Virus record (IMG/VR): IMGVR_UViG_3300032285_001531
Direction: 5' to 3' (one strand)
Length of the DNA: 64,000 nucleotides
Source of the DNA: a virus
Taxonomy: Duplodnaviria > Caudoviricetes
The translations under genes and the position numbers were made by a program. Positions 1 through 64,000 of the stretch are shown here, one piece after another (within the stretch, counting starts at the first letter, position 1; each line of letters opens with the position of its first letter). A model generated the notes under the pieces. The model was not told the DNA's origin. It saw only the letters and a program-made list of their open reading frames with translations, and ran no database searches.

Positions 1-2304
1 GGTGATATGTTAGGACAAAACAACTTAATGAGATTACGAACTAGCGGAGGTCATCAAATTACAATGAGTGATGATGGGCAAACATTGTTTGTCATTCATG
101 CTAATGGTCAGAGTTATGTTGAGTTAGGTAAAGAAGGCACAGTTGACATATATGCAACAAACAGTTTTAATGTAAGAACAAAAGGTGATATTAATTTTCA
201 TGCAGATAATAATATAAATTTAAATGCTAAAAAGAAATTAAACATCTATGCTGAAGAAATTAATATAAACAGTGACAAAAATACAAATGTTCGTGTGGGA
301 GAAAATTTTTCACAAAATACTTTAGGAGACCATACAGTAAAAGTTGACAAGGGCATGAGTATGCATTCTGTAAGTAAAGCTTCCTATCGTAGTGATGCTG
401 AGACATATATTAACGGAAGCAGAGTTAACTTAAACACTGGATTTTCAGGACTTGTACCAAAGAAAATTAATCCACTACCTATTGTAACACACACTGATAC
501 ATTATTTGATAAAACAAAAGGATGGATTCCTGCTCCAGCTGTACTTACAAGCATCACATCACGATCTCCTGCGCATTATCCTTGGGTGAATGCTAACTTA
601 GGTGTTGATGTTAAAGTTGATGATTCTGCAGACGCAAACTTCCCAACAGGTGCACCTACTAGTGTTAATCGTGCTAATGCTAACACACCTTCAGCACCAC
701 CTAACACTACAACACCTGCAGTTGCAAGTACTGCTCCTGCAAATAAAGAAGTAAGTCATACAATGGACAAGAATACAACATCTACTATGGTATCACAATC
801 TGCAGTAAATGCCGGAACTGATCCTACTAAGTCTACAGTAGTTAATGGAACTGGATCAGGAGTAGTAACTGATTTAGATGGAACTAAAAAAGCTATCTTA
901 GGGAAATTAGCGCACACCCCTGAACAGTTAGAACAAGGTGGATTTATCAAACCCGGGTCTGCTACATTAGTAAATTCATTAGTAGCAGGTAACAAAACAA
1001 TAGATCAGGCAATGCCTACTAATATTTGGACAGGTAAAGATGGAGTTACAACAGTTAATTCGTATGTTAATAATAAAGATGCACAAGTAACTAATCAGGT
1101 TGAGATGTTAAAAATAGGTATTGCAGGACTAAAAGATAAAGGCGTGATAACCGGCAATGAAAGTTCAACGCAGATAGCAGGTGTAGTGAATGCTGCTGCA
1201 ACATTAGGTGTGGTTAACACTATAAATTATATTAATGGAAGTACGAACGGAACAACAAATCAATTACTTACGTCACCTAATGCAACTAAACTTACTGGTG
1301 CAGTAAGTGCTGAAATTGCTTCAGGTAATTTTGCAGCTAACATGGCAGATAAAGTTACTAGTCCTGCAGGATCAATGTTAGGATCAATTAAGTCTACTGC
1401 AACAGGTATTGTTGATTCTGTTAAAGGAGCAGCAGCATCAGTATTTGGATCTATTAAAGAAGGATACACGAAACTAAAGGGCGGTGTACCTCAGAATTTA
1501 ACTAAGTTGAATGCAGAGAATCAGGTTAAAAATGATCCAGCAAATGATCCATATGATCCTGCTAAAGACCCAACATTAACTGACGGACAAAAAGCTGCAG
1601 CAGCAACTCCTGCTAAAAAAGTCACATTAGCTGATGTTGCTGCAGGAGTAAGTGCTGTAAGTTCTATAGTACCTAACACAAATGTAGGAATGTTAGCGGG
1701 TGGTGTTACTGCCATTAGTAACCTAGTTACTAATTCTAAAGATAAAACAATTAACGTCAGTGGTTCTAATGTAGGAAACTCAATAAGCAATACAGTGAGT
1801 AGCATATCAAGTAAAGTTCCTGGTGTGCCTTCAGCACCTCTTTCAATTACCAAAGCTGGGTTATCAGCCGCAGCACTTTCTGGACTTAGTTTATCAGAAT
1901 CAGCAAGTTTAAATAGTGCATTGCAGTCAATATCTTCAGGTGGACCGCAAAGCTTACAGATGCCTACGATTGCTCAAAATACTATTAATAAAGTTGGTTT
2001 AGCAGCACAGACAACTGCATTATTAGGTGATAACAGAATACCTACACCACCTACAGTGAATGGTCAATTTAAAGCACCTCCTGCAGATTTAGTTAAAAGA
2101 TATGATGAAGCTAAAGCAGAGTTACAAAAGCAAGAAGATTTGCTGTGGGATCTTAAGAAAAAGCTTTATGATGATAAGAAAAAATGGGGTGTTGATAGTG
2201 CAGAAGCATTAGCTGCGGAAGAGCAGGTAAAAGTTTGCAGACAACGTATTGAAGAATTAAAGGCAGAAAAAACAAGTCTAACGAATCAAATGTTAGCAGC
2301 ATAA
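1..2304 (+). CDS. Baseplate hub/spike protein (T4 gp5/VgrG-like), 5'-truncated by the window edge
   Basis: Frame is open from base 1 (GGT GAT ATG...). The N-terminal part RLRTSGGHQITMSDD..FVIHANGQSYVELGKEGTVDIY..INFHADNNINLNA resembles the gp5 beta-helix, and the gene lies directly upstream of gp25 and gp6 homologues. Confidence 0.6.
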   Translation, partial: GDMLGQNNLMRLRTSGGHQITMSDDGQTLFVIHANGQSYVELGKEGTVDIYATNSFNVRTKGDINFHADNNINLNAKKKLNIYAEEININSDKNTNVRVGENFSQNTLGDHTVKVDKGMSMHSVSKASYRSDAETYINGSRVNLNTGFSGLVPKKINPLPIVTHTDTLFDKTKGWIPAPAVLTSITSRSPAHYPWVNANLGVDVKVDDSADANFPTGAPTSVNRANANTPSAPPNTTTPAVASTAPANKEVSHTMDKNTTSTMVSQSAVNAGTDPTKSTVVNGTGSGVVTDLDGTKKAILGKLAHTPEQLEQGGFIKPGSATLVNSLVAGNKTIDQAMPTNIWTGKDGVTTVNSYVNNKDAQVTNQVEMLKIGIAGLKDKGVITGNESSTQIAGVVNAAATLGVVNTINYINGSTNGTTNQLLTSPNATKLTGAVSAEIASGNFAANMADKVTSPAGSMLGSIKSTATGIVDSVKGAAASVFGSIKEGYTKLKGGVPQNLTKLNAENQVKNDPANDPYDPAKDPTLTDGQKAAAATPAKKVTLADVAAGVSAVSSIVPNTNVGMLAGGVTAISNLVTNSKDKTINVSGSNVGNSISNTVSSISSKVPGVPSAPLSITKAGLSAAALSGLSLSESASLNSALQSISSGGPQSLQMPTIAQNTINKVGLAAQTTALLGDNRIPTPPTVNGQFKAPPADLVKRYDEAKAELQKQEDLLWDLKKKLYDDKKKWGVDSAEALAAEEQVKVCRQRIEELKAEKTSLTNQMLAA

Positions 2305-2317
2305 GTGAGATAAAAAT

Positions 2318-2767
2318 ATGGTAATTTATAGAGGCTTTAGCACATTATTTAATAACAAAGACCGAACAACTAGTGCCCAAGTAGGCACCGGAGGTGGAAC
2401 TGGTACATTAACAAATCCCAGTATTCCTTCTAAAAAGTTCGCAGTCTATGATGATACGTTAGTGATTACTGATTTCATTAACGCATTGAATATCCCGCAA
2501 GGACAGAAACCGGGCAATCCTGCATACGGAACACTAATTTGGACTTTTGTTTTTGATCCAAATCTTCCCGAGGTTCAAGTACAAATTGAAAATGAAATAC
2601 GCAGAGTAGCTAGTTTGGATCCTAGAATAATTATCAATACTGTTACCGTATACCCGTATCAAAATGGTATCTTAATTGAAGTAGAAATGGCGGTTTCCCC
2701 GACAAATCGTGTTACTACTTTGCAGGTTAATTTTGATAGAAGTACCAATACTGCGTCAATACAATAA
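2318..2767 (+). CDS. gp25: Baseplate wedge subunit, gp25-like
   Basis: 149 aa with QGQKPGNPAYGT..W..VFDP and DPRIIINTVTVYPYQNGILIEV, typical of gp25/GPW; synteny gp5-gp25-gp6. Confidence 0.8.
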   Translation: MVIYRGFSTLFNNKDRTTSAQVGTGGGTGTLTNPSIPSKKFAVYDDTLVITDFINALNIPQGQKPGNPAYGTLIWTFVFDPNLPEVQVQIENEIRRVASLDPRIIINTVTVYPYQNGILIEVEMAVSPTNRVTTLQVNFDRSTNTASIQ

Positions 2768-2768
2768 C

Positions 2769-2790
2769 TTCAAAAACACTAGTTTTTGGA
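2769..2790 (+). terminator. Weak hairpin, possible terminator
   Basis: CAAAAAC-ACTA-GTTTTTG between the gp25 stop and the next late promoter; AU-rich stem. Confidence 0.3.
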
Positions 2791-2795
2791 TTTGA

Positions 2796-2801
2796 TAAAT
2801 A
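2796..2801 (+). promoter_or_regulatory. Late promoter (TAAATA)
   Basis: Intergenic gaTAAATA upstream of gp6; resembles the T4 late promoter TATAAATA. Confidence 0.6.
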
Positions 2802-2819
2802 TTATAAAGAGAACAAACT

Positions 2820-5800
2820 ATGGCCACAAGTTCAAGACAATCTACTATTTTTGGTGTGAATGACTGGAAGGCAATATATAAGACCTACAGTCAGGCTAAC
2901 TTTCAAAGCTACGACTACGAAACCTTAAGAAAAAGTTTCGTAGATTATCTACGCACCTACTACCCTGAGACATTTAACGACTATATTGAAAGCAGTGAAT
3001 TTGTTGCACTGTTAGATGTAATCGCATTTATGGGGCAATCCGTTTCTTTCCGTGATGATTTGAATACACGTGAAAACTTTATTGATACCGCAGAACGTAG
3101 AGATAGTGTAATTAAACTAGCAAATTTAGTTAATTACAATCCAAAAAGAAACAGTTCAGGTCAAGGTTATTTAAAAATTAGTAGTATTGCAACTACAGAA
3201 AACGTAAGCGACATTAACGGATTCAATTTAGCAGGTATTCCTATTCTATGGAATGATCCTGCTAATCCCAATTGGCAAGAGCAGTTTAATTCAATTCTAA
3301 ATGCAGCATTAATTAGTTCACAAAAAGTTGGCCGTCCAGGTAACTCAGCATTTATTGGTCCAATTAAAACTGACGAATATTCAATTAAGATTCCAAACAC
3401 AGTAAGTCCAACTATTCCATTTACTGCAACAGTGGGTGGTGTAGCTATGAATTTTGAATGCGTTAATGTTACTAGTATTAATGAATCTTATTTGTATGAG
3501 TTGCCCCCTAAACCAGAGGGCAAGTTCAACATATTATATCGCAATGACAAATTAGGATTCGGAAGTCCAAACAACGGATTCTTCTTATATTTTAAACAAG
3601 GTTCATTGGTTCCTTACGAGTTTACATTGAACCAACAAATATCAAATCAAGTTGTTCCTATTGGGGAAATTCAAGGTGTAAACGAAACTGATACTTGGTT
3701 GTATAAAATTGATCCAGTGTCAAATGAATTAACACAATGGCAACAAGTTGATAATCTTTTTGCTAACACATATCTACGAACAGAGAATTCACGTAAGAGT
3801 GTGTTCAGTGTCAAATCACGTTTCAATGACCAAGTAAGTTATATATTTGGTGATGGTGTGTTTAGTGAGATTCCAGTTGGAACATTTAGAAGTTATGTAC
3901 GTTCAAGCAATGCACTACAATATACTATTGATCCGTTTGAGATTCAAGGAACAACATTATCATTTAGTTATATTAGTAGAGTAAACAGAGTAGAAACATT
4001 AACAATTACAGTTGAGTTAACATCTCCTGTAAATAATGCTCAAAGCCGTGAATCAATTGCAGATATTAAACTCAAAGCACCAGTACAATATTACTCACAG
4101 AATCGTATGGTTAATGGGGAAGATTATAATAACTTCCCATATTCATTATACAATTCTATTATTAAAACTAAAGCATTAAATCGTACATCAATTGGTGTGT
4201 CACGTAACTTTGATTTACTTGATCCAACAGGGAAGTATAGTAGTACTACAAGTTTTTCTGACGATGGTGCTTTATATCTAAAAGACAATGATGAATTCTA
4301 TGACTTTGTATTGAGTGAAAGCACCGGACAAACGTTAAGAATTATATCAAACAATCTGTTAAAAATTCTTAGTGATAGAAATTTATACCAATATTATGTA
4401 TTAACAGCTACAAGATACTATCCAACAGTAGCAAGTGGTGATGGCGTAGTTTCTTGGCATTTAACTAGTTACAACGGTTCGACTGTTACAGGTTATTTTG
4501 AAGCATATGGTTTACCAATATCAGTATCTACATATAATTCATACAATATGAAATATGTAGGTACTAGCTCATTAGTAAGATTCATTGCACCTAGTGGATA
4601 TTATTTTAAAAATAATAGATTAGTTTCAGGTATTCCTCCGTCAGCTGCCAATACTTACATGTGGGTAAATGTATTAAATGTAGTTGAAGATGGATTTAAC
4701 GGTGGTGTTGGTAATTTATACAATGGGTTAGGACCTATTAGTTTAAGTAAGAATGTACCAAATGGTGCAATTGTAGATTGCATAATACCGATGTTGCAAA
4801 ACACATTGCCTACATCAATATTCCAAAACATTACTGATTATCTTAACAACGGACAAAGTTTTTCTTTGTATTATGTAAACAACTTACCTGTAACTATTAA
4901 TCGTTGGTTTGTTGGTGCATTTGATAGAACTGATGCATATGTATATTTTGAAAGTTTAGGAGACTTCAGATATAGAATCACAAATAAAGCAATTTCATAC
5001 TATTTTGGTAGTGTAAAGAACACTCGTTTCTCATTTGACTCTGAGAAAATCATTTTTGATCCGTTATCAGGTACTATCGCATATGATTCTGTTACTGCAT
5101 TAAAAACTAATACCGCACCGAACACAACTAATAGCATTGGAGTAGATACTTTATTAAACATTGTTGGTCAAACCATTGAAGCAGATGGTTACCCAGATGA
5201 TTATGCTATTGAAGTTAGTAGTCAAGATGCTGCTAATAATGAATTAATTGATGACCCTGACTTCTTTGATAAAATTACTGGGTATCAATACGGCGACACA
5301 AATAGTTCATATTTTGTATTTGTAGAAACTACAAATGATATTAATAATTTAACGGCTCATAACATTACAGAACCAAATGCAGTAGTGTATGCATATGGAA
5401 GTTTAAGCGAAATAGAAAATGTAAAGTATGAATATCCAGTTTATCAAATATTTTACGCTTACCTAGAAAATAAATTTTATAAAATTTATCCTGATGCAAC
5501 TACCGATACTATAGTATATGTGAATTCAATTGATAATTATATTGCGTATCCTGGTAAACAACAGATTCAATTTCAATATAAACATTTAAGTAATAATACT
5601 ACTAGAATTGATCCAAGCACAACTAATATTATTGATTTGTATATCGTTACTTTAGGATATTACACAAATTATACTAACTGGTTAAAAGACTTGACTGGAA
5701 CTGTTATAGAACCTACTAGACCTACAGTGGAAGAACTATCACAGTCATATAGTAAGATAAATGATTATAAGATGCTTACTGATAGTGTAGTATTAAATTC

Positions 5801-6176
5801 AGTAACATTTAAACCGTTATTTGGATCAAAAGCTGATCCAAAATTAAGAGCAACGGTAAAAGTAGTTCGTTCAAGTTTAACTACTGCAAGTGATAGTGAA
5901 ATACGTTCTGCAGTTATTACAGCAATGAATGATTATTTTAATATAGATAATTGGACATTCGGCGATACTTTTTATTTCAGTGAATTAAGTGCGTATCTTC
6001 ATTCTCAGTTAGGAGATTTGATTAGCTCTGCAATCTTAGTACCAAATGACCCAACATTAACATTTGGTGATTTGTATGAAATAAGAAGCGCACCTTATGA
6101 AATATTTGTTAATGGTGCACAACCAAACGACATATTAGTTATAGCAGCAATTACACCAAATGTATTACAAACTTAA
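2820..6176 (+). CDS. gp6: Baseplate wedge subunit, gp6-like
   Basis: The N-terminus YDYETLRKSFVDYL..ETFNDYIESSEFVALLDVIAF..NTRENFIDTAERRDSV..LA....YNPKR and the internal RMVNGEDY match the T4 gp6/baseplate-J family. Confidence 0.85.
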   Translation: MATSSRQSTIFGVNDWKAIYKTYSQANFQSYDYETLRKSFVDYLRTYYPETFNDYIESSEFVALLDVIAFMGQSVSFRDDLNTRENFIDTAERRDSVIKLANLVNYNPKRNSSGQGYLKISSIATTENVSDINGFNLAGIPILWNDPANPNWQEQFNSILNAALISSQKVGRPGNSAFIGPIKTDEYSIKIPNTVSPTIPFTATVGGVAMNFECVNVTSINESYLYELPPKPEGKFNILYRNDKLGFGSPNNGFFLYFKQGSLVPYEFTLNQQISNQVVPIGEIQGVNETDTWLYKIDPVSNELTQWQQVDNLFANTYLRTENSRKSVFSVKSRFNDQVSYIFGDGVFSEIPVGTFRSYVRSSNALQYTIDPFEIQGTTLSFSYISRVNRVETLTITVELTSPVNNAQSRESIADIKLKAPVQYYSQNRMVNGEDYNNFPYSLYNSIIKTKALNRTSIGVSRNFDLLDPTGKYSSTTSFSDDGALYLKDNDEFYDFVLSESTGQTLRIISNNLLKILSDRNLYQYYVLTATRYYPTVASGDGVVSWHLTSYNGSTVTGYFEAYGLPISVSTYNSYNMKYVGTSSLVRFIAPSGYYFKNNRLVSGIPPSAANTYMWVNVLNVVEDGFNGGVGNLYNGLGPISLSKNVPNGAIVDCIIPMLQNTLPTSIFQNITDYLNNGQSFSLYYVNNLPVTINRWFVGAFDRTDAYVYFESLGDFRYRITNKAISYYFGSVKNTRFSFDSEKIIFDPLSGTIAYDSVTALKTNTAPNTTNSIGVDTLLNIVGQTIEADGYPDDYAIEVSSQDAANNELIDDPDFFDKITGYQYGDTNSSYFVFVETTNDINNLTAHNITEPNAVVYAYGSLSEIENVKYEYPVYQIFYAYLENKFYKIYPDATTDTIVYVNSIDNYIAYPGKQQIQFQYKHLSNNTTRIDPSTTNIIDLYIVTLGYYTNYTNWLKDLTGTVIEPTRPTVEELSQSYSKINDYKMLTDSVVLNSVTFKPLFGSKADPKLRATVKVVRSSLTTASDSEIRSAVITAMNDYFNIDNWTFGDTFYFSELSAYLHSQLGDLISSAILVPNDPTLTFGDLYEIRSAPYEIFVNGAQPNDILVIAAITPNVLQT

Positions 6177-6187
6177 TGGATTAAAAA

Positions 6188-9100
6188 ATGGTAACAAAAG
6201 TTAGAACATTAGATTTTCTTCCTGACATATTTAAAACAGTTCCGAATCAAGCCTTTTTAAGTGCTACTTTGGATCAACTTGTCCAACAACCTGACACGCA
6301 AAAAATTCAAGGTTATATTGGAAGAAAATTTGAATATGGCATAACTCCTAGTAGTTATTATGTAACTGAGCCAAATAAAACACGTTCAAATTATCAATTA
6401 GAACCTGCAATTATTTTTACACAAAAAGATACTAGTAAAGCTACTGATTTTATTACCTATCCTGAAATCATTGACGCATTACGTGTTGAAGGCTCACCAG
6501 TAAATAACAATTCAAATTTATTTGCAAATGAATTTTATAGTTGGGATAGTTTCACAGACTTAGACAAGCTAACTAACTTTAGCCAATACTATTGGTTGCC
6601 TACTGGTCCTGATTCAGTTGAAGTTAGACCAACAGCTATTCCTGTTTCAAGTGTATATACACTAACATCATATATCCATTATTATCAATTTACTAAAGAT
6701 AATGAATTAATACCAGAAATAAACCCCACAATTACGTTAGCCAGAGGCGGTGAATACTATTTTGGTGTTGATCAAAAGACAGATTTTTATATACAAACTA
6801 TGCCCGGAATAAACGGCATAGACCCTCAACGTAACAACGTAAGCACACGTGAAGTATTTGGTGTTTCTAATAATGGTCAATCTAAGGGTGTTGTAACTTT
6901 TAAAGTCCCTTATGCAAATGCTCAATCGGGTGATGTTTATGAAGGATTAGTTAAAGTAGATTTAGTAACTACCCTTGCATTCAATGATATTGATGGTAGA
7001 CGTTTAAGTGAGATAGGCACCATTGACGGTGTTAATCAACTATTAGATAGAACATTAATGTTCTATGGCGATAAAAATAGCAAGTATGTTAATGTTGATA
7101 GTTTTTATGATTTTACTTCATACGACCAATCTCAACCAGTAGAGGTTGGGTTTGATCAGACTATCCCACTACAGCTTAATGATTTCTTTTACAGAATAGT
7201 ATATGAAAGTTTAGACATACCCAATGATCCTATTATAAGATTGGAAAGCGCAGGTACTATTCCAATTAATACTAATATTCAGGTATTAATCGGTAAAGAT
7301 TATTCAAACAAAAAGTTTGTTAAAAATGTATACGGTGAGATAGCACTTATCCCTCAGATTACTGCACCGTTGGATACATTATATTATCAGGATTCAGTTG
7401 ACCCTTTACGATTTGGTGTAATTAAATTAATAGATTTAGAGACAGATAATTATCTTAATATAGAAAATGAAATTTTAGGCAAAATTGGATATACATCACC
7501 TAACAATGTTAAATTTACAAATGGATTAAAAGTTAACTTTGCGGGTAATGTAATTCCGGCTTCGTTCAAAGGTAAAGATTATTATGTTGATGGTGTAGGA
7601 TCAAAAATAGTTTTACTTCCTGTAAATGAGTTTGTAGTACCTGAACCATTTAGTACAGGAATCTATACTGCATATGATGCAGCACCATATGATCTTACTG
7701 TATATTCAGATATATTAGAAACACCTACGATTCCCGATTATATTACTATAAGCAGAAATAGTCGTAGCAGAAATCCATGGACAAGAAGTAATCGTTGGTT
7801 TCATAAAGATGTAATACAAGAGACCATTAATCATACTAGTAGTTCTGTTTTATTGAGCATTATAAACAATGAAACTAATAGAGCAAAACGCCCTATTATA
7901 GAATTTTATCCCAACATTAAATTATATAATTCAGGTACAGATAGCAAACAACCAATTGATTTCATAGATTTTGTAGAAACTAATGGCTTAGCAAATGTTG
8001 CAGGACGTGAACTTGTTGTTACCACTGGTATTAACGGTGGTACTAATGCTATTCAAGTAAATGATACATCTACTATGACTGCAGGTCAGGCAATAAGTTT
8101 TACCGGAGACATGTTCACATCATTAGGTGTAGTCACAGTTGATGCAAATGTAATATATTATGTTAAAGAAATTCTCTCAGGAACTGATTTTACTATTAGC
8201 GAAACCTTAGGAGGACCGGTATTTGACGTTGCAACATCTATTACTCCAGTAACAATCATTCCTTACTGCGTAGATGGTAAGGCAGTATTTGACGGTGCAA
8301 AAGTAGTATTTGCAGTTGATAGTAATATTGATGCTAGAGATAAAATTTATATAGTTAAATTTGTTACCCTACATGGTGGAACAAGATATTATATAACACT
8401 TACTAAAGCTCCAGACGGAGATGTGCAATACAATGATCAAACTGTAGTTTTATTTGGTAACACAGCTAAAGGTAAAAGTTTTTACTATGATGGATCCAAT
8501 TGGATAGAGGCACAATCAAAAACATTAGTTAATCAACCACCGTTGTTTGATGTGTATGATAAGAACGGTACTAGTTTTGGTGATCAGACTTATTATAATA
8601 GTAGCGATTTTACAGGTATTACTTTATTTCAATATGCAGTTGGTACAGGTAATGATGATCCTGTATTGGGCTTTCCGTTAAAATATAGTTCAGTTAATAA
8701 TGTAGGAGATATATCATTTGAGGTAAGTCTAAATACACAATCATTTCATTATGTACTAAATGGCTTGCCTGTAACAGAAGCAGTTAATGAAGGATATCCT
8801 ATCATATACAGTGATAGATCCACTTATGAAAATCAATTAGGTTGGCAAACTGCGGCTAGTCCAAGCTTTCAATATCAAGCATTTGAATTTACTTATTATC
8901 CAGCAAACAACAACACTTTCTTTGTATGTGATGTTCCGGTAAAACCTGTTAATGAAACTGCATGGCCAGTAATTCGTGTTACTATGGGTGAAACAGTATT
9001 AGATAGCACGATGTACACCTATACAGTAACAGGCAGTACAACTACAGTAACATTTGCATCAACACCTTTGGTGGAAATCCCTGTACAAATATTAATTTAC

Positions 9101-12100
9101 AGTGATAAAGTAAGTGCAACTGCATACTATGTAATTCCTACTAACCTTGAAAATAATATATTCAATAATGAAGTATCAACTTTAAATTTAGGTGATATCA
9201 GAAATCATTTTCAAACTATATTTTTAAACAGTGAAAAATTAACTGGTAGTGCATTTGGAGCAAACAATTACAGAGATGTTCCTAACTTATTGCGTTATGG
9301 TACAAAGATCATTCAAAACAGTGCGCCATTAACTATTGCAGGTGCATTATTAAGAAACAAAAGTTTTAGTCTACTAGAATCATTGTCATTTAATTCTAAT
9401 GAATATGTAAAATTTAAATCATTATTAATTGATACTATTAATAAAACAGACTATACAGTATACCAATCAGATGCATCTATATTAGATGATGCATTGAGCC
9501 AAATTTCTTCATACAAAACAGATGTCAATGCATTCTTTTGGTCAGACATGTTACCAAGCAGAAGCTCATATATTTCAAACACATATAAGTTTTCTACCTT
9601 TGTAGATACTACTAATTTTCAATTAAGTAGAATTTATGATTTTTCTTCTGCGAATTATTATGGTGTTTTGATTTATTTAAGTAGAACAGTTGATGGTGTG
9701 CCTAGAACAATTCAACTAGTTAAAGATATAGATTATCAAATCAGTAGTACAGAAGCGCAAGTAACTATATTCACCGATTTAATTCCTAATGATTTAATTA
9801 TTATTAATGAATATAATCAGACTTATGGAAGCTTTGTACCAAACACTCCTAGTAAATTAGGATTCTATCCTATATCTGTTCCTGAAGTCGTATACGATGA
9901 AACCTACATTTCTCCTGCTTATTTCATAAAAGGACATGACGGGTCATATACTAAATTATACGGTGATTATATTGATGGATATTTAGTTGATTTTAGAGAT
10001 AGAGCCTTATATGAATTTGAATTAAGAGTTTATAATAATATTAAAGTAAAAGCAAAGATTCCTGTTACTGCAGATGAAGTTATACCTGGACAATTTAGAA
10101 CTACTAATTTCACATATGATGAAATTTTAGGATTATATTCTACCTATTTCTTAAATTGGATTGGTAAAAATAGAATTGATTATAAATCACAGTATTATTC
10201 TATGAATAATCCCTATACTTATAACTATAATCAATCAGCCAACAAATTAGATAATACTCAAATAAATCAGGGCAACTGGCGTGGAATGTATAATTGGTTC
10301 TTTGATACTACAACCCCTAATTTAACACCTTGGGAAATGATTGGTCATGCAAACAAACCAAGTTGGTGGGATGCAAGGTATGGTGCGTCACCATACACTA
10401 GTGACAATATGTTGCTATGGCAAGATATGGAAGCAGGCATTGACTACAATAATGGTAGTCCGTTTGTTAATCCTGCACGTGTAAGACCAGGACTATCAAA
10501 AGTATTACCAGTAGATAGCATGGGTAATCTAGTAGATCCTATGAACAGTGTTGTTGGTAATTATGATAATTTAACCTTCAATCGTGATTGGAGAGTAGGT
10601 GATTGGGGTCCAGCAGAATACAGTTACATTAAGAGTAGCACATATCCATTTGACTTAATTAAATTATTAGCATTATGCAAACCTGCAAAGTTTTTTGCGT
10701 TAGGTGAAGACTTAGACCATTACAAATTTAATACAGAGTTTAATCAATATCTGTATGATAATAGATTTAGATTCTCTACAGTTAATGCTGTAAAATATGG
10801 TAGTGGAGTAGCGCAACATAGTTACTTAGACTGGGTTGTTGATTATATTCAAAGTTCAGGTAATACTGGATATGACGTATTAACCAACATCTTAACTAAT
10901 TTAGATGTTAGACTTGTTTATAGAATGGCAGGCTTTAGTGATAAAGACTTGTTAAAATTTTATGTAGACAAAGGAACACCTAATAGCAAGAATAATTCAT
11001 TGTTGATTCCTGATGAAAGTTACTCAGTAATATTGCACGAGAATCAACCATTCGACACAGTAACATATAGCTCAGTTATCGTACAAAAAACTGACACTGG
11101 TTATAAGGTGTTTGGTAATTCTCAAAATAAAATTTATTTCACTACATATACTCCGTTACTTAATGGCAAGTATGACAAATTAACTGTAGGCGGGGAAACA
11201 GTTACAGTTACAAAAGACTATATTAAAAAAGAATTAATAATTCCGTATAACACAGAATTTCCTACAATACAAGCACTATCAGAATTTTTATCTAACTATG
11301 GAAAATACTTAACAGATCATGGATTTGTCTTTGATGTTATTGATAGAGGCATTTTAGTAGACTGGAATTCAATGATTAAGGAAGTATTGTACTGGACCCA
11401 ATCAGGTTGGGAAGTTGGCGCAATTATAAATCTTAATCCTGCAGCTAAACGTATTGTTATCAATAAAGAAAGCAGTATTGTTCAACCACTAACACTACAA
11501 GATCAAAATTATATTTTGAATCAGGATTTGATCCCTATTCAAATAAAAGATATGAACGTAAACAGAAACGGTACAGAGTTTTCTGCTGACATATTAAACG
11601 AAAATGACACAGCATCCTACTTCATTGCTAATTTAAGTAATATTGAACATGCAATCGTTTTTGATAACACAACATTATTCAATGATTTGATTTATGATCC
11701 TAACACCGGACTACGTCAATATAGAATATTAGTTAAGGGTGTAAAAACTGCTGAGTGGACAGGTACAATGGACACTAAAGGATTCATTCTTAATCAAGAC
11801 AATATACAAGAATGGCAAGCCAATAGTAGATATTCTAAGGGCGTTATCATTAAGTACAAAAATGTATATTGGGCTGCTGATGATATAATTCAACCAGCAT
11901 CTACATTCCAACAAGCATTGTGGAAACGTGTAGATTATGAAAAAATTCAAAAAGGGTTATTGCCTAATGCAAGCAGTAGAGCATATGAAAGTACATTATA
12001 CTATGATTCAAACTCTGCAAACTTAGAAAGTGATGCAGATTTATTGGGCTTCTCTATAATTGGATACAGACCAAGAAACTATCTAGCTGCTGCTAACTTA

Positions 12101-15100
12101 GATGATATATCACAAGTCAACCTGTATAAGACAATGGTTGTTGAAAAAGGTAGCAAGAATGCTGTTTCAGCAATTCAAAACATAACCCTACAAACAGGTG
12201 GAATACAATACGAAACATATGAAAATTGGGCTATTAATGTGGGTCAATATGGTGGTATACTCAATCAAAACTTCATTGAGTTTACATTAAATCAAAATCA
12301 ACTAAGTGGTAATCCGGCTATAATTGGTATTACTAAAGACACTGAAGTACCAGGAGCTACACAAATAGTTCCATTGAATGCATTAACAAATTACGGCAGA
12401 AGTATCACTGATGCAAACATTCTACCTTTATTAGATCCTGCAACAACTAATAAATTGCCTAGTGCAGGCTATGTCAATTTTAATGATGTTAGAATGTATT
12501 CCTATACTTACTTAGGATTAAACAATACTACACTACCAGTTGACCAACTTAATAAAAATGAATATATTTGGGTAGCTGATTATAAAAATGAATGGCAGGT
12601 TTACACACCTGAAGCAATAACATTTGCCGGTAGTCCGTCACAAGTTATTAATATTACTAACAATTTAAATTCTACTGCTACAGTAACATTTGATAATCCG
12701 CATGGTTTAGTAAAAGATGATTTATTCATAATTCAAAACTATAGTGATTTACTAGATGGATTCTACATAGTTAATCAAGTTGGTAGTATAACAACAGTAG
12801 TGGTAGATATATCACTTAGTGCTACTGCGCAAACTTCCACCCAAAGTGTTGGTTTAGCGGCTAAAATGATTAGCGCAAGAATAACAGAAAGCAATGATAT
12901 AATTAACACTGATTTCTTAAATTCTGAATTTGTAACAAGTAAATTATGGGTAGATCAAGCAGTAAACGGTGGCTGGGCAGTTTATAAGAAAACATTAAAC
13001 TACCAAAGAACTAATTTTGTTGATAAGCCAGAAGTTACTGTTTCATTTGGTTCAGCAGTTGCATACGATACTAAATTGGGTTATTTTATTTCTGATGCTG
13101 ATGACGGTAAGTTATACAGATACACATATTCTGTTGTGTCGCAGGATTATAGTTTAGTAGATACAATTTCTGTTTCAACTGGTTATGGTTCAGCTATTGC
13201 TCATTCAAATGATATGATGGCTGTAACTTTGCCGGGCTCAACTAGTTACGTGTACATTTATTCATTAGAGCAAACCAAAAACATTGAAGCGGTGGTACAA
13301 CAACAAATAATTACAATTACAGGCAAAATTGCAGGTTACAAGATAGCAATGTCCGGTGATAAGAAATATCTATTTGTTCCGGCAACTAATAATGCGCAAG
13401 TATTAGTTTATAGATTAGACAATAATTACACATACACTAGCACAGGATATGCAACTAATGCCAATATAGCTATCGGAGATCAAACATTCACCATCGCAGG
13501 AAATCATACTGCTATCTATAACGAAGGTGACAAGGTTACTTTTGCAAATACAAACGGAACAACTGTTTACAAATTCATTAAAGCATATTATGATTCTGCA
13601 AACTCACAAACAGTCTATTCTATTGAAGGAAACTTCTCGGAGAATATTTCTTCAGGAACAACCGCATATAAAGCAACATACCGCTATACTAGTGTAGGAA
13701 CAGTTTCTGTGGGAGGATTGGGTTCGTCTGACAACTTTGGTTACAGTTTATCAACAAATTATGACGGTACTAAATTATTTGTAGGTGCACCAAATCAAGA
13801 TTATAGTTTTAATTACACAGATGAAGGATATGCCTACATATTTAATCGTGTAGTTCAGAATTTTTATCAATCATATGCTAGTTTAACAGATGCATCCACT
13901 ACATATACATTAGCATATGCAGCTACAAACACACCAGTTGTTCTTCTAAATGAAGAAGTAGTTGATCCAACAAATTATACTGTTTATACCAGCGCAATCG
14001 ACACATATGGCTCGTTAGTTGCTGGATCAGGGTATACTAACGGACAATACTCAATTGCACTAACTAATCTAACAGGTAGTGGCACAGGAGCAGTTGCTCA
14101 AATTACAGTAAGTGGTGGTGCAGTTACTAATCTTTGGTTAAGAAATAGAGGATCAGGATATGCAATCGGTAATGAATTGACTGCTGCTTTACCTGCAGGA
14201 TCAAGCTTCAAAATTACTGTTACTGCAATCAAAAATCTACTAACATTAAACGTTCCTGTTAATGCGGGTGACATTGTAACATTCAGTTCAGGTGACTTTA
14301 TTCAATCACAGACCTTAGTTGGACATGACATTATTGCTAATCCAAAAGTAGGTGTATTATTTGGTCGTAGCATGAGTAATAATACAAGCGGTAATGAATT
14401 AATTATTGGTGCTCCATATGATGTAACTAACACAGGTATTGAGGGTAGTGTGTATCGTTTCACAAATGAAGCGCAGAAATACGGAATGATTAAGGGTACA
14501 ACTACAGTTACGTTAGCATCACCTACATCAATATTGATTAACGGTTACGCAGTAACATTGCCAGTAGGAATTGATAATATAATCAGTACTATCAACAATG
14601 CAATATTACCTAATATTCAAGCAAGTAAAACAACTGACAACAAATTAATTATTAGCTTAATTGATGCTACCTTAAGTCCATCTAACAACAAATTGAACAT
14701 AACAGTATTTGATTCGGCTGTATATGGGTATTTAGGTTTCAATTTATATACAAAAACACAAGTTTTACACGATATTAATCAACAAAATGCAACTCAGTTT
14801 GGTTATGAATTAAAGTTCAACGAATATAATTCATTTGTTGTAAGTTCATTGGTGGGTACACGTTATAGCTTAACATCATTTGACTTTACTGATGACGGTA
14901 ATTATACAAATGATACTATATTTGATAATAATTTTACTATGTTTGTGGACACATTACCAAATGCAGGTTGTGCCTATATGTATGATTACATTCCTACTTA
15001 TAACGAGAATATAGACAGTGTTGGGCAATTTGTACTAGCACAGACAGTGAATGATGTTATTACTGACATAGGTAATACTGAATACTACGGGGAAACAATT

Positions 15101-18100
15101 GCGTTCAATAACTATGTGGTAATGATTGGCTCACCTAACTTCAAGCCTGGTACAGATGATGGTAGAGTTAATATATTCTACAATCAAGCCAATGAGCAAG
15201 ATTGGGCAATATATAGAAGTGCAGGTAGTGTGGTTGATGTAAACAAACTACAAAACATACAGATATTCAATAATAGAGATAGTAGTATGTTGTCTACGCT
15301 AGATTATATTGATCCGTTACAAGGTAAATTATTTGGTGTTGTACGTGAGAATTTAGATTTTATTAGCGACAATGATCCTGCAGGATACAATACTTCTACA
15401 GTAAACAATAAAGTAGTATGGGGAAGTGACTATGTTGGCTCAATGTGGTTAGATACGTCTGCGATTAGATTTGTTGACTATCACCAACAAGATTTAGTAT
15501 ACAATAGTAGATATTGGGGAACAGTATTTCCTGGCAGTACAGTAGCAGTATACACTTGGACTGAGAATGATGTTCCTCCGATAACATTTACTTCTACCGG
15601 AACACCATATGAACTTGATTCATATACAATGTTATCTACTGTAACCAACACAGGTGCAGTACTCACCAAATATTATTATTGGGTTAGAAATACGGATACT
15701 GTTTATGCCGGAAACTCATTATCTGATAACGTGATTGAAAGTTATATTACTAATCCATTGGGTTCAGGAATTCCATTCTTTGCTGCATATGCACAAAATG
15801 AATTTGGATTATATAATTCAGCAGAATTTATTCAATCGACTGATTCAAGTTTACACATAGGATATAAGCAAGGTACAAATGATGATGTGCCGCATAATGA
15901 ATTTCAATTAATTAGAGATGGTTATGCTGATGATTTCTTACATGGCTTACCATCATTGTATAATCCTGTAATCGAACCAGAAGGACTATATCGCAAATTA
16001 TTAGATAGTTTATCAGGAACTGACGTTCGCGGTAATGAATTACCAGATCCATTTTTGCCTAAGTTATTACAGATTGGAACACAAGTTCGTCCTAGACAAA
16101 GTTTCTTTGTTGACAGATTAATGGCACTTCAAAACTATTGCATGTATGCAAATAGTGTAATGATTCAATTCCCTATAGTAGAAATGAAAAATCCTAGTTT
16201 TTCCGGATTATTTAAAGCAACCTCAGGTCAGAATGCACCTGCATTTTTTACAACCTATGGTGAGTTTTATGACACTGCAAACTATTGGGAATATGTCAAC
16301 TGGTGGGCAACCGGATACAGTGATGCTACTCGCACTGATGTAGAAGTTCCAAAATATTATGATTTGTCTACATTGGTTCCATTCACAAACATGGTAGCGG
16401 GGGTTATCAGTAATAGTGACGGAAAACGTGAAGTATACGTCTATAACGGTATTGAATGGGAACGTGTAGGATTACAGTTAGGTACAATTCAAATCAAAGA
16501 GTCACTATGGAATTACACTATAAACAAAATTGGCTTTGGTGACAATTTCTTTGATACAGATTTATATGATTATTTCCCTTCAGTTGAAACAGAAAATATT
16601 GTCAGAGGATTAACTGAAGAAGTATTTACTGGTGATATGGCTATATATCGTAACAGAAGTTTGATTTTATTGTTCGAATACATAATCACCGAAAGTCAAA
16701 ACTATGGTGGTTATTTAACATGGTTAAACAAAACATCATTCTTAGATGTGCAACATACACTACGTGAATTGGTGCAAAGTAAAAATTTCCAACGTGATAA
16801 TGATGATTTCTTGTATGGCTATATTAATGAGGTTAAACCATATCGTGTAGTATTAAAAGAATTCTCACTAAGATATACTAAGACAGAAGTGTATGACGGT
16901 GATATTTCTGATTTTGACTTACCCGCATCTTATAATGCAACATTAGATAGATTTATTTCCCCTCAATTAGTATTCACTGAAAATTATAAAACAGGTGAAT
17001 ACTTACCTTCAGATACTATTTGGCAAGATAACTTATATAATCAATGGTTTAATAATTACGGGGTTATTCTATCATCAATTCCAAACTATAATTTAGGAAC
17101 ATTGAAATATTTTATATCTGTTACTAGTAGGGAGATAGTAGTTGATAATGCATTTGGTTATCCTACAGTAGGTATACTGCAAATTGATGATGAGATAATA
17201 AGTTATACTGGTGTTGACAGAGATAGAGGTATACTATATGGAGTTATACGAGCAGAAAATAACACTGTAGCTGCAGTTCACTATCCGGGTACTAAGATAT
17301 ATACAGACTTGCCGGGTGCAGTTGTATTCTATACTGGTAGGGGATATACCGATGCGCCGGTGATTACTGCATACATTGACACAAATATTTACCCTGTACC
17401 AAATCAAAAAGCTGTATTAAAAGCAATCATGTCAGGTGATATAGTTGTAGGTGTTGAAATAGTAAATCCGGGCGCTGGATATGCGGTCACTCCTGATATT
17501 ATTGTAGAACCTTCAATTGTTTCTACATTTGGTTCTATTGACGTAAATTATATAAGCAACACTATATTAGTTTTATATGATAATTTTATAACAGGTGATT
17601 TAGTAAAATATACTGCAGGAACTTCAAGAATTTTAGGTTTGATAGACGGTGATTACTATTATGTTGGTCTAACCGAATATGTTGGTGTAACTAAACCTGC
17701 ACCAACAGGCGAAACTTCAGGATCATTAACTCCTATCGCATTATATACATCTAAGATTGATGCAATTAATGATAGTCACCGAGTAGTTATGATTCAAGCA
17801 GGTGAAAGCACTGACAATAAACTTAGTTTAGGTGCACGGATTATTCCTATATCTAGCAACAAGCCTACTAGACAACTAACCACAAAACTTAAATTCGATA
17901 GAACAAGTTATCGTCCGCAAGTTGTTGAATGGGAACCAAATGGTTTCTATGGTGCATTGTACGATACAAGAGGTAATGATGCAAGTTATGCTGCATTACT
18001 TTCTACATCAATTGATTATTATTCAGTCACTGGAGAAACTAGTGCAAGTGGACATGATGCTGTGTTCAACATATTTAATTGGGTGTACGGAGGAGGAAAT

Positions 18101-21100
18101 AATCCACCAACATTCGTGTCATCTGGAAATAACTATGGTGTTTACACAGGTGACGTAAACAGTGCCGGATTAGATTATGCACTCAGTGATACTATCATTA
18201 TATTGGGAACATCTTTAGGCGGTACTAGTCCAGCAAATGACTGTACTATTCTTGTAACTTCTGTAGGGGTAGACGGGTCAATATTAGGTATAGAGGTATC
18301 AGGTATACCACCAACAGTATATCAAGCTAGTTTACAGGGATCAACAGTTAAAATATTATCAGTAACAACTGAATCAGGAACAGGTGATACTCTGGTATCA
18401 TTAGACTATGCCAATAGCTCTTTATATCCAGCAGTTATTTCAGGAGCACAAGTATATTTTTATAAATCTACACATTTAACACCTTATGTTTATGATGATA
18501 CTATAAATGACGGGGCTGTGATTTGGATTTACAGTCCTAGATTATTTGGTTTATCAGTAAGTAATCAGTACTATATTGAAATCAAAGATGCAGGTATTAT
18601 TTACTCTACTGGAGATACTATTACTATTACCGGAGATTTATTGGGTGGAACTTCACCGGCTAATGATTTAATAATTACAATTACATATGCTGATCCTGGA
18701 ACAGGGGCAATAGTTTTTTATTCTTTAAATGGTGTTACTGTTGACTTGTATGAATTATATTTTGTCAAACCAATAAATTCTACTCAGGTTAAATTATACA
18801 CATCTTCTACATTATTATCACCGGTTATAGGATCAATTGATTTTACTACAAATGACGTTGTATTCTATCCTGAACCAATTGCAGGTAAACCTGGTTATAG
18901 TCAACCAATGATTTCGTTAGTTGCATACAATAATAAACTGTATCGTTGCATTGAAAGTAATACTGATACAGAGTTTGACTACGCTAAATGGGAATTATTA
19001 TACAGTGATGATCCTATGATTAATGCATTGGATAGAACATTAACATACTATCAGCCTACTGAAAGTATGCCAGGTAAAAACTTACCTTTATTAATGAGTG
19101 GGTTAGAATACCCAAATAGTACATATACTGGAAATAAGTTTGATCAGGCTATCACACTTGATGTTATACTAAATGACAAACCTTTCTATCCTAGCAATAT
19201 TGATGTTGCTGCAATTGTATGGGATGGAAATCAATTTGTAGCTGTTGGCAATACAACTAAGTATGTTATTCAAGAAGTTTTAAATGCTACCGCTTCTTTG
19301 AATGTAAACGTAGTATATGTAGAATTACCATACGCATATGACAGCATTAAAAAGGTTTCGGTATTTAATGCCACTAGAAATATAACGGTTAGCTCAGATA
19401 ACGTAGAATTAGTATTAACAGATACTTATCCTCAGTTAATATTTACTAATCAAGTATTAGAAGGTGACACATTAGTTATCACAACTTATTTTGGTGATAA
19501 TGAAGGTTACAGTATTGTTCTTCATAGCTCTAATGGAGTAGATTGGTCATTCAAAAAACTCAGTGATCAATTCTTAGATGTAAAAGATATTATATATTCA
19601 GGCTCGTTCTACGTGGTTGCAACAAACAATATCGATACTCCATTAATTATAAGTTATGATTCATATTCTTGGACTAGTGTTGGATCCTACACTGGTTATG
19701 ATATTTTTGAATATGACTCCGCAGGATTTGATACTGCTTCAGTTCAATCACCTAAGGATCAATTGAATAGTGTAGCATATTATAACAACCAGTATGTTTC
19801 TGTTGGTAAGAATATTCTATCAAGTATTAATGCCACTACATGGGATCAATCATTTAGTTTTGGATCAAGACTTACAAATACAATTAAATCTGTAAGCTAC
19901 ATAAACGGAACCTATCCAGCATTCAACGGATTTATTGCTGTTGGTTACGGTGATACTGTTACTGGAAATGAAAACACGCCTTACCCTAATATTGTACAAT
20001 ATACTAGAGTACTATTAAGCTATGATGGGATAAACTGGAACAATGTGTTCACTGGTCTACAATCTAAATGGTCGGTAGTATTTGGATCAGATACTACTAT
20101 CATAGCTGCTAGTGAAAATGGTGAAATATATTACAGTAACAATGGTTCTAACTGGGTACAAGCTACTATTAATGGAGCTCCGGTTACAGCTTCATTTAAT
20201 CATGGTATATTTGCAGCAAATAATTACATTCTTGTTGGTGATAAGGGCACAGTGGTATATAGTGCAGACGGTATAACTTGGACACAAGTTCCTTCAATAT
20301 CAAATAATAATTTACGTAAAATTTCATACAATGGCTTATATTCTAATGCTTCATATTTTATAGTAGTAGGTGATAAATCAACGATATTAAAGAGCGCCAA
20401 CTTACAAAATTGGGAAAATGAAACTTATATTAATACTGAGGATACTTTCTACGCTGTTAAAGGAGATCCTTTCTTATCAGGATATGGTCCGGAAGAATTA
20501 GTTCCTGGATTGATATATGATAATTTAAGTATGGTAGTAAGAAGCACACCTGGCTCATTATGGGATCCACTAGAATACAATAACTATGGTTTCTTTATGA
20601 AAGGAAAAACTGTAGTTTATGACGGTAATCAAGTAGTTGAGTTAGAGGACGGAACTACTCAATTCAGTTTTGCTGATTTAATGCTAAATCCTGCTCAAGT
20701 TGCAGTTTATACAATAGACGTTCAAAACTATGATCAGGCTACAAGAATATATGAAGTAAACTCTGTGGATAATCCTACTGCAGTAACAATCATAGAATCT
20801 ATCGACTGGGTTAATAAAACAGTAACTATTTCTTCTGGTTTTAACTACGGAGCATATAATATATATGTTGAAGTATATGGAGTAGGTGCAGGTAATCAAC
20901 AAGCCAAAGGTAGTTCAGATAGCGTACCTGTATATTATGATAGTAAGTTGGATGTAAGTTACATTGAAACTGATTACCCATATGATCCTAATGCATACTT
21001 AGTACCGTTAGTATATGTTAATGGAATTAAGAAAACATTTAATGTAGATTATGTGATAGTTCCTAGTTTCAATTCATCTATACAAATTCAATTTAATAGT

Positions 21101-22579
21101 GTAATTGATATTGAAACCGAATATGTAAACTTTACATTATGTGGTACTACACAAATTAATAACTTACCGCAACGTGATTATAGTATACCTGAATTACAAG
21201 TATTCCAATATATATCCGGTGCTCAAACATTTACACTTACAAATTATGTAGGAGATTCTAATCCAACCAATGCATTAGTTGAACTGAATGGAGTTAGATT
21301 AGTTCCTACTGTAGACTACACTATTATTAGTGTAACGTTGACTGTAATAACTTCATTATCTGCCGACGATGTAATTGCAGTGACAACTTTTGCAGACACC
21401 TCATCACAATATTTTGTTACTGATGAAGAAAACACAATTAACACATCTCCTATCGTTAACATCAATACATTGACAGTACCGGTAGTAGTAACTACCAATA
21501 AGAATACTGGATTTATTAGTGGTGATTCAATTATAATGGATGGTATTACTGGATCTACTCAGTTAAACGACATATTAAAATATGTTAAACCACTAGCAAC
21601 TTATGTTGAAGGTGCAACAACATATTACCCATATGAATTGTATGATGATCCAGATTTCTTATATCCTGTTATTCCTAACTTAACCGGCAAATATACCGGT
21701 GGGGGATATATTTGGAAGGCCTCAGATACTTTCCAAATCTCAAATACCAATTTTGATTTAACCGATGTAAACAGATTGTTTGTGACTGTAAGTGGACTTA
21801 GAATAACTCCTGATAAATTACGTATAAACACAAACAACAATTTACTTAATATCATTACTGATATAAGTGTAGGTGATACAGTATTGGTTACAAGCTTTAT
21901 GCCTACAGCGACACCAGATGAGGAAAGTTATTTGTTAAGTATTGATAGAAACGGTAATGCTTCAGTATACAATGCAAATATTAACAATAGAACATGGATA
22001 ACACAACCATTATATTTTAATGATACAGCAATTCATTTATTTGATGTATCTAAGTTAATTGATACCAAAACTATTAACATAGTAGCACAAAGTGACGGGA
22101 CTAAAATTTATGTTGATTTACCATATTTAATTGATGATATTAAGCAAATCTCTATAGAAAATAATAGTACCTTTACAACTATTTCTTACAGTACTCCGAC
22201 AAATCCATATGGAGCATATCTAGAGGTTCAGGATTCAGTAACTAAATTGATATTCCCTAGCATAGAAAATGTAAGTGCGGGTAATAATTTAACATTGACT
22301 TTACGTTTTGGGGATAAATTAACAATCAACGGGGAAAAGATTTTCTTCAGTATAGTTAATTATCAGGATAATACAGTATCAGGATTGATTCGAGGGGTAG
22401 ACGGTACACCGACCCGAGAATTCCACGAAACTAATAGTTTTGTTTACGGACTATCAGTAATAGATAGACTCCCTGACTATTACTATAACAAGACTTGGAA
22501 CAGTGAAATCTACAGTAATTTGGGTGATCCGCTACAAATAAGCAACACTTACCCAGCAAGATTCCTAAAAGCAAGGTAA
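6188..22579 (+). CDS. Giant (5463 aa) virion structural protein, probably a baseplate wedge protein with beta-propeller/adhesin modules
   Basis: Uninterrupted 16.4-kb ORF following gp6. Contains FG-GAP-like repeats (FGYSLSTNYDGTKLFVGAP, FGRSMS..GNELIIGAP), Asp-box-like repeats (SSNGVDW, SYDGINW, YSNNGSNW, YSADGITW) and a duplicated LGGTSPAND module. Confidence 0.65.
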   Translation: MVTKVRTLDFLPDIFKTVPNQAFLSATLDQLVQQPDTQKIQGYIGRKFEYGITPSSYYVTEPNKTRSNYQLEPAIIFTQKDTSKATDFITYPEIIDALRVEGSPVNNNSNLFANEFYSWDSFTDLDKLTNFSQYYWLPTGPDSVEVRPTAIPVSSVYTLTSYIHYYQFTKDNELIPEINPTITLARGGEYYFGVDQKTDFYIQTMPGINGIDPQRNNVSTREVFGVSNNGQSKGVVTFKVPYANAQSGDVYEGLVKVDLVTTLAFNDIDGRRLSEIGTIDGVNQLLDRTLMFYGDKNSKYVNVDSFYDFTSYDQSQPVEVGFDQTIPLQLNDFFYRIVYESLDIPNDPIIRLESAGTIPINTNIQVLIGKDYSNKKFVKNVYGEIALIPQITAPLDTLYYQDSVDPLRFGVIKLIDLETDNYLNIENEILGKIGYTSPNNVKFTNGLKVNFAGNVIPASFKGKDYYVDGVGSKIVLLPVNEFVVPEPFSTGIYTAYDAAPYDLTVYSDILETPTIPDYITISRNSRSRNPWTRSNRWFHKDVIQETINHTSSSVLLSIINNETNRAKRPIIEFYPNIKLYNSGTDSKQPIDFIDFVETNGLANVAGRELVVTTGINGGTNAIQVNDTSTMTAGQAISFTGDMFTSLGVVTVDANVIYYVKEILSGTDFTISETLGGPVFDVATSITPVTIIPYCVDGKAVFDGAKVVFAVDSNIDARDKIYIVKFVTLHGGTRYYITLTKAPDGDVQYNDQTVVLFGNTAKGKSFYYDGSNWIEAQSKTLVNQPPLFDVYDKNGTSFGDQTYYNSSDFTGITLFQYAVGTGNDDPVLGFPLKYSSVNNVGDISFEVSLNTQSFHYVLNGLPVTEAVNEGYPIIYSDRSTYENQLGWQTAASPSFQYQAFEFTYYPANNNTFFVCDVPVKPVNETAWPVIRVTMGETVLDSTMYTYTVTGSTTTVTFASTPLVEIPVQILIYSDKVSATAYYVIPTNLENNIFNNEVSTLNLGDIRNHFQTIFLNSEKLTGSAFGANNYRDVPNLLRYGTKIIQNSAPLTIAGALLRNKSFSLLESLSFNSNEYVKFKSLLIDTINKTDYTVYQSDASILDDALSQISSYKTDVNAFFWSDMLPSRSSYISNTYKFSTFVDTTNFQLSRIYDFSSANYYGVLIYLSRTVDGVPRTIQLVKDIDYQISSTEAQVTIFTDLIPNDLIIINEYNQTYGSFVPNTPSKLGFYPISVPEVVYDETYISPAYFIKGHDGSYTKLYGDYIDGYLVDFRDRALYEFELRVYNNIKVKAKIPVTADEVIPGQFRTTNFTYDEILGLYSTYFLNWIGKNRIDYKSQYYSMNNPYTYNYNQSANKLDNTQINQGNWRGMYNWFFDTTTPNLTPWEMIGHANKPSWWDARYGASPYTSDNMLLWQDMEAGIDYNNGSPFVNPARVRPGLSKVLPVDSMGNLVDPMNSVVGNYDNLTFNRDWRVGDWGPAEYSYIKSSTYPFDLIKLLALCKPAKFFALGEDLDHYKFNTEFNQYLYDNRFRFSTVNAVKYGSGVAQHSYLDWVVDYIQSSGNTGYDVLTNILTNLDVRLVYRMAGFSDKDLLKFYVDKGTPNSKNNSLLIPDESYSVILHENQPFDTVTYSSVIVQKTDTGYKVFGNSQNKIYFTTYTPLLNGKYDKLTVGGETVTVTKDYIKKELIIPYNTEFPTIQALSEFLSNYGKYLTDHGFVFDVIDRGILVDWNSMIKEVLYWTQSGWEVGAIINLNPAAKRIVINKESSIVQPLTLQDQNYILNQDLIPIQIKDMNVNRNGTEFSADILNENDTASYFIANLSNIEHAIVFDNTTLFNDLIYDPNTGLRQYRILVKGVKTAEWTGTMDTKGFILNQDNIQEWQANSRYSKGVIIKYKNVYWAADDIIQPASTFQQALWKRVDYEKIQKGLLPNASSRAYESTLYYDSNSANLESDADLLGFSIIGYRPRNYLAAANLDDISQVNLYKTMVVEKGSKNAVSAIQNITLQTGGIQYETYENWAINVGQYGGILNQNFIEFTLNQNQLSGNPAIIGITKDTEVPGATQIVPLNALTNYGRSITDANILPLLDPATTNKLPSAGYVNFNDVRMYSYTYLGLNNTTLPVDQLNKNEYIWVADYKNEWQVYTPEAITFAGSPSQVINITNNLNSTATVTFDNPHGLVKDDLFIIQNYSDLLDGFYIVNQVGSITTVVVDISLSATAQTSTQSVGLAAKMISARITESNDIINTDFLNSEFVTSKLWVDQAVNGGWAVYKKTLNYQRTNFVDKPEVTVSFGSAVAYDTKLGYFISDADDGKLYRYTYSVVSQDYSLVDTISVSTGYGSAIAHSNDMMAVTLPGSTSYVYIYSLEQTKNIEAVVQQQIITITGKIAGYKIAMSGDKKYLFVPATNNAQVLVYRLDNNYTYTSTGYATNANIAIGDQTFTIAGNHTAIYNEGDKVTFANTNGTTVYKFIKAYYDSANSQTVYSIEGNFSENISSGTTAYKATYRYTSVGTVSVGGLGSSDNFGYSLSTNYDGTKLFVGAPNQDYSFNYTDEGYAYIFNRVVQNFYQSYASLTDASTTYTLAYAATNTPVVLLNEEVVDPTNYTVYTSAIDTYGSLVAGSGYTNGQYSIALTNLTGSGTGAVAQITVSGGAVTNLWLRNRGSGYAIGNELTAALPAGSSFKITVTAIKNLLTLNVPVNAGDIVTFSSGDFIQSQTLVGHDIIANPKVGVLFGRSMSNNTSGNELIIGAPYDVTNTGIEGSVYRFTNEAQKYGMIKGTTTVTLASPTSILINGYAVTLPVGIDNIISTINNAILPNIQASKTTDNKLIISLIDATLSPSNNKLNITVFDSAVYGYLGFNLYTKTQVLHDINQQNATQFGYELKFNEYNSFVVSSLVGTRYSLTSFDFTDDGNYTNDTIFDNNFTMFVDTLPNAGCAYMYDYIPTYNENIDSVGQFVLAQTVNDVITDIGNTEYYGETIAFNNYVVMIGSPNFKPGTDDGRVNIFYNQANEQDWAIYRSAGSVVDVNKLQNIQIFNNRDSSMLSTLDYIDPLQGKLFGVVRENLDFISDNDPAGYNTSTVNNKVVWGSDYVGSMWLDTSAIRFVDYHQQDLVYNSRYWGTVFPGSTVAVYTWTENDVPPITFTSTGTPYELDSYTMLSTVTNTGAVLTKYYYWVRNTDTVYAGNSLSDNVIESYITNPLGSGIPFFAAYAQNEFGLYNSAEFIQSTDSSLHIGYKQGTNDDVPHNEFQLIRDGYADDFLHGLPSLYNPVIEPEGLYRKLLDSLSGTDVRGNELPDPFLPKLLQIGTQVRPRQSFFVDRLMALQNYCMYANSVMIQFPIVEMKNPSFSGLFKATSGQNAPAFFTTYGEFYDTANYWEYVNWWATGYSDATRTDVEVPKYYDLSTLVPFTNMVAGVISNSDGKREVYVYNGIEWERVGLQLGTIQIKESLWNYTINKIGFGDNFFDTDLYDYFPSVETENIVRGLTEEVFTGDMAIYRNRSLILLFEYIITESQNYGGYLTWLNKTSFLDVQHTLRELVQSKNFQRDNDDFLYGYINEVKPYRVVLKEFSLRYTKTEVYDGDISDFDLPASYNATLDRFISPQLVFTENYKTGEYLPSDTIWQDNLYNQWFNNYGVILSSIPNYNLGTLKYFISVTSREIVVDNAFGYPTVGILQIDDEIISYTGVDRDRGILYGVIRAENNTVAAVHYPGTKIYTDLPGAVVFYTGRGYTDAPVITAYIDTNIYPVPNQKAVLKAIMSGDIVVGVEIVNPGAGYAVTPDIIVEPSIVSTFGSIDVNYISNTILVLYDNFITGDLVKYTAGTSRILGLIDGDYYYVGLTEYVGVTKPAPTGETSGSLTPIALYTSKIDAINDSHRVVMIQAGESTDNKLSLGARIIPISSNKPTRQLTTKLKFDRTSYRPQVVEWEPNGFYGALYDTRGNDASYAALLSTSIDYYSVTGETSASGHDAVFNIFNWVYGGGNNPPTFVSSGNNYGVYTGDVNSAGLDYALSDTIIILGTSLGGTSPANDCTILVTSVGVDGSILGIEVSGIPPTVYQASLQGSTVKILSVTTESGTGDTLVSLDYANSSLYPAVISGAQVYFYKSTHLTPYVYDDTINDGAVIWIYSPRLFGLSVSNQYYIEIKDAGIIYSTGDTITITGDLLGGTSPANDLIITITYADPGTGAIVFYSLNGVTVDLYELYFVKPINSTQVKLYTSSTLLSPVIGSIDFTTNDVVFYPEPIAGKPGYSQPMISLVAYNNKLYRCIESNTDTEFDYAKWELLYSDDPMINALDRTLTYYQPTESMPGKNLPLLMSGLEYPNSTYTGNKFDQAITLDVILNDKPFYPSNIDVAAIVWDGNQFVAVGNTTKYVIQEVLNATASLNVNVVYVELPYAYDSIKKVSVFNATRNITVSSDNVELVLTDTYPQLIFTNQVLEGDTLVITTYFGDNEGYSIVLHSSNGVDWSFKKLSDQFLDVKDIIYSGSFYVVATNNIDTPLIISYDSYSWTSVGSYTGYDIFEYDSAGFDTASVQSPKDQLNSVAYYNNQYVSVGKNILSSINATTWDQSFSFGSRLTNTIKSVSYINGTYPAFNGFIAVGYGDTVTGNENTPYPNIVQYTRVLLSYDGINWNNVFTGLQSKWSVVFGSDTTIIAASENGEIYYSNNGSNWVQATINGAPVTASFNHGIFAANNYILVGDKGTVVYSADGITWTQVPSISNNNLRKISYNGLYSNASYFIVVGDKSTILKSANLQNWENETYINTEDTFYAVKGDPFLSGYGPEELVPGLIYDNLSMVVRSTPGSLWDPLEYNNYGFFMKGKTVVYDGNQVVELEDGTTQFSFADLMLNPAQVAVYTIDVQNYDQATRIYEVNSVDNPTAVTIIESIDWVNKTVTISSGFNYGAYNIYVEVYGVGAGNQQAKGSSDSVPVYYDSKLDVSYIETDYPYDPNAYLVPLVYVNGIKKTFNVDYVIVPSFNSSIQIQFNSVIDIETEYVNFTLCGTTQINNLPQRDYSIPELQVFQYISGAQTFTLTNYVGDSNPTNALVELNGVRLVPTVDYTIISVTLTVITSLSADDVIAVTTFADTSSQYFVTDEENTINTSPIVNINTLTVPVVVTTNKNTGFISGDSIIMDGITGSTQLNDILKYVKPLATYVEGATTYYPYELYDDPDFLYPVIPNLTGKYTGGGYIWKASDTFQISNTNFDLTDVNRLFVTVSGLRITPDKLRINTNNNLLNIITDISVGDTVLVTSFMPTATPDEESYLLSIDRNGNASVYNANINNRTWITQPLYFNDTAIHLFDVSKLIDTKTINIVAQSDGTKIYVDLPYLIDDIKQISIENNSTFTTISYSTPTNPYGAYLEVQDSVTKLIFPSIENVSAGNNLTLTLRFGDKLTINGEKIFFSIVNYQDNTVSGLIRGVDGTPTREFHETNSFVYGLSVIDRLPDYYYNKTWNSEIYSNLGDPLQISNTYPARFLKAR

Positions 22580-22589
22580 TTATGAGTGA

Positions 22590-22595
22590 TAAATA
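22590..22595 (+). promoter_or_regulatory. Late promoter (TAAATA), probably leaderless
   Basis: gaTAAATA-taat-ATG with no Shine-Dalgarno. Confidence 0.55.
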
Positions 22596-22599
22596 TAAT

Positions 22600-22740
22600 A
22601 TGACAGAAAACAAAGAAAAAGAGCAGGAAAAAGCTATCCCTACTCCTGACGAGAAGGGCGGATTCATTTTTAGCTCAGTTTTAAAAGTTTTTGACCCTAA
22701 CACAAACGAAATATTAGTACAAAAAAGAGGTGACGATTAA
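22600..22740 (+). CDS. 46-aa micro-ORF absent from the ORF track (MTENKEKEQEKAIPTPDEKGGFIFSSVLKVFDPNTNEILVQKRGDD)
   Basis: Sits right after TAAATA; its TAA overlaps the next ATG (TAATG); it resembles the N-terminus of the downstream protein. Confidence 0.65.
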   Translation: MTENKEKEQEKAIPTPDEKGGFIFSSVLKVFDPNTNEILVQKRGDD

Positions 22741-23360
22741 TGTCAACGATAAACTATCAGCTAAAAATAGAAGGCTTTCTAAAAATTACAGATCCCACAA
22801 CTGGTGAGGTTATAGTAGATAAAAAGAATGCTATACATTACGAGAACATTTCAGAGGCCATCGCTGACACACTAAGCAGTCGCGGATACGGTGGAATCTA
22901 CAAAATGGCTTTTGGTAATGGCGGTGCAAGTATTGACAGTACAGGTGTTATTACATATTTACCGCCCAATACTACAGGACAAAATGCTGCATTATATAAT
23001 CAAACTTATACTAAAGTAGTAGACGATACTAGCGTATTAAACTCAGACCCAGCTAGAAATCGTATGATTGTTTCACATACTGTGGGCAAAGTATACAGCG
23101 ATATACTTATACAATGCTTACTAGATTACGGTGAGCCTTCAGGGCAGAGTGCATTTGATAATGGAACGCAGTTAGAATCTACGTTTACATTTGACGAAAT
23201 TGGATTACTTGCTGATTACGGAACAGACACAGCAGGGAACGAACAGACAAGATTATTGACACATGTGATTTTTCACCCTGTGCAAAAGAGTTTAAACAGA
23301 CAAATTCAGATAGATTATACTGTCCGAATTCAGAGTTTAACAAATCTAGTCGTAACGTAA
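22740..23360 (+). CDS. Conserved phage structural protein (baseplate/tail region)
   Basis: 206 aa in the late structural operon; ends THVIFHPVQKSLNRQIQIDYTVRIQ. Confidence 0.55.
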   Translation: MSTINYQLKIEGFLKITDPTTGEVIVDKKNAIHYENISEAIADTLSSRGYGGIYKMAFGNGGASIDSTGVITYLPPNTTGQNAALYNQTYTKVVDDTSVLNSDPARNRMIVSHTVGKVYSDILIQCLLDYGEPSGQSAFDNGTQLESTFTFDEIGLLADYGTDTAGNEQTRLLTHVIFHPVQKSLNRQIQIDYTVRIQSLTNLVVT

Positions 23361-23362
23361 GA

Positions 23363-23368
23363 TAAATA
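23363..23368 (+). promoter_or_regulatory. Late promoter (TAAATA)
   Basis: gaTAAATA immediately after a stop codon; GGAG RBS before the ATG at 23401. Confidence 0.6.
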
Positions 23369-23400
23369 CTTAAACTTTACAAAATCGGAGTAAAAAGACA

Positions 23401-24597
23401 ATGGCATATACAATTAGAAGAAGTGACGGTAACGTACTTTGCACAATTCAAGACGGTACAATCAATACTACAAGTTCAAGTTTGGGCTTACCTGGCAGAA
23501 ATAAATCTAGCTACGGTGAAGTTTTAGACACAAACTTTGTAAAACAGTTAGAAAGCTATGCGGCTGCAAGCCCGCCAGCTAACCCATTAAGAGGTCAGCT
23601 TTGGTTCAACACTACATCTAATGTTTTATGCGTCTGTCCTGCAGATAATACACTGGTTGCAAGCAACTGGATCACATTGACTTCAACTTCAAATGGTAGT
23701 ATCACAACAGGTAATATTACAGCGAACGGCAACATTGCAGCCAATAATGTAACTGTTACTGGTGGATTCTTTGGTGATACTATTAGTGTTAGATTAGCTA
23801 CAGTAAGTGATACAGTGACTTCAGTTAATGCAAATATTACTACTGCTAATATTTCAACTGCAAGAATTACATCAATTACTACTGGAGCGACAACTACTGC
23901 CGGTACAATAACTGGTCAATACACTGTATATGGAAATTCTAGCGGTAATGCGATGTATTTTCAAACAGGTAACATTACTTTTGCAACAAGTAGTATTAAC
24001 GGTATTAAGTGCGATAACTATATGTACGCAAATGGTGTTTCATTTAATCCAGCAGGTACCTATAATAATTCAAACGTTTATACTTACTTGAACGGTGGTA
24101 CATTTACCGGTAACATTACACCAGCTAAAGTCACAACTGCTGAATTAGCAGGTGGTGGTAATATTAGTGGTATATGGCAATTAAGTCCAGGTGCACGATT
24201 ACAAGCAACATACGCTGACTTGGCAGAACGTTTTGAAGCTGATACTGCATATGATGCAGGTACAGTTGTTGAATTGGGCGGATTAAAAGAAATTACGGCT
24301 GTTATTGATGAATTGAGTGATAAAGTATTCGGTGTTATAAGTTCAACTGCTGCGTATATGATGAATAGCATGGCAGGAGATGATAAAACTCATCCACCGG
24401 TTGCGATTAGTGGTCGTGTGCCAGTTAAAGTAATAGGTAAAGTTAAAAAAGGTGATCGTTTAGTTAGTGCAGGTAATGGTACTGCTAGAGCAGCTAAGAA
24501 AGATGAAGCTACGTCATTCAATACAATTGGTAGAAGTTTAACTGATAAAACAACTGATGGTTTAGGCGAAGTTACTGCTATTGTTATAATTAATTAA
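23401..24597 (+). CDS. Short tail-fibre/baseplate-associated protein
   Basis: Thr/Asn/Gly-rich beta-repeat core. The C-terminal YADLAERFEAD..YDAGTVV..GG.KEIT..P.VA..GRVPVKV.G domain is of a type often found at the end of phage fibres. Confidence 0.6.
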   Translation: MAYTIRRSDGNVLCTIQDGTINTTSSSLGLPGRNKSSYGEVLDTNFVKQLESYAAASPPANPLRGQLWFNTTSNVLCVCPADNTLVASNWITLTSTSNGSITTGNITANGNIAANNVTVTGGFFGDTISVRLATVSDTVTSVNANITTANISTARITSITTGATTTAGTITGQYTVYGNSSGNAMYFQTGNITFATSSINGIKCDNYMYANGVSFNPAGTYNNSNVYTYLNGGTFTGNITPAKVTTAELAGGGNISGIWQLSPGARLQATYADLAERFEADTAYDAGTVVELGGLKEITAVIDELSDKVFGVISSTAAYMMNSMAGDDKTHPPVAISGRVPVKVIGKVKKGDRLVSAGNGTARAAKKDEATSFNTIGRSLTDKTTDGLGEVTAIVIIN

Positions 24598-24606
24598 GGA
24601 TTAATA

Positions 24607-25602
24607 ATGACATATCAAAAATATGGCCGTATTGAAGCTACTGATTATAATAGTTATACCGGAACTACCTCAAGTGTAACAGCTAATCAACTTAACACTA
24701 TTCTTGGGGTTGGGAATGCGGCAAAGGGCTGGGGACAAACTGTAGTTCCGCAGGTAGTAGCAAATGACTCAACATATCAAATTACCGCAGCACAATGGAA
24801 TGCTTTAATAAACGGAATAGCAAATGTAGCGTTACATCAAGGCTCAACAGTTACATCTATTGCATTAGATAGTACAGGTGATTTAATTTCTGCAGCAATG
24901 ACAGCCGGAGCTAGCCCTCAATCAATTTTTGCTAATAATTTAGTAACTGTATACACTAATAGAAATAATTGTGCAGCACAAGGAGCATCTCAAACAAGTA
25001 CACTTGTTCAAGGAAGAAATTGGGATCAACGATTAACATTTACTCATACTATTACTTTTGGTACTCCTGATCAGGCTAGATATTTTTTCAATGCAGGTGG
25101 ACAAATTTCATTTACTTTCAGTCATCCTAACGGTACTGGTGTTAATAGTATGTGGAATGATTTGGCAACTGCTTGTGGAACTGTAACTTTCAGTTCACCT
25201 ATAAACGGGGTAGTTAATATCGCAGGATTAAACTTCAATGGTGTAACAAAGACAAACGGCACAGGTGCTGCAATAATTAATAGTAATTACGGTTACTATG
25301 CGTTATCAGCAGTTGATGTTGGCATTTTCCAACAAACTGCAACTGTAGGTCCAGCGGGATATGTTGCTAGTAATATTTCTATATTAGCAAGAAGTAACGG
25401 TGTGCAAGGCATTAATGGCGATACAGGAAGTACTATAACATTTACTACTATTTGGGATGAAATTCCAGACGGTGGAGCAACAGTTTTAGGTACAGCATCA
25501 GCAGGATCAACAGTTACATGTACAGTGAAGCCACCAGGTACTACTTACATTAGTAAATCTTGGGGTACTATCGGTATTTCAGCTTACGTATCAGACGCAT
25601 AA
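24607..25602 (+). CDS. Putative virion structural protein
   Basis: 331 aa, Thr/Gly/Asn-rich, co-directional within the structural block. Confidence 0.5.
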   Translation: MTYQKYGRIEATDYNSYTGTTSSVTANQLNTILGVGNAAKGWGQTVVPQVVANDSTYQITAAQWNALINGIANVALHQGSTVTSIALDSTGDLISAAMTAGASPQSIFANNLVTVYTNRNNCAAQGASQTSTLVQGRNWDQRLTFTHTITFGTPDQARYFFNAGGQISFTFSHPNGTGVNSMWNDLATACGTVTFSSPINGVVNIAGLNFNGVTKTNGTGAAIINSNYGYYALSAVDVGIFQQTATVGPAGYVASNISILARSNGVQGINGDTGSTITFTTIWDEIPDGGATVLGTASAGSTVTCTVKPPGTTYISKSWGTIGISAYVSDA

Positions 25603-25610
25603 TATTTCGG

Positions 25611-25639
25611 GTAAACTATTTAGATTCTAAATAGTTTAC
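25611..25639. repeat. Perfect 13-bp inverted repeat containing TAAATA on both strands
   Basis: GTAAACTATTTAG-ATT-CTAAATAGTTTAC; the plus-strand TAAATA at 25628-25633 lies 7 nt before the ATG at 25641. Confidence 0.85.
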
Positions 25640-25640
25640 T

Positions 25641-25946
25641 ATGGAAATAAACAAACTACTATCAGAAACCAAAGCTAGATTTGAACACAATTTAGCTAAA
25701 TCATATTTAAAAGAAAAATATCAAAATAGTTTAATTTTCGCAGACCAAGGTGGTTTGTGGAAAGCCTCACCAGAATTACTTTCACTACTTGAGACTAGTA
25801 GTGCTGAAACAGTGATTCTAATAGATACATATGACAATCCAGTTAAAGTTAACAGAGATTCTTTACTACAAAAAGCCTATACCATTTATTTAAATGCGAC
25901 AGAAGAATATTACAACGAGTGGGTTGAGTTAAGAAAGCAACGATGA
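25641..25946 (+). CDS. Hypothetical protein, first gene of the glycosyltransferase/radical-SAM cluster
   Basis: 101 aa; ATGA-coupled to the next gene. Confidence 0.6.
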   Translation: MEINKLLSETKARFEHNLAKSYLKEKYQNSLIFADQGGLWKASPELLSLLETSSAETVILIDTYDNPVKVNRDSLLQKAYTIYLNATEEYYNEWVELRKQR

Positions 25947-26716
25947 CTAAAGGTGTATTACTATTTGCCTTTAACACACCAGAAGTTGATTATGTTAAAA
26001 TGGCTAACATATCTGCAGAACGAGTTAATCGTTTTTTAAACTTGCCTGTAACTTTAATAACAGATACCACTCCTAAGTTAGACAACTATAAATTTGACCA
26101 AATAGTATTATTAGACAGTGATAATTCTAATATAAAAGGCAATAAAGTTTGGAAAAATAAAGGCAGATATAATGCATTTGATTTATCCCCGTACGATGAA
26201 ACACTCTTGTTAGATGTTGATTATATAGTAAACTCAAATCAATTAAACAAGGTTTTTGATTTTTATGATGATTTTTGTTGTCATAGAACTACACACTTTC
26301 TAATGCAAACCAATTCTGAAGAAGAATTTATGGGAACACACAGTCAGCAAATACTATGGGCAACTGTAGCATTCTTTAAAAAAACAACTCGCATGAAATT
26401 ATTTTTTGATTGTGTAAAAATGGTACAAGAAAATTATACTCATTATGTTAATTTACACGGTATGCTGTCTATTACATTTAGAAATGACTATGCATTTACT
26501 ATAGCAAATAGAATTATAAATGGGCATATTGATGATCCTACAGACTTCATTCCGTGGAATCTAACACATGTTGGTAAGGATGTTACAGTGGTTAGAGAGT
26601 CTGATGCTGAGTATAGATTATATTCTAAGAAAGCAAAAAAGTCATTTATAAAAATAAAAGATTTTGACTTTCATATGTTGGACAAAGAAAACTTTATGGA
26701 GCTGTTTAATGAATAA
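25943..26716 (+). CDS. GT-A fold glycosyltransferase-like protein
   Basis: N-terminal GVLLFAF strand and DxD motif TLLLDVDY; paralogous to the next gene. Confidence 0.6.
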   Translation: MTKGVLLFAFNTPEVDYVKMANISAERVNRFLNLPVTLITDTTPKLDNYKFDQIVLLDSDNSNIKGNKVWKNKGRYNAFDLSPYDETLLLDVDYIVNSNQLNKVFDFYDDFCCHRTTHFLMQTNSEEEFMGTHSQQILWATVAFFKKTTRMKLFFDCVKMVQENYTHYVNLHGMLSITFRNDYAFTIANRIINGHIDDPTDFIPWNLTHVGKDVTVVRESDAEYRLYSKKAKKSFIKIKDFDFHMLDKENFMELFNE

Positions 26717-27479
26717 GGGCTTTGTTATAATGGCACAAAATACAGAATTAACTGATTACGTAAAATGTGCAACTGTATTATCCGACAGTATTAAACGTGT
26801 TATGCCAGATGCTAATGTTACTATTATAACAACAGATATGTTACCGCATGGGGATTTAGCTCCTAATAGTGATTGGAAACTAGTCAATGATTGGCAAGTA
26901 TATGAAGCAAGCCCATACGAGTATACAATAAAATTAGAAGCAGATATGTATATACCTCGCAGTATTGATTATTGGTGGGATATATTAAAAGATAGAGAAG
27001 TGGTAATATCTAGTACAATAAGAAATTTTAAACAGGATATTAATGAGAATAGGGCTTATAGACAATTCATCTATAATAATAATTTGCCCAATGTGTACAA
27101 TGCAATTACATATTTTAAAAAATCTGAACTAGCAGAAAACTTTTTTAAAACTGTTAAACAAGTATTTGATAATTGGGAAGAATTTAAAAACATATTGAAA
27201 TGCAAACCTGATGAAGTTGCAACGACTGATTGGGCATATGCAATTGCATGCCATTTGCACGGAGAAGAAAATACAACAATGCCTATCTTTACAGACATGA
27301 GCATGGTTCATATGAAAAAATTTATAAATCGTCTTTATGGTGAAGATTGGACAAATGAACTAGTGTATGAAATTAATCCTAATTGCTTGCGTATTAATAC
27401 TTTCCCCCAAATATATCCATTTCACTATCATATTAAAGATTTTGCAACTATAATAGAAGATGCACATGCAATTACCTGA
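26709..27479 (+). CDS. GT-A fold glycosyltransferase-like protein (paralogue of the upstream gene)
   Basis: Start moved to MNKGFVIM at 26709 (GGAG RBS, overlaps the upstream stop); YEASPYEYTIKLEADM aligns with FDLSPYDETLLLDVDY of the upstream gene. Confidence 0.55.
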   Translation: MNKGFVIMAQNTELTDYVKCATVLSDSIKRVMPDANVTIITTDMLPHGDLAPNSDWKLVNDWQVYEASPYEYTIKLEADMYIPRSIDYWWDILKDREVVISSTIRNFKQDINENRAYRQFIYNNNLPNVYNAITYFKKSELAENFFKTVKQVFDNWEEFKNILKCKPDEVATTDWAYAIACHLHGEENTTMPIFTDMSMVHMKKFINRLYGEDWTNELVYEINPNCLRINTFPQIYPFHYHIKDFATIIEDAHAIT

Positions 27480-27747
27480 ATTTAGACTCTACTATGATGA
27501 TAATGGTGATGTATTATTCTACACCTGTGAAAAACCAGAGGGTAAATATATCGTTATAGATTTAATGACATATCATGCTTGTAGACATGATGTTAAAGTA
27601 ATGGATGGGAAATTAGTTAGTAAGTCAATATTGGTATACATTTCTAAAATAGTTCATGGACATAAAGGAACATCCTGTCACAAAGATGATGTTAGCATAG
27701 TTTATGACAGCAGTGATTCAATTAAATGGCAATTAAAATATGAGTGA
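27460..27747 (+). CDS. Hypothetical protein
   Basis: 95-aa ORF overlapping both neighbours; the real start may be MQLPEF at 27466. Confidence 0.55.
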   Translation: MHMQLPEFRLYYDDNGDVLFYTCEKPEGKYIVIDLMTYHACRHDVKVMDGKLVSKSILVYISKIVHGHKGTSCHKDDVSIVYDSSDSIKWQLKYE

Positions 27748-28684
27748 CGTAATTGAAATAGCAGACCTAGATTGCATTTATCTAAGTTATGATGAACCAC
27801 AAAAAGAAGAATTTTGGGTAAAGATTCAAAACATGGTGCCATGGGCACGTAGAGTAGATGGAGTTAAAGGTAGTGATGCAGCACACAAAGCAGCCGCAGA
27901 AGCCAGCGATACTGAACGATTCATATTGATTGACGGTGACAACATTCCTAATTTTGATTTCTTTAATCTTAAATTAGATTTCACAAATAAAGACCCTAGT
28001 TACAAACAAGCACAGTATCGTTGGAGAGCAGTAAATGCTATCAATGGACTACGATACGGTAACGGTGGTATTAGTTCATGGACTAAGACTTATGTAGAGA
28101 ACATGCGCACACATGAAAATAGCGATGGAGGTGCATCGACCACTGTTGATTTTTGTTTAGACAGTAGCGATAACTTGTATTGGAGTATGTATGATTGTTA
28201 TTCAACTACATATCCTAACTACACACCATTCCAAGCATGGCGTGCCGGGTTTCGTGAAGGTGTAAAGATGTGTCTAGTAAATGGTGTAAAGCCTAGTGTT
28301 GATGAATTCAAGCAAAAAGTTGCAACTAGAAATATGGATAATCTTACTATATGGCATAATGTAGGTATGGATGTTGAGAACGGTAATTGGGCTATTCTAG
28401 GCGCACGTATGGGAACGTATATGACTATGATGACAGATTGGGATAATAATCAAGTTCAATGGTTCGATAACTTTATCACAATGTGGGAAGAATGTAAAGA
28501 TAAGGATCCTATACGTGAATCAACATTATTTGGTGCAGCACTTATGGATAAATTAGGGTTACCTACAGCTACGTTGAGTAAAGAACAAAGTAAATTTTTC
28601 AAACGACACTATATGGCAGACAAACACAACTTGGGGCCATTAGTACGTGAGATGGACGTGATACGAAAGATAGAAGGTTGGTAA
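27740..28684 (+). CDS. Glycosyltransferase-like protein
   Basis: DCIYLSYDEP..WARRVDGVKGSDAAHKAAA..FILIDGDN has a GT-A-like core with DxD; homologous to the C-terminal domain of 31020-32567 (W[R/K]TAFRE/WRAGFRE motif). Confidence 0.5.
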   Translation: MSDVIEIADLDCIYLSYDEPQKEEFWVKIQNMVPWARRVDGVKGSDAAHKAAAEASDTERFILIDGDNIPNFDFFNLKLDFTNKDPSYKQAQYRWRAVNAINGLRYGNGGISSWTKTYVENMRTHENSDGGASTTVDFCLDSSDNLYWSMYDCYSTTYPNYTPFQAWRAGFREGVKMCLVNGVKPSVDEFKQKVATRNMDNLTIWHNVGMDVENGNWAILGARMGTYMTMMTDWDNNQVQWFDNFITMWEECKDKDPIRESTLFGAALMDKLGLPTATLSKEQSKFFKRHYMADKHNLGPLVREMDVIRKIEGW

Positions 28685-30024
28685 TGAAAATAAAAACTAT
28701 ATTCAAAAATTTATATAGAAAAGTAAGAGTAAAGCTAATAAGGATACAAAAAACAGTGATAGATAAACCTGACTTATCTAATAAATTATGTGCAGTGCCT
28801 TGGATGCACTTAAATTTTGAACCTAATGGCAAAGTAGTTCCTTGCTGTCTTACATCAACTTATAATTATTTTGCAGGAGATTTAACAAAGCAAAGCATTA
28901 ATGATATTTGGAATAGCGGGAATATGAAAGATTTGCGCATTCAAATGATGAACAATGTAGAGCCTGAAATCTGCAGAAAATGTTATGATAAAGAAAGAGT
29001 AACAGGAGAAAGTGGAAGAACATATCACAATCTTGAGTTCAAAAGTGTATTAAAACAGATACCAGTTATTACTAAGTCTGATGGTACTTGTACTAAGATG
29101 GAATTAAAATATTGGGATTTTAGATTTAGTAATTTATGTAATCTGAAGTGTCGCAGTTGTGGTCCGCGCTATAGTTCTGCGTGGGTGCCTGATGCTAAGA
29201 AATTAGGATATGCCGATCAGGAAAAAGTATGGAATATTGAATCAGTAGGTACTACTCCTAATTATGATTTTCTTAAAGAGCAAGTAGAGTATGTTGAGAA
29301 AATATATTTTGCAGGTGGTGAACCTTTATTGATGCCTGAGCATTGGCAGATACTAGACTTATTGGTACAAAATAGAAGATTCGATGTAAAATTATCATAC
29401 AATACAAACTGCACGACTTTAACATACGGTAAAAAGAATATCGTAGATTATTGGGGGCAATGGGAGTTTGGTAAGATAGAAGTATGGCCAAGTTTAGATG
29501 AAATAGATAATCGTGCTGAACTTGTGCGTAGCGGTACTGATTGGAAAAAAGTAGAAGAAAATCTAAAAGAACTCAATGAACTAGACAATATAATTGTGCG
29601 ACCTGGAATAACAGTAGGAGTGTTCAATGTGTTTAGATTGCCGCAAATAATTAATAGACTAGTAGAACTAAATGTTATAAATGAACGACATTGGTATAAA
29701 AACTTTTTTATTAATTTGTTAGAAGATCCAAAGCACTATCATGTTCATGTGCTGCCGGATGAATTTAGACAAAAAACGATAACAGATTTAAACAATTTTG
29801 TCAATGATTATAATAAAAAGTATAGTACTGATATTAGTCCTCACTTCAAACAGATATTGTTTGAATTGACTAGACCTTACAACAGCAAAGCAGCTAAAGA
29901 TTTTTTACGAGTTACTGGAGAAGTTGATAGGATACGCAATGAAGATACATTTGCTACCATTCCAGAATTACATGTTATTAGAATGAAATATCCAAACATA
30001 TATGAAACTGCAAAGAATATATAG
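28684..30024 (+). CDS. Radical SAM protein with an N-terminal SPASM/twitch-like Cys cluster
   Basis: CxxxCxxC motif CNLKCRSC, GGEP, N-terminal CAVPW..PCC..C..C; start placed at the TAATG overlap at 28684. Confidence 0.85.
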   Translation: MKIKTIFKNLYRKVRVKLIRIQKTVIDKPDLSNKLCAVPWMHLNFEPNGKVVPCCLTSTYNYFAGDLTKQSINDIWNSGNMKDLRIQMMNNVEPEICRKCYDKERVTGESGRTYHNLEFKSVLKQIPVITKSDGTCTKMELKYWDFRFSNLCNLKCRSCGPRYSSAWVPDAKKLGYADQEKVWNIESVGTTPNYDFLKEQVEYVEKIYFAGGEPLLMPEHWQILDLLVQNRRFDVKLSYNTNCTTLTYGKKNIVDYWGQWEFGKIEVWPSLDEIDNRAELVRSGTDWKKVEENLKELNELDNIIVRPGITVGVFNVFRLPQIINRLVELNVINERHWYKNFFINLLEDPKHYHVHVLPDEFRQKTITDLNNFVNDYNKKYSTDISPHFKQILFELTRPYNSKAAKDFLRVTGEVDRIRNEDTFATIPELHVIRMKYPNIYETAKNI

Positions 30025-31030
30025 AAACGAAAATCACAATCAGTCATTTTTTGTAGTAGACTGGATGCTACATGATCGTTGCACATATGATTGTAGCTAT
30101 TGTCCTCCCGGTAATAAACAGGGCATTGACACATGGCTAAATCTTTCTACGTTAAAAGAGTTTTGCGATGAATTAGAAAAACACGCAGCAAACGTTGATC
30201 CAAACACTAAGATACTTGCTAATTTCTCTGGCGGGGAACCAACAGTTTGGAAACACTTCCCTGAATTATTAGATGCATTAACACAACGAGGATGGTTAAT
30301 TTCAATCAGTACTAATGGTAGTAGAAGTATAAACTGGTGGAAAGAGAATGCACACAAGCTTACAAGAATAAACTTAAGCTATCATACTGAATCTGTTGTT
30401 GATGATGAATTTTTAGAAAAAGTAAGGGTGTGTGAAGAATACTCACAAACAAGTGTTAATATTATGCTTAATCCTGATCCTAAATTATTTGGTAAAGCTG
30501 TTAATTTTAACAAAAGAGTGTTGGCTGAAACATCTAAAGCAGGAGTGCATAATCATCAAATACAGCACAATTTTGGTATGCAAACTATTATGGTTCCGTA
30601 TTACACTAAAGCACAAAAAGAAATAATGTCAACATTACCAGATAGATATCCTGCTGTACATCCTGATCAAGTTCATATACGTCATAACTATTTTCACAGC
30701 ACAATATATGGTGTTAAGAAAAGTACTGATGGCAGCACACTTATTGATAAACAACTAGTTAATTTTGAAAACTGGATTTGCTCCGCTGGTATTGAAGGAG
30801 TTTTTGTTGATTCTGCAGGCAGAGTAAGTAGAGGTACTTGTAGAATGGGAGGAGAACTAGGTAATATACAAGAACCAAATAAAATAAATTGGCCTACTAC
30901 TCCTGTATTGTGTAAAAAGGATTGGTGCGGTTGTATAACAGATATATTAAAAAGTAAACACGATACTAAGAAATTTACACTAACTGAAAGAATAAAAGAT
31001 TTTATTATGGATGTAAAGAATGGACGCTGA
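30002..31030 (+). CDS. Radical SAM protein with a C-terminal twitch-like domain
   Basis: CTYDCSYC, FSGGEPT, STNGS; C-terminal C..G..C...C..WC.C. Confidence 0.85.
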   Translation: MKLQRIYRNENHNQSFFVVDWMLHDRCTYDCSYCPPGNKQGIDTWLNLSTLKEFCDELEKHAANVDPNTKILANFSGGEPTVWKHFPELLDALTQRGWLISISTNGSRSINWWKENAHKLTRINLSYHTESVVDDEFLEKVRVCEEYSQTSVNIMLNPDPKLFGKAVNFNKRVLAETSKAGVHNHQIQHNFGMQTIMVPYYTKAQKEIMSTLPDRYPAVHPDQVHIRHNYFHSTIYGVKKSTDGSTLIDKQLVNFENWICSAGIEGVFVDSAGRVSRGTCRMGGELGNIQEPNKINWPTTPVLCKKDWCGCITDILKSKHDTKKFTLTERIKDFIMDVKNGR

Positions 31031-32567
31031 ATTAAAAAGAAGAATGGAACTTTGGAAACAAGGTACATGGGAAATTCCTGAAGATTTAGATACTAGTAAT
31101 TTCGATTTTACTTGGAGACCATTTCATTTTGATAGACCATATATACATCAATTTGGTACACAGCATCAAAAGACAGGTGGCCCTAGATTTATTGTTCCTG
31201 ATAATGAAGGAGTAAAGTATCAGGATTATCAAATAGCAATTAAGTTACCTAACAAAAATAATCGGTGTTGGAGACCATTAGTACCTAATGCTGAGATTGA
31301 TTTTAGTTGGCATCCTGATGATAACGATCCTCCCTTTATACATGTGTTCGGCAATCAATGGTATGATGGTGTAGATATGCCCACGTATCAATATCGTGTA
31401 GCCGGAGCTACTGAAAAGAAGTATGAACATAATCTAAAAGCAAAGTTATTACCTAATCCTTCAAATAGAGGGTTTAGACCATTAAAAATTATAAGTGACT
31501 TTGATTATAGTTGGGTACCGCACCCCAAAGATCCTCCCTTTATATACGTGTTTGGTAATCAATGGTATGATGCTACTGAGATGCCAACACTTGAGTATAG
31601 AGTTAAAGATGCTGTAACTAGAAAGTTTGTAACACATCCTAAAGCTACTCTTAAAATTGAAAAAGTAAAGCTAGAAGATTGTTTACACCATATGGTAATA
31701 GATACAAAATTCAATACAAAGTATATTCACTTTGGTAGTGCAACAGTTGATTATTCAGAAGTAATACCAGAGGATGATTTGTATATACACATCATTGATA
31801 ATGTAGAAGCTATTGTACCTAAAGAAGCTAAATCATTCATATATTCAACACTGTTAGATTATCCTCATATAAAATATCATACATGCGGAATCAAAGCAGT
31901 GCCATTAGACATTATATTTTTAAGTAATGGTGAAGAAGGAGCTGAAGAAAACTATCAGCACTTATTAAGATTGACAAAAAACTTACCTAATAATGTTATT
32001 AAAATAGAGGGTGTTAAGGGTCGTGTTGCTAGTCAACATGAAGCTGCAAAACAAAGTTCAACTGCTTGGTATTTTTTAATTAATGCTAAATTGCGTGTTG
32101 ATGACAATTTTGATTTTAGTTGGCAACCTGATTATTTAGATACAAGTAAGCACTATATTTTTAGAGCAAAAAATATTGTTAATGGATTAGAATATGGTCA
32201 TATGGCTATAGTAGCGAACAATAAAAAAATCACATTAGAGACATTAGGAACAGGTCTTGACTTTACATTAGATGGAAAGTTTGAGATTGTTGATATTAAT
32301 TCAGGAGTAGGGGTATTCAATACCAGTGAGTGGGATACTTGGCGTACTGCATTTAGAGAAGCGATTAAACTTAGACATTCAAATGATCCGGATTCTATAA
32401 AAAGATTACAAACATGGCTTACTGTAGCAGAAGGTGAGTTTGCCCAAATATCTATGCAGGGTGCCGCTGATGCTGTAAAGTATTATGAATCAGTAGAAGG
32501 TGACTTTCAGAAGTTAAAACTTAGTTACGATTGGGATTGGCTAAAAGAGAGATTCCAACATAAATAA
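31020..32567 (+). CDS. Repeat-containing glycosyltransferase-like protein
   Basis: Repeated FD[F/Y]SW.P...DPP.I.VFGNQW modules; the C-terminal domain (DIIFLSNGE..GVKGRVASQHEAA..WRTAFRE) is homologous to 27740-28684. Confidence 0.5.
   Translation: MDAELKRRMELWKQGTWEIPEDLDTSNFDFTWRPFHFDRPYIHQFGTQHQKTGGPRFIVPDNEGVKYQDYQIAIKLPNKNNRCWRPLVPNAEIDFSWHPDDNDPPFIHVFGNQWYDGVDMPTYQYRVAGATEKKYEHNLKAKLLPNPSNRGFRPLKIISDFDYSWVPHPKDPPFIYVFGNQWYDATEMPTLEYRVKDAVTRKFVTHPKATLKIEKVKLEDCLHHMVIDTKFNTKYIHFGSATVDYSEVIPEDDLYIHIIDNVEAIVPKEAKSFIYSTLLDYPHIKYHTCGIKAVPLDIIFLSNGEEGAEENYQHLLRLTKNLPNNVIKIEGVKGRVASQHEAAKQSSTAWYFLINAKLRVDDNFDFSWQPDYLDTSKHYIFRAKNIVNGLEYGHMAIVANNKKITLETLGTGLDFTLDGKFEIVDINSGVGVFNTSEWDTWRTAFREAIKLRHSNDPDSIKRLQTWLTVAEGEFAQISMQGAADAVKYYESVEGDFQKLKLSYDWDWLKERFQHK
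32561..32566 (+). promoter_or_regulatory. Late promoter (TAAATA), probably leaderless; could also drive the tmRNA
   Basis: TAAATA-agtgt-ATG with no SD. Confidence 0.5.
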
Positions 32568-32571
32568 GTGT

Positions 32572-32742
32572 ATGACACTTATTTGGGTATTACTAGTATT
32601 TGTAACTAATGACGGAGAATGGCGTGAATGGAACTCCTTTACCCGTGAGAGTGAGTGTTTGGAAGTAGCAAGAGTAATCACACATCACCGTGAAGATAGT
32701 ATTCAAGCTATGTGTGTAGCAAAACCAGTTATTAGTTCTTAA
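32572..32742 (+). CDS. 56-aa small protein absent from the ORF track (MTLIWVLLVFVTNDGEWREWNSFTRESECLEVARVITHHREDSIQAMCVAKPVISS)
   Basis: Translated by hand; hydrophobic N-terminus and two Cys; fills the gap between the late promoter and the tmRNA. Confidence 0.6.
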   Translation: MTLIWVLLVFVTNDGEWREWNSFTRESECLEVARVITHHREDSIQAMCVAKPVISS

Positions 32743-33000
32743 AGAATTGTTGTAATTCCTTCAAAGTGAAGGCATTCTGGACGCGGGTTCGACTCCCGCC
32801 TGGTCCACCATAAGAGCATACTGTGTTTTTATGATGGGCTAGACATGGTTTCGACAGGGTGAGATAATAGAGAAGGCAACACAGTAGGCGATGACTGTAA
32901 ATCAAGCAAAATTAGTATCTGCAAACGATGATACATATCTATTAGCCGCAAACGGCTAATTAGCGGGGCAACTATGCCTTGTTACCAAAAATAGTAATAG
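32743..33000 (+). ncRNA. ssrA: Circularly permuted (two-piece) tmRNA
   Basis: The 3' tRNA-like half (GCGGG-TTCGACT-CCCGC T-arm, CTGGTCC-A-CCA ending at 32810) precedes the 5' half GGGCTAG at 32836. The acceptor stem carries the G3-U70 Ala identity pair; CAGGGTG/CATTCTG form helix 2; tag ORF 32921-32959 is preceded by the conserved UA at -5/-4. Outer ends are approximate. Confidence 0.9.
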
Positions 33001-33017
33001 GAGCTTCGGCTCCTATT
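32996..33017 (+). terminator. Rho-independent terminator after the tmRNA
   Basis: AATAGGAGC-TTCG-GCTCCTATT followed by TATTT. Confidence 0.75.
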
Positions 33018-33024
33018 TATTTGG

Positions 33025-33050
33025 ATAAAAGGCTCTTCGGAGCCTTTTAT
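33025..33050. terminator. Bidirectional terminator
   Basis: ATAAAAGGCTC-TTCG-GAGCCTTTTAT at the junction of convergent transcription units. Confidence 0.8.
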
Positions 33051-33970
33051 TCTATGAATTCTATTTTTTCTAGGTTATTAAAGATGTAGTTTTGTAGTGG
33101 CATAGATGTATGTGCTACAAAGCCAATTGGAAATTCTAATGGTAGTGCATCAATCACTAACTTATGACCTTCTACCCAATGATTAAATTCTGCAGATTGA
33201 TAAATCTTTTTTCTGTTTACATTAGTATCAATTAAAAATCCACCATGCGAACCTAATCTACCAGTACAATCTTTTGCTAATAAATCATCATGGTCATAGA
33301 AACTCTGCATTATTGATTTGCCTAACATTGAACTATTCAATAAAACTAAGTTTTCTTCTGTACGTTCCATAAAAGAATAATTTAGTTTCTGCTCATCATC
33401 AGCGAACTCTAACCAAATGGGCATATCTACATTGGGTAAAGCACCAATTGCATATATAGGATAGTTATCATCAACAAATTTAGAATTTAATAAATTAGAA
33501 GTAAAGTTCTCTAGAATACATATTGAGTTATTGATAGGTTGTAAGATATTGTACCATGTTTTGTAACTCATATCTTTAGGGAATATGAATTTAGGATCAA
33601 AAGGATTAAGTACTGCATCTTTCTGTAGATACCATAACATATTGTACGTGTAGAATCTATTAATTTTGTTTAGTGTTTGTTGCTTATAATCAAATTCTTC
33701 AGGTATATCAAAGGGCATAATATATCCCAATGATTCTAATTGTCTCATGCTACGTGCTACTGTTTTCCAACTATTCTTATACGTGAATGTTTCAAACACT
33801 GTTCTTCTGCGTATTGATTTATCGTAGGATGCTTCTAAATGACGTATCCCGTATGAATCATAAATGGGTTTAAAATGTTTAAACCACTTGACCACTACAG
33901 GATCGTTATACAGCTTTATAATTATATGTTTTTTAGTTAAAAAAGATTTGTACGTTAATATCAGTTGCAT
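33047..33970 (-). CDS. Hypothetical protein
   Basis: 307-aa ORF; no motif recognised. Confidence 0.65.
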   Translation of the reverse strand: MQLILTYKSFLTKKHIIIKLYNDPVVVKWFKHFKPIYDSYGIRHLEASYDKSIRRRTVFETFTYKNSWKTVARSMRQLESLGYIMPFDIPEEFDYKQQTLNKINRFYTYNMLWYLQKDAVLNPFDPKFIFPKDMSYKTWYNILQPINNSICILENFTSNLLNSKFVDDNYPIYAIGALPNVDMPIWLEFADDEQKLNYSFMERTEENLVLLNSSMLGKSIMQSFYDHDDLLAKDCTGRLGSHGGFLIDTNVNRKKIYQSAEFNHWVEGHKLVIDALPLEFPIGFVAHTSMPLQNYIFNNLEKIEFIE

Positions 33971-33971
33971 A

Positions 33972-34613
33972 TTATTTTTTCATTAGTTCATTTACAAATT
34001 CTAGTAATAAGTCATGCTGACCACCATGCCACTTATTCTTCATCCATGAATACATAGTATACCAGTTTTCTTCTGCTTCAGGATGACAGCCCATGATTCC
34101 AATTCTGCCTTGAAATATAGCCATTGGGTCACCGTTTGCGTAAGTAGCGTAGGTTTCAAATTTAGTTCTGTCGCCTTCTAATGCGCATCCATCGTAGAAG
34201 AACATGGTCATATCTTTGCCGTTCCAATTGATAGAGATGTCTTTTGCATGTGGTCTGCGTGTATCTGTGTTGGGTTGAGTAATATATTGTACTGCATCTA
34301 CACTGTCTAGTATATCAAAATAATGTGATCCTGCCCAATATGCACCCATACAAATACCCAAATATCTACCGCCTCTTGCCACAAAGTCACGTATTCTAGG
34401 AGCATGATGTTTCATCAAATAATGCCAACTTTCACTGTCTCCGTCACCCCCAGGGAAGGCTACGATATCTACATCATCAAAGAAATCATCTTCAATTTGG
34501 TGCCAAGTGAACAATTTTAGATTAAAATGAGTAGAAAAAGCCTTAATCATTCCGTTGGCACACTGCACCGAACAACGGGGTTGATGTATGAATAAAGCTA
34601 TTGTAGGTTTCAT
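33972..34613 (-). CDS. Class I glutamine-amidotransferase-like (BPL_N-type) protein
   Basis: DIVAFPGG, GGRYLGICMGAY (nucleophile-elbow Cys) and GCHPEA (His-x-Glu). Confidence 0.75.
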   Translation of the reverse strand: MKPTIALFIHQPRCSVQCANGMIKAFSTHFNLKLFTWHQIEDDFFDDVDIVAFPGGDGDSESWHYLMKHHAPRIRDFVARGGRYLGICMGAYWAGSHYFDILDSVDAVQYITQPNTDTRRPHAKDISINWNGKDMTMFFYDGCALEGDRTKFETYATYANGDPMAIFQGRIGIMGCHPEAEENWYTMYSWMKNKWHGGQHDLLLEFVNELMKK

Positions 34614-34620
34614 ATACAGC

Positions 34621-34626
34621 TATTTA
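34621..34626 (-). promoter_or_regulatory. Late promoter (TAAATA), probably leaderless
   Basis: Minus strand gaTAAATA-gctgtat-ATG(34613) with no SD. Confidence 0.55.
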
Positions 34627-34688
34627 TCGGATAAAAAGTTACTGGTTACGAGTTCCAGTGACACTCTATAAGCGTGTCCGATTTAAGT

Positions 34689-35399
34689 TTAATTCCAGTA
34701 CGTACTATTGTCTAGTTTGTTCCAGTATTCTATATTGTTACGATTTATAAAGTTTTTGATGAGGTACGCAGCCATTCCAAAATAGCCCATTTTCTTAAAT
34801 CTGCGTGAATCCTGTCCAAAGTAATGTTTGATGATTTTGAATTTTTTCGGACTATACATTCTGGATAGGAAATAATCTTCAGAGGTCGAGAACTTTTCAG
34901 GGAACCCACCAAATTCTTCAAACTTGTCTCTACGAGTGAGCATGAACGCACCCACAGCAAATGGGCTAAAATATTTTAGAACACTATTAACTAAATTAAA
35001 GATACTAAAGCCAATAGCTGTTCTCCAATCATCATCGTAACACATGATATTCAATCCAACTAAATCTAAGTTATTACTTTCAATTTCATTAACTGCATCT
35101 TGTATAACATATTTGCTGAAAAAACGGACATCAGCATCAATAAACAAAATATATGGAGTAGTAACTAATCTTGCTCCGTTGTTCTTAGCGACACTAACAG
35201 GACCACCATCTATGATTTCTATATTTAAAAAAGCACTATTGTCTTTTATAACTTGTCTGGTATTGTCTGTAGAACAATCAGCAATAATAATTCTAGTACC
35301 ACCTAGCTCCTGTAAGCGCAGGGAATCAATTAAATGATAAATGTAATTTTCTTCATTTTTGCAAGGAACTACAATTGTAATTTTTTCACTTAGTTTCAT
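34689..35399 (-). CDS. Family 2 glycosyltransferase
   Basis: ITIVVPCKNEE, IIIADCSTDNT, ILFIDAD (DxD) and SED motifs. Start moved to MKLSEK at 35399, which is ATGA-coupled to the hidden ORF. Confidence 0.85.
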   Translation of the reverse strand: MKLSEKITIVVPCKNEENYIYHLIDSLRLQELGGTRIIIADCSTDNTRQVIKDNSAFLNIEIIDGGPVSVAKNNGARLVTTPYILFIDADVRFFSKYVIQDAVNEIESNNLDLVGLNIMCYDDDWRTAIGFSIFNLVNSVLKYFSPFAVGAFMLTRRDKFEEFGGFPEKFSTSEDYFLSRMYSPKKFKIIKHYFGQDSRRFKKMGYFGMAAYLIKNFINRNNIEYWNKLDNSTYWN

Positions 35400-35569
35400 A
35401 TTTTTTTTACGCATTTACCTTCAATCTTAAATGATTCAAATTTTACCCAATAAGCCATGCTTCTTAGACTTTGTTCGCAACTTTGTTGATCTGGAAAATC
35501 CATTGTCATTTTCGCTGGAATGTCCTTTGGATCGTTTATGTGTACCGCTATCAATATCATCAACCACAT
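35396..35569 (-). CDS. Hidden 57-aa protein (MWLMILIAVHINDPKDIPAKMTMDFPDQQSCEQSLRSMAYWVKFESFKIEGKCVKKI)
   Basis: GGAG RBS 7 nt before the ATG; its TGA overlaps the GT2 start (ATGA); overlaps the last 134 nt of the phosphoesterase gene in another frame. Confidence 0.65.
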   Translation of the reverse strand: MWLMILIAVHINDPKDIPAKMTMDFPDQQSCEQSLRSMAYWVKFESFKIEGKCVKKI

Positions 35570-36320
35570 TATCTGTCTCCTGTGTCCAAGTTACAATCTC
35601 CCACTTACCATTGTGATGTTCTACAAGTGCAGTCATTGATTCAACCCAATCACCGTCGTTCATATAAACGACACCATCTACTTCTTTTATCTCTGCATGA
35701 TGTATATGACCACATATAACACCATCAAATCCTCGCTTCTTACAATACTGTGCTAAGTTCTTTTCAAACTGGAACATAAAGTCTATGGCTCGTTTGACTT
35801 TTCCTTTAAGATACTTAGAAAGGCTCCAATAACCAAAACCCATCCTATGACGGATCCAATTAAATCGAGTGTTGAGAGCAAGGACGAAATCATAGGCTTT
35901 ATCTCCTAATATTGAAAGCCAAGGTGCTAGTCTTGTGATTCCATCAAACAAGTCACCATGCACTACTAAGTAATGCTTACCATCTACACCTATATGTTCT
36001 ATTTGATTGGTAATCTCTAGCATACCAAATCCTAAACCATAATGCATAAAAGGTCTTAAGAACTCGTCATGGTTACCTGCTACGTATACAACTCGTGTAC
36101 CACGTTTGCTATGACCAAGTATTCTACGTATCACATTACTATGACTTTGTTTCCAGCGCCACTTGTTTTGTTTAATCTTCCAAGCATCAATGATGTCACC
36201 AACAAGGTATAATGTTTCGCAACTGTTATTCTTTAAGAAATTGTTTAGTGCTTCTGCTTTACAGTCTTTAGTACCTAAATGTACATCACTGATAAAAATA
36301 CTGCGATAAGTCTTATTCAT
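35436..36320 (-). CDS. plcP: PlcP-like metallophosphoesterase (phospholipase C of the LpxH/calcineurin-like superfamily)
   Basis: FISDVHLG, LVGDIID, GNHDEFLR, HGDLFD, LGDKAYD, GYWSLS, GVICGHIH and NDGDWVES match the PlcP/UDP-2,3-diacylglucosamine-hydrolase-like family. The upstream Pho box and downstream GT favour PlcP over LpxH. Confidence 0.75.
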   Translation of the reverse strand: MNKTYRSIFISDVHLGTKDCKAEALNNFLKNNSCETLYLVGDIIDAWKIKQNKWRWKQSHSNVIRRILGHSKRGTRVVYVAGNHDEFLRPFMHYGLGFGMLEITNQIEHIGVDGKHYLVVHGDLFDGITRLAPWLSILGDKAYDFVLALNTRFNWIRHRMGFGYWSLSKYLKGKVKRAIDFMFQFEKNLAQYCKKRGFDGVICGHIHHAEIKEVDGVVYMNDGDWVESMTALVEHHNGKWEIVTWTQETDNVVDDIDSGTHKRSKGHSSENDNGFSRSTKLRTKSKKHGLLGKI

Positions 36321-36338
36321 GTTATTATCCTATATAAT

Positions 36339-36373
36339 TATTTAATAGGAATTGTGTGACAATAATATGACAA
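36339..36373 (-). promoter_or_regulatory. Pho box promoter for plcP-orf57-GT2
   Basis: Minus strand TTGTCAT-ATTA-TTGTCAC (36373-36356, 11-bp period), a 10-nt spacer, then TTAAATA. Confidence 0.8.
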
Positions 36374-36380
36374 ACCGTAA

Positions 36381-36404
36381 AAAAAGGCACCTAAGTGCCT
36401 TTTT
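36381..36404. terminator. Rho-independent terminator after the porin gene
   Basis: AAAAAGGCAC-CTAA-GTGCCTTTTT. Confidence 0.8.
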
Positions 36405-36422
36405 ATTTTGCTCTAAATTAGA

Positions 36423-37547
36423 TTAGAAGCGATGCTGAATGCCAACTGCAAATGCACGTTGACTTAAAGCACTGTCACCAAAGTTTGAGCCACCACCATC
36501 TGGTACCCAACGATCATAAACAGTAAATGGTGCTGCTGCGTTTGCATTGCGGTTAGCAACTACATAGTCAGCGAACACTTCTGTACGCTTGCTGAATGCA
36601 TAAACTGCACCAACTGCATACATCTTAACATCATCTTTACCTGCTGTTACTTGGTCTTGTACATTGTAGTAACCACCGTTAACACTTACACGATCGGTAA
36701 CTTTGTACTTCGCACCAGCAAACCAAGTACGTGCATCAGTCTTACCGTCAGCTTTCGATGAGCTTGCACGGAATGCTGTTAGTGTATTTGGATTGTTAGT
36801 GATAACATAACCAGCGTTAACTAGTAAAGCATCAGTAACATTATACTTTGCTGCAACTAAGTCGATCTTTTCATCAACGTTAGCATTGGTTAAACGAACT
36901 TCTTCGTGTGTATATGCTACTTCTACTGGACCTGCTGTATACTTACCACCAATGTTGTAGCTGCTCTTTGAAGTAGTATCATTTAACTGATTACCAAAAC
37001 TATAAGAACCATCAACAACTAAGCCACCAAAGCTTGGTGATGTATAGCGAACCATGTTATCAAAACGTGATACGCCTGAACCACTATAGAAACCAGCATA
37101 ACGTGCGATTGGCTTTAAGCCACCGAAGTTCCAGTTGCCACGTGAATCAAATTCATCAAGTACGTTGTACAAGAAGTTCTTGCCACGACCTAATTGAATC
37201 TGACCAAATGAACCAGCTAGGGCTACATTTGCTTCACGATCAAATACTGTGGTTGAACCTGCACCGCCACTGCCTGAATCTTTACCAATTCCGCCAGTAC
37301 GTAGACTCAAGTTACTTTCTAAGTTAAACTTAGCTGTCATACCGTCGCCTAGGTCTTCTACACCTTTGAAGCCTAACCGATTGCTGCTGTGTAACTGTTC
37401 ACCGAAACCAGTGAAGTCACTGTTAGCTGAAGTGAAACCACTACCGCTAACTACACCTGCACCCAACAAACCATAAACGGTAACGTTCTGTGCCTGTGCA
37501 ACACCAGCCATAAGCATAAGTGCTGCTACTAATTTTGTTACTTTCAT
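36423..37547 (-). CDS. Gram-negative trimeric porin (betaproteobacterial Omp32-like)
   Basis: Signal peptide ending AQA; NVTVYG, RLGFKGVEDLGDGMTAKFNLE, FDREANVAL.G.FG.I.LGR, N.V.Y.SP.FGG, Y.FSKRT; C-terminal GIQHRF; ATGA-coupled to pstS. Confidence 0.9.
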   Translation of the reverse strand: MKVTKLVAALMLMAGVAQAQNVTVYGLLGAGVVSGSGFTSANSDFTGFGEQLHSSNRLGFKGVEDLGDGMTAKFNLESNLSLRTGGIGKDSGSGGAGSTTVFDREANVALAGSFGQIQLGRGKNFLYNVLDEFDSRGNWNFGGLKPIARYAGFYSGSGVSRFDNMVRYTSPSFGGLVVDGSYSFGNQLNDTTSKSSYNIGGKYTAGPVEVAYTHEEVRLTNANVDEKIDLVAAKYNVTDALLVNAGYVITNNPNTLTAFRASSSKADGKTDARTWFAGAKYKVTDRVSVNGGYYNVQDQVTAGKDDVKMYAVGAVYAFSKRTEVFADYVVANRNANAAAPFTVYDRWVPDGGGSNFGDSALSQRAFAVGIQHRF

Positions 37548-38551
37548 TTTACTTCTCCTAAGTTAAATTTAGACCATACATTCTTAACTATGGCAACTAC
37601 CTCTTTTGGTAGAGGAACATAGTCAAGTTCTACAGCCATCTTTTCTCCATTGTTAAAAGACCAATTGAAAAATTTTAAAACAGCTAATCCGACCGCAGGA
37701 TCGGCTTGCTGCTTATGCATGATTATATACGATGCACCTGTAATGGGCCAAGCATTCTGGTTAGATTGGTCTGTTAATATAACAGCCATACCAGGTGAAT
37801 TAGCCCAATCAGCACCTATTGCTGCTGCTTTGAATGTATCGTCATCAGGTTGAATCCATTTGCCTGCTTTGTTCTTTACTTGAACATGTGCAATTTTATT
37901 CTTTTTGGCATATGCGTATTCTACATAGCCAATTGCACCTTGCAGTCTTTGTGCGTTTGCAGCAACACCTTCGTTACCTTTGCCGCCTACGCCTGTTGGC
38001 CATTTAACTGCTGTACCTGAACCAACCTTTTCTTTCCATTCAGGAACTGTTTTGCTTAACCAGTCAGTGAACAAAAATGTTGTGCCTGAACCATCAGCAC
38101 GATGTAGTACAGTGATATCCATATCAGGAAACTTAACTGTTGGGTTTAGTTCTTTGATACGAGGATCAGTCCACTTAGTGATTTTGCCTAAGTATATAGC
38201 AGCAATTACATCTGCTGTTAATTTTATTTGCCCAGGCTGAATGCCAACTAGATTTACAACTGGAACTACTCCACCGATAATAGCTGGGAATTGAACTAAA
38301 CCTTCTTTGTCTAGTTCTTCTTGTTTCAACGGCATATCACTTGCACCAAAATCTACTGTTTTAGCTTTGATTTGTTTAATACCACCACCTGAACCAATTG
38401 ATTGATAATTAAGACCTATCCCTGTTTGGGCTTTATATGCTTCTGCCCATTTAGAATAGATTGGATAGGGGAATGTTGCTCCTGCTCCTGTGATGTCTGC
38501 TGCAAATGACGTACTTGACAGAATTACAAGTACTGCGAATAATTTTTTCAC
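37544..38551 (-). CDS. pstS: Phosphate ABC transporter substrate-binding protein PstS
   Basis: Signal peptide; ITGAGATFPYP.Y.KW, YQSIGSGGG, DFGASD, RADGSGTT, GGKGNEGV, WPITG; GTG start with AAGGAG RBS. Confidence 0.95.
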   Translation of the reverse strand: MKKLFAVLVILSSTSFAADITGAGATFPYPIYSKWAEAYKAQTGIGLNYQSIGSGGGIKQIKAKTVDFGASDMPLKQEELDKEGLVQFPAIIGGVVPVVNLVGIQPGQIKLTADVIAAIYLGKITKWTDPRIKELNPTVKFPDMDITVLHRADGSGTTFLFTDWLSKTVPEWKEKVGSGTAVKWPTGVGGKGNEGVAANAQRLQGAIGYVEYAYAKKNKIAHVQVKNKAGKWIQPDDDTFKAAAIGADWANSPGMAVILTDQSNQNAWPITGASYIIMHKQQADPAVGLAVLKFFNWSFNNGEKMAVELDYVPLPKEVVAIVKNVWSKFNLGEVK

Positions 38552-38593
38552 GTGTGTGTCTCCTTTTAAATATTCATGTATAATTGCACTAAA

Positions 38594-38628
38594 TATTTAA
38601 TGGCCGCAGTATGACAACTGTGTTACAA
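38594..38628 (-). promoter_or_regulatory. Pho box promoter for pstS-porin
   Basis: Minus strand TTGTAAC-ACAG-TTGTCAT (38628-38611, 11-bp period), a 10-nt spacer, then TTAAATA. Confidence 0.75.
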
Positions 38629-38658
38629 ACCCCATAAATTTTCAAAAAATATTACAAA

Positions 38659-38913
38659 ATGGAAATAAAAGCTGCATTAGACTGGCAAAAAGTCGGAACT
38701 AACCTACGTAAGCAACTATCCTCAGTAAGCTATAACCCTGATTTAAAACAGATGTTTAAGAATATTGAAGAAATGGTTTCTGAGTTAAGTAAGTCCGAAG
38801 TTGTGGCCAGACAAACAAAAAGAACGTATCACTTAGAAAGTCAAGTACAGAAGATAAACAAAGCAATCAATCATTTGGAAAAATTGATATTGATTGCTCA
38901 GGTCATGAATTAA
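38659..38913 (+). CDS. Hypothetical protein (helical/coiled-coil)
   Basis: 84-aa ORF; plus-strand TAAATA at 38590-38595; its stop overlaps the stop of the convergent gene (TTAA). Confidence 0.6.
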   Translation: MEIKAALDWQKVGTNLRKQLSSVSYNPDLKQMFKNIEEMVSELSKSEVVARQTKRTYHLESQVQKINKAINHLEKLILIAQVMN

Positions 38914-39416
38914 CCTAACGGGTTAGTTGGCCAAACAACGTCTTGTAAGCTAGTATAAGTTTTGGTGATGTCACGTAATTGTTGACGGTATTCTAACACC
39001 TCTTTAAGTTTGGCATCAGTTAGTGTAGTGGTCAATCCTAACGCTTTTTCTTCATTGTGTCTAGTAAATACCCAATCGGTGTTTATTAATAAGCCATCTC
39101 TATATTGTGCTAGTGTTGGTTCTGATGGCATAATAGCAATCATATCAGTTAATAATGCTTCTTTGAAATTATCCAAATGACTCATTATCCATTGAATTTC
39201 TTCACTGTGTTCATCATGCTTTTGTGTGTTGTCACTGTACACGATTGTGAAAATATTTCTTGCTGGCTCTACACTAATCGCTACTAAATTATCTTTGTAC
39301 GGAAACTTAGTTAGGTCATAAAACTCTGCTTCCGAACTAAATGCATGTTCAATGTTATCAATTCTTGCAGAATAGTTTTGGTTTAAAAAATCAAGTGTAA
39401 TATAATTCTGTTTCAT
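38910..39416 (-). CDS. Tail fibre assembly chaperone-like protein
   Basis: C-terminal L..YRQQLRDIT....VVWPTNP is typical of phage tail assembly chaperones; follows the fibre genes. Confidence 0.65.
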   Translation of the reverse strand: MKQNYITLDFLNQNYSARIDNIEHAFSSEAEFYDLTKFPYKDNLVAISVEPARNIFTIVYSDNTQKHDEHSEEIQWIMSHLDNFKEALLTDMIAIMPSEPTLAQYRDGLLINTDWVFTRHNEEKALGLTTTLTDAKLKEVLEYRQQLRDITKTYTSLQDVVWPTNPLG

Positions 39417-39419
39417 GGT

Positions 39420-40565
39420 TTATCCTTTATACTGTATAAATGCAATTTTAATTGTACCTGGATCATAGTTCACTCCGCTAAATGAAGGAGTTACTGTATG
39501 AAAATGTGATGCACTAAATGTGGCATGCGGTACACTTGCTAATGTTGCGGGTGTTGCTCCTGGAATCCCTGATCCTTTGTGACTGTGATTCCACGTATTA
39601 TTTGTAACGCTACCTGTTGCGGTAATATTGTTTGCTGAACCAGCAGTAGTGTTATATGCTAATTGACTCCCTACACCCACAAAGTAATTAACCATATTTA
39701 CGGTTCCGTTATTGCCGTCACATACATACCATCCTGCAGGTAAACTTGTTAATGATCCTGAATACATTAGAATACAATTTAGATTCAAATAAGTTTCTGC
39801 AGTACTTCCCCATGCTGATAATAGTTTGGTTAGAATTGATGCAGCCGCAATAGTCAATGACAAGTTATGTGAATGAGTAGTAGTAGTTACATACGGATAA
39901 TTAGTAGATGTTACTGTTGCAGGATTATATGCATAATTAGTATCAATATGACTATGTGTTCCGCCTGTTGCAGTCGATCTAAGATTAGTTACAGGAGTAC
40001 TAGAAGTAGCACCATTAAACAATCCACCACGTATTGGTAAATTGTTAGGGGTGATTTGAGTAAATGTTGATGCAGGTTGATTCTGTGAAAACACGATACA
40101 ATCGGTAGGTAGTCTAGTTGTTTCTGCGGTACATTGTATTATAATATATGTTTGATAATTAGCCACACCAGGTACTGTTATTGTAGATAAATCGAGTGAG
40201 GTTACTGTATGATTATGAGAACCTGAGGTACCTAAATTAAACCATCCACCAGGAAAAGCAATTCCTACTGGATTATATGCAGGACCAAATGATGTTTGTG
40301 TAGGAAAGTGAGCACCTGCACTATTAATAGAAACATTCAAACTACCTGATAATGATGCAGTTGTAGTAGTTTCAATATCAACTTGCGTAGCAGTACCTTT
40401 TATATAATGACCGTCTGCTGTACCATATCTAGTCCAACCAGGCAAACTTGTAAATGTATTATTGTAAAATACCAATGCACCAATTGGTATTACCGGAGGT
40501 GGTCCTGGTAACGGGGGATAAAAACCCATTGTTGAAAAAGGAGAAGCAGTTGATAGTCTAGGCAT
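39420..40565 (-). CDS. Tail-collar/distal fibre protein with HxH motifs
   Basis: Two collar-like segments (PIGALVFY..LPGW; ILMYSG..LPAGWYVCDGNNGT) and five HxH motifs. Confidence 0.65.
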   Translation of the reverse strand: MPRLSTASPFSTMGFYPPLPGPPPVIPIGALVFYNNTFTSLPGWTRYGTADGHYIKGTATQVDIETTTTASLSGSLNVSINSAGAHFPTQTSFGPAYNPVGIAFPGGWFNLGTSGSHNHTVTSLDLSTITVPGVANYQTYIIIQCTAETTRLPTDCIVFSQNQPASTFTQITPNNLPIRGGLFNGATSSTPVTNLRSTATGGTHSHIDTNYAYNPATVTSTNYPYVTTTTHSHNLSLTIAAASILTKLLSAWGSTAETYLNLNCILMYSGSLTSLPAGWYVCDGNNGTVNMVNYFVGVGSQLAYNTTAGSANNITATGSVTNNTWNHSHKGSGIPGATPATLASVPHATFSASHFHTVTPSFSGVNYDPGTIKIAFIQYKG

Positions 40566-40566
40566 T

Positions 40567-43446
40567 TTATCCGCCGTAACTTGCTAATTGACCTAAAACT
40601 TTCCAGTCTGAAGTTGTTCGTATTAATGTGAAACCAACAACGTCTATTGCATTAGCAGTACCTACAGGGATTGTATTACTTAACCAATTAACTGTTTGAA
40701 ACACACCGTCAATCTGAAATTGATTTGCGATGTATGCACTAATTCCCTGCTCAATAATGATAGGCACAACAATAGTTCTATTGCCTGTAGTAGGAACATT
40801 AGTTAAGTTAACAGTGAAGTTATCCGCTACACTCGTGTGATAGTAAATAGCACCTGTTTGGAAATTATGTGTAACAGTTCCGGTAGCACTTGTTTTCTGA
40901 TTCATTATATCAGTTGTTTGCTGGAACGTAGCTAAGTTAGATAGATTTATTCCACCTAAATTACTAGTACCGGTTATACTTAAGTTACCGCCCGATATAG
41001 CATTAGCACTTGTAAAGTTCGCTCCGCTAACAGCACCAGTAATATTTGCGTATCCCTGTATGTTTGCACCAGTAGATGTAATGGTCATTACTAATGCACT
41101 AGAACTTGTAAATCTAATATTATTATTTGCTTGAACTACTACATTACTATTACCATTAATGATTTGACTGTTTGCAGTAACACTGACATTATACAATCCT
41201 GAACCATCACCTTGGAAAAAGTTAGCAGTAGCTAAGTTACCTAAGTTAGCATTTGCTGCTCTTAAGTTACCGAATACGTTAGCATTGCCTGAAGTTTGTA
41301 TTTGTGTAAATATACCAATATTAGGTGTATTGCCACCTATTGCACCATTGATATTTCCGAATACATTTGCGTTTACGTTATTAGCGGTAATGTTACCGGT
41401 AACAGTAAGGCTTAATAAGTTACCTACGCTTGTTATATTTGGTTGACTAACTGTAGTTAAAGTACCTGCAATATAACCCGCATTAAGATTAGCTACATTG
41501 GTAACACCACTCTTTAATACAGAGAACTTAGATATACCACCAACTTGTAAATCAATTAATAATGATCCTGCACTACTATTGGTGTCTATTATATTTTCTT
41601 TGATTCCAGTAAATGCAACACTTGCATTATTCCATGTTTGTGTAATTTGTATTGGGCTAGTAGCAGTTAGTGTTCCGGAACCAACACTTAATCCAGTTAA
41701 TGTTCCTAAGGTAGTAATATTACTTTGAGTAGCATTAACTACATTTCCTACGTAGTTTGCATAGTTAGCATTAGTAGAATTAGTTACTGTGCCGGCATAT
41801 GTTGCATAGTTTGCATTTGCAACTTCACTTACATTAGCACCATTGATACTGAATAAACTGCTGCCGTTACCTTGGAAGAAATTTGCAGTTGCTATATTAC
41901 CTAAATTGGCATTAGCTGAATTAATATTTCCAGCTACATTGAATAGATTAGATACCCTATTGAATGTAAGACCACTTGTAGCACCTAATACACCGTCATT
42001 ATTAAACAATACAAATGTATTAGCACCTGGCAAATTAATATTGCCGTTTACATTACCAGTTAAACTACCAACAAAGTAGTTAGCAGTTACGGTGTTGCCT
42101 AATGTTGCATTACCAGATGTAATAGTACCACTTACACTTAGACTAGTTAATGTCCCGACTGAAGTTATATTTGGTTGTGCTGCTGTTGTTACTGTACCAG
42201 CAGTTGTTGCTGAAGTAGCAGTAGTTGCAGTAGTTGCTGCGCCTGCGGTGACTGCATATGTTGCATTGGCTACTGTGCCAGCAACATTAGGTCCTTGTAT
42301 GTTACTTAAATTATTACCACTACCGACAAAGAAATTAGCATTTGCTGTGTTACCCAGTATAGCGTTACCGGAGGTAACTGTGCCACTAATACTTAAACTA
42401 GTTAGTATACCTACTGAAGTAATGTTAGGTTGTGCTGCAGTCACTACTGTTCCAGCAGTAGTTGCATTGCCTGAAAGATTCGCAGTAATTACATTAGCAG
42501 CAAAGCTATTAGCAGCATCACGTATTACAACTGTATCCGGTGTGTTAGTAGCAGCTGGTTCATAACCTTGTAATAATTCTGCATTTAAATTACCGATTTG
42601 TGTGTTGCTACTAACAACAAATGGTGCTGTGCCTGTAGACAGTGTGCTAATGAATTGCCCAGCTGTTTTAAAATTACCGCTTGTAAGTAAATTACCACTT
42701 CCTGAGGTTACAGAAACAGTTCCGATACTGATACCATTAGAAGAAAGATATAGTTTATCAAATCGTTGTGACGGTGAACCTAAGTCATATGTATTGCTAG
42801 AGTTAGGTAATATATCACCTACAACATTTCCACTTAAACTCAGTACAGTTAATGCACCTAAACTTGTTATATTGGGCTGTGAGCTGGATGTTAACACACC
42901 AGTAAAGTAATTAGCTGTCGCTGTGTTACCTAAACTAGCATTTGCTGCAAACACGCCCATTGATGCATTTAAGTTGCCTGTGTCAATATTACCTGACACT
43001 GCTAAACCAAGCAATGTACCTACGTTAGTGATACCTGGTTGACTAGATGCTACAATAGCACCTGAGATATTAGCCGCTACTAATGTGCTATTACCTGTAA
43101 AGAATTTTAAATTAGGATTGGCAGCGAAAACACCACCTGTATTAAACTGTACTTCAGTTGAGTTACCCGCAGCAGCCTGAGCAGATTGTGCTACCCAATC
43201 TAAGTTTCCGGTTCCGTCTGTTTTAAGTACAAAGTCAGCGGATCCGCCCGTAATTCTGACATTACCCACATTGCCCAAAGAAGTGTTACCTGTAACACTA
43301 AGATTAGGGGTTTGTAAGAACGGTATATTGATGCCTGCAGGGACGAACCCAATTCTGCTCCACGCATTATCTGTAGAACTGTATTGGTATAAAATACCAT
43401 TGATTTCGACTTGTTGCCCATTTGTGGGCGTTGCTGGCCAACTCAT
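40567..43446 (-). CDS. Long tail-fibre-like protein
   Basis: Asn/Ala/Gly/Thr-rich with QPNITSVG.L..L and ANANYA.YAG repeats; modules shared with 57561-61577. Confidence 0.7.
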   Translation of the reverse strand: MSWPATPTNGQQVEINGILYQYSSTDNAWSRIGFVPAGINIPFLQTPNLSVTGNTSLGNVGNVRITGGSADFVLKTDGTGNLDWVAQSAQAAAGNSTEVQFNTGGVFAANPNLKFFTGNSTLVAANISGAIVASSQPGITNVGTLLGLAVSGNIDTGNLNASMGVFAANASLGNTATANYFTGVLTSSSQPNITSLGALTVLSLSGNVVGDILPNSSNTYDLGSPSQRFDKLYLSSNGISIGTVSVTSGSGNLLTSGNFKTAGQFISTLSTGTAPFVVSSNTQIGNLNAELLQGYEPAATNTPDTVVIRDAANSFAANVITANLSGNATTAGTVVTAAQPNITSVGILTSLSISGTVTSGNAILGNTANANFFVGSGNNLSNIQGPNVAGTVANATYAVTAGAATTATTATSATTAGTVTTAAQPNITSVGTLTSLSVSGTITSGNATLGNTVTANYFVGSLTGNVNGNINLPGANTFVLFNNDGVLGATSGLTFNRVSNLFNVAGNINSANANLGNIATANFFQGNGSSLFSINGANVSEVANANYATYAGTVTNSTNANYANYVGNVVNATQSNITTLGTLTGLSVGSGTLTATSPIQITQTWNNASVAFTGIKENIIDTNSSAGSLLIDLQVGGISKFSVLKSGVTNVANLNAGYIAGTLTTVSQPNITSVGNLLSLTVTGNITANNVNANVFGNINGAIGGNTPNIGIFTQIQTSGNANVFGNLRAANANLGNLATANFFQGDGSGLYNVSVTANSQIINGNSNVVVQANNNIRFTSSSALVMTITSTGANIQGYANITGAVSGANFTSANAISGGNLSITGTSNLGGINLSNLATFQQTTDIMNQKTSATGTVTHNFQTGAIYYHTSVADNFTVNLTNVPTTGNRTIVVPIIIEQGISAYIANQFQIDGVFQTVNWLSNTIPVGTANAIDVVGFTLIRTTSDWKVLGQLASYGG

Positions 43447-43469
43447 GTATAGTTTTTCCTATTATTATG

Positions 43470-43475
43470 TATTTA
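43470..43475 (-). promoter_or_regulatory. Late promoter (TAAATA) for the inverted fibre module
   Basis: Minus strand acTAAATA followed by an AGGA RBS and the ATG at 43446. Confidence 0.6.
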
Positions 43476-43502
43476 GTACTATATTTTAGTTATTAGTTTT
43501 GG

Positions 43503-43567
43503 TTGACAACGGATCATTTTGGGCATATAATCTTTTACATCAACTAACAACACAGGAGCTAAAAATG
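43503..43567 (+). promoter_or_regulatory. Early sigma70 promoter-RBS cassette, copy 1
   Basis: TTGACA(43503)-17 nt-TATAAT(43526)-CTTTTACATCAACTAACAACACAGGAGCTAAAA-ATG. Confidence 0.9.
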
Positions 43568-43834
43568 TCAAAATCAATCACTTTAATGGTTTTCGAAGAT
43601 CCGGGTCACGCATGGGTTCGCTTTTCTAAAAACCGTTTGGTAGAATTGGGCATCGCAGACAAGATTTCTTACTATTCATACCAAAATGGCAACAACGCAT
43701 TTTTGGAAGAAGATTGCGACCTCAGCGTGTTAGCTAATGCACTCCGTGAGCATGGTTACGAAATCAAGTACAAAACTAATCATACCGATCGTAGCAGCAA
43801 AATTCGCAGCTTTGACCGTTATAGCTGCAAATAA
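43565..43834 (+). CDS. Early hypothetical protein (MSKSITLMVFEDPGHAW...)
   Basis: Start moved to 43565, after the AGGAG RBS; DPGHAW and FLEEDCD motifs. Confidence 0.7.
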   Translation: MSKSITLMVFEDPGHAWVRFSKNRLVELGIADKISYYSYQNGNNAFLEEDCDLSVLANALREHGYEIKYKTNHTDRSSKIRSFDRYSCK

Positions 43835-43837
43835 GGC

Positions 43838-43902
43838 TTGACAGTCAATCATTTTGGGCATATAATTATACACATACACTGATAAACAAGGAGCTACAAA
43901 TG
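43838..43902 (+). promoter_or_regulatory. Early sigma70 promoter-RBS cassette, copy 2
   Basis: TTGACA(43838)-GTCAATCATTTTGGGCA-TATAAT(43861); AAGGAGCT RBS. Confidence 0.9.
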
Positions 43903-44292
43903 GCATACATATCACAAGAAAAGAAAGCAAAAATCGCCCCAGCAGTTAAAGCTATTCTCAAAAAGTACAATGTAAAAGGTTCATTAGCTGTTCGTAATCA
44001 GATGACATTGGTACTCAATCTTAAACAAGGCTCTATTGATTTTGTAGGCAACTTCAATGCTGTAACCGGTGGCTCATTGCATGGTAATTATGTAGAATAC
44101 GTACAAGTTAATCCTTACTGGTATCATGATCATTTTGATGGCAAAGCTAAAGCATTTCTGTCAGAAGTATTGGCTGCAATGAATGATGGTAATCATGATA
44201 ACAGCAATGCTATGATTGATTACTTTGATGTGGGCTGGTATGTTGATGTTAACATTGGTAAATGGAACAAATCTTACACATTAGTCAAATAA
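43900..44292 (+). CDS. Early hypothetical protein
   Basis: 130 aa with its own promoter and RBS; ends DYFDVGWYVDVNIGKWNK. Confidence 0.75.
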   Translation: MAYISQEKKAKIAPAVKAILKKYNVKGSLAVRNQMTLVLNLKQGSIDFVGNFNAVTGGSLHGNYVEYVQVNPYWYHDHFDGKAKAFLSEVLAAMNDGNHDNSNAMIDYFDVGWYVDVNIGKWNKSYTLVK

Positions 44293-44296
44293 TTAG

Positions 44297-44361
44297 TTGA
44301 CAGTCAATCGTTTTGGGCATATAATCTTTTACATCAACTAACAACACAGGAGCTAAAAATG
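44297..44361 (+). promoter_or_regulatory. Early sigma70 promoter-RBS cassette, copy 3
   Basis: TTGACA(44297)-GTCAATCGTTTTGGGCA-TATAAT(44320); leader identical to copy 1 through the ATG. Confidence 0.9.
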
Positions 44362-44616
44362 ACTGAATTCGAAACTAAATGCTACGGTATGTCAGAAGCA
44401 GAGATTCGTGAGCAATATATCAATTCATTAACTTCTAGATTTAGTAGCACTGAAATGACGGTGATGAGCATTTTGTCAGATTGCCAAGAAATGATTGCAA
44501 TGAAGAATCCAACTATCCCGGCTCCTAACACTGATGAATGGATCCGTAAGCAGTTGAATATTGCTAAGTTTATTTTGTGCGAAATGATGGATAACAAACA
44601 TAAGGAGACTGTATAA
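44359..44616 (+). CDS. Early hypothetical protein
   Basis: 85 aa behind cassette 3. Confidence 0.7.
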   Translation: MTEFETKCYGMSEAEIREQYINSLTSRFSSTEMTVMSILSDCQEMIAMKNPTIPAPNTDEWIRKQLNIAKFILCEMMDNKHKETV

Positions 44617-44813
44617 TGTCTATTCAACTTATTGTAGATGGCTTCAACGGACGTGGTGAACGTGTGATACTTTGGAGAAAAAGCGAGTACGTATACGAAT
44701 TAGAAATTGGCTCAGGTATTCATAAAAAGAGTCTTAAGTTTTATGAAACCGAATACTACGAAGCATTGGAGCAATTTAATGCAGCAGTAGAAAATTATCA
44801 ACCAGAATATTAA
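44616..44813 (+). CDS. Early hypothetical protein
   Basis: 65 aa; TAATG-coupled; GGAG RBS. Confidence 0.6.
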   Translation: MSIQLIVDGFNGRGERVILWRKSEYVYELEIGSGIHKKSLKFYETEYYEALEQFNAAVENYQPEY

Positions 44814-44815
44814 TT

Positions 44816-45085
44816 ATGAAACACACTAGTTATAGTTTTAAATGTGAGAAAGGTAAGGGGAATTATTATCGTACCTACATCTTTCATTATTCATTTATTA
44901 CTATTGTATTTGTGCCATTATTGCTAGGTGCTATAATAGTTTTATGTAATCCATTTTGGTTCAGGACTGCATTAATTAAACAATATAATAATTCAATAGA
45001 AAGACTTACTAATTGGCGGCATTACAAAGAGTACAAGATTTATTTGGGAACAGATCCTGAAGTATGGCATTTATTAAAGGATTAA
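44816..45085 (+). CDS. Small membrane protein
   Basis: 89 aa with one hydrophobic stretch (FITIVFVPLLLGAIIVL). Confidence 0.55.
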   Translation: MKHTSYSFKCEKGKGNYYRTYIFHYSFITIVFVPLLLGAIIVLCNPFWFRTALIKQYNNSIERLTNWRHYKEYKIYLGTDPEVWHLLKD

Positions 45086-45091
45086 AAGCAG

Positions 45092-45120
45092 TTGACAGTG
45101 AATCAATCTTAGATTATAGT
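45092..45120 (+). promoter_or_regulatory. Early sigma70 promoter
   Basis: TTGACA-17 nt-TATAGT; TAGGAGCTAAAA RBS as in the cassettes. Confidence 0.8.
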
Positions 45121-45162
45121 AGTTCTTGTAGTATTTTATTTCAAATTTTTTAGGAGCTAAAA

Positions 45163-46263
45163 ATGGCATCACAAATCAGCGATAACCATACAATTACAAG
45201 TGTACAAACACGTGACGCATTACTAACCGCATTTAAAGTTAAACGCCCAATCTTTCTTTGGGGCCCTCCCGGTATCGGTAAATCTGAAGTAGTTTCAGAA
45301 GTAACTGATGAACTTGGTGGTCTTATGATTGACTTACGTATGGCTCAAATGGAACCAACTGACATTCGAGGTATCCCATACTTTAATAAAGAAAATAATA
45401 AAATGGATTGGGCACCCCCAATCGATTTACCTGATGAAGAATTAGCAGCACAATATCCAATCATTGTGTTGTTCTTAGATGAGATGAACTCAGCACCTCC
45501 TGCAGTACAAGCAGCAGGCTATCAGTTGATTTTGAATCGCCGTGTAGGTCGTTATAAACTACCAAACAATGTTGTTATCGTAGCAGCAGGTAATCGTGAC
45601 AGTGACAAAGGTGTTACTTATCGTATGCCGATGCCGCTTGCTAATCGTTTCATTCACTTAGAAATGCGTTCAGATTTTACAGCATGGCAGGCTTGGGCAG
45701 TAAATAAAGCTATTCACAAAGACGTTGTTGGTTATCTGTCATTTGCTAAAAATGACTTATATGACTTTGATAGCAAATCTTCAAGCCGTGCATTTGCTAC
45801 ACCTCGTTCATGGTGCTTTGTGAGTGACTTGTTACAAGATGAAAAAATGAGTTCTGATACTCAATTCAATCTAATTGCAGGTGCAATTGGTGAAGGTCTT
45901 GCTACTAAGTTTGCAGCACATCGCCGTATGGCAGGTAAGATGCCTGAGCCAAGCGAAATTCTTGCAGGCAAAGTAAAAGAACTAGCAGTCAAAGAAGTTT
46001 CTGCAATGTACGCACTAGCTATTGCAATGTGCTATGAATTAAAAGATGCAGTTGACAATAAGAAAGTGGATATGAAGAAGTTCCACGAAATGGCTGATAA
46101 TTTCTTTGCTTATGCGATGGCTAACTTTGAAACTGAATTGGTTGTTGTTAGTGCTAAAATTGCACTGAAAACATACAAGCTTCCAATCGAACCAAGTCAG
46201 TTGAAAAACTTTGACGAATTTCACAAGAAGTTCGGTAAGTATATCGTAGAAGCAGGTAACTAA
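45163..46263 (+). CDS. MoxR-type AAA+ ATPase
   Basis: Walker A GPPGIGKS, Walker B LFLDEMN, AAGNR, PLANRF and ATPRSW. Confidence 0.85.
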   Translation: MASQISDNHTITSVQTRDALLTAFKVKRPIFLWGPPGIGKSEVVSEVTDELGGLMIDLRMAQMEPTDIRGIPYFNKENNKMDWAPPIDLPDEELAAQYPIIVLFLDEMNSAPPAVQAAGYQLILNRRVGRYKLPNNVVIVAAGNRDSDKGVTYRMPMPLANRFIHLEMRSDFTAWQAWAVNKAIHKDVVGYLSFAKNDLYDFDSKSSSRAFATPRSWCFVSDLLQDEKMSSDTQFNLIAGAIGEGLATKFAAHRRMAGKMPEPSEILAGKVKELAVKEVSAMYALAIAMCYELKDAVDNKKVDMKKFHEMADNFFAYAMANFETELVVVSAKIALKTYKLPIEPSQLKNFDEFHKKFGKYIVEAGN

Positions 46264-46300
46264 TTTAGAGGTAGCTCCCTGGTATAGCAATATACCATTT

Positions 46301-46332
46301 GGGTGAGAGTAGAAATATTCTCACCCGTTTTT
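46301..46332 (+). terminator. Rho-independent terminator (preceded by a second GNRA hairpin at 46280-46297)
   Basis: GGGTGAGAGTA-GAAA-TATTCTCACCC followed by GTTTTT. Confidence 0.8.
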
Positions 46333-46337
46333 AATTC

Positions 46338-46366
46338 TTGACAGTGAATCTATGCTTTGCTATAAT
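46338..46366 (+). promoter_or_regulatory. Early sigma70 promoter
   Basis: TTGACA-17 nt-TATAAT; TAGGAGCTCAAA RBS. Confidence 0.85.
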
Positions 46367-46395
46367 TATTATGTTACTTTTAATAGGAGCTCAAA

Positions 46396-47682
46396 ATGAG
46401 TGATGTTGTCGGAAAGAAAAAGAAAAAACGCAGCAAAGAATTTGAAAATTTAGTAGGTCCCACTGACCCTAAAATTGATGCACAAGCACGTGAACGATTA
46501 ATTACTGCTCGTGTAGGTTTGTTATTACGTCATAGTTTTTTCGGTAATCTTGCAACACGTTTGCAAATGATTAATGCTGATGAATGGTGCAGCACTGCTG
46601 CTACCGACGGCAAACGTTTCTATTACAATTCACGTTTCATTATGATGTTAAAGACCAAAGAAGTTGAATTTTTAGTTGGTCACGAAGTATTACATGTAGT
46701 ATATGACCATATGGGTCGTAGAGGTACACGTGATCCTCAGCTATGGAACATTGCAGATGACTATGCAGTTAACGCAGATTTGAAACGTCATCGTGTAGGT
46801 GAATTCATTACTACTGTCCCTTGCTTATATGAATCAAAATATGACGGCATGAGTGCTGAGGCAATCTATGATGATTTGTATGACAAAGCAGAAAAAATCA
46901 ATATTGATGATTTGTTAGATAAGATGATTGACGATCATATGGATGGTGATGGTGAGTGTGATGGAGATAATGAGGGTGATGAAGATAGTGAAGGCAATGG
47001 CAAACGTCCTAAGATGAGTCCTGAAGAACGTGAACAAGCCCGTCAAGAAATGAAACAGGCTATTATCAGTGCTGCACAAAGTGCTGAAGCAGGTACTATT
47101 CCAAAAGGTGTTGAACGTTTAATTAAATCAGTTACTAACCCTGTTATGCCTTGGCGTGAATTGATTCAAACTAACTTAACTAGTGCTATTCGCACTGACT
47201 ATAGTTGGATACGCCCGAGTCGTAGAGGCTGGCATATGGATGCAGTAATGCCCGGCATGACACCAGGTGAAGAAATTGACGTTGATATTGCTATTGACAT
47301 GTCAGGCTCAATCAGTGACACACAAGCACAGGCATTCTTAGCTGAGATTGCAGGAATGATGGATGCATTTGATGGATACCGTGTTCATGTATTCTGCTTT
47401 GATACAAGCATTTATAATCCACGTGATTATACAAGTGAGAATCTTGACAGTATTGATGAGTATGAACCACAAGGTGGTGGCGGTACTGACTTTGATGCTG
47501 TCTTTGACTATCTAAAAGAAGCAGGTCGTGTACCAAATCGTTTAATCGTATTCACAGATGGTTATCCATGTGGTAGTTGGGGCGATTCAAATTATTGTGA
47601 TACTACTTGGATCATTCATGGTGACAAAGATCCTAATCCCCCATTTGGTACATTTGCAATATATGATGACCATAAGAAGTAA
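46396..47682 (+). CDS. Putative metallopeptidase plus vWA domain protein (DUF2201-like), partner of the MoxR ATPase
   Basis: TAATDG..HEVLH (HExxH); acidic linker; MIDAS-like DMSGS; GGGGTDF; VFTDG. Confidence 0.8.
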   Translation: MSDVVGKKKKKRSKEFENLVGPTDPKIDAQARERLITARVGLLLRHSFFGNLATRLQMINADEWCSTAATDGKRFYYNSRFIMMLKTKEVEFLVGHEVLHVVYDHMGRRGTRDPQLWNIADDYAVNADLKRHRVGEFITTVPCLYESKYDGMSAEAIYDDLYDKAEKINIDDLLDKMIDDHMDGDGECDGDNEGDEDSEGNGKRPKMSPEEREQARQEMKQAIISAAQSAEAGTIPKGVERLIKSVTNPVMPWRELIQTNLTSAIRTDYSWIRPSRRGWHMDAVMPGMTPGEEIDVDIAIDMSGSISDTQAQAFLAEIAGMMDAFDGYRVHVFCFDTSIYNPRDYTSENLDSIDEYEPQGGGGTDFDAVFDYLKEAGRVPNRLIVFTDGYPCGSWGDSNYCDTTWIIHGDKDPNPPFGTFAIYDDHKK

Positions 47683-47699
47683 CACTAACAGGAGGTAAT

Positions 47700-47819
47700 A
47701 TGGTAACAGCAGTAGAAGGTATAATAATGATTGGATTATCTGCATTTGCAATAGGTGTTGTATTGTATGTGTTAATGTGGTTAGGTAAACACACAGCCAA
47801 TGATGATGAGCAAGACTAA
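47700..47819 (+). CDS. 39-aa single-pass membrane micro-protein absent from the ORF track (MVTAVEGIIMIGLSAFAIGVVLYVLMWLGKHTANDDEQD)
   Basis: Strong AGGAGG RBS; TAATG coupling to 47819. Confidence 0.7.
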   Translation: MVTAVEGIIMIGLSAFAIGVVLYVLMWLGKHTANDDEQD

Positions 47820-48088
47820 TGATTGTAGATCCGTCTATTTGGTTTAGTGAACGTGAAGTAGAGTTCGTGCCCAAACACTTTATTAAGTGTAATAGTACTG
47901 TTTCACTTAATGGTAGAGAATGGATTTACAATAAGTGTCAGGGTCGATTTGCCTTCAGTGATGCTAAACTTTCAACTAGTGATACTTTAAATGGTCTTTC
48001 AGGAATATTGTCAAATGCAGTATGTGTTTACTTTGAAGACCAAAAAGATGCAATGATGTATGAATTACTTTGGGCAGATTCAAAGTAA
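47819..48088 (+). CDS. Hypothetical protein
   Basis: 89-aa coupled ORF. Confidence 0.6.
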   Translation: MIVDPSIWFSEREVEFVPKHFIKCNSTVSLNGREWIYNKCQGRFAFSDAKLSTSDTLNGLSGILSNAVCVYFEDQKDAMMYELLWADSK

Positions 48089-48118
48089 ATAAATTTTTTT
48101 ATTCAGGTAAACTCATAG

Positions 48119-48124
48119 TAAATA
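48119..48124 (+). promoter_or_regulatory. Late promoter (TAAATA)
   Basis: Intergenic; AGGAG RBS before 48159. Confidence 0.5.
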
Positions 48125-48158
48125 TCTCAAGCTAGTACTAGCATACAGGAGAGATAAA

Positions 48159-48845
48159 ATGAGTTTTCTAAGACACGTCGGTAAAGTTGGAGACAGAAAA
48201 GTAGCAATAATTTTCAGAGAGGTACCAGGTGAACCTCATATGTGTTTAATCACATACACTGAAGTATTGAACGCACATTTGCATGATGCAATGATGAGAA
48301 GTATTGAAAGTGATATTGGGCAGCATAGTGAAAATCTTGCTGATGCATTGAATAGAAGCTATACCCAAGATGGTAGTATTATTTTGCAAGTATTACATTC
48401 AGAAGGATTGTTGAAAAAGATGCAAACGGATAGAGTTGTCGTAACTCCTACTCCCACTACAAAAATCAAACTTTCTGAATTGAACAAAATTCTTGATGAA
48501 ATGCAACAGGGTGAAGCCGCAGTTAAACGATTGGCTGAACTTGATGCAAGTCAAGGTTTACAAGATCCAGCAGACGTTGCACGTAGAATGCGCAACAATC
48601 AAATACCACCTGTCGCAGCAGCTAACGGGGCATTAGATGATTCATTATTGGCACAGCAGCGTATGGATCAAGCAACCAAAATGGAACGTGAAGCTACTGG
48701 TTTATTGGCTGAAGCACAACGCCTCAAAGATGAAGCTATCAGTATGAATCCTGCGTTAGCACCTAAAAAAGCAAAGACTACAAAGGCTAAGCCTGTAGTA
48801 GAAGTAGCAGCACCAAAAGCTAAAAAAGTGAAGAATGTCGCCTGA
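48159..48845 (+). CDS. Hypothetical phage protein
   Basis: 228 aa with a coiled-coil and a Lys/Ala-rich tail. Confidence 0.7.
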   Translation: MSFLRHVGKVGDRKVAIIFREVPGEPHMCLITYTEVLNAHLHDAMMRSIESDIGQHSENLADALNRSYTQDGSIILQVLHSEGLLKKMQTDRVVVTPTPTTKIKLSELNKILDEMQQGEAAVKRLAELDASQGLQDPADVARRMRNNQIPPVAAANGALDDSLLAQQRMDQATKMEREATGLLAEAQRLKDEAISMNPALAPKKAKTTKAKPVVEVAAPKAKKVKNVA

Positions 48846-49131
48846 TTTTTTCAACAAATGGGAACACATACTTGAAGATGTAGAGAAAAGTAGAATCCCC
48901 ATTCAATTTCTCAAAAAGTTAATAATCAAATTAAAAGGTAAAAAGCAACATACAATTAATATTATTACTTTACTCAAACAGGGCTTAGATCCTGATCAGA
49001 TTGAGGAAGTTGTTAATAAAAAGCTTTATGAATTAGATGATGATATTACTAACATTGAATTTATATTGAATGTTGAAAGCATAGCAGATGCAGTACAACC
49101 TGAAACAGATAGATTATTAAGTGGATTATGA
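48835..49131 (+). CDS. Hypothetical protein
   Basis: 98 aa; overlaps both neighbours. Confidence 0.65.
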   Translation: MSPDFFNKWEHILEDVEKSRIPIQFLKKLIIKLKGKKQHTINIITLLKQGLDPDQIEEVVNKKLYELDDDITNIEFILNVESIADAVQPETDRLLSGL

Positions 49132-49349
49132 CGGAACAGTGTAAAAATTGCCATACTTGTTTAGAAGGAAAATTAAATGAGTATGGCTTTCCCATTTTAG
49201 CAACAAGAATGATTATATGCCCTACATGCGGTAACAAACGTTGTCCTAAAGCAAGCAATCATTTATTAGAATGCACAAACAGCAACGAACCAAATCAGCG
49301 CGGCAGTGTATACAGAACCCCTTTACCCAAATTTGATGACTTATTATGA
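49128..49349 (+). CDS. Small Cys-rich (zinc-binding) protein
   Basis: CKNCHTC..CPTCGNKRCP..H..C. Confidence 0.6.
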   Translation: MTEQCKNCHTCLEGKLNEYGFPILATRMIICPTCGNKRCPKASNHLLECTNSNEPNQRGSVYRTPLPKFDDLL

Positions 49350-50257
49350 AACAATATCTAGCATTATTACATGACATTTTAGAAACAGGAGAAACAAGAG
49401 ATGACAGAACTGGCATTGGCACTATTAGTGTGTTTGGACGTAGTATTCGCTTTGATTTGCGTAGGAATTTTCCTGCCGTCACAACAAAAAAGTTAGCATG
49501 GAAAGCATGTGTAGGTGAACTACTATGGTTCATTGAAGGCTCAAGTGATGAACGTGCGCTTGCTGAAATTACACATGGTACTAGTGATGGCACTGTAACT
49601 ATATGGACTCCTAATGCACAAGCAAGTTATTGGAAGCCTAAAGCAAAGTTTGACGGTGACTTAGGTCGTGTATATGGTGTGCAATGGAGACATTGGCGTT
49701 CAATTAAAGAACGTGGACCTGGTACCTTTAAGGATGATTTTGGATCATCATATAACCGCACTGGTGATATACAGATTAATGAAGTTGACCAACTAAAAAA
49801 TTTAATCAAGGGTATTAAAGAAGATCCATATAGTCGTAGACATATTTTATCAGCATGGAACGTAGGTGAATTAGACCAAATGGCATTGCCACCTTGTCAT
49901 GTGTTGAGTCAATTCTATGTGAACAAAGACAATGAACTAAGCTGCCATATGTATCAACGCAGTGTCGATGTGTTTTTAGGTTTACCATTCAATATAGCAA
50001 GTTATGCACTACTCACTCATATGATAGCACAAGTATGCAATCTTAAAGTAGGTGAACTTATAATCAGTACAGGTGATACACATATCTATACTAATCATAT
50101 TGCTCAGGTTAAAGAACAACTGTCTAGACAACCATTTCCTTTACCAACATTAAAGTTAAATCCTGAAGTAACAGAGATTGACAAGTTCACTATGTATGAT
50201 ATAGAATTAGTAGACTATCAAAGTCATGGTCCAATAAAGGCACAGATGGCAGTATGA
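49346..50257 (+). CDS. thyA: Thymidylate synthase
   Basis: DRTGIGT, LPPCH (catalytic Cys) and YQRSVDVFLGLPFNIASY (dUMP-specifying Asn). Confidence 0.95.
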   Translation: MKQYLALLHDILETGETRDDRTGIGTISVFGRSIRFDLRRNFPAVTTKKLAWKACVGELLWFIEGSSDERALAEITHGTSDGTVTIWTPNAQASYWKPKAKFDGDLGRVYGVQWRHWRSIKERGPGTFKDDFGSSYNRTGDIQINEVDQLKNLIKGIKEDPYSRRHILSAWNVGELDQMALPPCHVLSQFYVNKDNELSCHMYQRSVDVFLGLPFNIASYALLTHMIAQVCNLKVGELIISTGDTHIYTNHIAQVKEQLSRQPFPLPTLKLNPEVTEIDKFTMYDIELVDYQSHGPIKAQMAV

Positions 50258-50484
50258 TATTACATACATTCAATATGGGAGATGTAGAAGATCCGTATTT
50301 GTACGCAGCATTTCCTATTAGTGAATGGCAAGATACCGAACATGGTAAGTGGGTAATGGAAAACGTAACAGAACCGCCGGTCTTCACTATTGATGTAGAT
50401 CCACTACAATATGGTTATCGTGTGATTATTACTGGAAATCTTAAACCACAAGCAGCGACCTTCTTTAAACTCAAATATCAATGA
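50254..50484 (+). CDS. Hypothetical protein
   Basis: 76 aa; ATGA-coupled on both sides. Confidence 0.6.
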   Translation: MILHTFNMGDVEDPYLYAAFPISEWQDTEHGKWVMENVTEPPVFTIDVDPLQYGYRVIITGNLKPQAATFFKLKYQ

Positions 50485-51449
50485 AAATAATTGTAACAGG
50501 TGGTATGGGCCTAATAGGTCATAACATCGTAGCAAAACTACAGAATGAACACGAAATTGCTATTATAGACAATCATACTAATTACGGATTCATCCCTACA
50601 AAAGAAATTGATTATCTTGTAGGTGAACGTAGAAAAAAGATAACAAAGTATATTAATTACCCTATTGATATTGTACAAGGTGAAAATATCAACGTGGTAT
50701 TTAATAGATTTAAACCTGACTTAGTGATTCATTGTGCTAGTTTCCCTAGACAAAAAGCAGTAGAAGCGAATCCTGCAACAGGGGCAAGAGTAATGTGTGA
50801 AGGGCTTACTAATCTATTAGAAGCCTCAACAAAGAATAATGTCAAACGTTTCCTATATATCAGTTCAAGTATGGTCTACGGTGACTTTGAGACTGACGTA
50901 ACAGAAGATACAGAGTGTAATCCTATAGGTCAGTATGGTATTTTTAAATATATGGGAGAGAAGCTTGTACAAGATTATAATCGCAGGACTGGTATTGAAT
51001 ATGTTATTATTCGCCCTAGTGCTGTATACGGCGAACTTGATGTGGAAGATCGTGTAGTAAGTAAGTTTGTATTAAATGCTATCAGAGGTAAGACTTTAAA
51101 AGTAAACGGGCCTGATGAAGTGTTGGACTTTACTTATGTAGATGATGCTAGTGAGGGAATAGTACAAGCAGCATTGAGTTCTAATACTGCTAACCAAATC
51201 TATAACATTACTAGAAGTGATGATAGACTTTGGACATTGCAAGATGCGGCTAAACTTGCAATTGAAATTGCAGGTACAGGTGACTTAACAGTAGGTCCTA
51301 GAGATTTAAGCTTTCCTAAACGAGGCAGACTAAGTATAGATAAAGCAATTAGAGATTTTGGCTACAGTCCTAAAGTAAACGTAGAAGACGGCTTCCGTAA
51401 ATACTATGACTGGCTTAAAAATAGTAGTTATTATATAGGGAATAAATAA
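50481..51449 (+). CDS. NAD-dependent nucleotide-sugar epimerase/dehydratase
   Basis: VTGGMGLIG, YISSSMVYG, YGIFK (YxxxK) and DFTYVDD. Confidence 0.9.
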   Translation: MKIIVTGGMGLIGHNIVAKLQNEHEIAIIDNHTNYGFIPTKEIDYLVGERRKKITKYINYPIDIVQGENINVVFNRFKPDLVIHCASFPRQKAVEANPATGARVMCEGLTNLLEASTKNNVKRFLYISSSMVYGDFETDVTEDTECNPIGQYGIFKYMGEKLVQDYNRRTGIEYVIIRPSAVYGELDVEDRVVSKFVLNAIRGKTLKVNGPDEVLDFTYVDDASEGIVQAALSSNTANQIYNITRSDDRLWTLQDAAKLAIEIAGTGDLTVGPRDLSFPKRGRLSIDKAIRDFGYSPKVNVEDGFRKYYDWLKNSSYYIGNK

Positions 51450-51453
51450 TTTT

Positions 51454-51924
51454 ATGTGGATACTTCAATTTTTACCCGACTGGGTTTTTCATGCAATATG
51501 TCTAGCAGGATTCGCTGGACTAATTATAGCATTCTTTTTAGGATTTGTACCTTTCGTAGGTAGATACAGTTTACCGATTAAAATAGTTTCATTGCTATTA
51601 TTAGTATTTGGATTGTTTATAGAAGGTGCTAACTTCAACAACAATATTTGGCTAGAAAGAGTTAAAGAACTAGAAGCCAAAGTAGCTGAATCTGAGAAAA
51701 AGATTGCTACTACTAATACCAAAATTAAGAAAGTTTATGTAACTAAAGTCAAAGTTATTAAACAGGACAGAATAGTTATACAAGAAAAGATTGTCAAAGA
51801 GGCTGCAAATATGGATAAAGATTGTAAAGTTTCACCTTCAGCAATCAGTATTTTAAATGAAGCAGCAAAGCCAATTAAAGCTACCGTTGAAGTTGGTCCA
51901 TTAAAGAAGGATGAAAAACAATGA
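51454..51924 (+). CDS. Inner-membrane spanin (Rz-like)
   Basis: Hydrophobic N-terminus, coiled-coil and C-terminal Cys; directly followed by a lipoprotein; TAAATA at 51443-51448, 5 nt upstream. Confidence 0.65.
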   Translation: MWILQFLPDWVFHAICLAGFAGLIIAFFLGFVPFVGRYSLPIKIVSLLLLVFGLFIEGANFNNNIWLERVKELEAKVAESEKKIATTNTKIKKVYVTKVKVIKQDRIVIQEKIVKEAANMDKDCKVSPSAISILNEAAKPIKATVEVGPLKKDEKQ

Positions 51925-52184
51925 AAAAATTATTAATCCTCACTTTATTATTAACTGGCTGTTCAACTACTGTTCCAGTTAAACGTACATTTCCTGCAGT
52001 ACCAGCAGAACTAACAGCAAAATGTCCTGATCTTAAGCAATTACCTACTGACACTGAAAAGTTAAGTGATTTAGTTAGTAATGTAGCAGAGAACTATTCT
52101 ACATATAAAGAATGTCAACTTACTGTTGAACTTTGGAATGAATGGTATACTGAACAGAAAAAGAATTTTGATTCAGTAAAATAA
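51921..52184 (+). CDS. Outer-membrane spanin lipoprotein (Rz1-like)
   Basis: Lipobox LTGC; Pro-rich (FPAVPAELTAKCPDL); ATGA overlap with the i-spanin. Confidence 0.7.
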   Translation: MKKLLILTLLLTGCSTTVPVKRTFPAVPAELTAKCPDLKQLPTDTEKLSDLVSNVAENYSTYKECQLTVELWNEWYTEQKKNFDSVK

Positions 52185-52211
52185 AAAAAGCCCCGATTAA
52201 GGGGCTTTTTT
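52184..52211. terminator. Bidirectional terminator
   Basis: AAAAAAGCCCC-GATTAA-GGGGCTTTTTT between convergent genes. Confidence 0.85.
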
Positions 52212-52212
52212 A

Positions 52213-53070
52213 TTAATCGTCTGAACTAGCACCGCACTTAGCACGTTTTGCCTTAGTCAATGCACCATAGTCTACAGTCCATTCTTTACCTGGGGCTAAT
52301 TCTTTTGCTCCGGTCGGGAAGCCAAAGTTAACACCTGCTGCTTGTTGTATCTGCGCAATACTCATGCGAAATTTAGTTAAATCATTTCCTAAGTTAGGAT
52401 AAGGTTTAATATGAGGGAAGCCCCAACCAGCAACTTCTTTAGTAGCATTATTAATTACAATCTTATAGAAGCCATGAGGAACAATTACCCCACTACCGAT
52501 CTTTGGATCCTGAGCATTGTAAATCCCACCAACATAGATTGTGTAACTCTGATTGCTCTGAACAGCCCAACCACGTACTGAGGTCTCTAGTAACTTCCAT
52601 ATACCACGATTTAATGATCCTGCTTGTGGACTCATATTGGTCATCAAAAAACTTTCAAACTCTACTTGTACGTCCCAACTTAGATCACCGTCTGGACTCA
52701 TGTGTCCTTTGTCGTATCCTGTACCAGCATAATCACCCGGGGTTGCACCACCAGGTACACTTTGGTCTGCTGCAAATGCATTTGTACGTGCTACACATCC
52801 TAAAGCATTTTGTGGCTGTAATGTGTATGTTACATACTTTGGAAGCTTAGCTGCTGCGTCATATCCTACTAGATATGCTTGACGGCAGATAGGACTAACC
52901 CCTGCTGTCTGCGGAAATCCATATGGACTGTGAACTGCGCAAGTCTTTGGATCCTGCGGTGGACGTTGGTTCCAAGCAAAAGCCATGTTTACTAACGGGA
53001 AGTATAGTAAAAAAGCAAATGCTAGTGCTATAATAATATAATACTTTTGTTCCGAAATATGTTTTTTCAT
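52213..53070 (-). CDS. Exported DNA/RNA non-specific endonuclease (NucA/Serratia type)
   Basis: YDKGHM..NM.PQ...LNRG.W..LE betabetaalpha-metal motif; N-terminal hydrophobic signal ending AFA. Confidence 0.85.
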   Translation of the reverse strand: MKKHISEQKYYIIIALAFAFLLYFPLVNMAFAWNQRPPQDPKTCAVHSPYGFPQTAGVSPICRQAYLVGYDAAAKLPKYVTYTLQPQNALGCVARTNAFAADQSVPGGATPGDYAGTGYDKGHMSPDGDLSWDVQVEFESFLMTNMSPQAGSLNRGIWKLLETSVRGWAVQSNQSYTIYVGGIYNAQDPKIGSGVIVPHGFYKIVINNATKEVAGWGFPHIKPYPNLGNDLTKFRMSIAQIQQAAGVNFGFPTGAKELAPGKEWTVDYGALTKAKRAKCGASSDD

Positions 53071-53074
53071 TTTA

Positions 53075-53947
53075 TCACTTTCTAATTAATTTTTTAATTC
53101 TATCTAATTCTTTATCTTCCTCTGTTACATTATCACCTGTATCATCTCTAGTATCTACGGAAGCAGGTGCACCTGTATAAACCTTTAGTGGTGCTGCTGG
53201 TGCTGCAGGCGTCTCTGGTGCTGCTGCTTGCTGCGGACTGCCACCAATAGGTGCCGGTGTATATTCAACTGGCTTTAGTGTTCCTTGAACAGCTTGTGCC
53301 TTCATTGGATCTAACTCTGCAGTATTTGCTTTTGTAAGTCCAGAATGTTGAATATAAGGACTATCATCACCCTGCAAAGCCATCATTTTTTCTGCTTGTC
53401 CAGGATCGTCTAGTACTGCTTGTGCCCTATTACTAGCTCTATTAATAGCCCCTTTAAAACTATCTGCACTCATTTTGCCGGCTTCAACATCCGCTGCCAT
53501 TTGTTGAGTTGCAAGATCAGCATTGGGATTACCTTTTGCTGCCGTTACCCCTGCATTGAAGTCTTTATTAAATTTTGGATCGTTGACCATTTTATTCATT
53601 GGTTCAACCATATCCTTGGCGACACTTGCGCCGGCTACGGCGGTTGCTCGATTTGGATCTCTAGATTTCATATATTCTAAACCAGCTCGTCCACCGGCTT
53701 TGACTGCTGTTCCAGCAAGTCCAACTTTATCACCAAATGACATACCAGCTGCATTAGCTATATCGTTTGCGGCTTTAGCTGCATTTACTGCACCCCCAAC
53801 ATTGTCACCTGCAGCAAATTTGTCACTGGATTTATTAATGTTAGTTTCTGAACTATTATATGCATCAATCTGCTTTTGTGTTGGTTGTGCAGGGGTAGCT
53901 TCACTGATGATATCTAAGTATTTTCTAAAAAATTTGGGGTCTGACAT
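53075..53947 (-). CDS. Ala-rich protein, possibly an internal head protein
   Basis: N-terminal KFFRKYLDIISEA and C-terminal ELDRIKKL; late promoter on the minus strand at 53972-53977. Confidence 0.5.
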   Translation of the reverse strand: MSDPKFFRKYLDIISEATPAQPTQKQIDAYNSSETNINKSSDKFAAGDNVGGAVNAAKAANDIANAAGMSFGDKVGLAGTAVKAGGRAGLEYMKSRDPNRATAVAGASVAKDMVEPMNKMVNDPKFNKDFNAGVTAAKGNPNADLATQQMAADVEAGKMSADSFKGAINRASNRAQAVLDDPGQAEKMMALQGDDSPYIQHSGLTKANTAELDPMKAQAVQGTLKPVEYTPAPIGGSPQQAAAPETPAAPAAPLKVYTGAPASVDTRDDTGDNVTEEDKELDRIKKLIRK

Positions 53948-53971
53948 GGGAATTTCCTTAATATATGAATA

Positions 53972-54010
53972 TATTTATCTAGGGTATTTTGATTGGGTAG
54001 GCGATAAATA
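53972..54010. promoter_or_regulatory. Divergent pair of late promoters
   Basis: gaTAAATA on the minus strand (53972-53977) and on the plus strand (54005-54010) between divergent genes. Confidence 0.6.
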
Positions 54011-54032
54011 CTATATAAACAGGGTTTAAACT

Positions 54033-54788
54033 ATGAATTACGAAATTATTAATGTTGGTACGCTACCCAATGATGGATCCGGCGATCCAATGCGCACAGC
54101 ATTCATTAAGATTAACAACAATTTTGCAGTAGCGACTAACTACGAACCAGCAGGAAATACAGGTGGCATACAATATAAGAAGGTAGTCGGGAACGTAGAT
54201 TCTTTTGCATCTAGTGCTAATTTTGTATATGATGATGCACACTCAAATTTAGTATTAGGCGCAAATATCATTCCATTGACTGACAATCAAATCAGCATTG
54301 GAACTTCAGATTTAACAGTAGGTAATTTATACTTAGGCCAACAAGCGTTAAATATCGGAAACATCAATGTAACTGAATCAGGTAATCTATTATCATTCAA
54401 TGTTGCTGTTTTCCCATCACAAAAAGCAGATATTCAAGTAAGCAATATTACTTACGGAAACACTGCATTTTTAAGTACATTAACAGTACAAACAAGCACA
54501 ACTAACCCAGTATCAGTTTATGAAATTCCAGTGGGTGACTTTGACAATGGTAAGTTTGAGATTGTATCCAGAGAAAATTCTAGTAACAATAGCCAAAGCA
54601 TAACTATTGTTGCAAGCAAAACAAACGATTCAACAGATATAAGCTATACGGCATTCAATACAATTTTTACAGGTAATGTAGTTACTAATTATAGTGTAGA
54701 TGTAGCATTTAGTAATGTAAGAGTTATCGTTGTACCTTATGTTAGTTCATTAGTTACACATAAAGTCACATATCAGATTAATACATGA
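54033..54788 (+). CDS. Virion structural protein with a T4 gp9/gp10-like N-terminus
   Basis: INVGTLPNDGSGDPMRTAFIKINNNF; C-terminal beta domain. Confidence 0.65.
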   Translation: MNYEIINVGTLPNDGSGDPMRTAFIKINNNFAVATNYEPAGNTGGIQYKKVVGNVDSFASSANFVYDDAHSNLVLGANIIPLTDNQISIGTSDLTVGNLYLGQQALNIGNINVTESGNLLSFNVAVFPSQKADIQVSNITYGNTAFLSTLTVQTSTTNPVSVYEIPVGDFDNGKFEIVSRENSSNNSQSITIVASKTNDSTDISYTAFNTIFTGNVVTNYSVDVAFSNVRVIVVPYVSSLVTHKVTYQINT

Positions 54789-55162
54789 GAGCAAATGAAT
54801 TTATAAATGAAGGTAGAACAGGATCACTTCAACCAGATGTTGCTGATGCACTACCTGCAACATATGCAATTCCTGAATTAAAGAATCAGGATCCATACCT
54901 ACAATATAGATTTGGTGTAGCAATTGCAGGAGCTAAAGGCGCAAAGAAACGAGCAGAAGATAATGTACCTCAGTTCGTAGCACAAAGTGCATGGGGAGAA
55001 AATGAAATTGTAGTTAGCTATGGCATAGATTTAGATAATATCATAGATGATGCATTAAAGCAAATGGGCATGAGTGGTAAAAAACGTTTAAGCACAGTTG
55101 ATAGTGAAGAAACTAGTGATGTAGGAAAGAACAGTCCAATCAAAGGATTTAAAGGGTATTAA
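54785..55162 (+). CDS. Small protein (MRANEFINE...), paralogue of the next gene
   Basis: Shares the N-terminal MRAxEFIxE and C-terminal SP[I/V]KxFKGY with 55164-55535. Confidence 0.65.
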   Translation: MRANEFINEGRTGSLQPDVADALPATYAIPELKNQDPYLQYRFGVAIAGAKGAKKRAEDNVPQFVAQSAWGENEIVVSYGIDLDNIIDDALKQMGMSGKKRLSTVDSEETSDVGKNSPIKGFKGY

Positions 55163-55163
55163 A

Positions 55164-55535
55164 ATGAGAGCAAAAGAATTTATAACTGAAGCTGAAGGCA
55201 CTATGCATAAAGATGCAGCAGCAGTGACACCTGGTATTCATAAAGTACGTGATGTAGGTGGATATGATCGTATCTATCATATGAATCGTTTATGGATGGC
55301 TATGGCTTGTGCTGACGGTAAGAGCCAAGATGCAGTAGAAATGGATCATGCTAGTTTTGTAGAGAAATATAATACAGTTCATCCATATACTGAAGAAGAA
55401 TACAACATGATGATTCAAGCTACAAAAACAATACCGACCGATCATAAAGATGTGGTTCCATATAGCAAGAGTCAAGAGCCAGAGGGCATTAACAAATCTA
55501 GCCCAGTCAAACCGTTTAAGGGTTATGGAAAATAA
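55164..55535 (+). CDS. Small protein (MRAKEFITE...), paralogue of the previous gene
   Basis: Same N- and C-terminal motifs as 54785-55162. Confidence 0.65.
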   Translation: MRAKEFITEAEGTMHKDAAAVTPGIHKVRDVGGYDRIYHMNRLWMAMACADGKSQDAVEMDHASFVEKYNTVHPYTEEEYNMMIQATKTIPTDHKDVVPYSKSQEPEGINKSSPVKPFKGYGK

Positions 55536-55586
55536 ATAAAATCGTTTGTCCTAGAATAAGTAGATTTATACTATTTTAGGACTACA

Positions 55587-56279
55587 ATGATTGATATTAA
55601 TAACACCCTCGATTTAATCAAATTAAAATTTTACAACGAATGGCTCTATGCTTCACATATCTATGCTGAAGGTGATAGTGGCTTCCACAAAGAACTAACA
55701 ACTAAAGTAGTTAAAGACTACGTTGATCCATTAAATCTACCCAAAGATGCAGTTATCTTAGACTTAGGATGTGGCCCTGGATATTTCTTAGATGAGATGA
55801 AAGCACGTGAGTATACTAATATTACTGGTGTTACTCTTAGCCCAGAAGATATTCAATTGTGTGAATCAAAAGGGCATACTGTCAAAGCATATGACTTAAG
55901 CTTTCTACCACAAAAAGACGGATACTATGATGAAAGTGTAGATTTCATATTCTTACGTCATGCATTGGAACATAGCCCCTATCCAATCTTTAGTTTAATG
56001 GAATACAACAGAGTACTAAAGCAAAACAGACAGATTTATATTGAAGTTCCTGCCCCAGATTGCGATAGAAAGCACGAAGATAATCCTAATCACTACAGTA
56101 TTTTAGGTTCTAACCAACTAGCAGCACTATTAGTCAGAACCGGATTCGATGTTAATAAATTTGAAAATATTGAATTTGATCTACAAATGGGTGCTGATGA
56201 AGAAGGTAATCCTATAACAGTGCATGAGAAGTTTTACGCAATTGTCGCCACTAAACGTAGACCGTTAGACGTTAAGTAA
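55587..56279 (+). CDS. Class I SAM-dependent methyltransferase
   Basis: ILDLGCGPG motif I; VDFIFLRHALEH. Confidence 0.85.
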   Translation: MIDINNTLDLIKLKFYNEWLYASHIYAEGDSGFHKELTTKVVKDYVDPLNLPKDAVILDLGCGPGYFLDEMKAREYTNITGVTLSPEDIQLCESKGHTVKAYDLSFLPQKDGYYDESVDFIFLRHALEHSPYPIFSLMEYNRVLKQNRQIYIEVPAPDCDRKHEDNPNHYSILGSNQLAALLVRTGFDVNKFENIEFDLQMGADEEGNPITVHEKFYAIVATKRRPLDVK

Positions 56280-56295
56280 TTCTAATAAATACATC

Positions 56296-56574
56296 ATGAC
56301 CTTTGATGTATGGAAACAAGCAAATCTAATGAACGGTTTTGATAAAGTCAAAACCGCTTCCTTACCGGATAATGCTATAGAATCTATAGCTGATATGAAA
56401 AGACTTGCAGGAATCCCTAATGAATCAGTCTGCATGGGAATGAATATGAGCATTACAGGGACGGAAAAAGGGGAATTAATGAAGAAACATAACATTCAGT
56501 CCGGTACCCCTGAATGGTTCCAATTGTGGTTCAGTTTGCCATACATGACTGGTGAGAAACCTTACCAAGACTAA
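56296..56574 (+). CDS. Hypothetical protein
   Basis: 92 aa; TAAATA at 56286-56291, 4 nt before the ATG; contains MKRLAGI. Confidence 0.65.
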   Translation: MTFDVWKQANLMNGFDKVKTASLPDNAIESIADMKRLAGIPNESVCMGMNMSITGTEKGELMKKHNIQSGTPEWFQLWFSLPYMTGEKPYQD

Positions 56575-56597
56575 ATACATATTAAGAGGAAAATATT

Positions 56598-56882
56598 ATG
56601 GATAAAGTAATTACAGCATATGAAGCTAATGTAGCCAGTTTTCAAACGCTGGTTACCACTTCAGCCAACACAAGTACCGCAATTAATGGAACTAGAATTC
56701 TTATTACTGCAGGGGCACAAGCACAATTTGTAGAATTTGGAGCTGCTCCGACTGCTACTACTGCTAGTTTTATAATTCCAGCAAATCAAGCATTACAATT
56801 TAATTTTGTAAGCGGACAGAAAGTTTCTGCTTTAAGTCACACTGGTACTGGCTATGTTACTATTGTAAATATGGGATCATAA
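56598..56882 (+). CDS. Small beta-strand protein, paralogue A
   Basis: TAINGTRILIT..FVEFGAAPTAT..IPAN..FNFVSGQKV; late promoter at 56572-56577. Confidence 0.65.
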   Translation: MDKVITAYEANVASFQTLVTTSANTSTAINGTRILITAGAQAQFVEFGAAPTATTASFIIPANQALQFNFVSGQKVSALSHTGTGYVTIVNMGS

Positions 56883-56883
56883 G

Positions 56884-57183
56884 ATGAGTGTAGATAAACG
56901 AATTACGTTATACGATAACAACGGTGACCCTAGATGGCAGACGATTGACACTACTACTAGCAGTCAGCAAAGCACAGCAATTACTGCAAATAGAATATTA
57001 ATTACAAGTGCAGTACAAACTCATTTCGTAGCATTCGGTGCTAATCCTAGTGCAGCTACAACAGCTAACACAGTTTGCATTCCAGTAGGAGAAATGATGT
57101 TTTTTGATTTTGTTCCTGGGAATAAAGTCGCAGTAAAAACACTAACTAGTACCGGACATATTAGTATTTCGGTAATAGATTAA
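56884..57183 (+). CDS. Small beta-strand protein, paralogue B
   Basis: TAITANRILIT..FVAFGANPSAA..IPVG..FDFVPGNKV. Confidence 0.65.
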   Translation: MSVDKRITLYDNNGDPRWQTIDTTTSSQQSTAITANRILITSAVQTHFVAFGANPSAATTANTVCIPVGEMMFFDFVPGNKVAVKTLTSTGHISISVID

Positions 57184-57194
57184 AAGGATAAATT

Positions 57195-57554
57195 ATGAAT
57201 ATAAGCGAATTATTAAGAGGTCTAGCAGATGCTCTTTCAAGTATTGAGGGCAAAAACGTTGCTCCTCCTATGTCAGACAATGGTATTCAAAATACTACTG
57301 ACCACATCGACTCGATTAAGACTCAAAACAATGACAATGCTGCCAAAGCTGAACAAGCTAAAGATGAACTGGGCGATTTTCTACCTCCACTACAAGCTAA
57401 ACTAGAATTATTAAAACGTGCAGTAGACGTAGACAATGTTTATAATGACAAAGATGCTGAACGCGGTGACGATTTAGTACAAATAAAAAGATTATCTGGC
57501 ATCAATCCCGTAGCAATAGCTGAACTAGGTGATGACGAGCCACTAGAAGGGTAA
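57195..57554 (+). CDS. Acidic hypothetical protein
   Basis: 119 aa; AAGGA RBS; contains IKRLSGI. Confidence 0.65.
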   Translation: MNISELLRGLADALSSIEGKNVAPPMSDNGIQNTTDHIDSIKTQNNDNAAKAEQAKDELGDFLPPLQAKLELLKRAVDVDNVYNDKDAERGDDLVQIKRLSGINPVAIAELGDDEPLEG

Positions 57555-57560
57555 GTCAAC

Positions 57561-60500
57561 ATGACCGCAAACATACAAAAGATATTTACATCATATCAAC
57601 TTCTAGGTAACACAGGCAGTGAACAAACTGGCGCTACATACGTTGGTCAGCAAGGTCGTCTATGGTATGATCCTGCTACTAACACTCTACGTGCTAGTGA
57701 TGGCAATACTGCTGGTGGTACTATTGTAGGCAGTGGTGGAAATGGCGCAGTATCTGGTGCGACTACATGGGTTCAATATAATGATAACGGTAACTTCGGT
57801 AGTGTTCCTACTTTTACTTTTAATAGTTCAACTGATACGCTGACAGCAACTTATTTTTCAGGCGATGGCGGTAACTTAACTAATGTTAACTTGACTGGTG
57901 CTGCTGCAGGTAATACAACAGAAATTCAATTTAATAGCAATGGTAATTTTAGTGCCAGTGGTAATCTAAGATTTGACACGGGTAGTAATAGATTATACAC
58001 AGATTCAGTAGCGATTCCAGTTGGAACTTTATTATCTGGTAATGCGGCAGTTCCGTATGTTATTGCCACACTAACTCTTAATCAAATTTTAGCAAACAGT
58101 GATGGCACATCAACAGCATTACCAGCTGGTAGTTATGGCAATCCAAATGAAGTACCTGCTCCTTGGGCAGTATTTCAATTCACTACTAACCCTAGTCCCG
58201 TACTAGAAATAAATGATGTATTATCTGGTACAGGTGTGCCTGTACCTAGTCCTGTGAAATATGTTGGCACTGGTGGCAATAGTAACATTGTTGTGGCTGG
58301 TAGCACATTCTATGGGTTACCTACTCCAATACCAACAAATGGTACATTAATACCAGTAGCAAGACAAACACTGAATGCTGGATTACAAATTTCAACACAA
58401 GCCAGTACTGATATTGTTATGACACCTGGATCAGGCGGGGGAATTATTTGGGCTGGTAACTTAGTACCATTGACAAACGATACGTTCACACTTGGATCGC
58501 CTACACGAAGAATTAAACAGTCATACTTTGGTAGTAACACAGTTTATATCTTTGATAGTTATTTAGGCACTGACCAATCGATTGGTGCTAACAACGGTAA
58601 CTTGATTATCGGCGGCGGTGCTGGCTTGACTGTTGGTAATTTTATTATGAGTGGCAACACACTTTATCTTGATAATCCAGCAGAAGATTTCTTTTTAGGA
58701 ACAACAGGTGCGACAGGAAACTTAACAGTCAATCGTAGATTCAATGTAAATAGTAATACTGGTACATGGAAATTATTTGATATCAATCCCACTGGTACTG
58801 CTACACTTATTAGTAATATAGTTACTGGCAGTAATGTTGCTGCGCTAGAAATCATAGGTGCTACTACTAGAGATATACAAAGTCCCAACAATGCTGGTGT
58901 ATTGTTACATACATCTGGTACTAGTCAATCACCAAGTCGTATTTACAATGACAGTTATGGCAACGTTGCTAATGGCAGATACAGTGCTTACATTGGCAGA
59001 CGAGCAAGGGGTAATGCTCTAGCTCCTACTGGTACATTGAACAATGATATCATTAGTCGTATTGCTGCTAACCCTGCTGACAGTTCGAATAGTTTTGCTC
59101 CTATTTCTACAACCAGAATTGATTTTGTCAACTCGGAAAATCAAACTCCTACCAATCGTGGTGGCAGAATTGAAATATGGAACACGCCAGTTGGCAGTAA
59201 TGTAATAGCGTTATCTACTAGTTTTGACACCAACGGTGTAAGATTAATCGGCAACACTACTACCACAGGTATTACTTTTGCTGACAATACTTTTCAAAAC
59301 ACAGCCTTTACACATACCAGCGCAGTTACTAGTGTAACTGTTGGCGTAGGTCTAACACAAACCGCTACTGTAGGTGATGTTGGAATAGATGCTACAGGTG
59401 TAACTACAGTTGCTGGTACAGCTAATCAAGTATTTGTAAATGCTAATACAAGTGGTGGTAACTCTAATTCTAGTGTAACTTTAACATTGCCTCAAAATAT
59501 CGGTACTAGTAGTAGCCCTACATTTGGTAACTTAACTATTACAGGAACATTGACTGTAAGCAATCTTGTGTCTACCGGTAACAGCGTAGTAGATAGTAAA
59601 GTATTAAACTTAGCTGCTAATTCTACAGCAAATACGCAAATAGATCAAGGTGGTATTATTCTAGGTAATAATAGTTCTGCTTATAAGGTAAGCATTCTTT
59701 ACACACTAGCAAACAACGAGTGGGATACTGGTAATACTGGATTCAACACAGAAAATTTTTCTGCTGCTAATGCTAACATTGATTTCTTAAATGTTCAAAA
59801 CGGTGGACACTTTGGATTACTTAATGAACAATTAGATTATCCTAACGCTTATGTTCAAGTAGATTCTAATGTAAATAGCTATAGTCAAATAGTCAGCCAG
59901 AATCATAGCCCAGGAACAGCAGCTAGTAGTGACTTAGTATTAGTGAATGATATTGGTGATGATGGCAATCATTACATTGATATGGGTATTAATGGCAGTA
60001 ACTATACTGACCCTGCATTTAGTAGCACATTAGCAAATGATGGTTACTTGTTTGTAAATCAAGGTAACTTAGTCATAGGAACTGATACTGCTGCTAAGAC
60101 TATCAAGTTTGTTGCTGGCGGCACTACTAGCAGTAACATAATCGCTACGATTAGCAACACTGGCATTTCTACTCCAGGCAATGTCACAGCAAATTACTTT
60201 GTTGGTAATGGTAGTCAGTTAACAGGCATTGCAGCAGGAAACATTACTGGACAAGTTGCTAATGCTCTAGTGGCTGGCACTGTTTATACAGCAGCACAAC
60301 CCAACATCACAAGTCTAGGTACATTGACAAGTTTAACTGTTTCAGGTAATATTACCAGTGGCAATGCTAACTTGGGTAATGTTGCAACTGCTAATTATTT
60401 TGTTGGTAATGGTTATAATTTAACTAGTATAAATGTCTCTAATGTTGTAGGTACTATCGCAAATGCCAATTATGCAGCATACGCAGGTAATGTTACACAT

Positions 60501-61577
60501 TCATTAACAATAAACAATAGTGGAACAGGAGCAGCCAGTGGTGCTACTTTTAATGGCGGCAGTGCTATCACGATCAGCTACAATACAGTAGGCGCTCCAA
60601 AAGTAGACGGTACTGGTGCTAGTGGCACATGGGGTATAAGTATAACAGGCAATGCTAATGTAGCTAATACAGCAAATAGTGTTGCGGGTGCTAATGTAAG
60701 TGATCAAGTAAATTATGCAGCAATCGCTAATTTAGTAGCAGGCGCCAATGTAAGCGGAGCAGTCACTTTTGCTACAACAGCAAACGCAGTAGCCGGAGCT
60801 AACGTAAGTGGTACTGTAGCAAATGCCAATTACGCAGCTTATGCGGGCAATGTTACAATAGCTGCTCAATCAAATATCACTAGTCTAGGTAACTTAGCAA
60901 ATCTAACAAGTAATGGTACTGTAAACTTTGCTAATTCTGCTAATGTTAATATTGGTGCTATAGCTAATTTACATATATCTGGTGGAAGTTCTAACAATAT
61001 TCTTATTACTAATGGTTCTGGTATTTTATCATGGTCTGCTATAAGTACAGTCAATGGTGTCGGTGGTAATCAACTTGTTTTTGTACTGAATGCTCAGCAG
61101 AGCATAGGTAATGCTAAAAATACATTATTAAGTTTATTTGGATTAACAAATGGAGTTGTGTTAGCTTCAAATACTCGCTATCAATATCAAATATTATTTA
61201 ACGCTCAGTGTAGTAAAGCTGGTGTACTAAGTTATGCTTTAGCATTAGGTGGTGGTGCTGTTGTGGCACAACACAACTACAATGTGATATCCAACAAGAC
61301 TACGGCAATTGATAACTACACTGCTGGTGTTACCATGATGAGCCAGAACGCTACTGGTGCCGCAATCACTACAGCGCAAACAGTAGCGGATACTGCTACA
61401 TTTACTCATACCCTCATCAATGGAACCATTGATGTTACTACTGGTGGTAATGTTAACTTTATGGTATCGCAAGACCAAAATACTCCAGTGACTTGGACCA
61501 TCAATGCTGGTTCTTATATAAGATTATTACCACTAGGTGCTATTGGTGCTAATACTACAGCCGGAACTTGGTCATAA
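57561..61577 (+). CDS. Long tail-fibre-like protein
   Basis: 1338 aa, Asn/Gly/Thr-rich; GNTTEIQFN, TAAQPNITSLG and VAGANVSG/ANANYAAYAG repeats. Confidence 0.7.
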   Translation: MTANIQKIFTSYQLLGNTGSEQTGATYVGQQGRLWYDPATNTLRASDGNTAGGTIVGSGGNGAVSGATTWVQYNDNGNFGSVPTFTFNSSTDTLTATYFSGDGGNLTNVNLTGAAAGNTTEIQFNSNGNFSASGNLRFDTGSNRLYTDSVAIPVGTLLSGNAAVPYVIATLTLNQILANSDGTSTALPAGSYGNPNEVPAPWAVFQFTTNPSPVLEINDVLSGTGVPVPSPVKYVGTGGNSNIVVAGSTFYGLPTPIPTNGTLIPVARQTLNAGLQISTQASTDIVMTPGSGGGIIWAGNLVPLTNDTFTLGSPTRRIKQSYFGSNTVYIFDSYLGTDQSIGANNGNLIIGGGAGLTVGNFIMSGNTLYLDNPAEDFFLGTTGATGNLTVNRRFNVNSNTGTWKLFDINPTGTATLISNIVTGSNVAALEIIGATTRDIQSPNNAGVLLHTSGTSQSPSRIYNDSYGNVANGRYSAYIGRRARGNALAPTGTLNNDIISRIAANPADSSNSFAPISTTRIDFVNSENQTPTNRGGRIEIWNTPVGSNVIALSTSFDTNGVRLIGNTTTTGITFADNTFQNTAFTHTSAVTSVTVGVGLTQTATVGDVGIDATGVTTVAGTANQVFVNANTSGGNSNSSVTLTLPQNIGTSSSPTFGNLTITGTLTVSNLVSTGNSVVDSKVLNLAANSTANTQIDQGGIILGNNSSAYKVSILYTLANNEWDTGNTGFNTENFSAANANIDFLNVQNGGHFGLLNEQLDYPNAYVQVDSNVNSYSQIVSQNHSPGTAASSDLVLVNDIGDDGNHYIDMGINGSNYTDPAFSSTLANDGYLFVNQGNLVIGTDTAAKTIKFVAGGTTSSNIIATISNTGISTPGNVTANYFVGNGSQLTGIAAGNITGQVANALVAGTVYTAAQPNITSLGTLTSLTVSGNITSGNANLGNVATANYFVGNGYNLTSINVSNVVGTIANANYAAYAGNVTHSLTINNSGTGAASGATFNGGSAITISYNTVGAPKVDGTGASGTWGISITGNANVANTANSVAGANVSDQVNYAAIANLVAGANVSGAVTFATTANAVAGANVSGTVANANYAAYAGNVTIAAQSNITSLGNLANLTSNGTVNFANSANVNIGAIANLHISGGSSNNILITNGSGILSWSAISTVNGVGGNQLVFVLNAQQSIGNAKNTLLSLFGLTNGVVLASNTRYQYQILFNAQCSKAGVLSYALALGGGAVVAQHNYNVISNKTTAIDNYTAGVTMMSQNATGAAITTAQTVADTATFTHTLINGTIDVTTGGNVNFMVSQDQNTPVTWTINAGSYIRLLPLGAIGANTTAGTWS

Positions 61578-61612
61578 AGTCTAATCTATTTCTACGGTTG
61601 TACATAACCGAA

Positions 61613-61618
61613 TAAATA
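61613..61618 (+). promoter_or_regulatory. Late promoter (TAAATA), probably leaderless
   Basis: TAAATA-agtcact-ATG of the terminase gene, with no SD. Confidence 0.55.
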
Positions 61619-61625
61619 AGTCACT

Positions 61626-63176
61626 ATGAGTGGCGCACCAACCTTTATTAAAAATCCATATGTAAAGACCAGCTTTGCTACGGATAAAGAATTACAAGAC
61701 TTTATAAAATGTAGCGATCCGGTTAATGGTTATCTATATTTTATGGATAACTTCTTTTATATACAACACCCTACTAGAGGAAGCATGTTGTATCATCCTT
61801 GGGAATATCAAGAACGGTTAATTCACACATATCATAACTATCGTTTCAGTATTAGCTTGATGCCTCGACAAACAGGTAAGTCAACTAGTGCTGCAGGATA
61901 TCTACTTTGGTATGCCATGTTTGTTCCAGATAGTACAATATTAATTGCAGCACACAAATATGCTGGTGCGCAAGAGATTATGCAACGTATAAGATATGCA
62001 TATGAGAACTGCCCACATCATATTAAAGCAGGTGTTGTAACATATAATAAAGGTTCATTGGACTTTGATAATGGTAGCCGTATTATTAGTGCTACAACTA
62101 CAGAAAATACGGGTCGTGGTCTTTCTATATCATTATTATATCTTGACGAGTTTGCATTCGTAAGACCAACTATAGCTAGTGAGTTTTGGACATCTATTAC
62201 ACCAACACTATCAACTGGTGGTAAAGCAATTATTACAAGTACTCCAAACAGTGACGAGGATCAATTCGCATTGATTTGGAAGGGTGCTAACAAAACAGAA
62301 GATGAGTTTGGTAATCAAACTGAATTAGGTGTAAACGGATTCAAATCATTCAGAGCAAAGTGGCAAGAACATCCAGATCGTGATCAAAAATGGGCTGATG
62401 AAATGAAATCACAGCTCGGTGATGATAGATTTCGCCGAGAGATGGAATGCGAATTCATTATTGCTGATGAAACATTAATCAATCCGAACACACTATTTGA
62501 ATTGGAGGGAATAGAACCAATTAAAAAACACGGACAAGTTCGTTGGTATCAGCAACCAGTTAAAGGTAACATTTATGTTATATCACTTGATCCTAGTTTA
62601 GGTACAGGTGGTGACCCTGCAGCTATACAAATATTTGAAGCAAACACTACAACACAGATCGGTGAGTGGAAACACAATAAAACTGCTATACCAGAACAAA
62701 TTAAATTGTTGAAACAGATTACAGATTACATAGCAGATATTACGAACGAACCCAACAACATCTATTACAGTTTAGAAAATAACAGTATTGGTGAAGCAGC
62801 ACTTATATCATTAAATGAATATGGTGAGCATAATATTAAGGGTATCTTTTTGACAGAAACAGGAATCAAAAAGCGTAAAGGGTACAACACAACTAATAAG
62901 AGCAAACTAGCTGCCTGTGCCAAACTAAAGCACTTATTAGAATCTAAGAAAATGAAAATATTCAGTAAGAGTTTGATAAGCGAGTTAAAGACATTCGTAG
63001 CACTTGGCGGCAGCTACAAAGCAAAGATCGGGGAAACAGACGATTTAGTCATGGCCGCACTGTTAACCGTCAGAATGCTTCAGGATTTAGGGAATTTTCA
63101 TAGCGATTTAGAGAATCAAATACGTGACTATGAGGATTTTGTTGCTCCGTTACCGTTCTTTGCTATCCTGGGCTGA
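61626..63176 (+). CDS. terL: Terminase large subunit (T4 gp17-like)
   Basis: Walker A PRQTGKST, Walker B LYLDEFAF, motif III TSTPN, nuclease acidic residues (SLDPSLG, TDDLVMA). Confidence 0.95.
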   Translation: MSGAPTFIKNPYVKTSFATDKELQDFIKCSDPVNGYLYFMDNFFYIQHPTRGSMLYHPWEYQERLIHTYHNYRFSISLMPRQTGKSTSAAGYLLWYAMFVPDSTILIAAHKYAGAQEIMQRIRYAYENCPHHIKAGVVTYNKGSLDFDNGSRIISATTTENTGRGLSISLLYLDEFAFVRPTIASEFWTSITPTLSTGGKAIITSTPNSDEDQFALIWKGANKTEDEFGNQTELGVNGFKSFRAKWQEHPDRDQKWADEMKSQLGDDRFRREMECEFIIADETLINPNTLFELEGIEPIKKHGQVRWYQQPVKGNIYVISLDPSLGTGGDPAAIQIFEANTTTQIGEWKHNKTAIPEQIKLLKQITDYIADITNEPNNIYYSLENNSIGEAALISLNEYGEHNIKGIFLTETGIKKRKGYNTTNKSKLAACAKLKHLLESKKMKIFSKSLISELKTFVALGGSYKAKIGETDDLVMAALLTVRMLQDLGNFHSDLENQIRDYEDFVAPLPFFAILG

Positions 63177-63182
63177 TAAATA
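63177..63182 (+). promoter_or_regulatory. Late promoter (TAAATA)
   Basis: gaTAAATA overlapping the terL stop, 23 nt upstream of the next ATG. Confidence 0.55.
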
Positions 63183-63205
63183 CTATATTATTTGAGTACA
63201 CAATT

Positions 63206-64000
63206 ATGCCTATAAACCAAGATTCATTACAAGACGAACTATACGATTTTCTTAAAAGTCAAGGGTACAGACCTACCAGATTTGACTCCTCAGGGAAGAA
63301 AGTTCCATTATCTAAATTAGCAGACGTTTTCAAGTTTGACTTCAAAATGGATGATATTGTATACGGTGAAGTTTATGCAGCAATTATTGGTAAGAACTTA
63401 GTTCTATTCAACGGAGATGATGTACTAGACAGTCCAAACACTAGTAGTTCAGGTAATATGTCATTTAATAAAATGGCAATATATTTAAAGGGCTGGGCCC
63501 ACGATCACCAACTAGGTTTTGAAAGAGATGATATTGAGAATTTAGAGGATGAAATGGCTAAACGTGAAGATACTAAAAAGTTAGATGAAGGTTATTACCC
63601 AATGGGTAAAAAAGCAAGCTATAATGATAGCGTACCTAATGTAAAGATTAAAATTCAACATAGCAGAGCCATTGAAGAAGGTGAACAACGTTATAGAAAT
63701 ATTGCAAGAATTTATTTAGAAAATCAAAATGGTGAAAGATTCTTATTGAATACTAGGAAACCAGGTATCGCACGTGTGTATGCAAGACATATTGCAGAAG
63801 GTGGTAAAGTTAATGATGACCGTTGGATGCATGTTGACAGTTTAGTAGAAGAATATACAAAGATGGCAGGATTTGTTCGTGCTACTCGTAATGGTCAATT
63901 TAATGAAAGCACCCAAGAATTGGTTACTGAAGGATTGAATCATTATGCTAGTCTACGTGAAACATTACATAAATTATCAGGTAAAAAAGGATATAACAAA
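63206..64000 (+). CDS. Hypothetical protein, 3'-truncated (MPINQDSLQDELYDFLKSQG...)
   Basis: Translated by hand; no stop seen before the window end; missing from the ORF track because it is incomplete. Confidence 0.75.
   Translation, partial: MPINQDSLQDELYDFLKSQGYRPTRFDSSGKKVPLSKLADVFKFDFKMDDIVYGEVYAAIIGKNLVLFNGDDVLDSPNTSSSGNMSFNKMAIYLKGWAHDHQLGFERDDIENLEDEMAKREDTKKLDEGYYPMGKKASYNDSVPNVKIKIQHSRAIEEGEQRYRNIARIYLENQNGERFLLNTRKPGIARVYARHIAEGGKVNDDRWMHVDSLVEEYTKMAGFVRATRNGQFNESTQELVTEGLNHYASLRETLHKLSGKKGYNK

Follow-up and report, generated by a model that had tools for sequence, protein, structure and literature searches.

A complete circularly permuted tmRNA gene of the beta type was identified at positions 32745-33019 on the plus strand of the window, that is, the whole 64,000-nt stretch of viral DNA analysed in this study. 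ARAGORN, run on the whole window, reported one gene only, at 32718-33050, and classed it as a permuted tmRNA with the tag ANDDTYLLAANG. An Rfam search of the entire 64 kb at gathering thresholds gave overlapping matches to RF01850 (beta_tmRNA) and RF04321 (tmRNA_permuted) and nothing else. The RF01850 match extended over 32703-33019 with 181.3 bits against a gathering score of 84 (E 1.2e-56, model positions 1-331 of 331), and the RF04321 match, whose alignment begins at 32748, reached 134 bits against a gathering score of 47 (E 4.7e-26, model positions 1-213 of 213). RF01850 was the top-scoring model of its clan, with the beta model beating the alpha model. The strength of the matches in both ARAGORN and Rfam is far beyond chance, and the gene qualifies under the Rfam criteria as a full permuted tmRNA of the beta subtype.

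The original prediction had described a tmRNA of the permuted, two-piece type at this site, in which the T arm and the CCA end come ahead of the 5′ GGGCTAG, with a 25-nt intervening hairpin between them, an acceptor stem with G3-U70, a helix 2 and a tag ORF. Reading of the sequence bore out this reversed order and all of these parts (Table 1), and ARAGORN and the Rfam permuted models, both of which were run, agreed on the class. With regard to the proposed span of 32743-33000, the gene proved real, but its 3′ boundary had been set too early and lies at about 33019, because the gene extends to the terminator hairpin at 32996-33017. The expectation that such a gene would be missed or mis-called by standard tools did not hold, as ARAGORN and two Rfam models call it cleanly.

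The 7-bp acceptor stem consists of the pairs G1:C72, G2:C71, G3:U70, C4:G69, U5:G68 (a wobble), A6:U67 and G7:C66, and the alanine identity elements are present in the form of G3:U70 (G32838 with U32804) and A73. The 25-nt spacer, which is presumably removed on maturation, is among the shortest in 87 related genes (18 to 171 nt), and its 9-bp fold is weak (-4.9 kcal/mol, z -2.6), 5 of 200 shuffled sequences folding equally well. When the two predicted pieces were cofolded, the acceptor stem, the T arm and the start of helix 2 were recovered; the energy gain was no better than with shuffled acceptor pieces, and therefore only the recovered pairs are used as support. Toward the other end of the gene, the region 32960-33020 folds with -25 kcal/mol (z -4.85). 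The terminator-like hairpin within the coding piece corresponds to the terminal hairpin of RF01850 and likely marks the 3′ end of that piece; a simple scanner put it on the minus strand. The second hairpin, next to it, was found by folding to be highly stable (-17.5 kcal/mol, z -6.2, 0 of 200 shuffles equally good) and is a probable bidirectional terminator. A promoter scan gave 3 sites against 3.5 expected by chance, none of them convincing for the tmRNA itself.

Table 1. Features of the tmRNA gene and of its phage surroundings, in window coordinates.
Feature	Position	Strand	Basis or remark
Baseplate hub-like protein	7-2304		
gp25	2318-2767		
gp6-like wedge subunit	2820-6176		phrog_10646, 836 bits
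5,463-codon single ORF	6188-22579	+	directly after the baseplate genes
Plus-strand operon just upstream of tmRNA	27740-32742	+	
Acceptor piece	32745-32810	+	5′ end approximate; RF04321 and RF01850 alignments, sequence, cofold
Helix 2, 5′ strand	about 32748-32779	+	in acceptor piece
T arm	32783-32799	+	sequence; recovered by cofold
3′ acceptor strand CUGGUCC	32800-32806	+	sequence
Discriminator A73	32807	+	sequence
Encoded CCA	32808-32810	+	sequence
Intervening spacer, 25 nt, no ORF	32811-32835	+	sequence, fold
Coding piece	32836-33019	+	RF01850 full-length alignment, ARAGORN, folds
5′ acceptor strand GGGCUAG	32836-32842	+	sequence
D-loop analogue UGGUUUCGAC	32846-32855	+	in coding piece
Helix 2, 3′ strand	to 32881	+	in coding piece
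Small hairpin	32881-32897	+	in coding piece
Tag frame, GCA resume codon, 12 codons	32921-32959	+	ARAGORN coding part 204-242 of gene
Tag stop UAA	32957-32959	+	sequence
3′ hairpin region	32961-32993	+	in coding piece
Intrinsic-terminator-like hairpin, 9 bp, UUCG loop, then U-rich tail	32996-33022 (stem 32996-33017)	+	fold
Second hairpin, 13 bp, UUCG loop	33023-33052		between tmRNA and convergent gene 33047-33970 (-)
Tail and tail-fibre assembly proteins	38910-40565		
T4-type large terminase	61626-63176		
Virion structural protein	63206 onward		

The genes adjoining the tmRNA look cellular (radical SAM/SPASM enzymes, a GT2 glycosyltransferase, a metallophosphoesterase, a Gram-negative porin and PstS), and for this reason the viral origin of the window was put to the test. 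Structural genes were found on both sides, with the baseplate genes at one end, tail genes spanning 38910-43446, and the terminase and a virion structural protein at the other end. The terminase showed 51% identity to that of the Pseudomonas jumbo phage PA5oct and its relatives, and about 51-54% to those of Sinorhizobium phage Phosso and Agrobacterium phage Atu_ph07. The G+C content is even across the window (31-38%), and a contig of 349,679 bp carries a gene identical to the window porin. The viral origin is clear, and the window belongs to a freshwater-type jumbo myophage of about 350 kb. The structural genes on both sides, the even G+C content and the 349,679-bp contig place the tmRNA gene some 30 kb inside this phage, where it sits in an island of auxiliary genes. 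A megablast search of 20 kb against 50,697 phage records gave no match, and hence no close relative at the DNA level.

The operon just upstream encodes a 314-aa protein of unknown function, a SPASM/radical SAM enzyme (448 aa), a radical SAM enzyme (342 aa), a 515-aa unknown protein and a 56-codon ORF, which stops 5 nt ahead of the start of the tmRNA model. The layout of this operon recalls peptide-modification clusters, and the block is conserved in the sister phage L203. The single ORF that follows the baseplate genes gave no Pfam match in either half and presumably encodes a giant baseplate or fibre protein. Two repeat pairs were also observed, one of 69 nt (43499-43567 and 44293-44361, 91% identity) flanking a 130-aa ORF at 43900-44292, and the other of 147 nt (42064-42210 and 42319-42465, 78% identity) inside a 959-aa gene of the tail region.

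A search of IMG/VR with a degenerate pattern for the permuted tRNA-like domain (TLD) yielded 49 contigs with the beta-like permuted form, all 49 of which were called permuted by ARAGORN. An exact 33-mer covering helix 2 and the next hairpin was found in at least 120 metagenome contigs, some of them 130-341 kb long, and a pattern specific to the acceptor stem gave no match in the metagenomes. The gene thus belongs to a large lineage on phage contigs, in which the tRNA-like stems covary and the alanine identity elements are fixed. Parsing of the stems of 87 related genes gave 24 distinct combinations of T stem and acceptor stem, and G1:C72, G2:C71, G3:U70, A73 and CCA were invariant in all 24; GC, CG, AU and UA replace one another at acceptor pairs 4-6 and T-stem pairs 2-3. 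Such fixed alanine identity in covarying stems is the pattern expected where AlaRS must still charge the RNA. The neighbouring genes were also found beside tmRNAs in other viral contigs, namely the GATase-like gene (60-63% protein identity), GT2 (68-73%), the metallophosphoesterase (74-81%) and PstS (about 51%), which indicates that the tmRNA is a stable resident of this phage group.

In the sister phage L203, the porin is 92% identical to that of the window and the flanking DNA 74-89% identical, and a tmRNA gene occupies the same place. This tmRNA is far more diverged from the window copy than its flanking genes are, and its spacer (5950-6030) is about 80 nt long instead of 25 and holds a 15-codon mini-ORF from ATG to TAG. 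The window gene itself resembles different groups in different parts: its spacer is identical to that of four metagenome loci (L129, L160, L172 and L190; tag ANDNHYAMAA), its acceptor stem matches another metagenome group (tag ANDERYALAA), and its 3′ hairpin (32961-32995) resembles a third (L008 and L121). This mosaic appearance, together with the diverged copy in L203, suggests that parts of the gene may have been exchanged between phages.

In 185,579 species genomes, the lineage-specific pattern matched only three contigs, JBDNIA010000294.1, CAZCDW010000126.1 and CALMJT010000228.1, which have about 39% G+C and come from MAGs labelled Crocinitomicaceae, Bifidobacterium and Alteromonadales. 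A separate contig of the Bifidobacterium MAG, with 57% G+C, carries that MAG's own standard tmRNA. Most simply, the three contigs are probably mis-binned phage DNA. The exact TLD pattern gave 0 matches in genome contigs, and when 400 genomes sampled from the class to which one such MAG belongs were searched by BLAST, only T-arm matches came up, the 19 best loci being standard one-piece tmRNAs. An RF01850 scan of 151 such genomes, a weak negative because it was limited to 10 candidates per genome, gave no match apart from the MAG contig. With these narrow patterns and limited genome samples, no close cellular donor of the lineage was found.

The proteolysis tag of a tmRNA normally ends in hydrophobic residues followed by Ala-Ala. 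The window tag frame runs from GCA 32921 to UAA 32959 and encodes a tag ending in -LLAANG, that is, in -AANG rather than in a hydrophobic residue and Ala-Ala. Among 84 distinct tags of the lineage, which are 8-33 aa long, 60 end in AA, 15 in AV, 4 in LA and 1, that of the window, in NG. The alignments revealed how this ending differs from those of the relatives, which terminate directly after ...LAA: where they have ...GCN GCN UAA, the window has GCC GCA AAC GGC UAA. In the RF01850 alignment, four nucleotides including the consensus stop codon are absent from the window gene, which lengthens the tag by two residues and gives it its NG end. The last six tag codons fold into a hairpin of 7 perfect base pairs (32942-32948 with 32953-32959, loop CAAA), and the new UAA stop sits on the 3′ arm of this hairpin. 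An exact pattern for the hairpin gave 0 matches in IMG/VR. An assembly slip can be dismissed, because the independent scaffold L204, which has another sample accession, matches the window at 100% identity along 21,125 bp, tmRNA and tag included. The sister phage L203 has the canonical tag ANDDVYALAA, and by this sequence comparison the change in the window tag is derived.

Tags in which AA is followed by two more residues were seen in two other viral contigs (L022, -VAANA, and L041, -VAAYA). Many metagenome loci of the lineage (among L082-L201) have very long tags of 21-33 aa, which fall into conserved families. One family has tags of about 29 aa with ...GEVTVSGK..KFSAR... that end in FAV or LAV, and another has ...FKFFEVDF... 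and ends in IAA or LAA. The long tags differ by what look like conservative substitutions, a sign that the peptide itself may be under selection.

ClpX recognises a free C-terminal Ala-Ala, and an -AANG end should be a poor degron. Since the tag ends in -AANG and not in -LAA, ClpXP would probably degrade the rescued products poorly. Laboratory DD tag variants uncouple ribosome rescue from ClpXP-type proteolysis, and rescue without degradation is a fair hypothesis for the window phage as well; drift is equally compatible with what is seen in one lineage, and the uniqueness of -NG among the 84 tags means that the ending could reflect relaxed selection on the tag instead of adaptation. A more far-reaching reading would take -LLAANG as an adaptive, naturally non-degradable tag and the beta-like permuted tmRNA as a phage-maintained, phage-tuned lineage. 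According to that reading, deletion of the stop and its shift onto the 3′ arm of the hairpin may uncouple ribosome rescue from ClpXP-type proteolysis, the lineage may move among phages whose hosts may use either tmRNA form, and the tag, whatever its length and ending, may evolve for the purposes of the phage and not for those of the host. We regard this combined reading as doubtful.

The absence of smpB from the window, which had been noted at the outset, was confirmed by Pfam scans of about 40 ORFs, none of which matches SmpB. SmpB was likewise absent from 10 tmRNA-bearing IMG/VR phage contigs, two of them at least 94% complete; these contigs include one of 331,776 bp (estimated 94% complete) and a genome of 169,777 bp with terminal repeats. 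In the control for this search, SmpB was found in 10 of 14 genomes. Given its absence from the window and the 10 contigs and its detection in the controls, it is a reasonable inference that the tmRNA depends on the SmpB of the host.

Taken together, the gene likely produces a working two-piece tmRNA that would be served by host RNase P, tRNA 3′-end enzymes, AlaRS and SmpB and would recycle ribosomes during infection. The RNA would be made as part of a single precursor transcript, probably by read-through from the upstream plus-strand operon, as is proposed because no convincing promoter of its own was found, and the transcript would end at the hairpin 32996-33017. Cleavage by host RNase P would fall immediately 5′ of G32836, and the host tRNA 3′-end enzymes would trim the acceptor piece to the CCA at 32810, thereby releasing the spacer, and the two pieces would stay joined through the acceptor stem and helix 2. 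Host AlaRS would then charge the RNA through G3:U70 and A73, after which host SmpB and EF-Tu would bring it to stalled ribosomes on broken mRNAs; such mRNAs should abound when host nucleic acids are being degraded by the phage. With GCA 32921 as the point of resumption and UAA 32957 as the stop, translation of the tag would free the ribosome for phage protein synthesis. In the most speculative step of this scheme, the benefit to the phage would be ribosome recycling and not proteolysis.

Three other explanations of the gene were weighed against a working tmRNA. The RNA might act as a decoy or modulator that binds host SmpB or stalled ribosomes through its tRNA-like domain and damps or redirects host trans-translation, tagging being irrelevant. 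Such a role was proposed for the TLD-only RNA of mycobacteriophage DS6A, and strong inhibition of tmRNA is reported for a molecule that barely exceeds the TLD in size, possibly because it titrates SmpB (PMC4131195). The window tag without a canonical ending and the wide variation of the lineage tags in length (8-33 aa) and ending (AA, AV, LA or NG) would also suit a decoy. However, a pure decoy would need neither the mRNA-like part nor the tag, whereas the window gene has kept the whole mRNA-like part, as seen in the full-length beta_tmRNA score, as well as a resume codon for Ala and an open frame of 12 codons, closed in frame by a stop within a perfect hairpin. The tags of the relatives are tidy, too, with AA at the end of 60 of the 84. 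We therefore consider a decoy role unlikely.

It might also be supposed that the ancestor of the gene was functional and that the window copy is now a neutral or decaying passenger, with the lost stop as the first sign of decay. In keeping with this, -NG is found in no other of the 84 tags, the sister phage keeps -YALAA, and acceptor pair 5:68 is U:G here as opposed to C:G in the relatives of the L009 group (about 88% identical). But no stem is broken, the score of 181 bits falls within the 161-196 bits of relatives with canonical tags, and the same sequence recurs in the independent scaffold L204. A new in-frame stop is moreover present two codons further on, in the perfect 7-bp hairpin, so that the loss looks compensated, and decay is in our view quite improbable. 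The ssrA gene is a frequent integration site of temperate elements, which often carry pieces of it (PMC9004378; PMC4383910), and one might ask whether the gene is not a phage gene at all but host chromosome beside a prophage, or the leftover of an integration into the host ssrA. Yet the gene is complete and no fragment, it lies about 30 kb inside a block that reaches from the baseplate genes (7-6176) through the tail genes to the terminase, the G+C content shows no step, and Pfam scans of the window ORFs gave no integrase match. The rarity of the lineage pattern in species genomes, where it was confined to three low-GC contigs in MAGs assigned to unrelated phyla, points the same way. An origin outside the phage is extremely improbable.

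With a working, phage-borne tmRNA as the preferred reading, the window adds one more well-defined example of a described class. Beta-type permuted tmRNAs are common in large freshwater-type phages and occur in some cultured phages, where annotators have overlooked them. Knowledge of them is useful for annotation and for host prediction, since a phage tmRNA could be misread as a host signal. What remains of interest is the tag variant and how large the unannotated, phage-borne beta-type lineage is. The tag variant is a natural experiment, simple and testable, on which function of tmRNA is needed by phages, rescue, degradation or both.

The view that a two-piece tmRNA is unusual in a phage is contradicted by published phage cases as well as by the 49 IMG/VR contigs and at least 120 metagenome contigs described above. 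Buchholz et al. (2022; PMC9004378) reported the two-piece ssrA of the OM43 phage Melnitz and found tmRNA genes in 402 of 18,146 phage genomes, with 133 unique structures; 53 phage structures were permuted, and 50 of these 53 came from aquatic phages. The tmRNA database (PMC11915505) holds 79 unique bacteriophage sequences. The beta-type two-piece tmRNA belongs to the betaproteobacterial lineage (Sharkady and Williams, 2004, as cited in PMC9004378). Compared with the bacterial beta type (RF01850), the window gene is alike in gene order, in helix 2, in the small hairpin with its AGGCGA-type loop, in the ANDx start of the tag, in the 3′ hairpin with the CCUUGUUACC loop and in the terminal hairpin. 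It differs in being phage-borne and not the resident ssrA of a betaproteobacterial chromosome.

A close published parallel in phage biology is offered by Melnitz and the pelagimyophages, which are marine and T4-like (PMC9004378). They share with the window phage a complete permuted ssrA in a large aquatic T4-like myophage without integrase, and in both cases host factors are presumed to be used to keep translation going. On the other hand, the tmRNAs of Melnitz and the pelagimyophages were reported as alpha-type, that of Melnitz with a glutamine riboswitch (PMC9004378), whereas the window gene is beta-type, and no glutamine (glnA-type) riboswitch was detected in 31500-33500 at E up to 1. The genomes differ as well, with 141 kb for the Melnitz-like phage and about 350 kb and a PA5oct/Atu_ph07-like terminase for the window phage. 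Al-Shayeb et al. (2020; PMC7162821) reported tmRNAs and SmpB in huge phages. Like the window phage, they have jumbo or huge genomes with a tmRNA among translation-related genes; the SmpB that is included there was found neither in the window nor in the 10 related contigs, and permuted and standard tmRNA forms are not separated in the survey text consulted.

Beta-like permuted tmRNAs were also found in four cultured phages, Xanthomonas phage XacN1 (region 36,950-37,600), Pseudomonas phage PA_L9, Alcaligenes phage vB_Af_QDWS595 and Acinetobacter phage BUCT628, with RF01850 scores of 94-108 bits and matches to both Rfam models. The GenBank records of all four show no tmRNA feature at the site, and thus one part of the concern about standard tools was justified: the tools detect the gene, but it is often left unannotated. 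In PA_L9, a hypothetical CDS overlaps the start of the tmRNA gene; in vB_Af_QDWS595, a run of about 10 tRNA matches surrounds the tmRNA, with no features in the stretch shown. These phages have the same gene form as the window and tags of the ANDx or ANAx kind. Their resemblance to the window is limited to 79-90% identity across 42-76 nt of the tRNA-like domain, and they belong to unrelated groups (Schitoviridae, Obolenskvirus, Samunavirus and a jumbo phage). Unlike the window tag, their tags end in the canonical LAA or AAA. The window gene is therefore an ordinary further example of a published class, and its one distinctive trait is the -LLAANG tag.

Follow-up and report, generated by a model that had tools for sequence, protein, structure and literature searches.

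The window, by which we mean the whole stretch of 64,000 nucleotides analysed here (Duplodnaviria; Caudoviricetes; IMG/VR record IMGVR_UViG_3300032285_001531), carries a two-piece tmRNA gene whose tag reading frame runs two codons past the usual …LAA and stops on the 3' arm of helix 5. Sequence comparison indicates that this extension is conserved and restricted to phage DNA. The reading towards which we lean, with moderate confidence, is that of a working two-piece phage tmRNA with an extended tag, a weakened direct ClpXP degron, and degradation of the tagged products that would be slower or adaptor-only.

Two Rfam models recognise the gene: beta_tmRNA (RF01850, model positions 1-331, 181.3 bits against a cut-off of 84, E = 1e-56) and tmRNA_permuted (RF04321, 134 bits against a cut-off of 47). 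No other Rfam family reaches its gathering score in the 64-kb window, and no riboswitch is detected there. ARAGORN predicts a permuted tmRNA at 32718-33050 with the tag ANDDTYLLAANG followed by a stop, in independent agreement on the tag. The order of the parts is circularly permuted: the CCA end (32810) is encoded upstream of the GGGCUAG start (32836). The third pair of the acceptor stem is G3.U70, the alanine identity pair. The features of the gene are as follows.

32703..33019, plus strand: two-piece (circularly permuted) tmRNA gene of beta-proteobacterial type, from RF01850 and ARAGORN.
32783-32799, plus strand: T-arm, from the Rfam structure line and sequence reading.
32800-32806, plus strand: 3' acceptor strand CUGGUCC, from the Rfam structure line and sequence reading.
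32807-32810, plus strand: encoded ACCA, from the Rfam structure line and sequence reading.
32811..32835, plus strand: 25-nt intervening segment separating the CCA end from the 5' GGG, from sequence reading.
32836..32842, plus strand: 5' acceptor strand GGGCUAG, forming 7 bp with 32800-32806, from sequence reading.
32875..32911, plus strand: core of pseudoknot 1 (PK1), 37 nt, identical in 71 IMG/VR contigs.
32916..32917, plus strand: U-A at -5/-4 of the resume codon, the T-A being kept in alignments.
32921..32956, plus strand: tag ORF ANDDTYLLAANG, twelve sense codons beginning with the resume codon GCA (32921-23), from sequence reading and ARAGORN.
32941..32960, plus strand: helix 5, a perfect 8-bp stem with a CAAA loop, from the minimum-free-energy fold.
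32941-48, 32949-52 and 32953-60, plus strand: the parts of helix 5, respectively ATTAGCCG, CAAA and CGGCTAAT.
32951-53 and 32954-56, plus strand: extension codons AAC (Asn) and GGC (Gly), from sequence reading.
32957..32959, plus strand: stop codon UAA within the 3' arm of helix 5, base-paired to the Leu codon UUA (32942-44), from sequence reading and the fold.
32970..32995, plus strand: conserved helix after the tag, CUAU…GCCUUGUUACCAAAA…AUAG, from the Rfam structure line.
32996..33017, plus strand: terminal 9-bp hairpin, the last helix of the Rfam model, terminator-like.

The tmRNA is intact in its tRNA-like domain, resume context, ORF and terminator. The intervening segment, whose length differs among relatives, would be cut out as the two pieces mature. 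The module with the helix at 32970-32995 is common to 24 IMG/VR contigs, and the terminal hairpin is possibly a bidirectional terminator-like element. Since a promoter scan at the tmRNA stays at chance level, we claim no promoter.

The initial annotation placed the resume codon at GCA 32921, with U32916-A32917 at -5/-4, a choice borne out by sequence reading, by ARAGORN and by homology with more than 100 tmRNAs. Indeed, the resume codon is fixed because the context GCAAACGA, which aligns with that many related tmRNAs having tags that read AND..., is homologous across all of them. The tag end -LLAANG that it reported, with the stop at 32957-32959, is recovered by both sequence reading and ARAGORN. 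The perfect hairpin with a CAAA loop and the stop on its 3' arm, also described there, is seen by sequence reading and is present in the minimum-free-energy fold. We likewise agree that the two extra residues are due to the shift of the stop onto the 3' arm of helix 5. The terminal portion of the window tag is AANDDTYLLAANG, and its counterpart in related phages ends in …NA. With the charged alanine in front, the tag reads A-ANDDTYLLAA-N-G/A, which matches the pattern A-A-N-D-x-x-Y.

The Rfam consensus, sister phage tmRNAs and Burkholderiales genomes all have a UAA directly after …LAA in the loop of helix 5. The consensus tag ends in …GCC GCc UAA, with the stop within the hairpin loop, and the window is aligned to it with a 4-nt gap at this place. 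The nearest sequence in the tag-end region, L025, reads …TTA GCC GCT TAA and has an 8-nt loop. A comparative survey of tmRNAs found that one to three stop codons sit in the helix-5 loop (Burks 2005, PMC1168896); the window, with its stop on the 3' arm and its loop reduced to CAAA, lacks this typical arrangement. The position of the stop is a departure in anatomy and no ground for exclusion from the RF01850 family. When the loop stop is lost, translation continues to the next in-frame UAA, two codons further, and the comparison identifies the extended tag as the derived state.

A census of tags over all loci gives the same perspective on a larger scale: 44 of the 48 distinct tags end in [LIMVF][AV][AV], so that the phage family usually keeps a canonical degron and, with most sister phages ending in …LAA, phages cannot be said to discard the degron as a rule. 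Syntenic sister phages, among them L033, L036, L038, L039, L041, L051 and L054, have tags of 26-31 residues, far in excess of the length of cellular beta-type tags; these long tags end in ALAA, FAV or LAV, an example being a 31-residue tag that ends in …ESRFALAA. Judged by these sequences, a single phage family harbours hypervariable tags. A further non-canonical tag, ANADTLIHLTSVQ followed by a stop, is found in L063 (9942-10311, minus strand), where the tmRNA copy may be frameshifted or decaying. In L038 (4617-4690) and L097 (3196-3269), a tRNA with anticodon CUA (amber suppressor), labelled tRNA-Pyl by ARAGORN, lies about 250 nt downstream of the tmRNA.

The relatives were collected by seeding IMG/VR with two conserved tmRNA cores, which gave 9 and 71 viral contigs, and with the 3' helix module, which gave 24 more. 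The first gapped tag pattern returned almost only chance matches and one real tmRNA, that of L025. The extended tag is found in 12 contigs of IMG/VR, where it reads ANDDTYLLAANA, or ANDDTFLLAANA or ANDDTFLLASNA, the last two each followed by two stops. A degenerate search of JGI metagenomes for the window tag gave 8 contigs, all with ANDDTYLLAANA followed by a stop. The clade that shares the extension thus numbers about 20 contigs, with seven nucleotide versions and four peptides; at least 19 of the contigs are distinct, L105 and L157 being apparently one 178,197-bp record. Its presence in so many related contigs makes the extension an inherited lineage trait, and not a one-off error. The four viral records that were searched whole contain one tmRNA each.

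The closest relatives of the window tmRNA are L218 and L219, which have the same 5' acceptor end. The -NG ending to which the initial annotation drew attention is true of the window, but it is not the norm of the clade: Gly is found in the window only, where the tag ends in -A-N-G, and all relatives end in Ala, as -A-N-A or -S-N-A. The exact window tag end is absent from IMG/VR.

Among the 185,579 bacterial species representatives of GTDB, none has the extension tags ANDDTYLLAANA, ANDDTFLLAANA or ANDDTFLLASNA. A pattern for the tag end has 38 matches there, about the number expected by chance, and none of them is in a tmRNA context. The 37-nt PK1 core, carried by 71 IMG/VR contigs, has no match among the same bacterial species; a looser PK1 pattern retrieves the tmRNAs of Advenella and Pelistega (Alcaligenaceae), all with the tag ANDESYALAA. 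The tags of bacterial relatives are ANDESYALAA or ANDERFALAA. A comparison of tags in related phages had been proposed at the outset as a check, and it proves informative: it yields the extension in about 20 contigs, a clade that appears to be phage-only, and signs of constraint on the peptide, to which we return below.

The DNA of the window is that of a phage, with a G+C content of about 35%. It encodes a T4-type baseplate wedge protein (phrog_10646, E = 1e-250), a baseplate hub and a large terminase, together with thymidylate synthase and a PstS-like phosphate-binding protein. An ORF of 5,463 residues at 6188-22579 (plus strand), directly 3' of the baseplate wedge gene, is very large for a phage protein. 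The tmRNA is flanked by radical-SAM/SPASM genes, a repeat protein, a GATase-like protein and a phosphate-stress module, located as follows.

28678-32567, plus strand: SPASM/radical-SAM protein, second radical-SAM protein and internally repeated protein of 515 residues, directly upstream of the tmRNA.
33972-34613, minus strand: class-I glutamine-amidotransferase-like / BPL_N domain protein of 213 residues.
34689-38551, minus strand: phosphate-stress module with a GT2 glycosyltransferase, a PlcP-like metallophosphoesterase, a Gram-negative porin (Porin_4) and PstS.

Many contigs of viral relatives are syntenic with the window. The three upstream genes are kept in L141, L152 and L154, and the internal repeats of the 515-residue protein give multiple tblastn segments. 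The GATase-like protein is found near the tmRNA of several relatives with 50-66% identity, and the PlcP-like phosphoesterase beside the tmRNA (35436-36320) has about 80% amino-acid identity in viral relatives. One related viral contig of 178 kb has a completeness rating of 51%. The cultured phages of INPHARED show no relative of the 24-kb neighbourhood around the tmRNA, and only short T-arm matches to the tmRNA itself, with no similar tmRNA. No SmpB gene was seen among the window ORFs scanned, nor beside the tmRNA.

The host may tentatively be placed among Burkholderiales with a canonical tag. The phage porin has one relative in GTDB, 48% identical, in a Burkholderiales MAG, and the tmRNA of this MAG has the tag ANDERFALAA with its UAA in the loop. 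A second RF01850 match in the MAG was rejected, as it corresponds to ordinary tRNA genes.

We can now set out how such a tmRNA would act. It would belong to a large family, of beta-proteobacterial type, carried by freshwater T4-like jumbo phages; one sub-lineage would have lost the loop stop after …LAA when its helix-5 loop shrank to CAAA. As we infer from the family, the tmRNA is expressed and used by the SmpB and AlaRS of the host: the RNA would be cut into two pieces, charged with Ala, and delivered by host SmpB/EF-Tu. Translation would resume at GCA, appending A-ANDDTYLLAANG, and the ribosome would read two more codons (Asn, then Ala or Gly) before it terminates at the UAA of the 3' arm. 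No effect is expected on the rescue of stalled ribosomes, from alanylation and SmpB entry to resumption at GCA and termination. The tag would keep its AANDxxY part, but its Leu-Ala-Ala, which ClpX must find at a free C-terminus, would now be buried: ribosomes would be recycled, and tagged products would be degraded more slowly or only with an adaptor.

All that we say on the proteolysis of tagged proteins we infer in the same manner, and it comes down to the two ends of the tag. At one end, a pattern match finds the SspB-type part A-A-N-D-x-x-Y. In E. coli, SspB binds the AANDxxY part of the tag. At the other end, the tag lacks the ClpX degron, a C-terminal Ala-Ala with a free alpha-carboxylate, usually preceded by Leu, Val or Ile. 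That ClpX needs a free C-terminal Ala-Ala, as the initial annotation stated, agrees with published work: the terminal Ala-Ala-COO- is the main determinant for ClpX (Fei et al. 2020, PMC7652416), and the KM of ClpXP rises when either of the last two residues or the carboxylate is changed (PMC7652416). With Asn-Gly or Asn-Ala where ClpX expects Ala-Ala, direct recognition should thus be weakened, and escape from ClpXP is plausible on the peptide sequence. Work on phage lambda-immP22, summarised in PMC2862035, shows that trans-translation can matter to a phage chiefly through ribosome recycling, which makes rescue without proteolysis biologically reasonable.

However, engineered tags that end in …ADAS, which are not degraded alone, are degraded when tethered by SspB (PMC8512704). 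Since the AANDxxY part is kept in the window, sparing from ClpXP is one of two live readings. The other, which we find possible although doubtful, is that the tag, though extended, continues to direct efficient degradation, and that the extension tunes or re-routes proteolysis: the protein would be tethered to ClpX by SspB, or …LLAANA would be read by ClpAP, Lon, FtsH, Tsp, or a host ClpX of different specificity. The A-A-N-D-x-x-Y part is exactly as in the AANDENY of E. coli, and its retention points to continued engagement of the ClpXP/SspB system by the tag. In most members of the clade the last residue is Ala, which leaves a small hydrophobic residue at the free C-terminus, and -ANA might be accepted by host ClpX or by another protease. 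That full degrons persist in sister phages suggests some benefit of degradation to the phage family. Against efficient degradation stand the penultimate residue, a polar Asn throughout the clade, and the terminal Gly of the window, both at positions where a change is costly to ClpXP.

A bolder scenario, which we consider rather unlikely, turns the tag into a masked degron that would bind SspB and escape ClpX. Ribosomes would be recycled, for example after cleavage of mRNA by a defence nuclease, and the truncated products of the phage would be spared; at high dosage, the tmRNA would also out-compete that of the host, and would clog or titrate the SspB/ClpXP route. A link of the tag to defence toxins is pure speculation, and no toxin or protease gene was seen among the genes that neighbour the tmRNA.

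The extension could also be a by-product of selection on RNA structure, or neutral, the extra residues having no function of their own. A tighter and longer helix 5 with a 4-nt loop might be favoured for its stability, for nuclease resistance, or for the folding of a reduced two-piece tmRNA. Helix 5 is paired in 90% of the cells across the clade, against 9-42% when the partner is slid (six sequences), and it shows one compensatory pair, C-G to A-U, and one change from A-U to G.U: these six sequences give modest covariation backing for the helix, and the compensatory change speaks for selection on structure. So does the Gly codon of the window, GGC where the clade has GCC, which replaces a C.C mismatch by a C-G pair and thereby completes the stem. 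The AAC codon is invariant and lies in the loop and the closing pair, where RNA constraint alone could explain its conservation. However, most members keep the C.C mismatch, which indicates that maximal stability is not selected, and the change of GCC to GCA in L218 and L219 is synonymous: it breaks a stem pair and keeps the peptide. Moreover, the variable sites are biased to synonymous positions. The seven versions of the tag ORF vary at 5 of 8.7 synonymous and at 3 of 27.3 non-synonymous sites (ratio 0.19, Fisher p = 0.013). These are signs that the tag is under peptide-level constraint, read from the whole tag ORF and not from codons 11 and 12, the extension itself, which have zero synonymous variation among the seven versions. 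On these grounds we regard a mere by-product of RNA structure as improbable.

In the group of tags that end in …YLLAANA, the tag module is 96-100% identical, and the preceding 100 nt, which include two different PK1 architectures, are only 59-90% identical. A module so well kept behind diverged 5' parts is either strongly conserved or exchanged between phages, and is not decaying. The tmRNAs of L103-L110 and L169-L174, in which one tag module stands behind two pseudoknot-1 architectures and diverged acceptor and T-arm pieces, look mosaic from their sequences; in L103 and L109, ORF-like DNA occupies the expected site of the 3' acceptor piece.

Lastly, the Gly found in the window only could raise the suspicion of an artefact, through another resume codon or frame, or through an assembly error at G 32955 coupled with a decaying gene, but this is extremely improbable: more than 100 tmRNAs share a homologous resume context, the covariance score exceeds the cut-off by a factor of more than two, the extension recurs in about 20 independent contigs, and the window differs from its relatives elsewhere in the helix, which indicates a diverged lineage and not a single miscall.

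The question addressed by these data is whether phages carry tmRNA genes for ribosome recycling, for the tagging and degradation of proteins, or for both. The present family is a natural experiment in this respect, with syntenic sisters whose tags are canonical (…ALAA), very long, or extended (…LLAA-NA/NG). If the extension blocks ClpXP, then at least some phages select rescue without proteolysis, and synthetic biology gains a natural, evolution-tested 'cryptic' ssrA tag. If it does not, the proteases that act on tmRNA tags have a wider specificity than is known at present.

Genes for tmRNA have been found in 402 of 18,146 phage genomes (PMC9004378), and huge phages carry them too (PMC7162821). 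We found no published description of a tmRNA in which the degron is followed by extra residues through a shift of the stop to the 3' arm of helix 5. The nearest known system is the beta-proteobacterial two-piece tmRNA (RF01850; Sharkady & Williams 2004, as cited in PMC9004378), with which the window shares the permuted order, the acceptor stem with G3.U70 and the T-arm; it also shares with RF01850 members pseudoknot 1, the resume context, the AND… start of the tag, helix 5 and the 3' helices. The bacterial members read in this analysis differ: their tags finish with …ALAA and their UAA stands in the helix-5 loop, whereas the window has …LLAANG and a UAA on the 3' arm. Among phages, the OM43 phage Melnitz and the pelagimyophages (Buchholz et al. 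2022, PMC9004378) likewise carry a complete two-piece ssrA in a large T4-like aquatic phage; this ssrA has been proposed to maintain the hijacked translation machinery, or to serve in tagging (PMC9004378). However, the ssrA of Melnitz is of alpha-proteobacterial type and lies behind a glutamine riboswitch; the window has the beta type, without a detected riboswitch, and a tag extended past the degron.

Engineered ssrA variants (…LDD; …ADAS/DAS+4) also keep the SspB-binding AANDxxY and alter the ClpX-binding C-terminus. In these variants the last residues are substituted in the laboratory, whereas in the window tag two residues are added after an intact LLAA by a moved stop. Among cellular tmRNAs, Carsonella, with a tag that ends in Lys, and H. 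pylori, with a Lys near the end, likewise depart from the hydrophobic …LAA rule (PMC4131195, PMC2862035); in a catalogue of 710 unique tags, Carsonella is named as the sole species with a charged tag end (PMC4131195). Those tmRNAs belong to reduced or specialised bacteria, whereas the clade with the extension is phage-only, and canonical tags are kept in its sister phages and in the candidate host order. Two-piece tmRNAs of phages being already known, the conserved phage-only clade with the extended tag is a variant of a known system.

Follow-up and report, generated by a model that had tools for sequence, protein, structure and literature searches.

Phage genes for phosphate acquisition, and the bacterial operons that they resemble, are known from several systems. 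Passages of PMC10976474 that cite Zeng and Chisholm 2012 describe cyanophage pstS as being controlled by the host PhoBR system, and the same paper reports that predicted phage Pho boxes often fail experimentally. Among bacteria, plcP-glycosyltransferase operons with Pho boxes are a known cellular arrangement (PMC4796936), and in Pseudomonas aeruginosa PlcP together with Agt makes phosphorus-free glycolipids (PMC9804370). Here we describe a locus within a 64,000-nucleotide stretch of viral DNA (IMG/VR record IMGVR_UViG_3300032285_001531, hereafter the window). It is carried by a freshwater jumbo phage that infects Betaproteobacteria and has a genome of over 255 kb; the host is probably a member of the Burkholderiales, as suggested by a beta-type tmRNA found in the window and by the affinities of the encoded PstS. 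We predict that the locus is a phosphate-stress island whose two units, one for phosphate uptake and one for mining lipid phosphorus, are wired to the host PhoB/PhoR system, an account that we regard as reasonably probable. Both units would be boosted when the host is starved of phosphate, feeding phosphorus to the replication of the large genome; if so, phosphate uptake and predicted membrane phospholipid turnover would be joined under one host phosphorus signal.

Organization of the locus

The locus consists of five contiguous genes on the minus strand (34689-38551; all positions below refer to this strand) and has tail-fibre genes on one side and other phage genes on the other. An ORF check found all five reading frames that the initial annotation had placed here, in the order PstS, Porin_4 porin, terminator, PlcP-like metallophosphoesterase, orf57 and GT2-family glycosyltransferase. 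The division into two operons also holds; a clean intrinsic terminator (about 36375-36404, with the hairpin at 36381-36404) separates the porin from plcP, and a Pho-box-like site lies 5' of each of the resulting transcription units, pstS-porin-terminator and plcP-orf57-GT2. The terminator is kept in the related contigs L276, L277 and L081. Directly 3' of the GT2 stop codon lies a conserved two-hairpin, cassette-boundary element (34640-34684), which was found in 51 distinct copies with covarying stems. The independently assembled L276 (a 124-kb ENA contig) has an identical gene order and approximately 90% protein identity, and the arrangement is therefore not an assembly artefact.

PstS and porin

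The first gene (37544-38551) uses a GTG start codon behind AAGGAG and encodes a periplasmic phosphate-binding protein with a signal peptide. It exceeds the NCBIfam equivalog cut-off for PstS (NF008171, 417 bits against a threshold of 339) and is 68-75% identical to PstS proteins of Burkholderiales. The second gene (36423-37547), whose ATG overlaps the pstS stop codon (ATGA), encodes a trimeric Gram-negative porin with a signal peptide and a C-terminal Phe that matches the Porin_4 family (PF13609, 1.4e-45) and is 30-37% identical to Burkholderiales porins; the identities originally assigned to both proteins are thus borne out. The slot after pstS is occupied by a porin of the OprO/P or Porin_4 type in 23 of 26 relatives, and in most of them it is filled by the phosphate-selective OprO/P. 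The Porin_4 protein is a candidate for a role in phosphate uptake. Through its two translationally coupled genes, the first unit would place a porin in the outer membrane and export PstS, so that more phosphate would cross the outer membrane and be captured by PstS, which would presumably deliver it to the host PstCAB importer.

Pho-box-like promoters

In PhoB-dependent promoters, direct repeats of 7 bp recur every 11 bp and lie 10 nt from a -10-like element. Each unit of the island is preceded by an 18-bp tandem TGTMAY repeat, with TTAAAT beginning after an interval of exactly 10 nt. The pstS site (TTGTAACACAGTTGTCAT, 38611-38628) is composed of the half-sites TTGTAACACAG and TTGTCAT with an 11-bp period, and its TTAAATA promoter (-10-like) element is located 10 nt past the box at 38594-38600. 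The plcP site (TTGTCATATTATTGTCAC, 36356-36373) is composed of TTGTCATATTA and TTGTCAC, with its TTAAATA element at the same distance (36339-36345). When searched with the E. coli Pho-box consensus (up to three mismatches), the window yields two sites, the plcP box and an unrelated one, against 0.53 expected; as 7 of 100 shuffles attain this count, the window by itself is weak evidence for the boxes. A search with the composite motif YTGTMAY-N4-NTGTMAY-N(8-12)-TAAAT identified only these two places in the window and 42 occurrences among related phage loci totalling 1.27 Mb, as compared to 0.03 expected, every one of them a short distance 5' of a plcP, pstS or porin gene. The spacing between box and TAAAT is identical in 50/50 distinct related sites, and the composite motif is present 5' of pstS in 17 of 27 relatives; the pstS box is kept in L276 and L081, and the plcP box in L276, L277 and L081. 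It is this comparative evidence that lifts the predicted sites above chance, which the window alone barely does, and it sustains the original description of a Pho-box-like site ahead of each operon, showing such sites to be conserved, fixed in geometry and specific to phosphorus genes across many related phages.

The Pho-box-like character of the sites is further supported by cellular genes. In Burkholderiales, pstS is preceded by CTGTCAT/CTGTAAC tandem boxes at -70 to -120 and thus shares the same half-sites, and four 11-bp repeats lie upstream of a Polynucleobacter-like plcP. We therefore treat both sites as predicted PhoB sites. Their geometry (two 7-bp direct repeats, an 11-bp period, 10 nt and a -10-like element) is that of PhoB-dependent promoters, so the genes would be expected to be boosted in a phosphate-starved host of the Burkholderiales type. 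The TAAATA element also lies ahead of structural genes (18 of the 56 genes in the window) and resembles the core of T4-late-type promoters; we know of no activation of such a core by PhoB. As a general phage promoter-like motif, it implies that the activation mechanism may differ from that of a plain sigma-70 Pho promoter.

It is also conceivable, but rather unlikely, that the tandem TGTMAY repeats are the operator of a phage regulator or mark a phage-specific promoter class that sets the timing of expression whatever the phosphate level. Such a role would suit the general use of TAAATA in this phage, the preponderance of TGTAAY over the textbook TGTCAY among phage half-sites, and the presence of a second, different motif (TTGTGAC-N4-CCGTTAC) ahead of the same genes in other relatives. 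However, it would not account for the confinement of the motif to pstS, plcP and porin genes throughout the 1.27 Mb, or for a repeat length, period and distance to the -10-like element that all take PhoB-promoter values. TGTAAC and TGTAAT half-sites also occur upstream of cellular betaproteobacterial pstS, and the plcP box agrees with the E. coli consensus at 15 of 18 positions. We therefore favor PhoB as the predicted regulator of both units.

The PlcP-like phosphoesterase and its partners

The first gene of the second unit (35436-36320) encodes a metallophosphoesterase (PF00149, 7.7e-12) that has the complete set of metal-binding motifs (DxH, GD, GNH, H and GHxH). Its catalytic domain spans approximately residues 1-247, whereas the tail (~250-294) is an unconstrained read-on into orf57, and the length of the reading frame ranges from 265 to 297 residues in relatives. 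In databases the protein is named LpxH. It shares the metallophosphoesterase fold class and an inserted helical cap with LpxH (UDP-2,3-diacylglucosamine diphosphatase), and solved LpxH structures are its closest structural matches, yet these score only about 26 bits. LpxH was rejected as its identity: against the LpxH equivalog models it reaches only 50 and 39 bits, far below their curated cut-offs of 134 and 190. Cellular orthologues with 47-54% identity reside in plcP-glycosyltransferase operons; a Herminiimonas protein (51%) is followed by a GT4 gene with ppk-pstS nearby, and a P. aeruginosa protein (54%) by a GT1-family gene. Moreover, the Herminiimonas and Polynucleobacter-like genomes encode a second, weakly similar homologue (E about 1e-5), which we read as their separate LpxH. 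By operon context and model scores the phage enzyme belongs to the PlcP group, as initially proposed, and not to LpxH. It is a predicted phospholipase that probably removes phosphate from the lipids of the host membrane: as a PlcP-type metallophospholipase C, it would split off the phosphorylated head groups of host phospholipids and leave diacylglycerol behind.

The gene positions of the initial annotation are correct, although two boundaries need qualification: orf57 (35396-35569) overlaps the final 134 nt of the PlcP reading frame, and translation of GT2 (34689-35414) probably begins at the second ATG, at 35399, which shares nucleotides with the stop codon of orf57. Codon-phase entropy indicates that orf57 is the selected frame in the overlap, and an alignment of 70 distinct homologues reveals two invariant Cys residues. 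By these measures orf57, whose frame is nested translationally between those of PlcP and GT2 and encodes a conserved protein of 55-57 residues, is a genuine, conserved gene, for which no close cellular counterpart was found. Its product may act as a small partner protein of the PlcP unit.

GT2 (241 residues) matches PF00535 (1.7e-21), contains a DxD motif, and is modeled with a GT-A fold at a pLDDT of 95. In each of the 68 viral loci that extend far enough upstream, GT2 comes directly after PlcP, and the adjacency recurs in other phage lineages at 37-49% identity, which upholds its coupling to PlcP; the glycosyltransferase assignment also stands. Many relatives carry PlcP-orf57 without GT2, so PlcP can do its work, whatever that is, without the glycosyltransferase. 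Structurally, GT2 matches generic GT-A enzymes that act on many kinds of acceptor, it differs in type from the Agt (GT4) enzymes encoded next to plcP in cells, and the best match among 301 Burkholderiales genomes is only 31% identical. Because of its invariable position after PlcP, we still infer that GT2 is a diacylglycerol glycosyltransferase; it would most likely convert diacylglycerol into a phosphorus-free glycolipid, enabling the membrane to survive until lysis.

The same genes could conceivably remodel the envelope, with an LpxH-like or other lipid phosphoesterase, a GT2 that acts on LPS or another glycan, and a porin that masks or replaces a receptor, in which case the module would serve superinfection exclusion or envelope conditioning. 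The database name and the closest solved structure of the phosphoesterase, weak GtrB-like PHROGs matches of GT2, the adjoining tail-fibre genes, and the interpretation of phage glycosyltransferases as O-antigen modifiers in pelagimyophage papers (PMC7029224) all point in this direction. We nevertheless consider it distinctly improbable: the LpxH model scores, the separate LpxH-like gene and the plcP-GT operons next to ppk-pstS described above argue against it, only the first 50-110 residues of GT2 match GtrB-like families and the C-terminal membrane helices of GtrB are absent, one phosphorus-specific promoter motif drives both pstS and the phosphoesterase, and OprO/P occupies the porin slot of most relatives.

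Origin and distribution

There is next to no chance that the island is host DNA mis-assembled into a phage contig, as GC content over pstS (0.42, against about 0.35 for the window) and the high identity of PstS to cellular proteins might hint, since the independently assembled L276 and L081 present this gene order with tail-fibre and tail-chaperone genes on its flanks. The modules recur on hundreds of IMG/VR contigs, GC content is 50-70% at the cellular loci, GT2 and orf57 are without close cellular counterparts, and the window also encodes a terminase and other phage genes. Host contamination, a worry raised with the initial annotation, is thereby excluded.

The PlcP-orf57 module was found in at least 597 IMG/VR viral contigs. 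The full set of PstS, porin, PlcP, orf57 and GT2, with an OprO/P porin, was recovered in 11 of 86 fetched IMG/VR loci, and the combination is not a rarity. Uncultured phages commonly carry the lipid part, which has hitherto been annotated as an LPS gene; our literature search found no paper describing the PlcP module in phages.

Comparison with known systems

The island is a variant on the known theme of phage phosphate-stress genes and is not unique. Phage-borne porins are familiar from enterobacterial prophages: Lc of PA-2 and NmpC of DLP12 are general trimeric outer-membrane porins with their own signal peptides, and are lysogenic-conversion genes of temperate lambdoid phages that are unlinked to pstS. 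In contrast, translation of the porin described here is coupled to that of pstS, and OprO/P replaces it in relatives.

The second unit resembles the bacterial plcP-agt and plcP-pgt operons of S. meliloti, Phaeobacter MED193, SAR11 HTCC7211 and P. aeruginosa (PMC4796936, PMC9804370), in which a Pho box is likewise followed by PlcP (47-54% identical) and then directly by a glycosyltransferase. However, the bacterial partners are Agt (GT4) or Pgt (GT21), whereas the phage partner is a GT2 enzyme, a conserved 57-residue gene is nested between the two, and the module is borne by a virus. In Pelagibacter phage Mosig EXVC030M (MT647606; Mosig_00119/00120), pstS adjoins a gene for a 51%-identical PlcP-like protein that is annotated as an LpxH-type hydrolase, and the pelagimyophage papers searched contained no discussion of this enzyme. 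As in the island, a small overlapping ORF follows the PlcP-like gene, but it is unlike orf57 in sequence; pstS and the PlcP-like gene diverge instead of lying in tandem, and neither a porin nor GT2 accompanies them.

The closest parallel in logic is provided by the cyanophage phosphate-stress genes (pstS and phoA; S-PM2d, PMC10976474), where pstS is also located behind a host-type Pho box and the rationale is increased phosphate uptake while phosphorus-starved hosts are being infected. The island differs in its betaproteobacterial host and TGTMAY boxes (cyanobacterial boxes are PyTTAAPyPy(T/A)), in the pairing of PstS with a porin, in a second Pho-box unit predicted to function in lipid turnover, and in being carried by a jumbo phage.

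Five genes form an island within phage DNA

Five contiguous genes on the minus strand, spanning positions 38551 to 34689 by ORF reading of the window, encode PstS, a porin, a PlcP-like phosphoesterase, a small protein (orf57) and a GT2 glycosyltransferase, with a clean intrinsic terminator at 36381-36404 between the porin and phosphoesterase genes. The surrounding DNA is that of a phage, as the window also contains genes for a T4-type large terminase at 61626-63176, for a protein with a tail-assembly-chaperone domain at 38910-39416 and for long proteins resembling tail fibres at 39420-43446. The gene order is identical, from the tail fibre to the gene after GT2, in L276, an independently assembled 124-kb contig with ~90% protein identity, and because this contig repeats the order, the arrangement is considered real and phage-owned. 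The contiguity described in the initial annotation is therefore borne out, and the same contig speaks against host contamination or an assembly break, which that annotation had named as grounds for abandoning its reading. A megablast search of GenBank and INPHARED returned no near-identical phage, only short matches to pstS and PlcP.

A permuted (two-piece) tmRNA of betaproteobacterial type is encoded on the plus strand at 32703-33050 (RF01850, 181 bits), with a tag peptide given by ARAGORN as ANDDTYLLAANG; a phage tmRNA of this type is a useful host indicator. The PstS of the window is 68-75% identical to Burkholderiales proteins, mostly from Oxalobacteraceae, and a freshwater member of the Burkholderiales is the probable host.

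Several other features were noted around the island. A 213-residue protein with a BPL_N / class-I glutamine-amidotransferase-like domain and its own GATAAATA motif is encoded on the minus strand at 33972-34613, and roughly half of the related loci have this protein beside the island, on one side or the other and in both orientations. The plus strand carries a single ORF of 5463 codons (6188-22579), preceded by ORFs of 1118 and 765 codons without a Pfam match, as well as genes for a radical-SAM/SPASM protein (28678-30024) and for an AAA ATPase followed by a DUF2201 metallopeptidase/VWA protein (45163-47682). A conserved two-hairpin element of ~45 nt is located at 34640-34684 on the minus strand, with copies in related phage loci (L013:7950-7995, L081:9630-9676, L082:9115-9160 and about 50 others). 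Its pattern is AAAUCGG, stem 1, the loop CAAnGAUnGnG, stem 1' and CUGG-AACYCGUAA-CCAG, with covariation in stem 1 and the closing pair of stem 2, and it always lies on the coding strand of the island. Some copies lie directly 3' of the porin or GT2 stop codon, often with a terminator and TAAATA downstream; others precede the PlcP ATG by 8-9 nt, at starts that lack a visible Shine-Dalgarno sequence. No Rfam family matches at the gathering threshold; the element may act in RNA processing or translation, or may be a cassette-junction element like the PeSL of T4.

The phosphoesterase resembles PlcP rather than LpxH

The third gene encodes a 294-residue calcineurin-type phosphoesterase (PF00149, 46.5 bits) whose database name is LpxH, the UDP-2,3-diacylglucosamine diphosphatase, and its metal-binding motifs (DVH, GD, GNHD, HGD and GHIHH) are all intact and align to the catalytic motifs of LpxH. 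However, the LpxH equivalog cut-offs are not reached (50 bits against a cut-off of 134 for NF003743, and 39.3 bits against 190 for TIGR01854), and solved LpxH structures match the protein at 26 bits. Proteins from S. meliloti, P. aeruginosa, Ralstonia and Herminiimonas are 47-54% identical to it (E 3e-71 to 1e-83). In each of two cellular genomes, one from Herminiimonas and one Polynucleobacter-like, a single orthologue with 51% identity (E 1e-82 to 1e-86) is accompanied by a second, weak LpxH-like match (E about 1e-5). In Herminiimonas the orthologue precedes a GT4 glycosyltransferase gene and has ppk and pstS as neighbours, and the 54%-identical P. aeruginosa gene precedes a GT1-family gene; this is the layout of cellular plcP-agt operons, which is tied to lipid remodelling under phosphorus stress (PMC4796936; PMC9804370). 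The sub-threshold scores, the 26-bit structure match, the separate LpxH-like gene and the glycosyltransferase-operon context all argue against LpxH, and on the grounds of sequence identity and gene context we assign the protein as PlcP-like. Its predicted function is phospholipase C activity on glycerophospholipids.

In Herminiimonas aquatilis (L112:1-6000 and L169), the plcP orthologue lies between an upstream ORF and the GT4 gene, with ppk-pstS ~4 kb away. The upstream ORF appears acyltransferase-like by eye and may serve ornithine-lipid synthesis. The region is similar to the phage island, which may derive from it.

A nested small gene and a glycosyltransferase follow plcP

The final 134 nt of the phosphoesterase frame are shared with orf57, which encodes 57 residues. 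Among 70 distinct relatives, the end of the PlcP frame varies from 265 to 297 codons, whereas orf57 is strongly conserved (MWLMILIAVH.NDP.D.PG...L.F..Q..CEQ...KF..FKV.G.C, with two invariant cysteines) and is present downstream of PlcP in essentially every relative. Codon variability in the overlap peaks at third positions of the orf57 frame and not at those of the PlcP frame (entropy 1.14 versus 0.54), a pattern which indicates that orf57 is the gene under selection and that the PlcP tail is unconstrained read-on. Our guess is that the small orf57 product partners PlcP or anchors it to the membrane. A search of the Atlas for look-alikes returned only viral hypothetical clusters and a weak lead to DUF1482 (0.79), BLAST detected no similarity to the small ORF that follows PlcP in the pelagiphage Mosig, and PHROGs contains no family for orf57 or the porin and matches PlcP and GT2 weakly. 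A 56-residue ORF at 32572-32742, guessed by eye to be an orf57 paralogue, was dropped when BLAST revealed no similarity.

The glycosyltransferase has 241 residues, and its second ATG overlaps the orf57 stop codon. Its Pfam matches are to GT2-type families only, with no match to the GT4/Glycos_transf_1 domains of Agt, so that the phage enzyme differs from both Agt and the cellular partner in Herminiimonas, which belong to GT4. Residues 83-194 also reach PF13506 of GT21, the family of the processive diacylglycerol glycosyltransferase Pgt (33.4 bits, cut-off 21.7), though the match to PF00535, at 77 bits, is much the stronger. The modeled structure is a confident GT-A fold (pLDDT 95), for which a fold search returned generic GT-A enzymes and nothing specific; matches with lipid acceptors include CrtQ and the cyanobacterial monoglucosyl-diacylglycerol synthase, both GT2.

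Linkage of this gene to plcP is consistent. In the best 80 of 377 viral contigs encoding a GT2 relative, PlcP is directly upstream on the same strand in all 68 loci with upstream room, and homologues in other phage-like contigs (37-49% identity) likewise have an overlapping PlcP gene upstream (38-46% identity). The two longer of these contigs, L267 and L268, leave no room for orf57 between PlcP and GT2. One 39%-identical homologue occurs in a cell-like context without PlcP, and a sample of 301 Burkholderiales genomes yielded no close homologue. Based on its linkage to PlcP, and by analogy with plcP-agt and plcP-pgt, we infer that GT2 would glycosylate the diacylglycerol released by PlcP. Roughly half of the loci with PlcP and orf57 lack GT2, which is therefore an accessory to PlcP and not a requirement.

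PstS is paired with a porin

The first gene reaches equivalog level for PstS (NF008171, 416.9 bits, cut-off 339; TIGR00975, 395.5 bits, cut-off 205). Its translation begins with the signal peptide MKKLFAVLVILSSTSFA/AD and contains the motifs ATFP, GSGGG, ASD and RADGSGTT, which we take to be phosphate-ligand residues as in E. coli PstS. The pstS stop codon is overlapped by the ATG of the porin gene, whose product matches Porin_4 (PF13609, 156.8 bits, cut-off 27, 1.4e-45), carries the leader MKVTKLVAALMLMAGVAQA/QN and terminates in GIQHRF, with phenylalanine as the last residue. Both signal peptides are ordinary.

The porin of the window is 30-37% identical to Burkholderiales porins and has no PF07396 (OprO/P) match in the Pfam search, whereas the equivalent gene in related phage loci does match this family (1.4e-54 in L081 and 8.6e-47 in L013). 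A porin gene directly follows PstS in 23 of the 26 relatives with downstream room, and of these porins 17 belong to the phosphate-selective OprO/P family and six are of the Porin_4 type. The occupation of one slot by two unrelated porin families argues that the PstS-porin pairing is itself selected, for phosphate entry. Phosphate selectivity is a putative role for the Porin_4 protein of the window.

Pho-box-like sites precede both units

A Pho-box-like site is located upstream of pstS (TTGTAACACAGTTGTCAT, 38611-38628) and another upstream of plcP (TTGTCATATTATTGTCAC, 36356-36373), the latter kept in relatives. Each has the geometry of a Pho promoter, with two direct repeats set at an 11-bp period in a box of 18 bp, and in each exactly 10 nt separate the box from TTAAAT(A). 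In E. coli Pho promoters, the box replaces the -35 element and lies 10 bp upstream of the -10 element. When the window was scanned with the E. coli consensus allowing three mismatches, the plcP site and one unrelated site were recovered, and because 7 of 100 shuffles also reach this count, the scan is not significant alone. Predicted phage Pho boxes were moreover judged unreliable after a test on cyanophage S-PM2d (PMC10976474).

We therefore place weight on the comparative evidence, which is much stronger than the window scan. In 86 related IMG/VR loci fetched through PlcP and porin, which together with the window amount to 1.27 Mb, the composite motif YTGTMAY-N4-NTGTMAY-N(8-12)-TAAAT occurs 42 times, as compared to 0.03 expected from first-order Markov resamples. 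All 42 matches are immediately upstream of a plcP, pstS or porin gene, although each locus holds many other genes. The 50 distinct sites in the complete set of fetched phage loci all place TAAAT 11 nt from the box, and their flanks have otherwise diverged. Cellular counterparts include tandem CTGTCAT/CTGTAAC boxes at -70 to -120 of Burkholderiales pstS, and four 11-bp repeats upstream of a Polynucleobacter-like plcP. For this reason, the Pho boxes proposed for both units in the initial annotation are read as genuine, if predicted, PhoB-type operators. Of 56 genes called in the window, however, 18 have TAAATA upstream, a tail-fibre gene among them, and activation may therefore act on a phage-type promoter core.

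In a subgroup of relatives (L013:5400-5497, L049, L034/L035, L052/L054 and L058), AAAAAAAATTCYAAATTGTGAC-N4-CCGTTAC replaces the TGTAAY boxes upstream of pstS, and in L018 it does so upstream of PlcP. This motif may be a diverged Pho box suited to another host, or it may bind a separate regulator.

Distribution and proposed role of the island

The PlcP module is present in at least 597 IMG/VR contigs and a GT2 relative in 377, while the five-gene order with an OprO/P porin recurs in 11 of the 86 fetched loci. A PlcP homologue is also found in a freshwater cyanophage, and in the pelagiphage Mosig pstS is divergent from a 51%-identical PlcP-like gene. Literature searches on PlcP and on the porin-pstS pair in phages, with subscription journals outside their coverage, uncovered neither a description of the island nor a paper that connects PlcP with phages; the pelagimyophage, OM43-phage and freshwater-cyanophage papers searched contained no discussion of the PlcP gene. 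A viral metatranscriptome from Lake Baikal placed 'lpxH' under LPS biosynthesis. The combination that the initial annotation thought undescribed in phages is thus still without a published account that we could find, but it is a widespread, unrecognised module and not a one-off.

The interpretation offered there, in which uptake is coupled to mining of membrane phospholipids under host control, is the best available one, with regulatory and enzymatic steps that we infer. In the pathway we tentatively propose, to which as a whole we give slightly less than an even chance, the nested genes PlcP, orf57 and GT2 would constitute a self-contained viral pathway that converts host membrane phospholipids to phosphorus-free glycolipids, and the released phosphorus would be used for phage DNA synthesis. 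The adjoining PstS-porin module would provide uptake, and the promoters of both modules would be hybrids, with host PhoB sites held at a fixed distance from the phage TAAATA core. The pathway would be carried by phages that infect freshwater Betaproteobacteria and, in a reduced version, by pelagiphages.

Production in most lakes is limited by phosphorus, of which membrane phospholipids hold a large share in the cell, and a large phage genome is expensive in this element. If correct, the proposal would describe the first viral lipid-remodelling auxiliary pathway, and many calls of viral lpxH or LPS biosynthesis in freshwater viromes would be mis-assigned, a systematic error affecting a gene in hundreds of viral contigs. 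The conserved Pho-box promoters also provide a clean set for testing how a host response regulator acts on phage promoters. To our knowledge, phage control of host phosphorus status has so far been documented mainly for cyanophage pstS and phoA; the island would extend it to phages of heterotrophs, to the outer membrane through the porin, and to an internal phosphorus reservoir. Auxiliary genes for phosphorus stress are a known theme in phages, to which the island adds the porin, the PlcP-orf57-GT2 set and the rigid Pho-box/TAAATA promoters.

Follow-up and report, generated by a model that had tools for sequence, protein, structure and literature searches.

An operon arrangement in which plcP is followed by agt has been described in bacteria, together with the experimental roles of both genes (PMC4796936, PMC13691135). 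Members of this PlcP–Agt system include SMc00171 of S. meliloti, MED193_17359 of Phaeobacter sp. MED193, PB7211_983 and PB7211_960 of Pelagibacter HTCC7211 and BCAL2364-2365 of B. cenocepacia. In a second arrangement, reported as operon types 3 and 5 in Mesorhizobium loti / Agrobacterium, PlcP is followed by the processive glycosyltransferase Pgt (PMC4796936). Pgt belongs to the CAZy family GT21. We found no description of a phage plcP in the open-access literature searched, including papers on phage phosphate genes; subscription journals were outside the coverage of this search.

We analyzed a 64-kb stretch of viral DNA (the whole of which is referred to as the window) that encodes a T4-type baseplate wedge, a large terminase and a thymidylate synthase, and that is thus phage DNA of the T4-like type. 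A megablast-level nucleotide search of isolate phages with the window yielded no match, and a search at low stringency matched only short pieces of pstS and of Pelagibacter phage Mosig. The host of the phage is probably a Burkholderiales bacterium. As listed in Table 1, the genes for a PlcP-type enzyme, a small overlapping protein and a GT2 glycosyltransferase form a phage operon behind a Pho-box-like promoter, the last of which was recognized by its match to the consensus. The hairpin downstream of the porin gene (GGCAC-TTAG-GTGCC followed by T7) divides the pstS–porin unit from the phosphoesterase unit, and the GT2 reading frame, counted from its first ATG, begins 21 nt past the phosphoesterase stop codon. 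An initial annotation, made from sequence alone, had reported a PlcP-like phospholipase C paired with a GT2. The interval that it delimited ends at 36373 and takes in the Pho-box-like site; it missed the 57-aa gene and the two-hairpin RNA element, which are newly recognized parts of the cassette.

Table 1. Features of the phage cassette and its surroundings, with the evidence for each
Feature	Position	Strand	Evidence
Second Pho-box-like promoter, before the pstS–porin unit	38594-38628	-	
pstS	37544-38551	-	PstS model, 417 bits versus cut-off 339
Porin_4 outer-membrane porin	36423-37547	-	Upstream of the phosphoesterase unit, beside pstS
Terminator-like hairpin and T run, 3' of the porin gene	36379-36404	-	Sequence reading
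Pho-box-like promoter	36339-36373	-	Sequence reading
PlcP-type metallophosphoesterase, 294 aa	35436-36320	-	Pfam, motifs, tree, model
Small overlapping gene, 57 aa	35396-35569	-	Conservation, codon-position analysis
GT2 glycosyltransferase (GT-A fold), 241 aa from first ATG	34689-35414	-	Pfam, model
Two-hairpin RNA element	34638-34690	-	Covariation
BPL_N / class-I glutamine-amidotransferase-like protein	33972-34613	-	Pfam BPL_N, E 1.9e-10

The first gene of the operon encodes a protein that matched the Pfam family Metallophos above the cut-off (E 7.7e-12). When this protein was aligned with 27 relatives, the segments SDxHLG, GDIxD, GNHD, HGD, CGHIH, LGDxAY, YWSLS and YMNDGDWVE were found to be invariant or nearly so, and D12, H14, D42, N83, H84, H121, H205 and H207 were invariant across all 28 sequences, so that the metal-binding set of a metallophosphoesterase is complete. 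The initial claim of a metallophosphoesterase motif set with LGDKAYD and GYWSLS segments, both of which are present, followed by a GT2 gene, was confirmed by Pfam and by this alignment. The core of the enzyme occupies approximately residues 1–248 and is followed by a basic, disordered tail whose length varies; the structure model has a pLDDT of 78, with values <50 in the tail (residues 249–294).

One alternative is that the enzyme is an LpxH-type UDP-2,3-diacylglucosamine diphosphatase, through which the phage would raise or modify lipid A synthesis. In favor of this reading, LpxH is the automatic name in the JGI, Mosig and S-SRM01 records, and a fold search with the model identified LpxH as the nearest solved fold (identity, 15–22%). 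However, the protein scored far below the cut-offs of the LpxH NCBIfam equivalogs (NF003743, 50 versus 134; TIGR01854, 39.3 versus 190.35), contains GNHD and CGHIH in place of the GNRD and GHTH of E. coli and Parasalinivibrio LpxH, and carries extra KWxW, LGDxAY and YWSLS segments. In a tree of 91 proteins, LpxH was split off with 100% support, and the viral clade was nested among alphaproteobacterial genes with an Agt-like GT4 gene directly downstream. Moreover, the phosphoesterase type occurs as a separate paralogue in one genome that also encodes a true LpxH (344 bits), and control by phosphate starvation would be unexpected for a housekeeping lipid A enzyme. We consider the LpxH reading very unlikely.

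The PlcP clade of this tree was anchored by synteny and literature only, and no experimentally characterized PlcP was included (SMc00171, MED193_17359, PB7211_983, PA3219 and BCAL2364 are all absent). Genome scans with the window and Mosig enzymes detected no locus from Sinorhizobium, Phaeobacter, Pelagibacter, Pseudomonas aeruginosa or Burkholderia cenocepacia, the Swiss-Prot structure models that matched the phosphoesterase were LpxH only, without any PlcP, and the neighbors of cellular plcP genes lacking a GT4 (HupE/UreJ, ergothioneine-type genes, GGDEF and DksA) were uninformative. Because the phage enzyme groups, away from LpxH, with a clade whose alphaproteobacterial genes precede agt-like GT4 genes and share its signature segments, its assignment as PlcP-type rather than LpxH is supported, as the initial annotation had proposed, and the grouping with LpxH that it had named as a refutation was not observed. 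The phospholipase C activity itself is inferred.

Another possibility is that the protein is a general phosphodiesterase whose substrates are soluble (for example, glycerophosphodiesters, nucleotides or polyphosphate-like compounds) and serve as the source of phosphate, and that it has no functional relation to the glycosyltransferase. Metallophosphoesterases as a superfamily catalyze a broad range of reactions, and GpdQ, Rv0805 and Mre11 appeared lower in the fold list. However, the best folds were all LpxH, in which acyl chains are held by a helical lid, and the E-values of these matches were several orders of magnitude better than any other; the LpxH-like inserted helices are present at residues 134–196 of the model. 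Strict pairing with a glycosyltransferase also argues against an action on soluble substrates, which we regard as very unlikely.

This pairing was examined across phages. At least approximately 600 IMG/VR contigs matched the phosphoesterase, and the 80 closest were analyzed. The next gene encoded an Agt-like GT4 in 35/80 loci and a GT2 in 33/80, whereas nothing followed in 7/80 and the contig ended in 5/80; the gap between phosphoesterase and glycosyltransferase ranged from 13 to 184 nt. The best NCBIfam matches of the viral GT4 were lipid glycosyltransferases. GT2- and GT4-type loci were interspersed on the phosphoesterase tree, where well-supported branches force at least six switches between the two. 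Of the 70 informative GT2 loci, 69 have the phosphoesterase directly upstream. The two genes remain neighbors and overlap in two distant phage lineages, in which the identities are 46/49% and 44/44%. Thousands of metagenomic proteins were found at 75–90% identity. Since GT4 and GT2 share one slot and alternate on the tree, and since GT2 is tied to the phosphoesterase, the earlier proposal that a GT2 stands in for Agt is well supported, with the acceptor of the GT2 inferred and not shown. Both Pelagibacter phage Mosig and Synechococcus phage S-SRM01 contain the phosphoesterase and lack any glycosyltransferase; therefore, the phosphoesterase can serve a phage alone.

The last gene of the operon encodes an intact, soluble GT-A (GT2) glycosyltransferase. 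The protein matched Pfam Glycos_transf_2 (PF00535; 77.3 bits versus a cut-off of 23.3, E 1.7e-21), with a secondary match to Glyco_transf_21 (33 bits versus 21.7), and its probable start at 35399 gives 236 aa, the most frequent length among the homologues. In the family (52 sequences), D93-x-D95 and D180 are invariant and E179 is kept in at least 90%. The structure model, which has a pLDDT of 95.5, matched GT-A folds at E ~1e-11, and it is on this model and on the conserved DxD and ED residues that the conclusion of an intact enzyme rests. No transmembrane segment was predicted, and an amphipathic helix lies at residues 130–146. An identity as Agt was ruled out, given that the matches are to Glycos_transf_2 and GT-A and not to GT-B with Glyco_transf_4 / Glycos_transf_1. 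The best NCBIfam match, TIGR04283 (arsenosugar-associated GT2), reached 60.8 bits, below its cut-off of 182. Atlas feature matches of the GT2 included GT21-bearing and CrtQ-like clusters, and are regarded as leads only.

We searched for the acceptor of the GT2 by fold searches of PDB and Swiss-Prot and by a profile search of PDB sequences. The fold relatives were generic GT-A enzymes with mixed acceptors, namely TarS/TarP, WrtF, AglE and the carotenoid lipid glycosyltransferase CrtQ, and the acceptor is therefore unresolved by structure; diacylglycerol is inferred only from gene position and from the alternation with Agt-like GT4. A PlcP-type phospholipase might thus be accompanied by a GT2 that glycosylates something else in the envelope (LPS core, polyprenyl phosphate, a teichoic-acid-like polymer or the released head group, for example), in which case the two genes would be linked by regulation and not by a shared intermediate. 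Consistent with this reading, the acceptors of the nearest structures and Swiss-Prot models vary, the best PHROG match was a weak one to GtrB-like O-antigen conversion, and the more distant cellular GT2 relatives (33–38% identity) have unrelated neighbors without an adjoining phosphoesterase; no close relatives were found in cellular genomes. However, the GT2 exchanges with the Agt-like GT4 at exactly one position, almost never occurs without the phosphoesterase, keeps this pairing in other phage lineages at 44–49% identity and lacks the transmembrane helices of GtrB/ArnC-type enzymes. A different acceptor is in our judgment unlikely.

The promoter of the operon consists of TTGTCAT-ATTA-TTGTCAC, 10 nt and TTAAATA (−10-like), and is located 19 nt ahead of the phosphoesterase ATG. 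The composite pattern was matched twice in 64 kb (0.00 expected), as was the core of two heptamers (0.06 expected), and the two composite matches in the window are those before pstS and before the phosphoesterase, with no other. Similar boxes were observed 39–56 nt ahead of the ATG in approximately 24 related viral loci. The site is called Pho-box-like, as there are no data on PhoB binding or induction. Of the 80 related viral loci, 23 have pstS and 43 a BPL_N homologue no more than 6 kb from the phosphoesterase. A role in phosphate economy is suggested because the promoter type is common to pstS, because the operon adjoins pstS and the porin gene, and because pstS recurs nearby in other loci. 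These same observations argue against the view that the main gain to the phage is an altered envelope, in which glycolipid-rich membranes would change receptor display, superinfection by other phages, grazing or lysis timing, and not phosphate supply. Lipid renovation has been linked to phage attachment and to trade-offs in predation (PMC9804370, PMC9938194, PMC9457565), and the window contains no direct evidence for such a gain; the effects on superinfection or lysis timing that had been suggested for this locus find no evidence either way. We consider the envelope reading very unlikely as the main explanation, although the two gains are not mutually exclusive.

The small gene lies between the phosphoesterase and GT2 genes and overlaps both. 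Across the phosphoesterase tail it is read in the +1 frame, and its TGA stop codon and the ATG of the GT2 at 35399 share bases (ATGA) in a stop–start coupling. It is present in 79/80 viral loci. Among 91 distinct versions, 89 have an ATG start, the lengths range from 56 to 61 codons, and third-position variability is highest in the gene's own frame. These features show a conserved, overlapping gene that is translationally coupled to the GT2; the possibility that the reading frame is an artefact was dropped on conservation and codon-position analysis. The invariant residues of the protein include two Cys, and family searches with it returned no match. It could act as an accessory to the phosphoesterase, but this is a guess. 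The RNA element is situated directly 3' of the GT2 stop, ahead of the BPL_N gene. In 40 sequences, 98% of cells were paired, compared with 25–39% in slid controls, and all 5 pairs of helix 1 vary on both sides. The element occurs as a single copy in the window (65.5 bits), and no family was found for it in an Rfam search.

We propose that the locus is a phage operon for the renovation of host membrane lipids under the host phosphate-starvation regulator. We lean toward this reading with a probability of roughly 0.6, and the activities on which it depends are inferred. The regulator would switch on the operon through the Pho-box-like promoter. The phosphoesterase, with its LpxH-like fold and helical lipid lid, would then work on the inner side of the cytoplasmic membrane, where, as a phospholipase C dependent on Mn, it would cut phospholipids of the PE/PG type into diacylglycerol and a phospho-head group, from which host phosphatases would free phosphate for phage nucleotide synthesis. 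The 57-aa protein would be made from the overlapping frame, coupled to the GT2, and the GT2 would glycosylate the diacylglycerol, such that the membrane is kept intact as a phosphorus-free glycolipid bilayer. As an inverting enzyme, the GT2 would give a beta-linked product, whereas the retaining Agt gives alpha-linked lipids. With the pstS–porin unit alongside, phosphate import would be joined with internal phosphate mining. That the phage frees P from host membranes while a glycolipid maintains the envelope, as initially inferred, fits the promoter and the synteny; what remains inferred is that the first enzyme has phospholipase C activity, that the GT2 accepts diacylglycerol and that the phage benefits.

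A bolder reading is that the cassette is a phage-only mobile module of three genes, composed of PlcP, the 57-aa partner and an exchangeable GT2/GT4, that the RNA element marks the module junctions and controls the transcript or promotes exchange, and that phages with the GT2 version produce a beta-linked glycolipid foreign to the host. Taken jointly, these three propositions are unlikely. If they were true, a virus-specific membrane lipid in the infected cells of phosphate-poor lakes might serve as a chemical marker of infection.

If the lipid-renovation reading is true, the phage takes phosphate built into the host membrane while the cell stays intact until lysis, which differs from a strategy of import or sensing. 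Its confirmation would add a lipid route by which viruses control the cycling of phosphorus in phosphate-poor waters and would correct the widespread annotation of related phage genes as LpxH. The cassette, common among phages as judged from the IMG/VR matches, also constitutes a natural experiment, with one operon slot occupied by either of two unrelated glycosyltransferase folds, and it makes a new small protein and a new structured RNA accessible to experiment.

Compared with LpxH, the phage enzyme shares the fold, including the helical insertion, and the metal-binding residues, but differs in its low identity (15–23%), its scores under the family cut-offs, its signature motifs and its separate clade. 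The cassette resembles the PlcP–Agt operons in that an LpxH-like metallophosphoesterase comes first, a glycosyltransferase follows directly and phosphate starvation controls expression, the last being represented in the phage by the Pho-box-like site only; sister phages with an Agt-like GT4 in the second slot are closer still to the bacterial arrangement. Unlike these operons, it resides in a lytic T4-like phage, its second enzyme is a GT2 (GT-A, inverting) and not a GT4 (GT-B, retaining), its 57-aa gene is absent from the cellular operons examined, and its phosphoesterase bears a disordered basic tail. The PlcP–Pgt operons provide a precedent for a GT-A-type enzyme, other than Agt, that is encoded downstream of plcP and makes glycosyl-diacylglycerols, although the main match of the phage GT2 is to Glycos_transf_2, with Glyco_transf_21 only secondary, and no relationship to Pgt has been shown. 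Finally, the cassette resembles the known phage phosphate genes (pstS, phoH and phoA in cyanophages and pelagiphages, and oprP in amoC-phages) in being host-like and related to aquatic phosphate economy; whereas those genes serve the import or sensing of external phosphate, the cassette would free phosphate bound in the membrane of the host.

The metallophosphoesterase and GT2 glycosyltransferase genes belong to a phage operon that is real, intact and widespread; its elements are listed in the table below. On the reading we favour, the cassette would replace phospholipids by glycolipids in a PlcP-based renovation pathway, with the GT2 standing in for Agt, the GT4 partner of bacterial PlcP; with the enzyme activities inferred, we assign the whole mechanism a probability of about 0.6. 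The initial annotation, which noted metallophosphoesterase motifs followed by a GT2 gene, was correct in this observation and in its coordinates, and its interpretation as a lipid-remodelling pair is supported, the phospholipase activity and the GT2 acceptor being inferred. The window, with a G+C content of approximately 35%, comes from a T4-like myovirus and encodes a baseplate wedge protein, the large terminase and thymidylate synthase.

Features of the cassette region, in order of transcription, and of its surroundings
Feature	Position	Strand	Remarks
Cassette region	33047-38628	-	
Pho-box-like promoter		-	Before pstS; first of the region
pstS		-	After first promoter; 417 bits (NCBIfam PstS cut-off 339)
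Porin_4 outer-membrane porin		-	After pstS
Terminator-like hairpin		-	After porin
Second Pho-box-like promoter		-	Between hairpin and metallophosphoesterase
Metallophosphoesterase	35436-36320	-	294 aa
Small ORF	35396-35569	-	57 aa; +1 frame over enzyme's tail
GT2 glycosyltransferase	34689-35414	-	
Two-hairpin RNA element	34638-34690	-	53 nt; directly after GT2 stop
BPL_N/class-I glutamine-amidotransferase-like gene	33972-34613	-	After GT2; G-x-C-x-G nucleophile elbow
307-aa gene		-	After BPL_N gene; no family match
Permuted tmRNA, betaproteobacterial type	32703-33019	+	Rfam RF01850, 181 bits; RF04321, 134 bits
Two radical-SAM/SPASM genes, several unassigned genes	25943-32567	+	Just upstream of tmRNA; Pfam matches behind the radical-SAM/SPASM genes cover 28678-31030
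ORF of 5463 aa	6188-22579	+	Between baseplate genes and next structural genes

At least approximately 600 IMG/VR contigs encode an enzyme 73–85% identical to that of the window. No match above 70% identity was found in cellular genomes, and the highest cellular matches were short contigs in metagenomic bins, viral in appearance. We recorded the gene directly downstream of the enzyme (400-nt limit) in the 80 best viral loci, and found an Agt-like GT4 in 35 and a window-type GT2 in 33. Neither was present in seven, four of which have a GT4 past the limit (three approximately 1 kb on and one approximately 0.4 kb), and a contig end truncated the slot in another five. GT2 and GT4 types were intermixed on the enzyme tree, with at least six switches forced by well-supported branches. 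In the reverse search from the GT2, the enzyme lay directly upstream in 69 of 70 informative viral loci and approximately 1 kb away in the 70th; moreover, the overlapping pair is kept in two other phage lineages (enzyme/GT2 identities of 46/49% and 44/44%). Taken together, the alternation in the slot, the interspersed tree, the reverse search and the retention of the pair are strong evidence that the enzyme and GT2 belong to one pathway, with the GT2 doing the job of Agt. The proposal of a GT2 in place of Agt thus held with respect to the shared slot; the acceptor is inferred. On a 350-kb contig, the gene order (pstS, Porin_O_P porin, enzyme, GT4, BPL_N) matches that of the window. Of the 80 loci, 43 have a BPL_N homologue no more than 6 kb from the phosphoesterase, on either side and either strand; the BPL_N protein might be a member of the same phosphate module.

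The small ORF between the two genes could be dismissed as noise. However, it was full-length in 79/80 viral loci, GT2 and GT4 versions alike, and had an ATG start in 89 of 91 distinct DNA versions and a length of 56–61 codons, while the enzyme stop varied from 35 to 140 nt into it. The variability of its first, second and third codon positions (0.84, 0.58 and 1.17) shows a coding pattern. We accordingly reject noise and recognize a third, new cassette gene. Its stop overlaps the sixth codon of the GT2 (ATG) as ATGA, which implies translational coupling and a GT2 of 236 aa, the commonest length among GT2 homologues. The enzyme tail (residues 249–294, pLDDT <50) appears to be this gene's other, weakly constrained frame. 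Eight positions of the small protein, including two Cys, are invariant; a family search gave no match, a resemblance to DUF1482 (0.79) is a lead only, and no copy of the gene was detected in the cellular operons that we examined.

The GT2 is intact, its activity being inferred: the DxD motif and D180 are invariant and E179 nearly so (52 sequences), and the structure model is confident (pLDDT 95.5). Its sequence includes an amphipathic helix, the C-terminus is basic and aromatic, and no transmembrane segment was found. Because its fold relatives have mixed acceptors, structure leaves the acceptor unsettled, and the inference that it is diacylglycerol, which the structure does not show, seems to us only slightly more likely to be right than wrong. 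Cellular GT2 relatives (33–38% identity) have unrelated neighbours.

Upstream of the phosphoesterase, TTGTCAT-ATTA-TTGTCAC is followed after 10 nt by TTAAATA, 19 nt before the ATG, and a twin of this site precedes pstS. In the 64 kb, the core pattern occurs only at these two sites (0.06 matches expected), and a similar box lies 39–56 nt before the ATG in approximately 24 related loci. We call these sites Pho-box-like promoters from their likeness to the consensus, without PhoB binding data. The RNA element (AAAUCGG, helix 1, CUGGA-NYCGUAA-CCAG) is single-copy in the window and was found in approximately 50 related loci (among L041–L120 and L135–L214), always on the coding strand. Elsewhere it lies just before the enzyme ATG, where the Pho box is mostly absent, or after a glycosyltransferase or porin gene; in other phages a terminator hairpin often follows. 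Across 40 sequences, 98% of cells pair (slid controls, 25–39%), and all five pairs of helix 1 vary on both sides, indicating strong covariation. An Rfam search found no family. It may act in processing, stability or regulation, or it may mark a module-exchange junction.

The tmRNA type and the only cellular match of the porin (48% identity, Burkholderiales bin L253) hint at a Burkholderiales host. A PlcP-type gene (52% identity) is also present in this bin, possibly a host relative; the gene that follows it encodes an MFS transporter, not a glycosyltransferase. Four contigs of 2.7–22 kb (L006, L007, L013 and L218) with the viral form of the cassette were binned as Gammaproteobacteria, Bacteroidia, Competibacteraceae and Crocinitomicaceae, and are likely mis-binned phage DNA; the small gene is missing only from L013, in which the viral-type enzyme and GT4 are present. 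The same enzyme type occurs in two isolated phages, Pelagibacter phage Mosig (MT647606.1, 94129–94866; 51% identity, beside pstS) and Synechococcus phage S-SRM01 (36% identity), with no adjoining glycosyltransferase; its annotation there as LpxH-type/UDP-2,3-diacylglucosamine hydrolase is likely wrong. A distant phage lineage (L128, 3132–4533; L129, 3874–5269) has a shorter PlcP-type enzyme (228–230 aa) overlapping a same-family GT2, and in L128 thymidylate synthase is interrupted by an intein. PHROGs contains no family for the phosphoesterase or GT2, and no description of phage plcP was found in the open-access literature searched (pelagimyophages, methylophages, amoC-phages and soil phage phosphate genes).

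The phosphoesterase keeps all metal-binding motifs and might be taken for LpxH, the nearest relative of its predicted structure (pLDDT 78). Several results argue against LpxH. The two NCBIfam LpxH equivalogs gave only 50 and 39 bits (cut-offs 134 and 190); GNHD and CGHIH replace the GNRD and GHTH of aligned E. coli and Vibrionaceae LpxH, from both of which a KWxW insertion and LGDxAY, YWSLS and YMNDGDWVES segments also distinguish it, all these features being common to the phage enzyme and its cellular relatives. LpxH separated with 100% support in a tree of 91 proteins, and in Parasalinivibrio latis a phage-type paralogue lies on the second chromosome, distinct from the genuine LpxH (344 bits) of that genome. 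In the same tree, the viral sequences (59 rows) formed a clade with 100% support, nested among alphaproteobacterial genes, most of which have a GT4 within approximately 100 nt downstream, 35–43% identical to the viral GT4. Since the tree contained no characterized PlcP, the assignment as PlcP-type, which we consider likely, rests on synteny and published descriptions.

Compared with LpxH, the modelled phosphoesterase has a similar fold, including the long helical insertion, which is consistent with a lipid substrate, but identity is only 15–22% and the signature motifs differ. The enzyme-then-GT4 order of its cellular relatives (Kordiimonas, Croceicoccus, Roseomonas, Acetobacteraceae and Sphingomonadales) is that described for plcP and agt in marine bacteria, where both roles were established by deletion, complementation and heterologous expression (PMC4796936), and reported for Burkholderia cenocepacia (PMC13691135).
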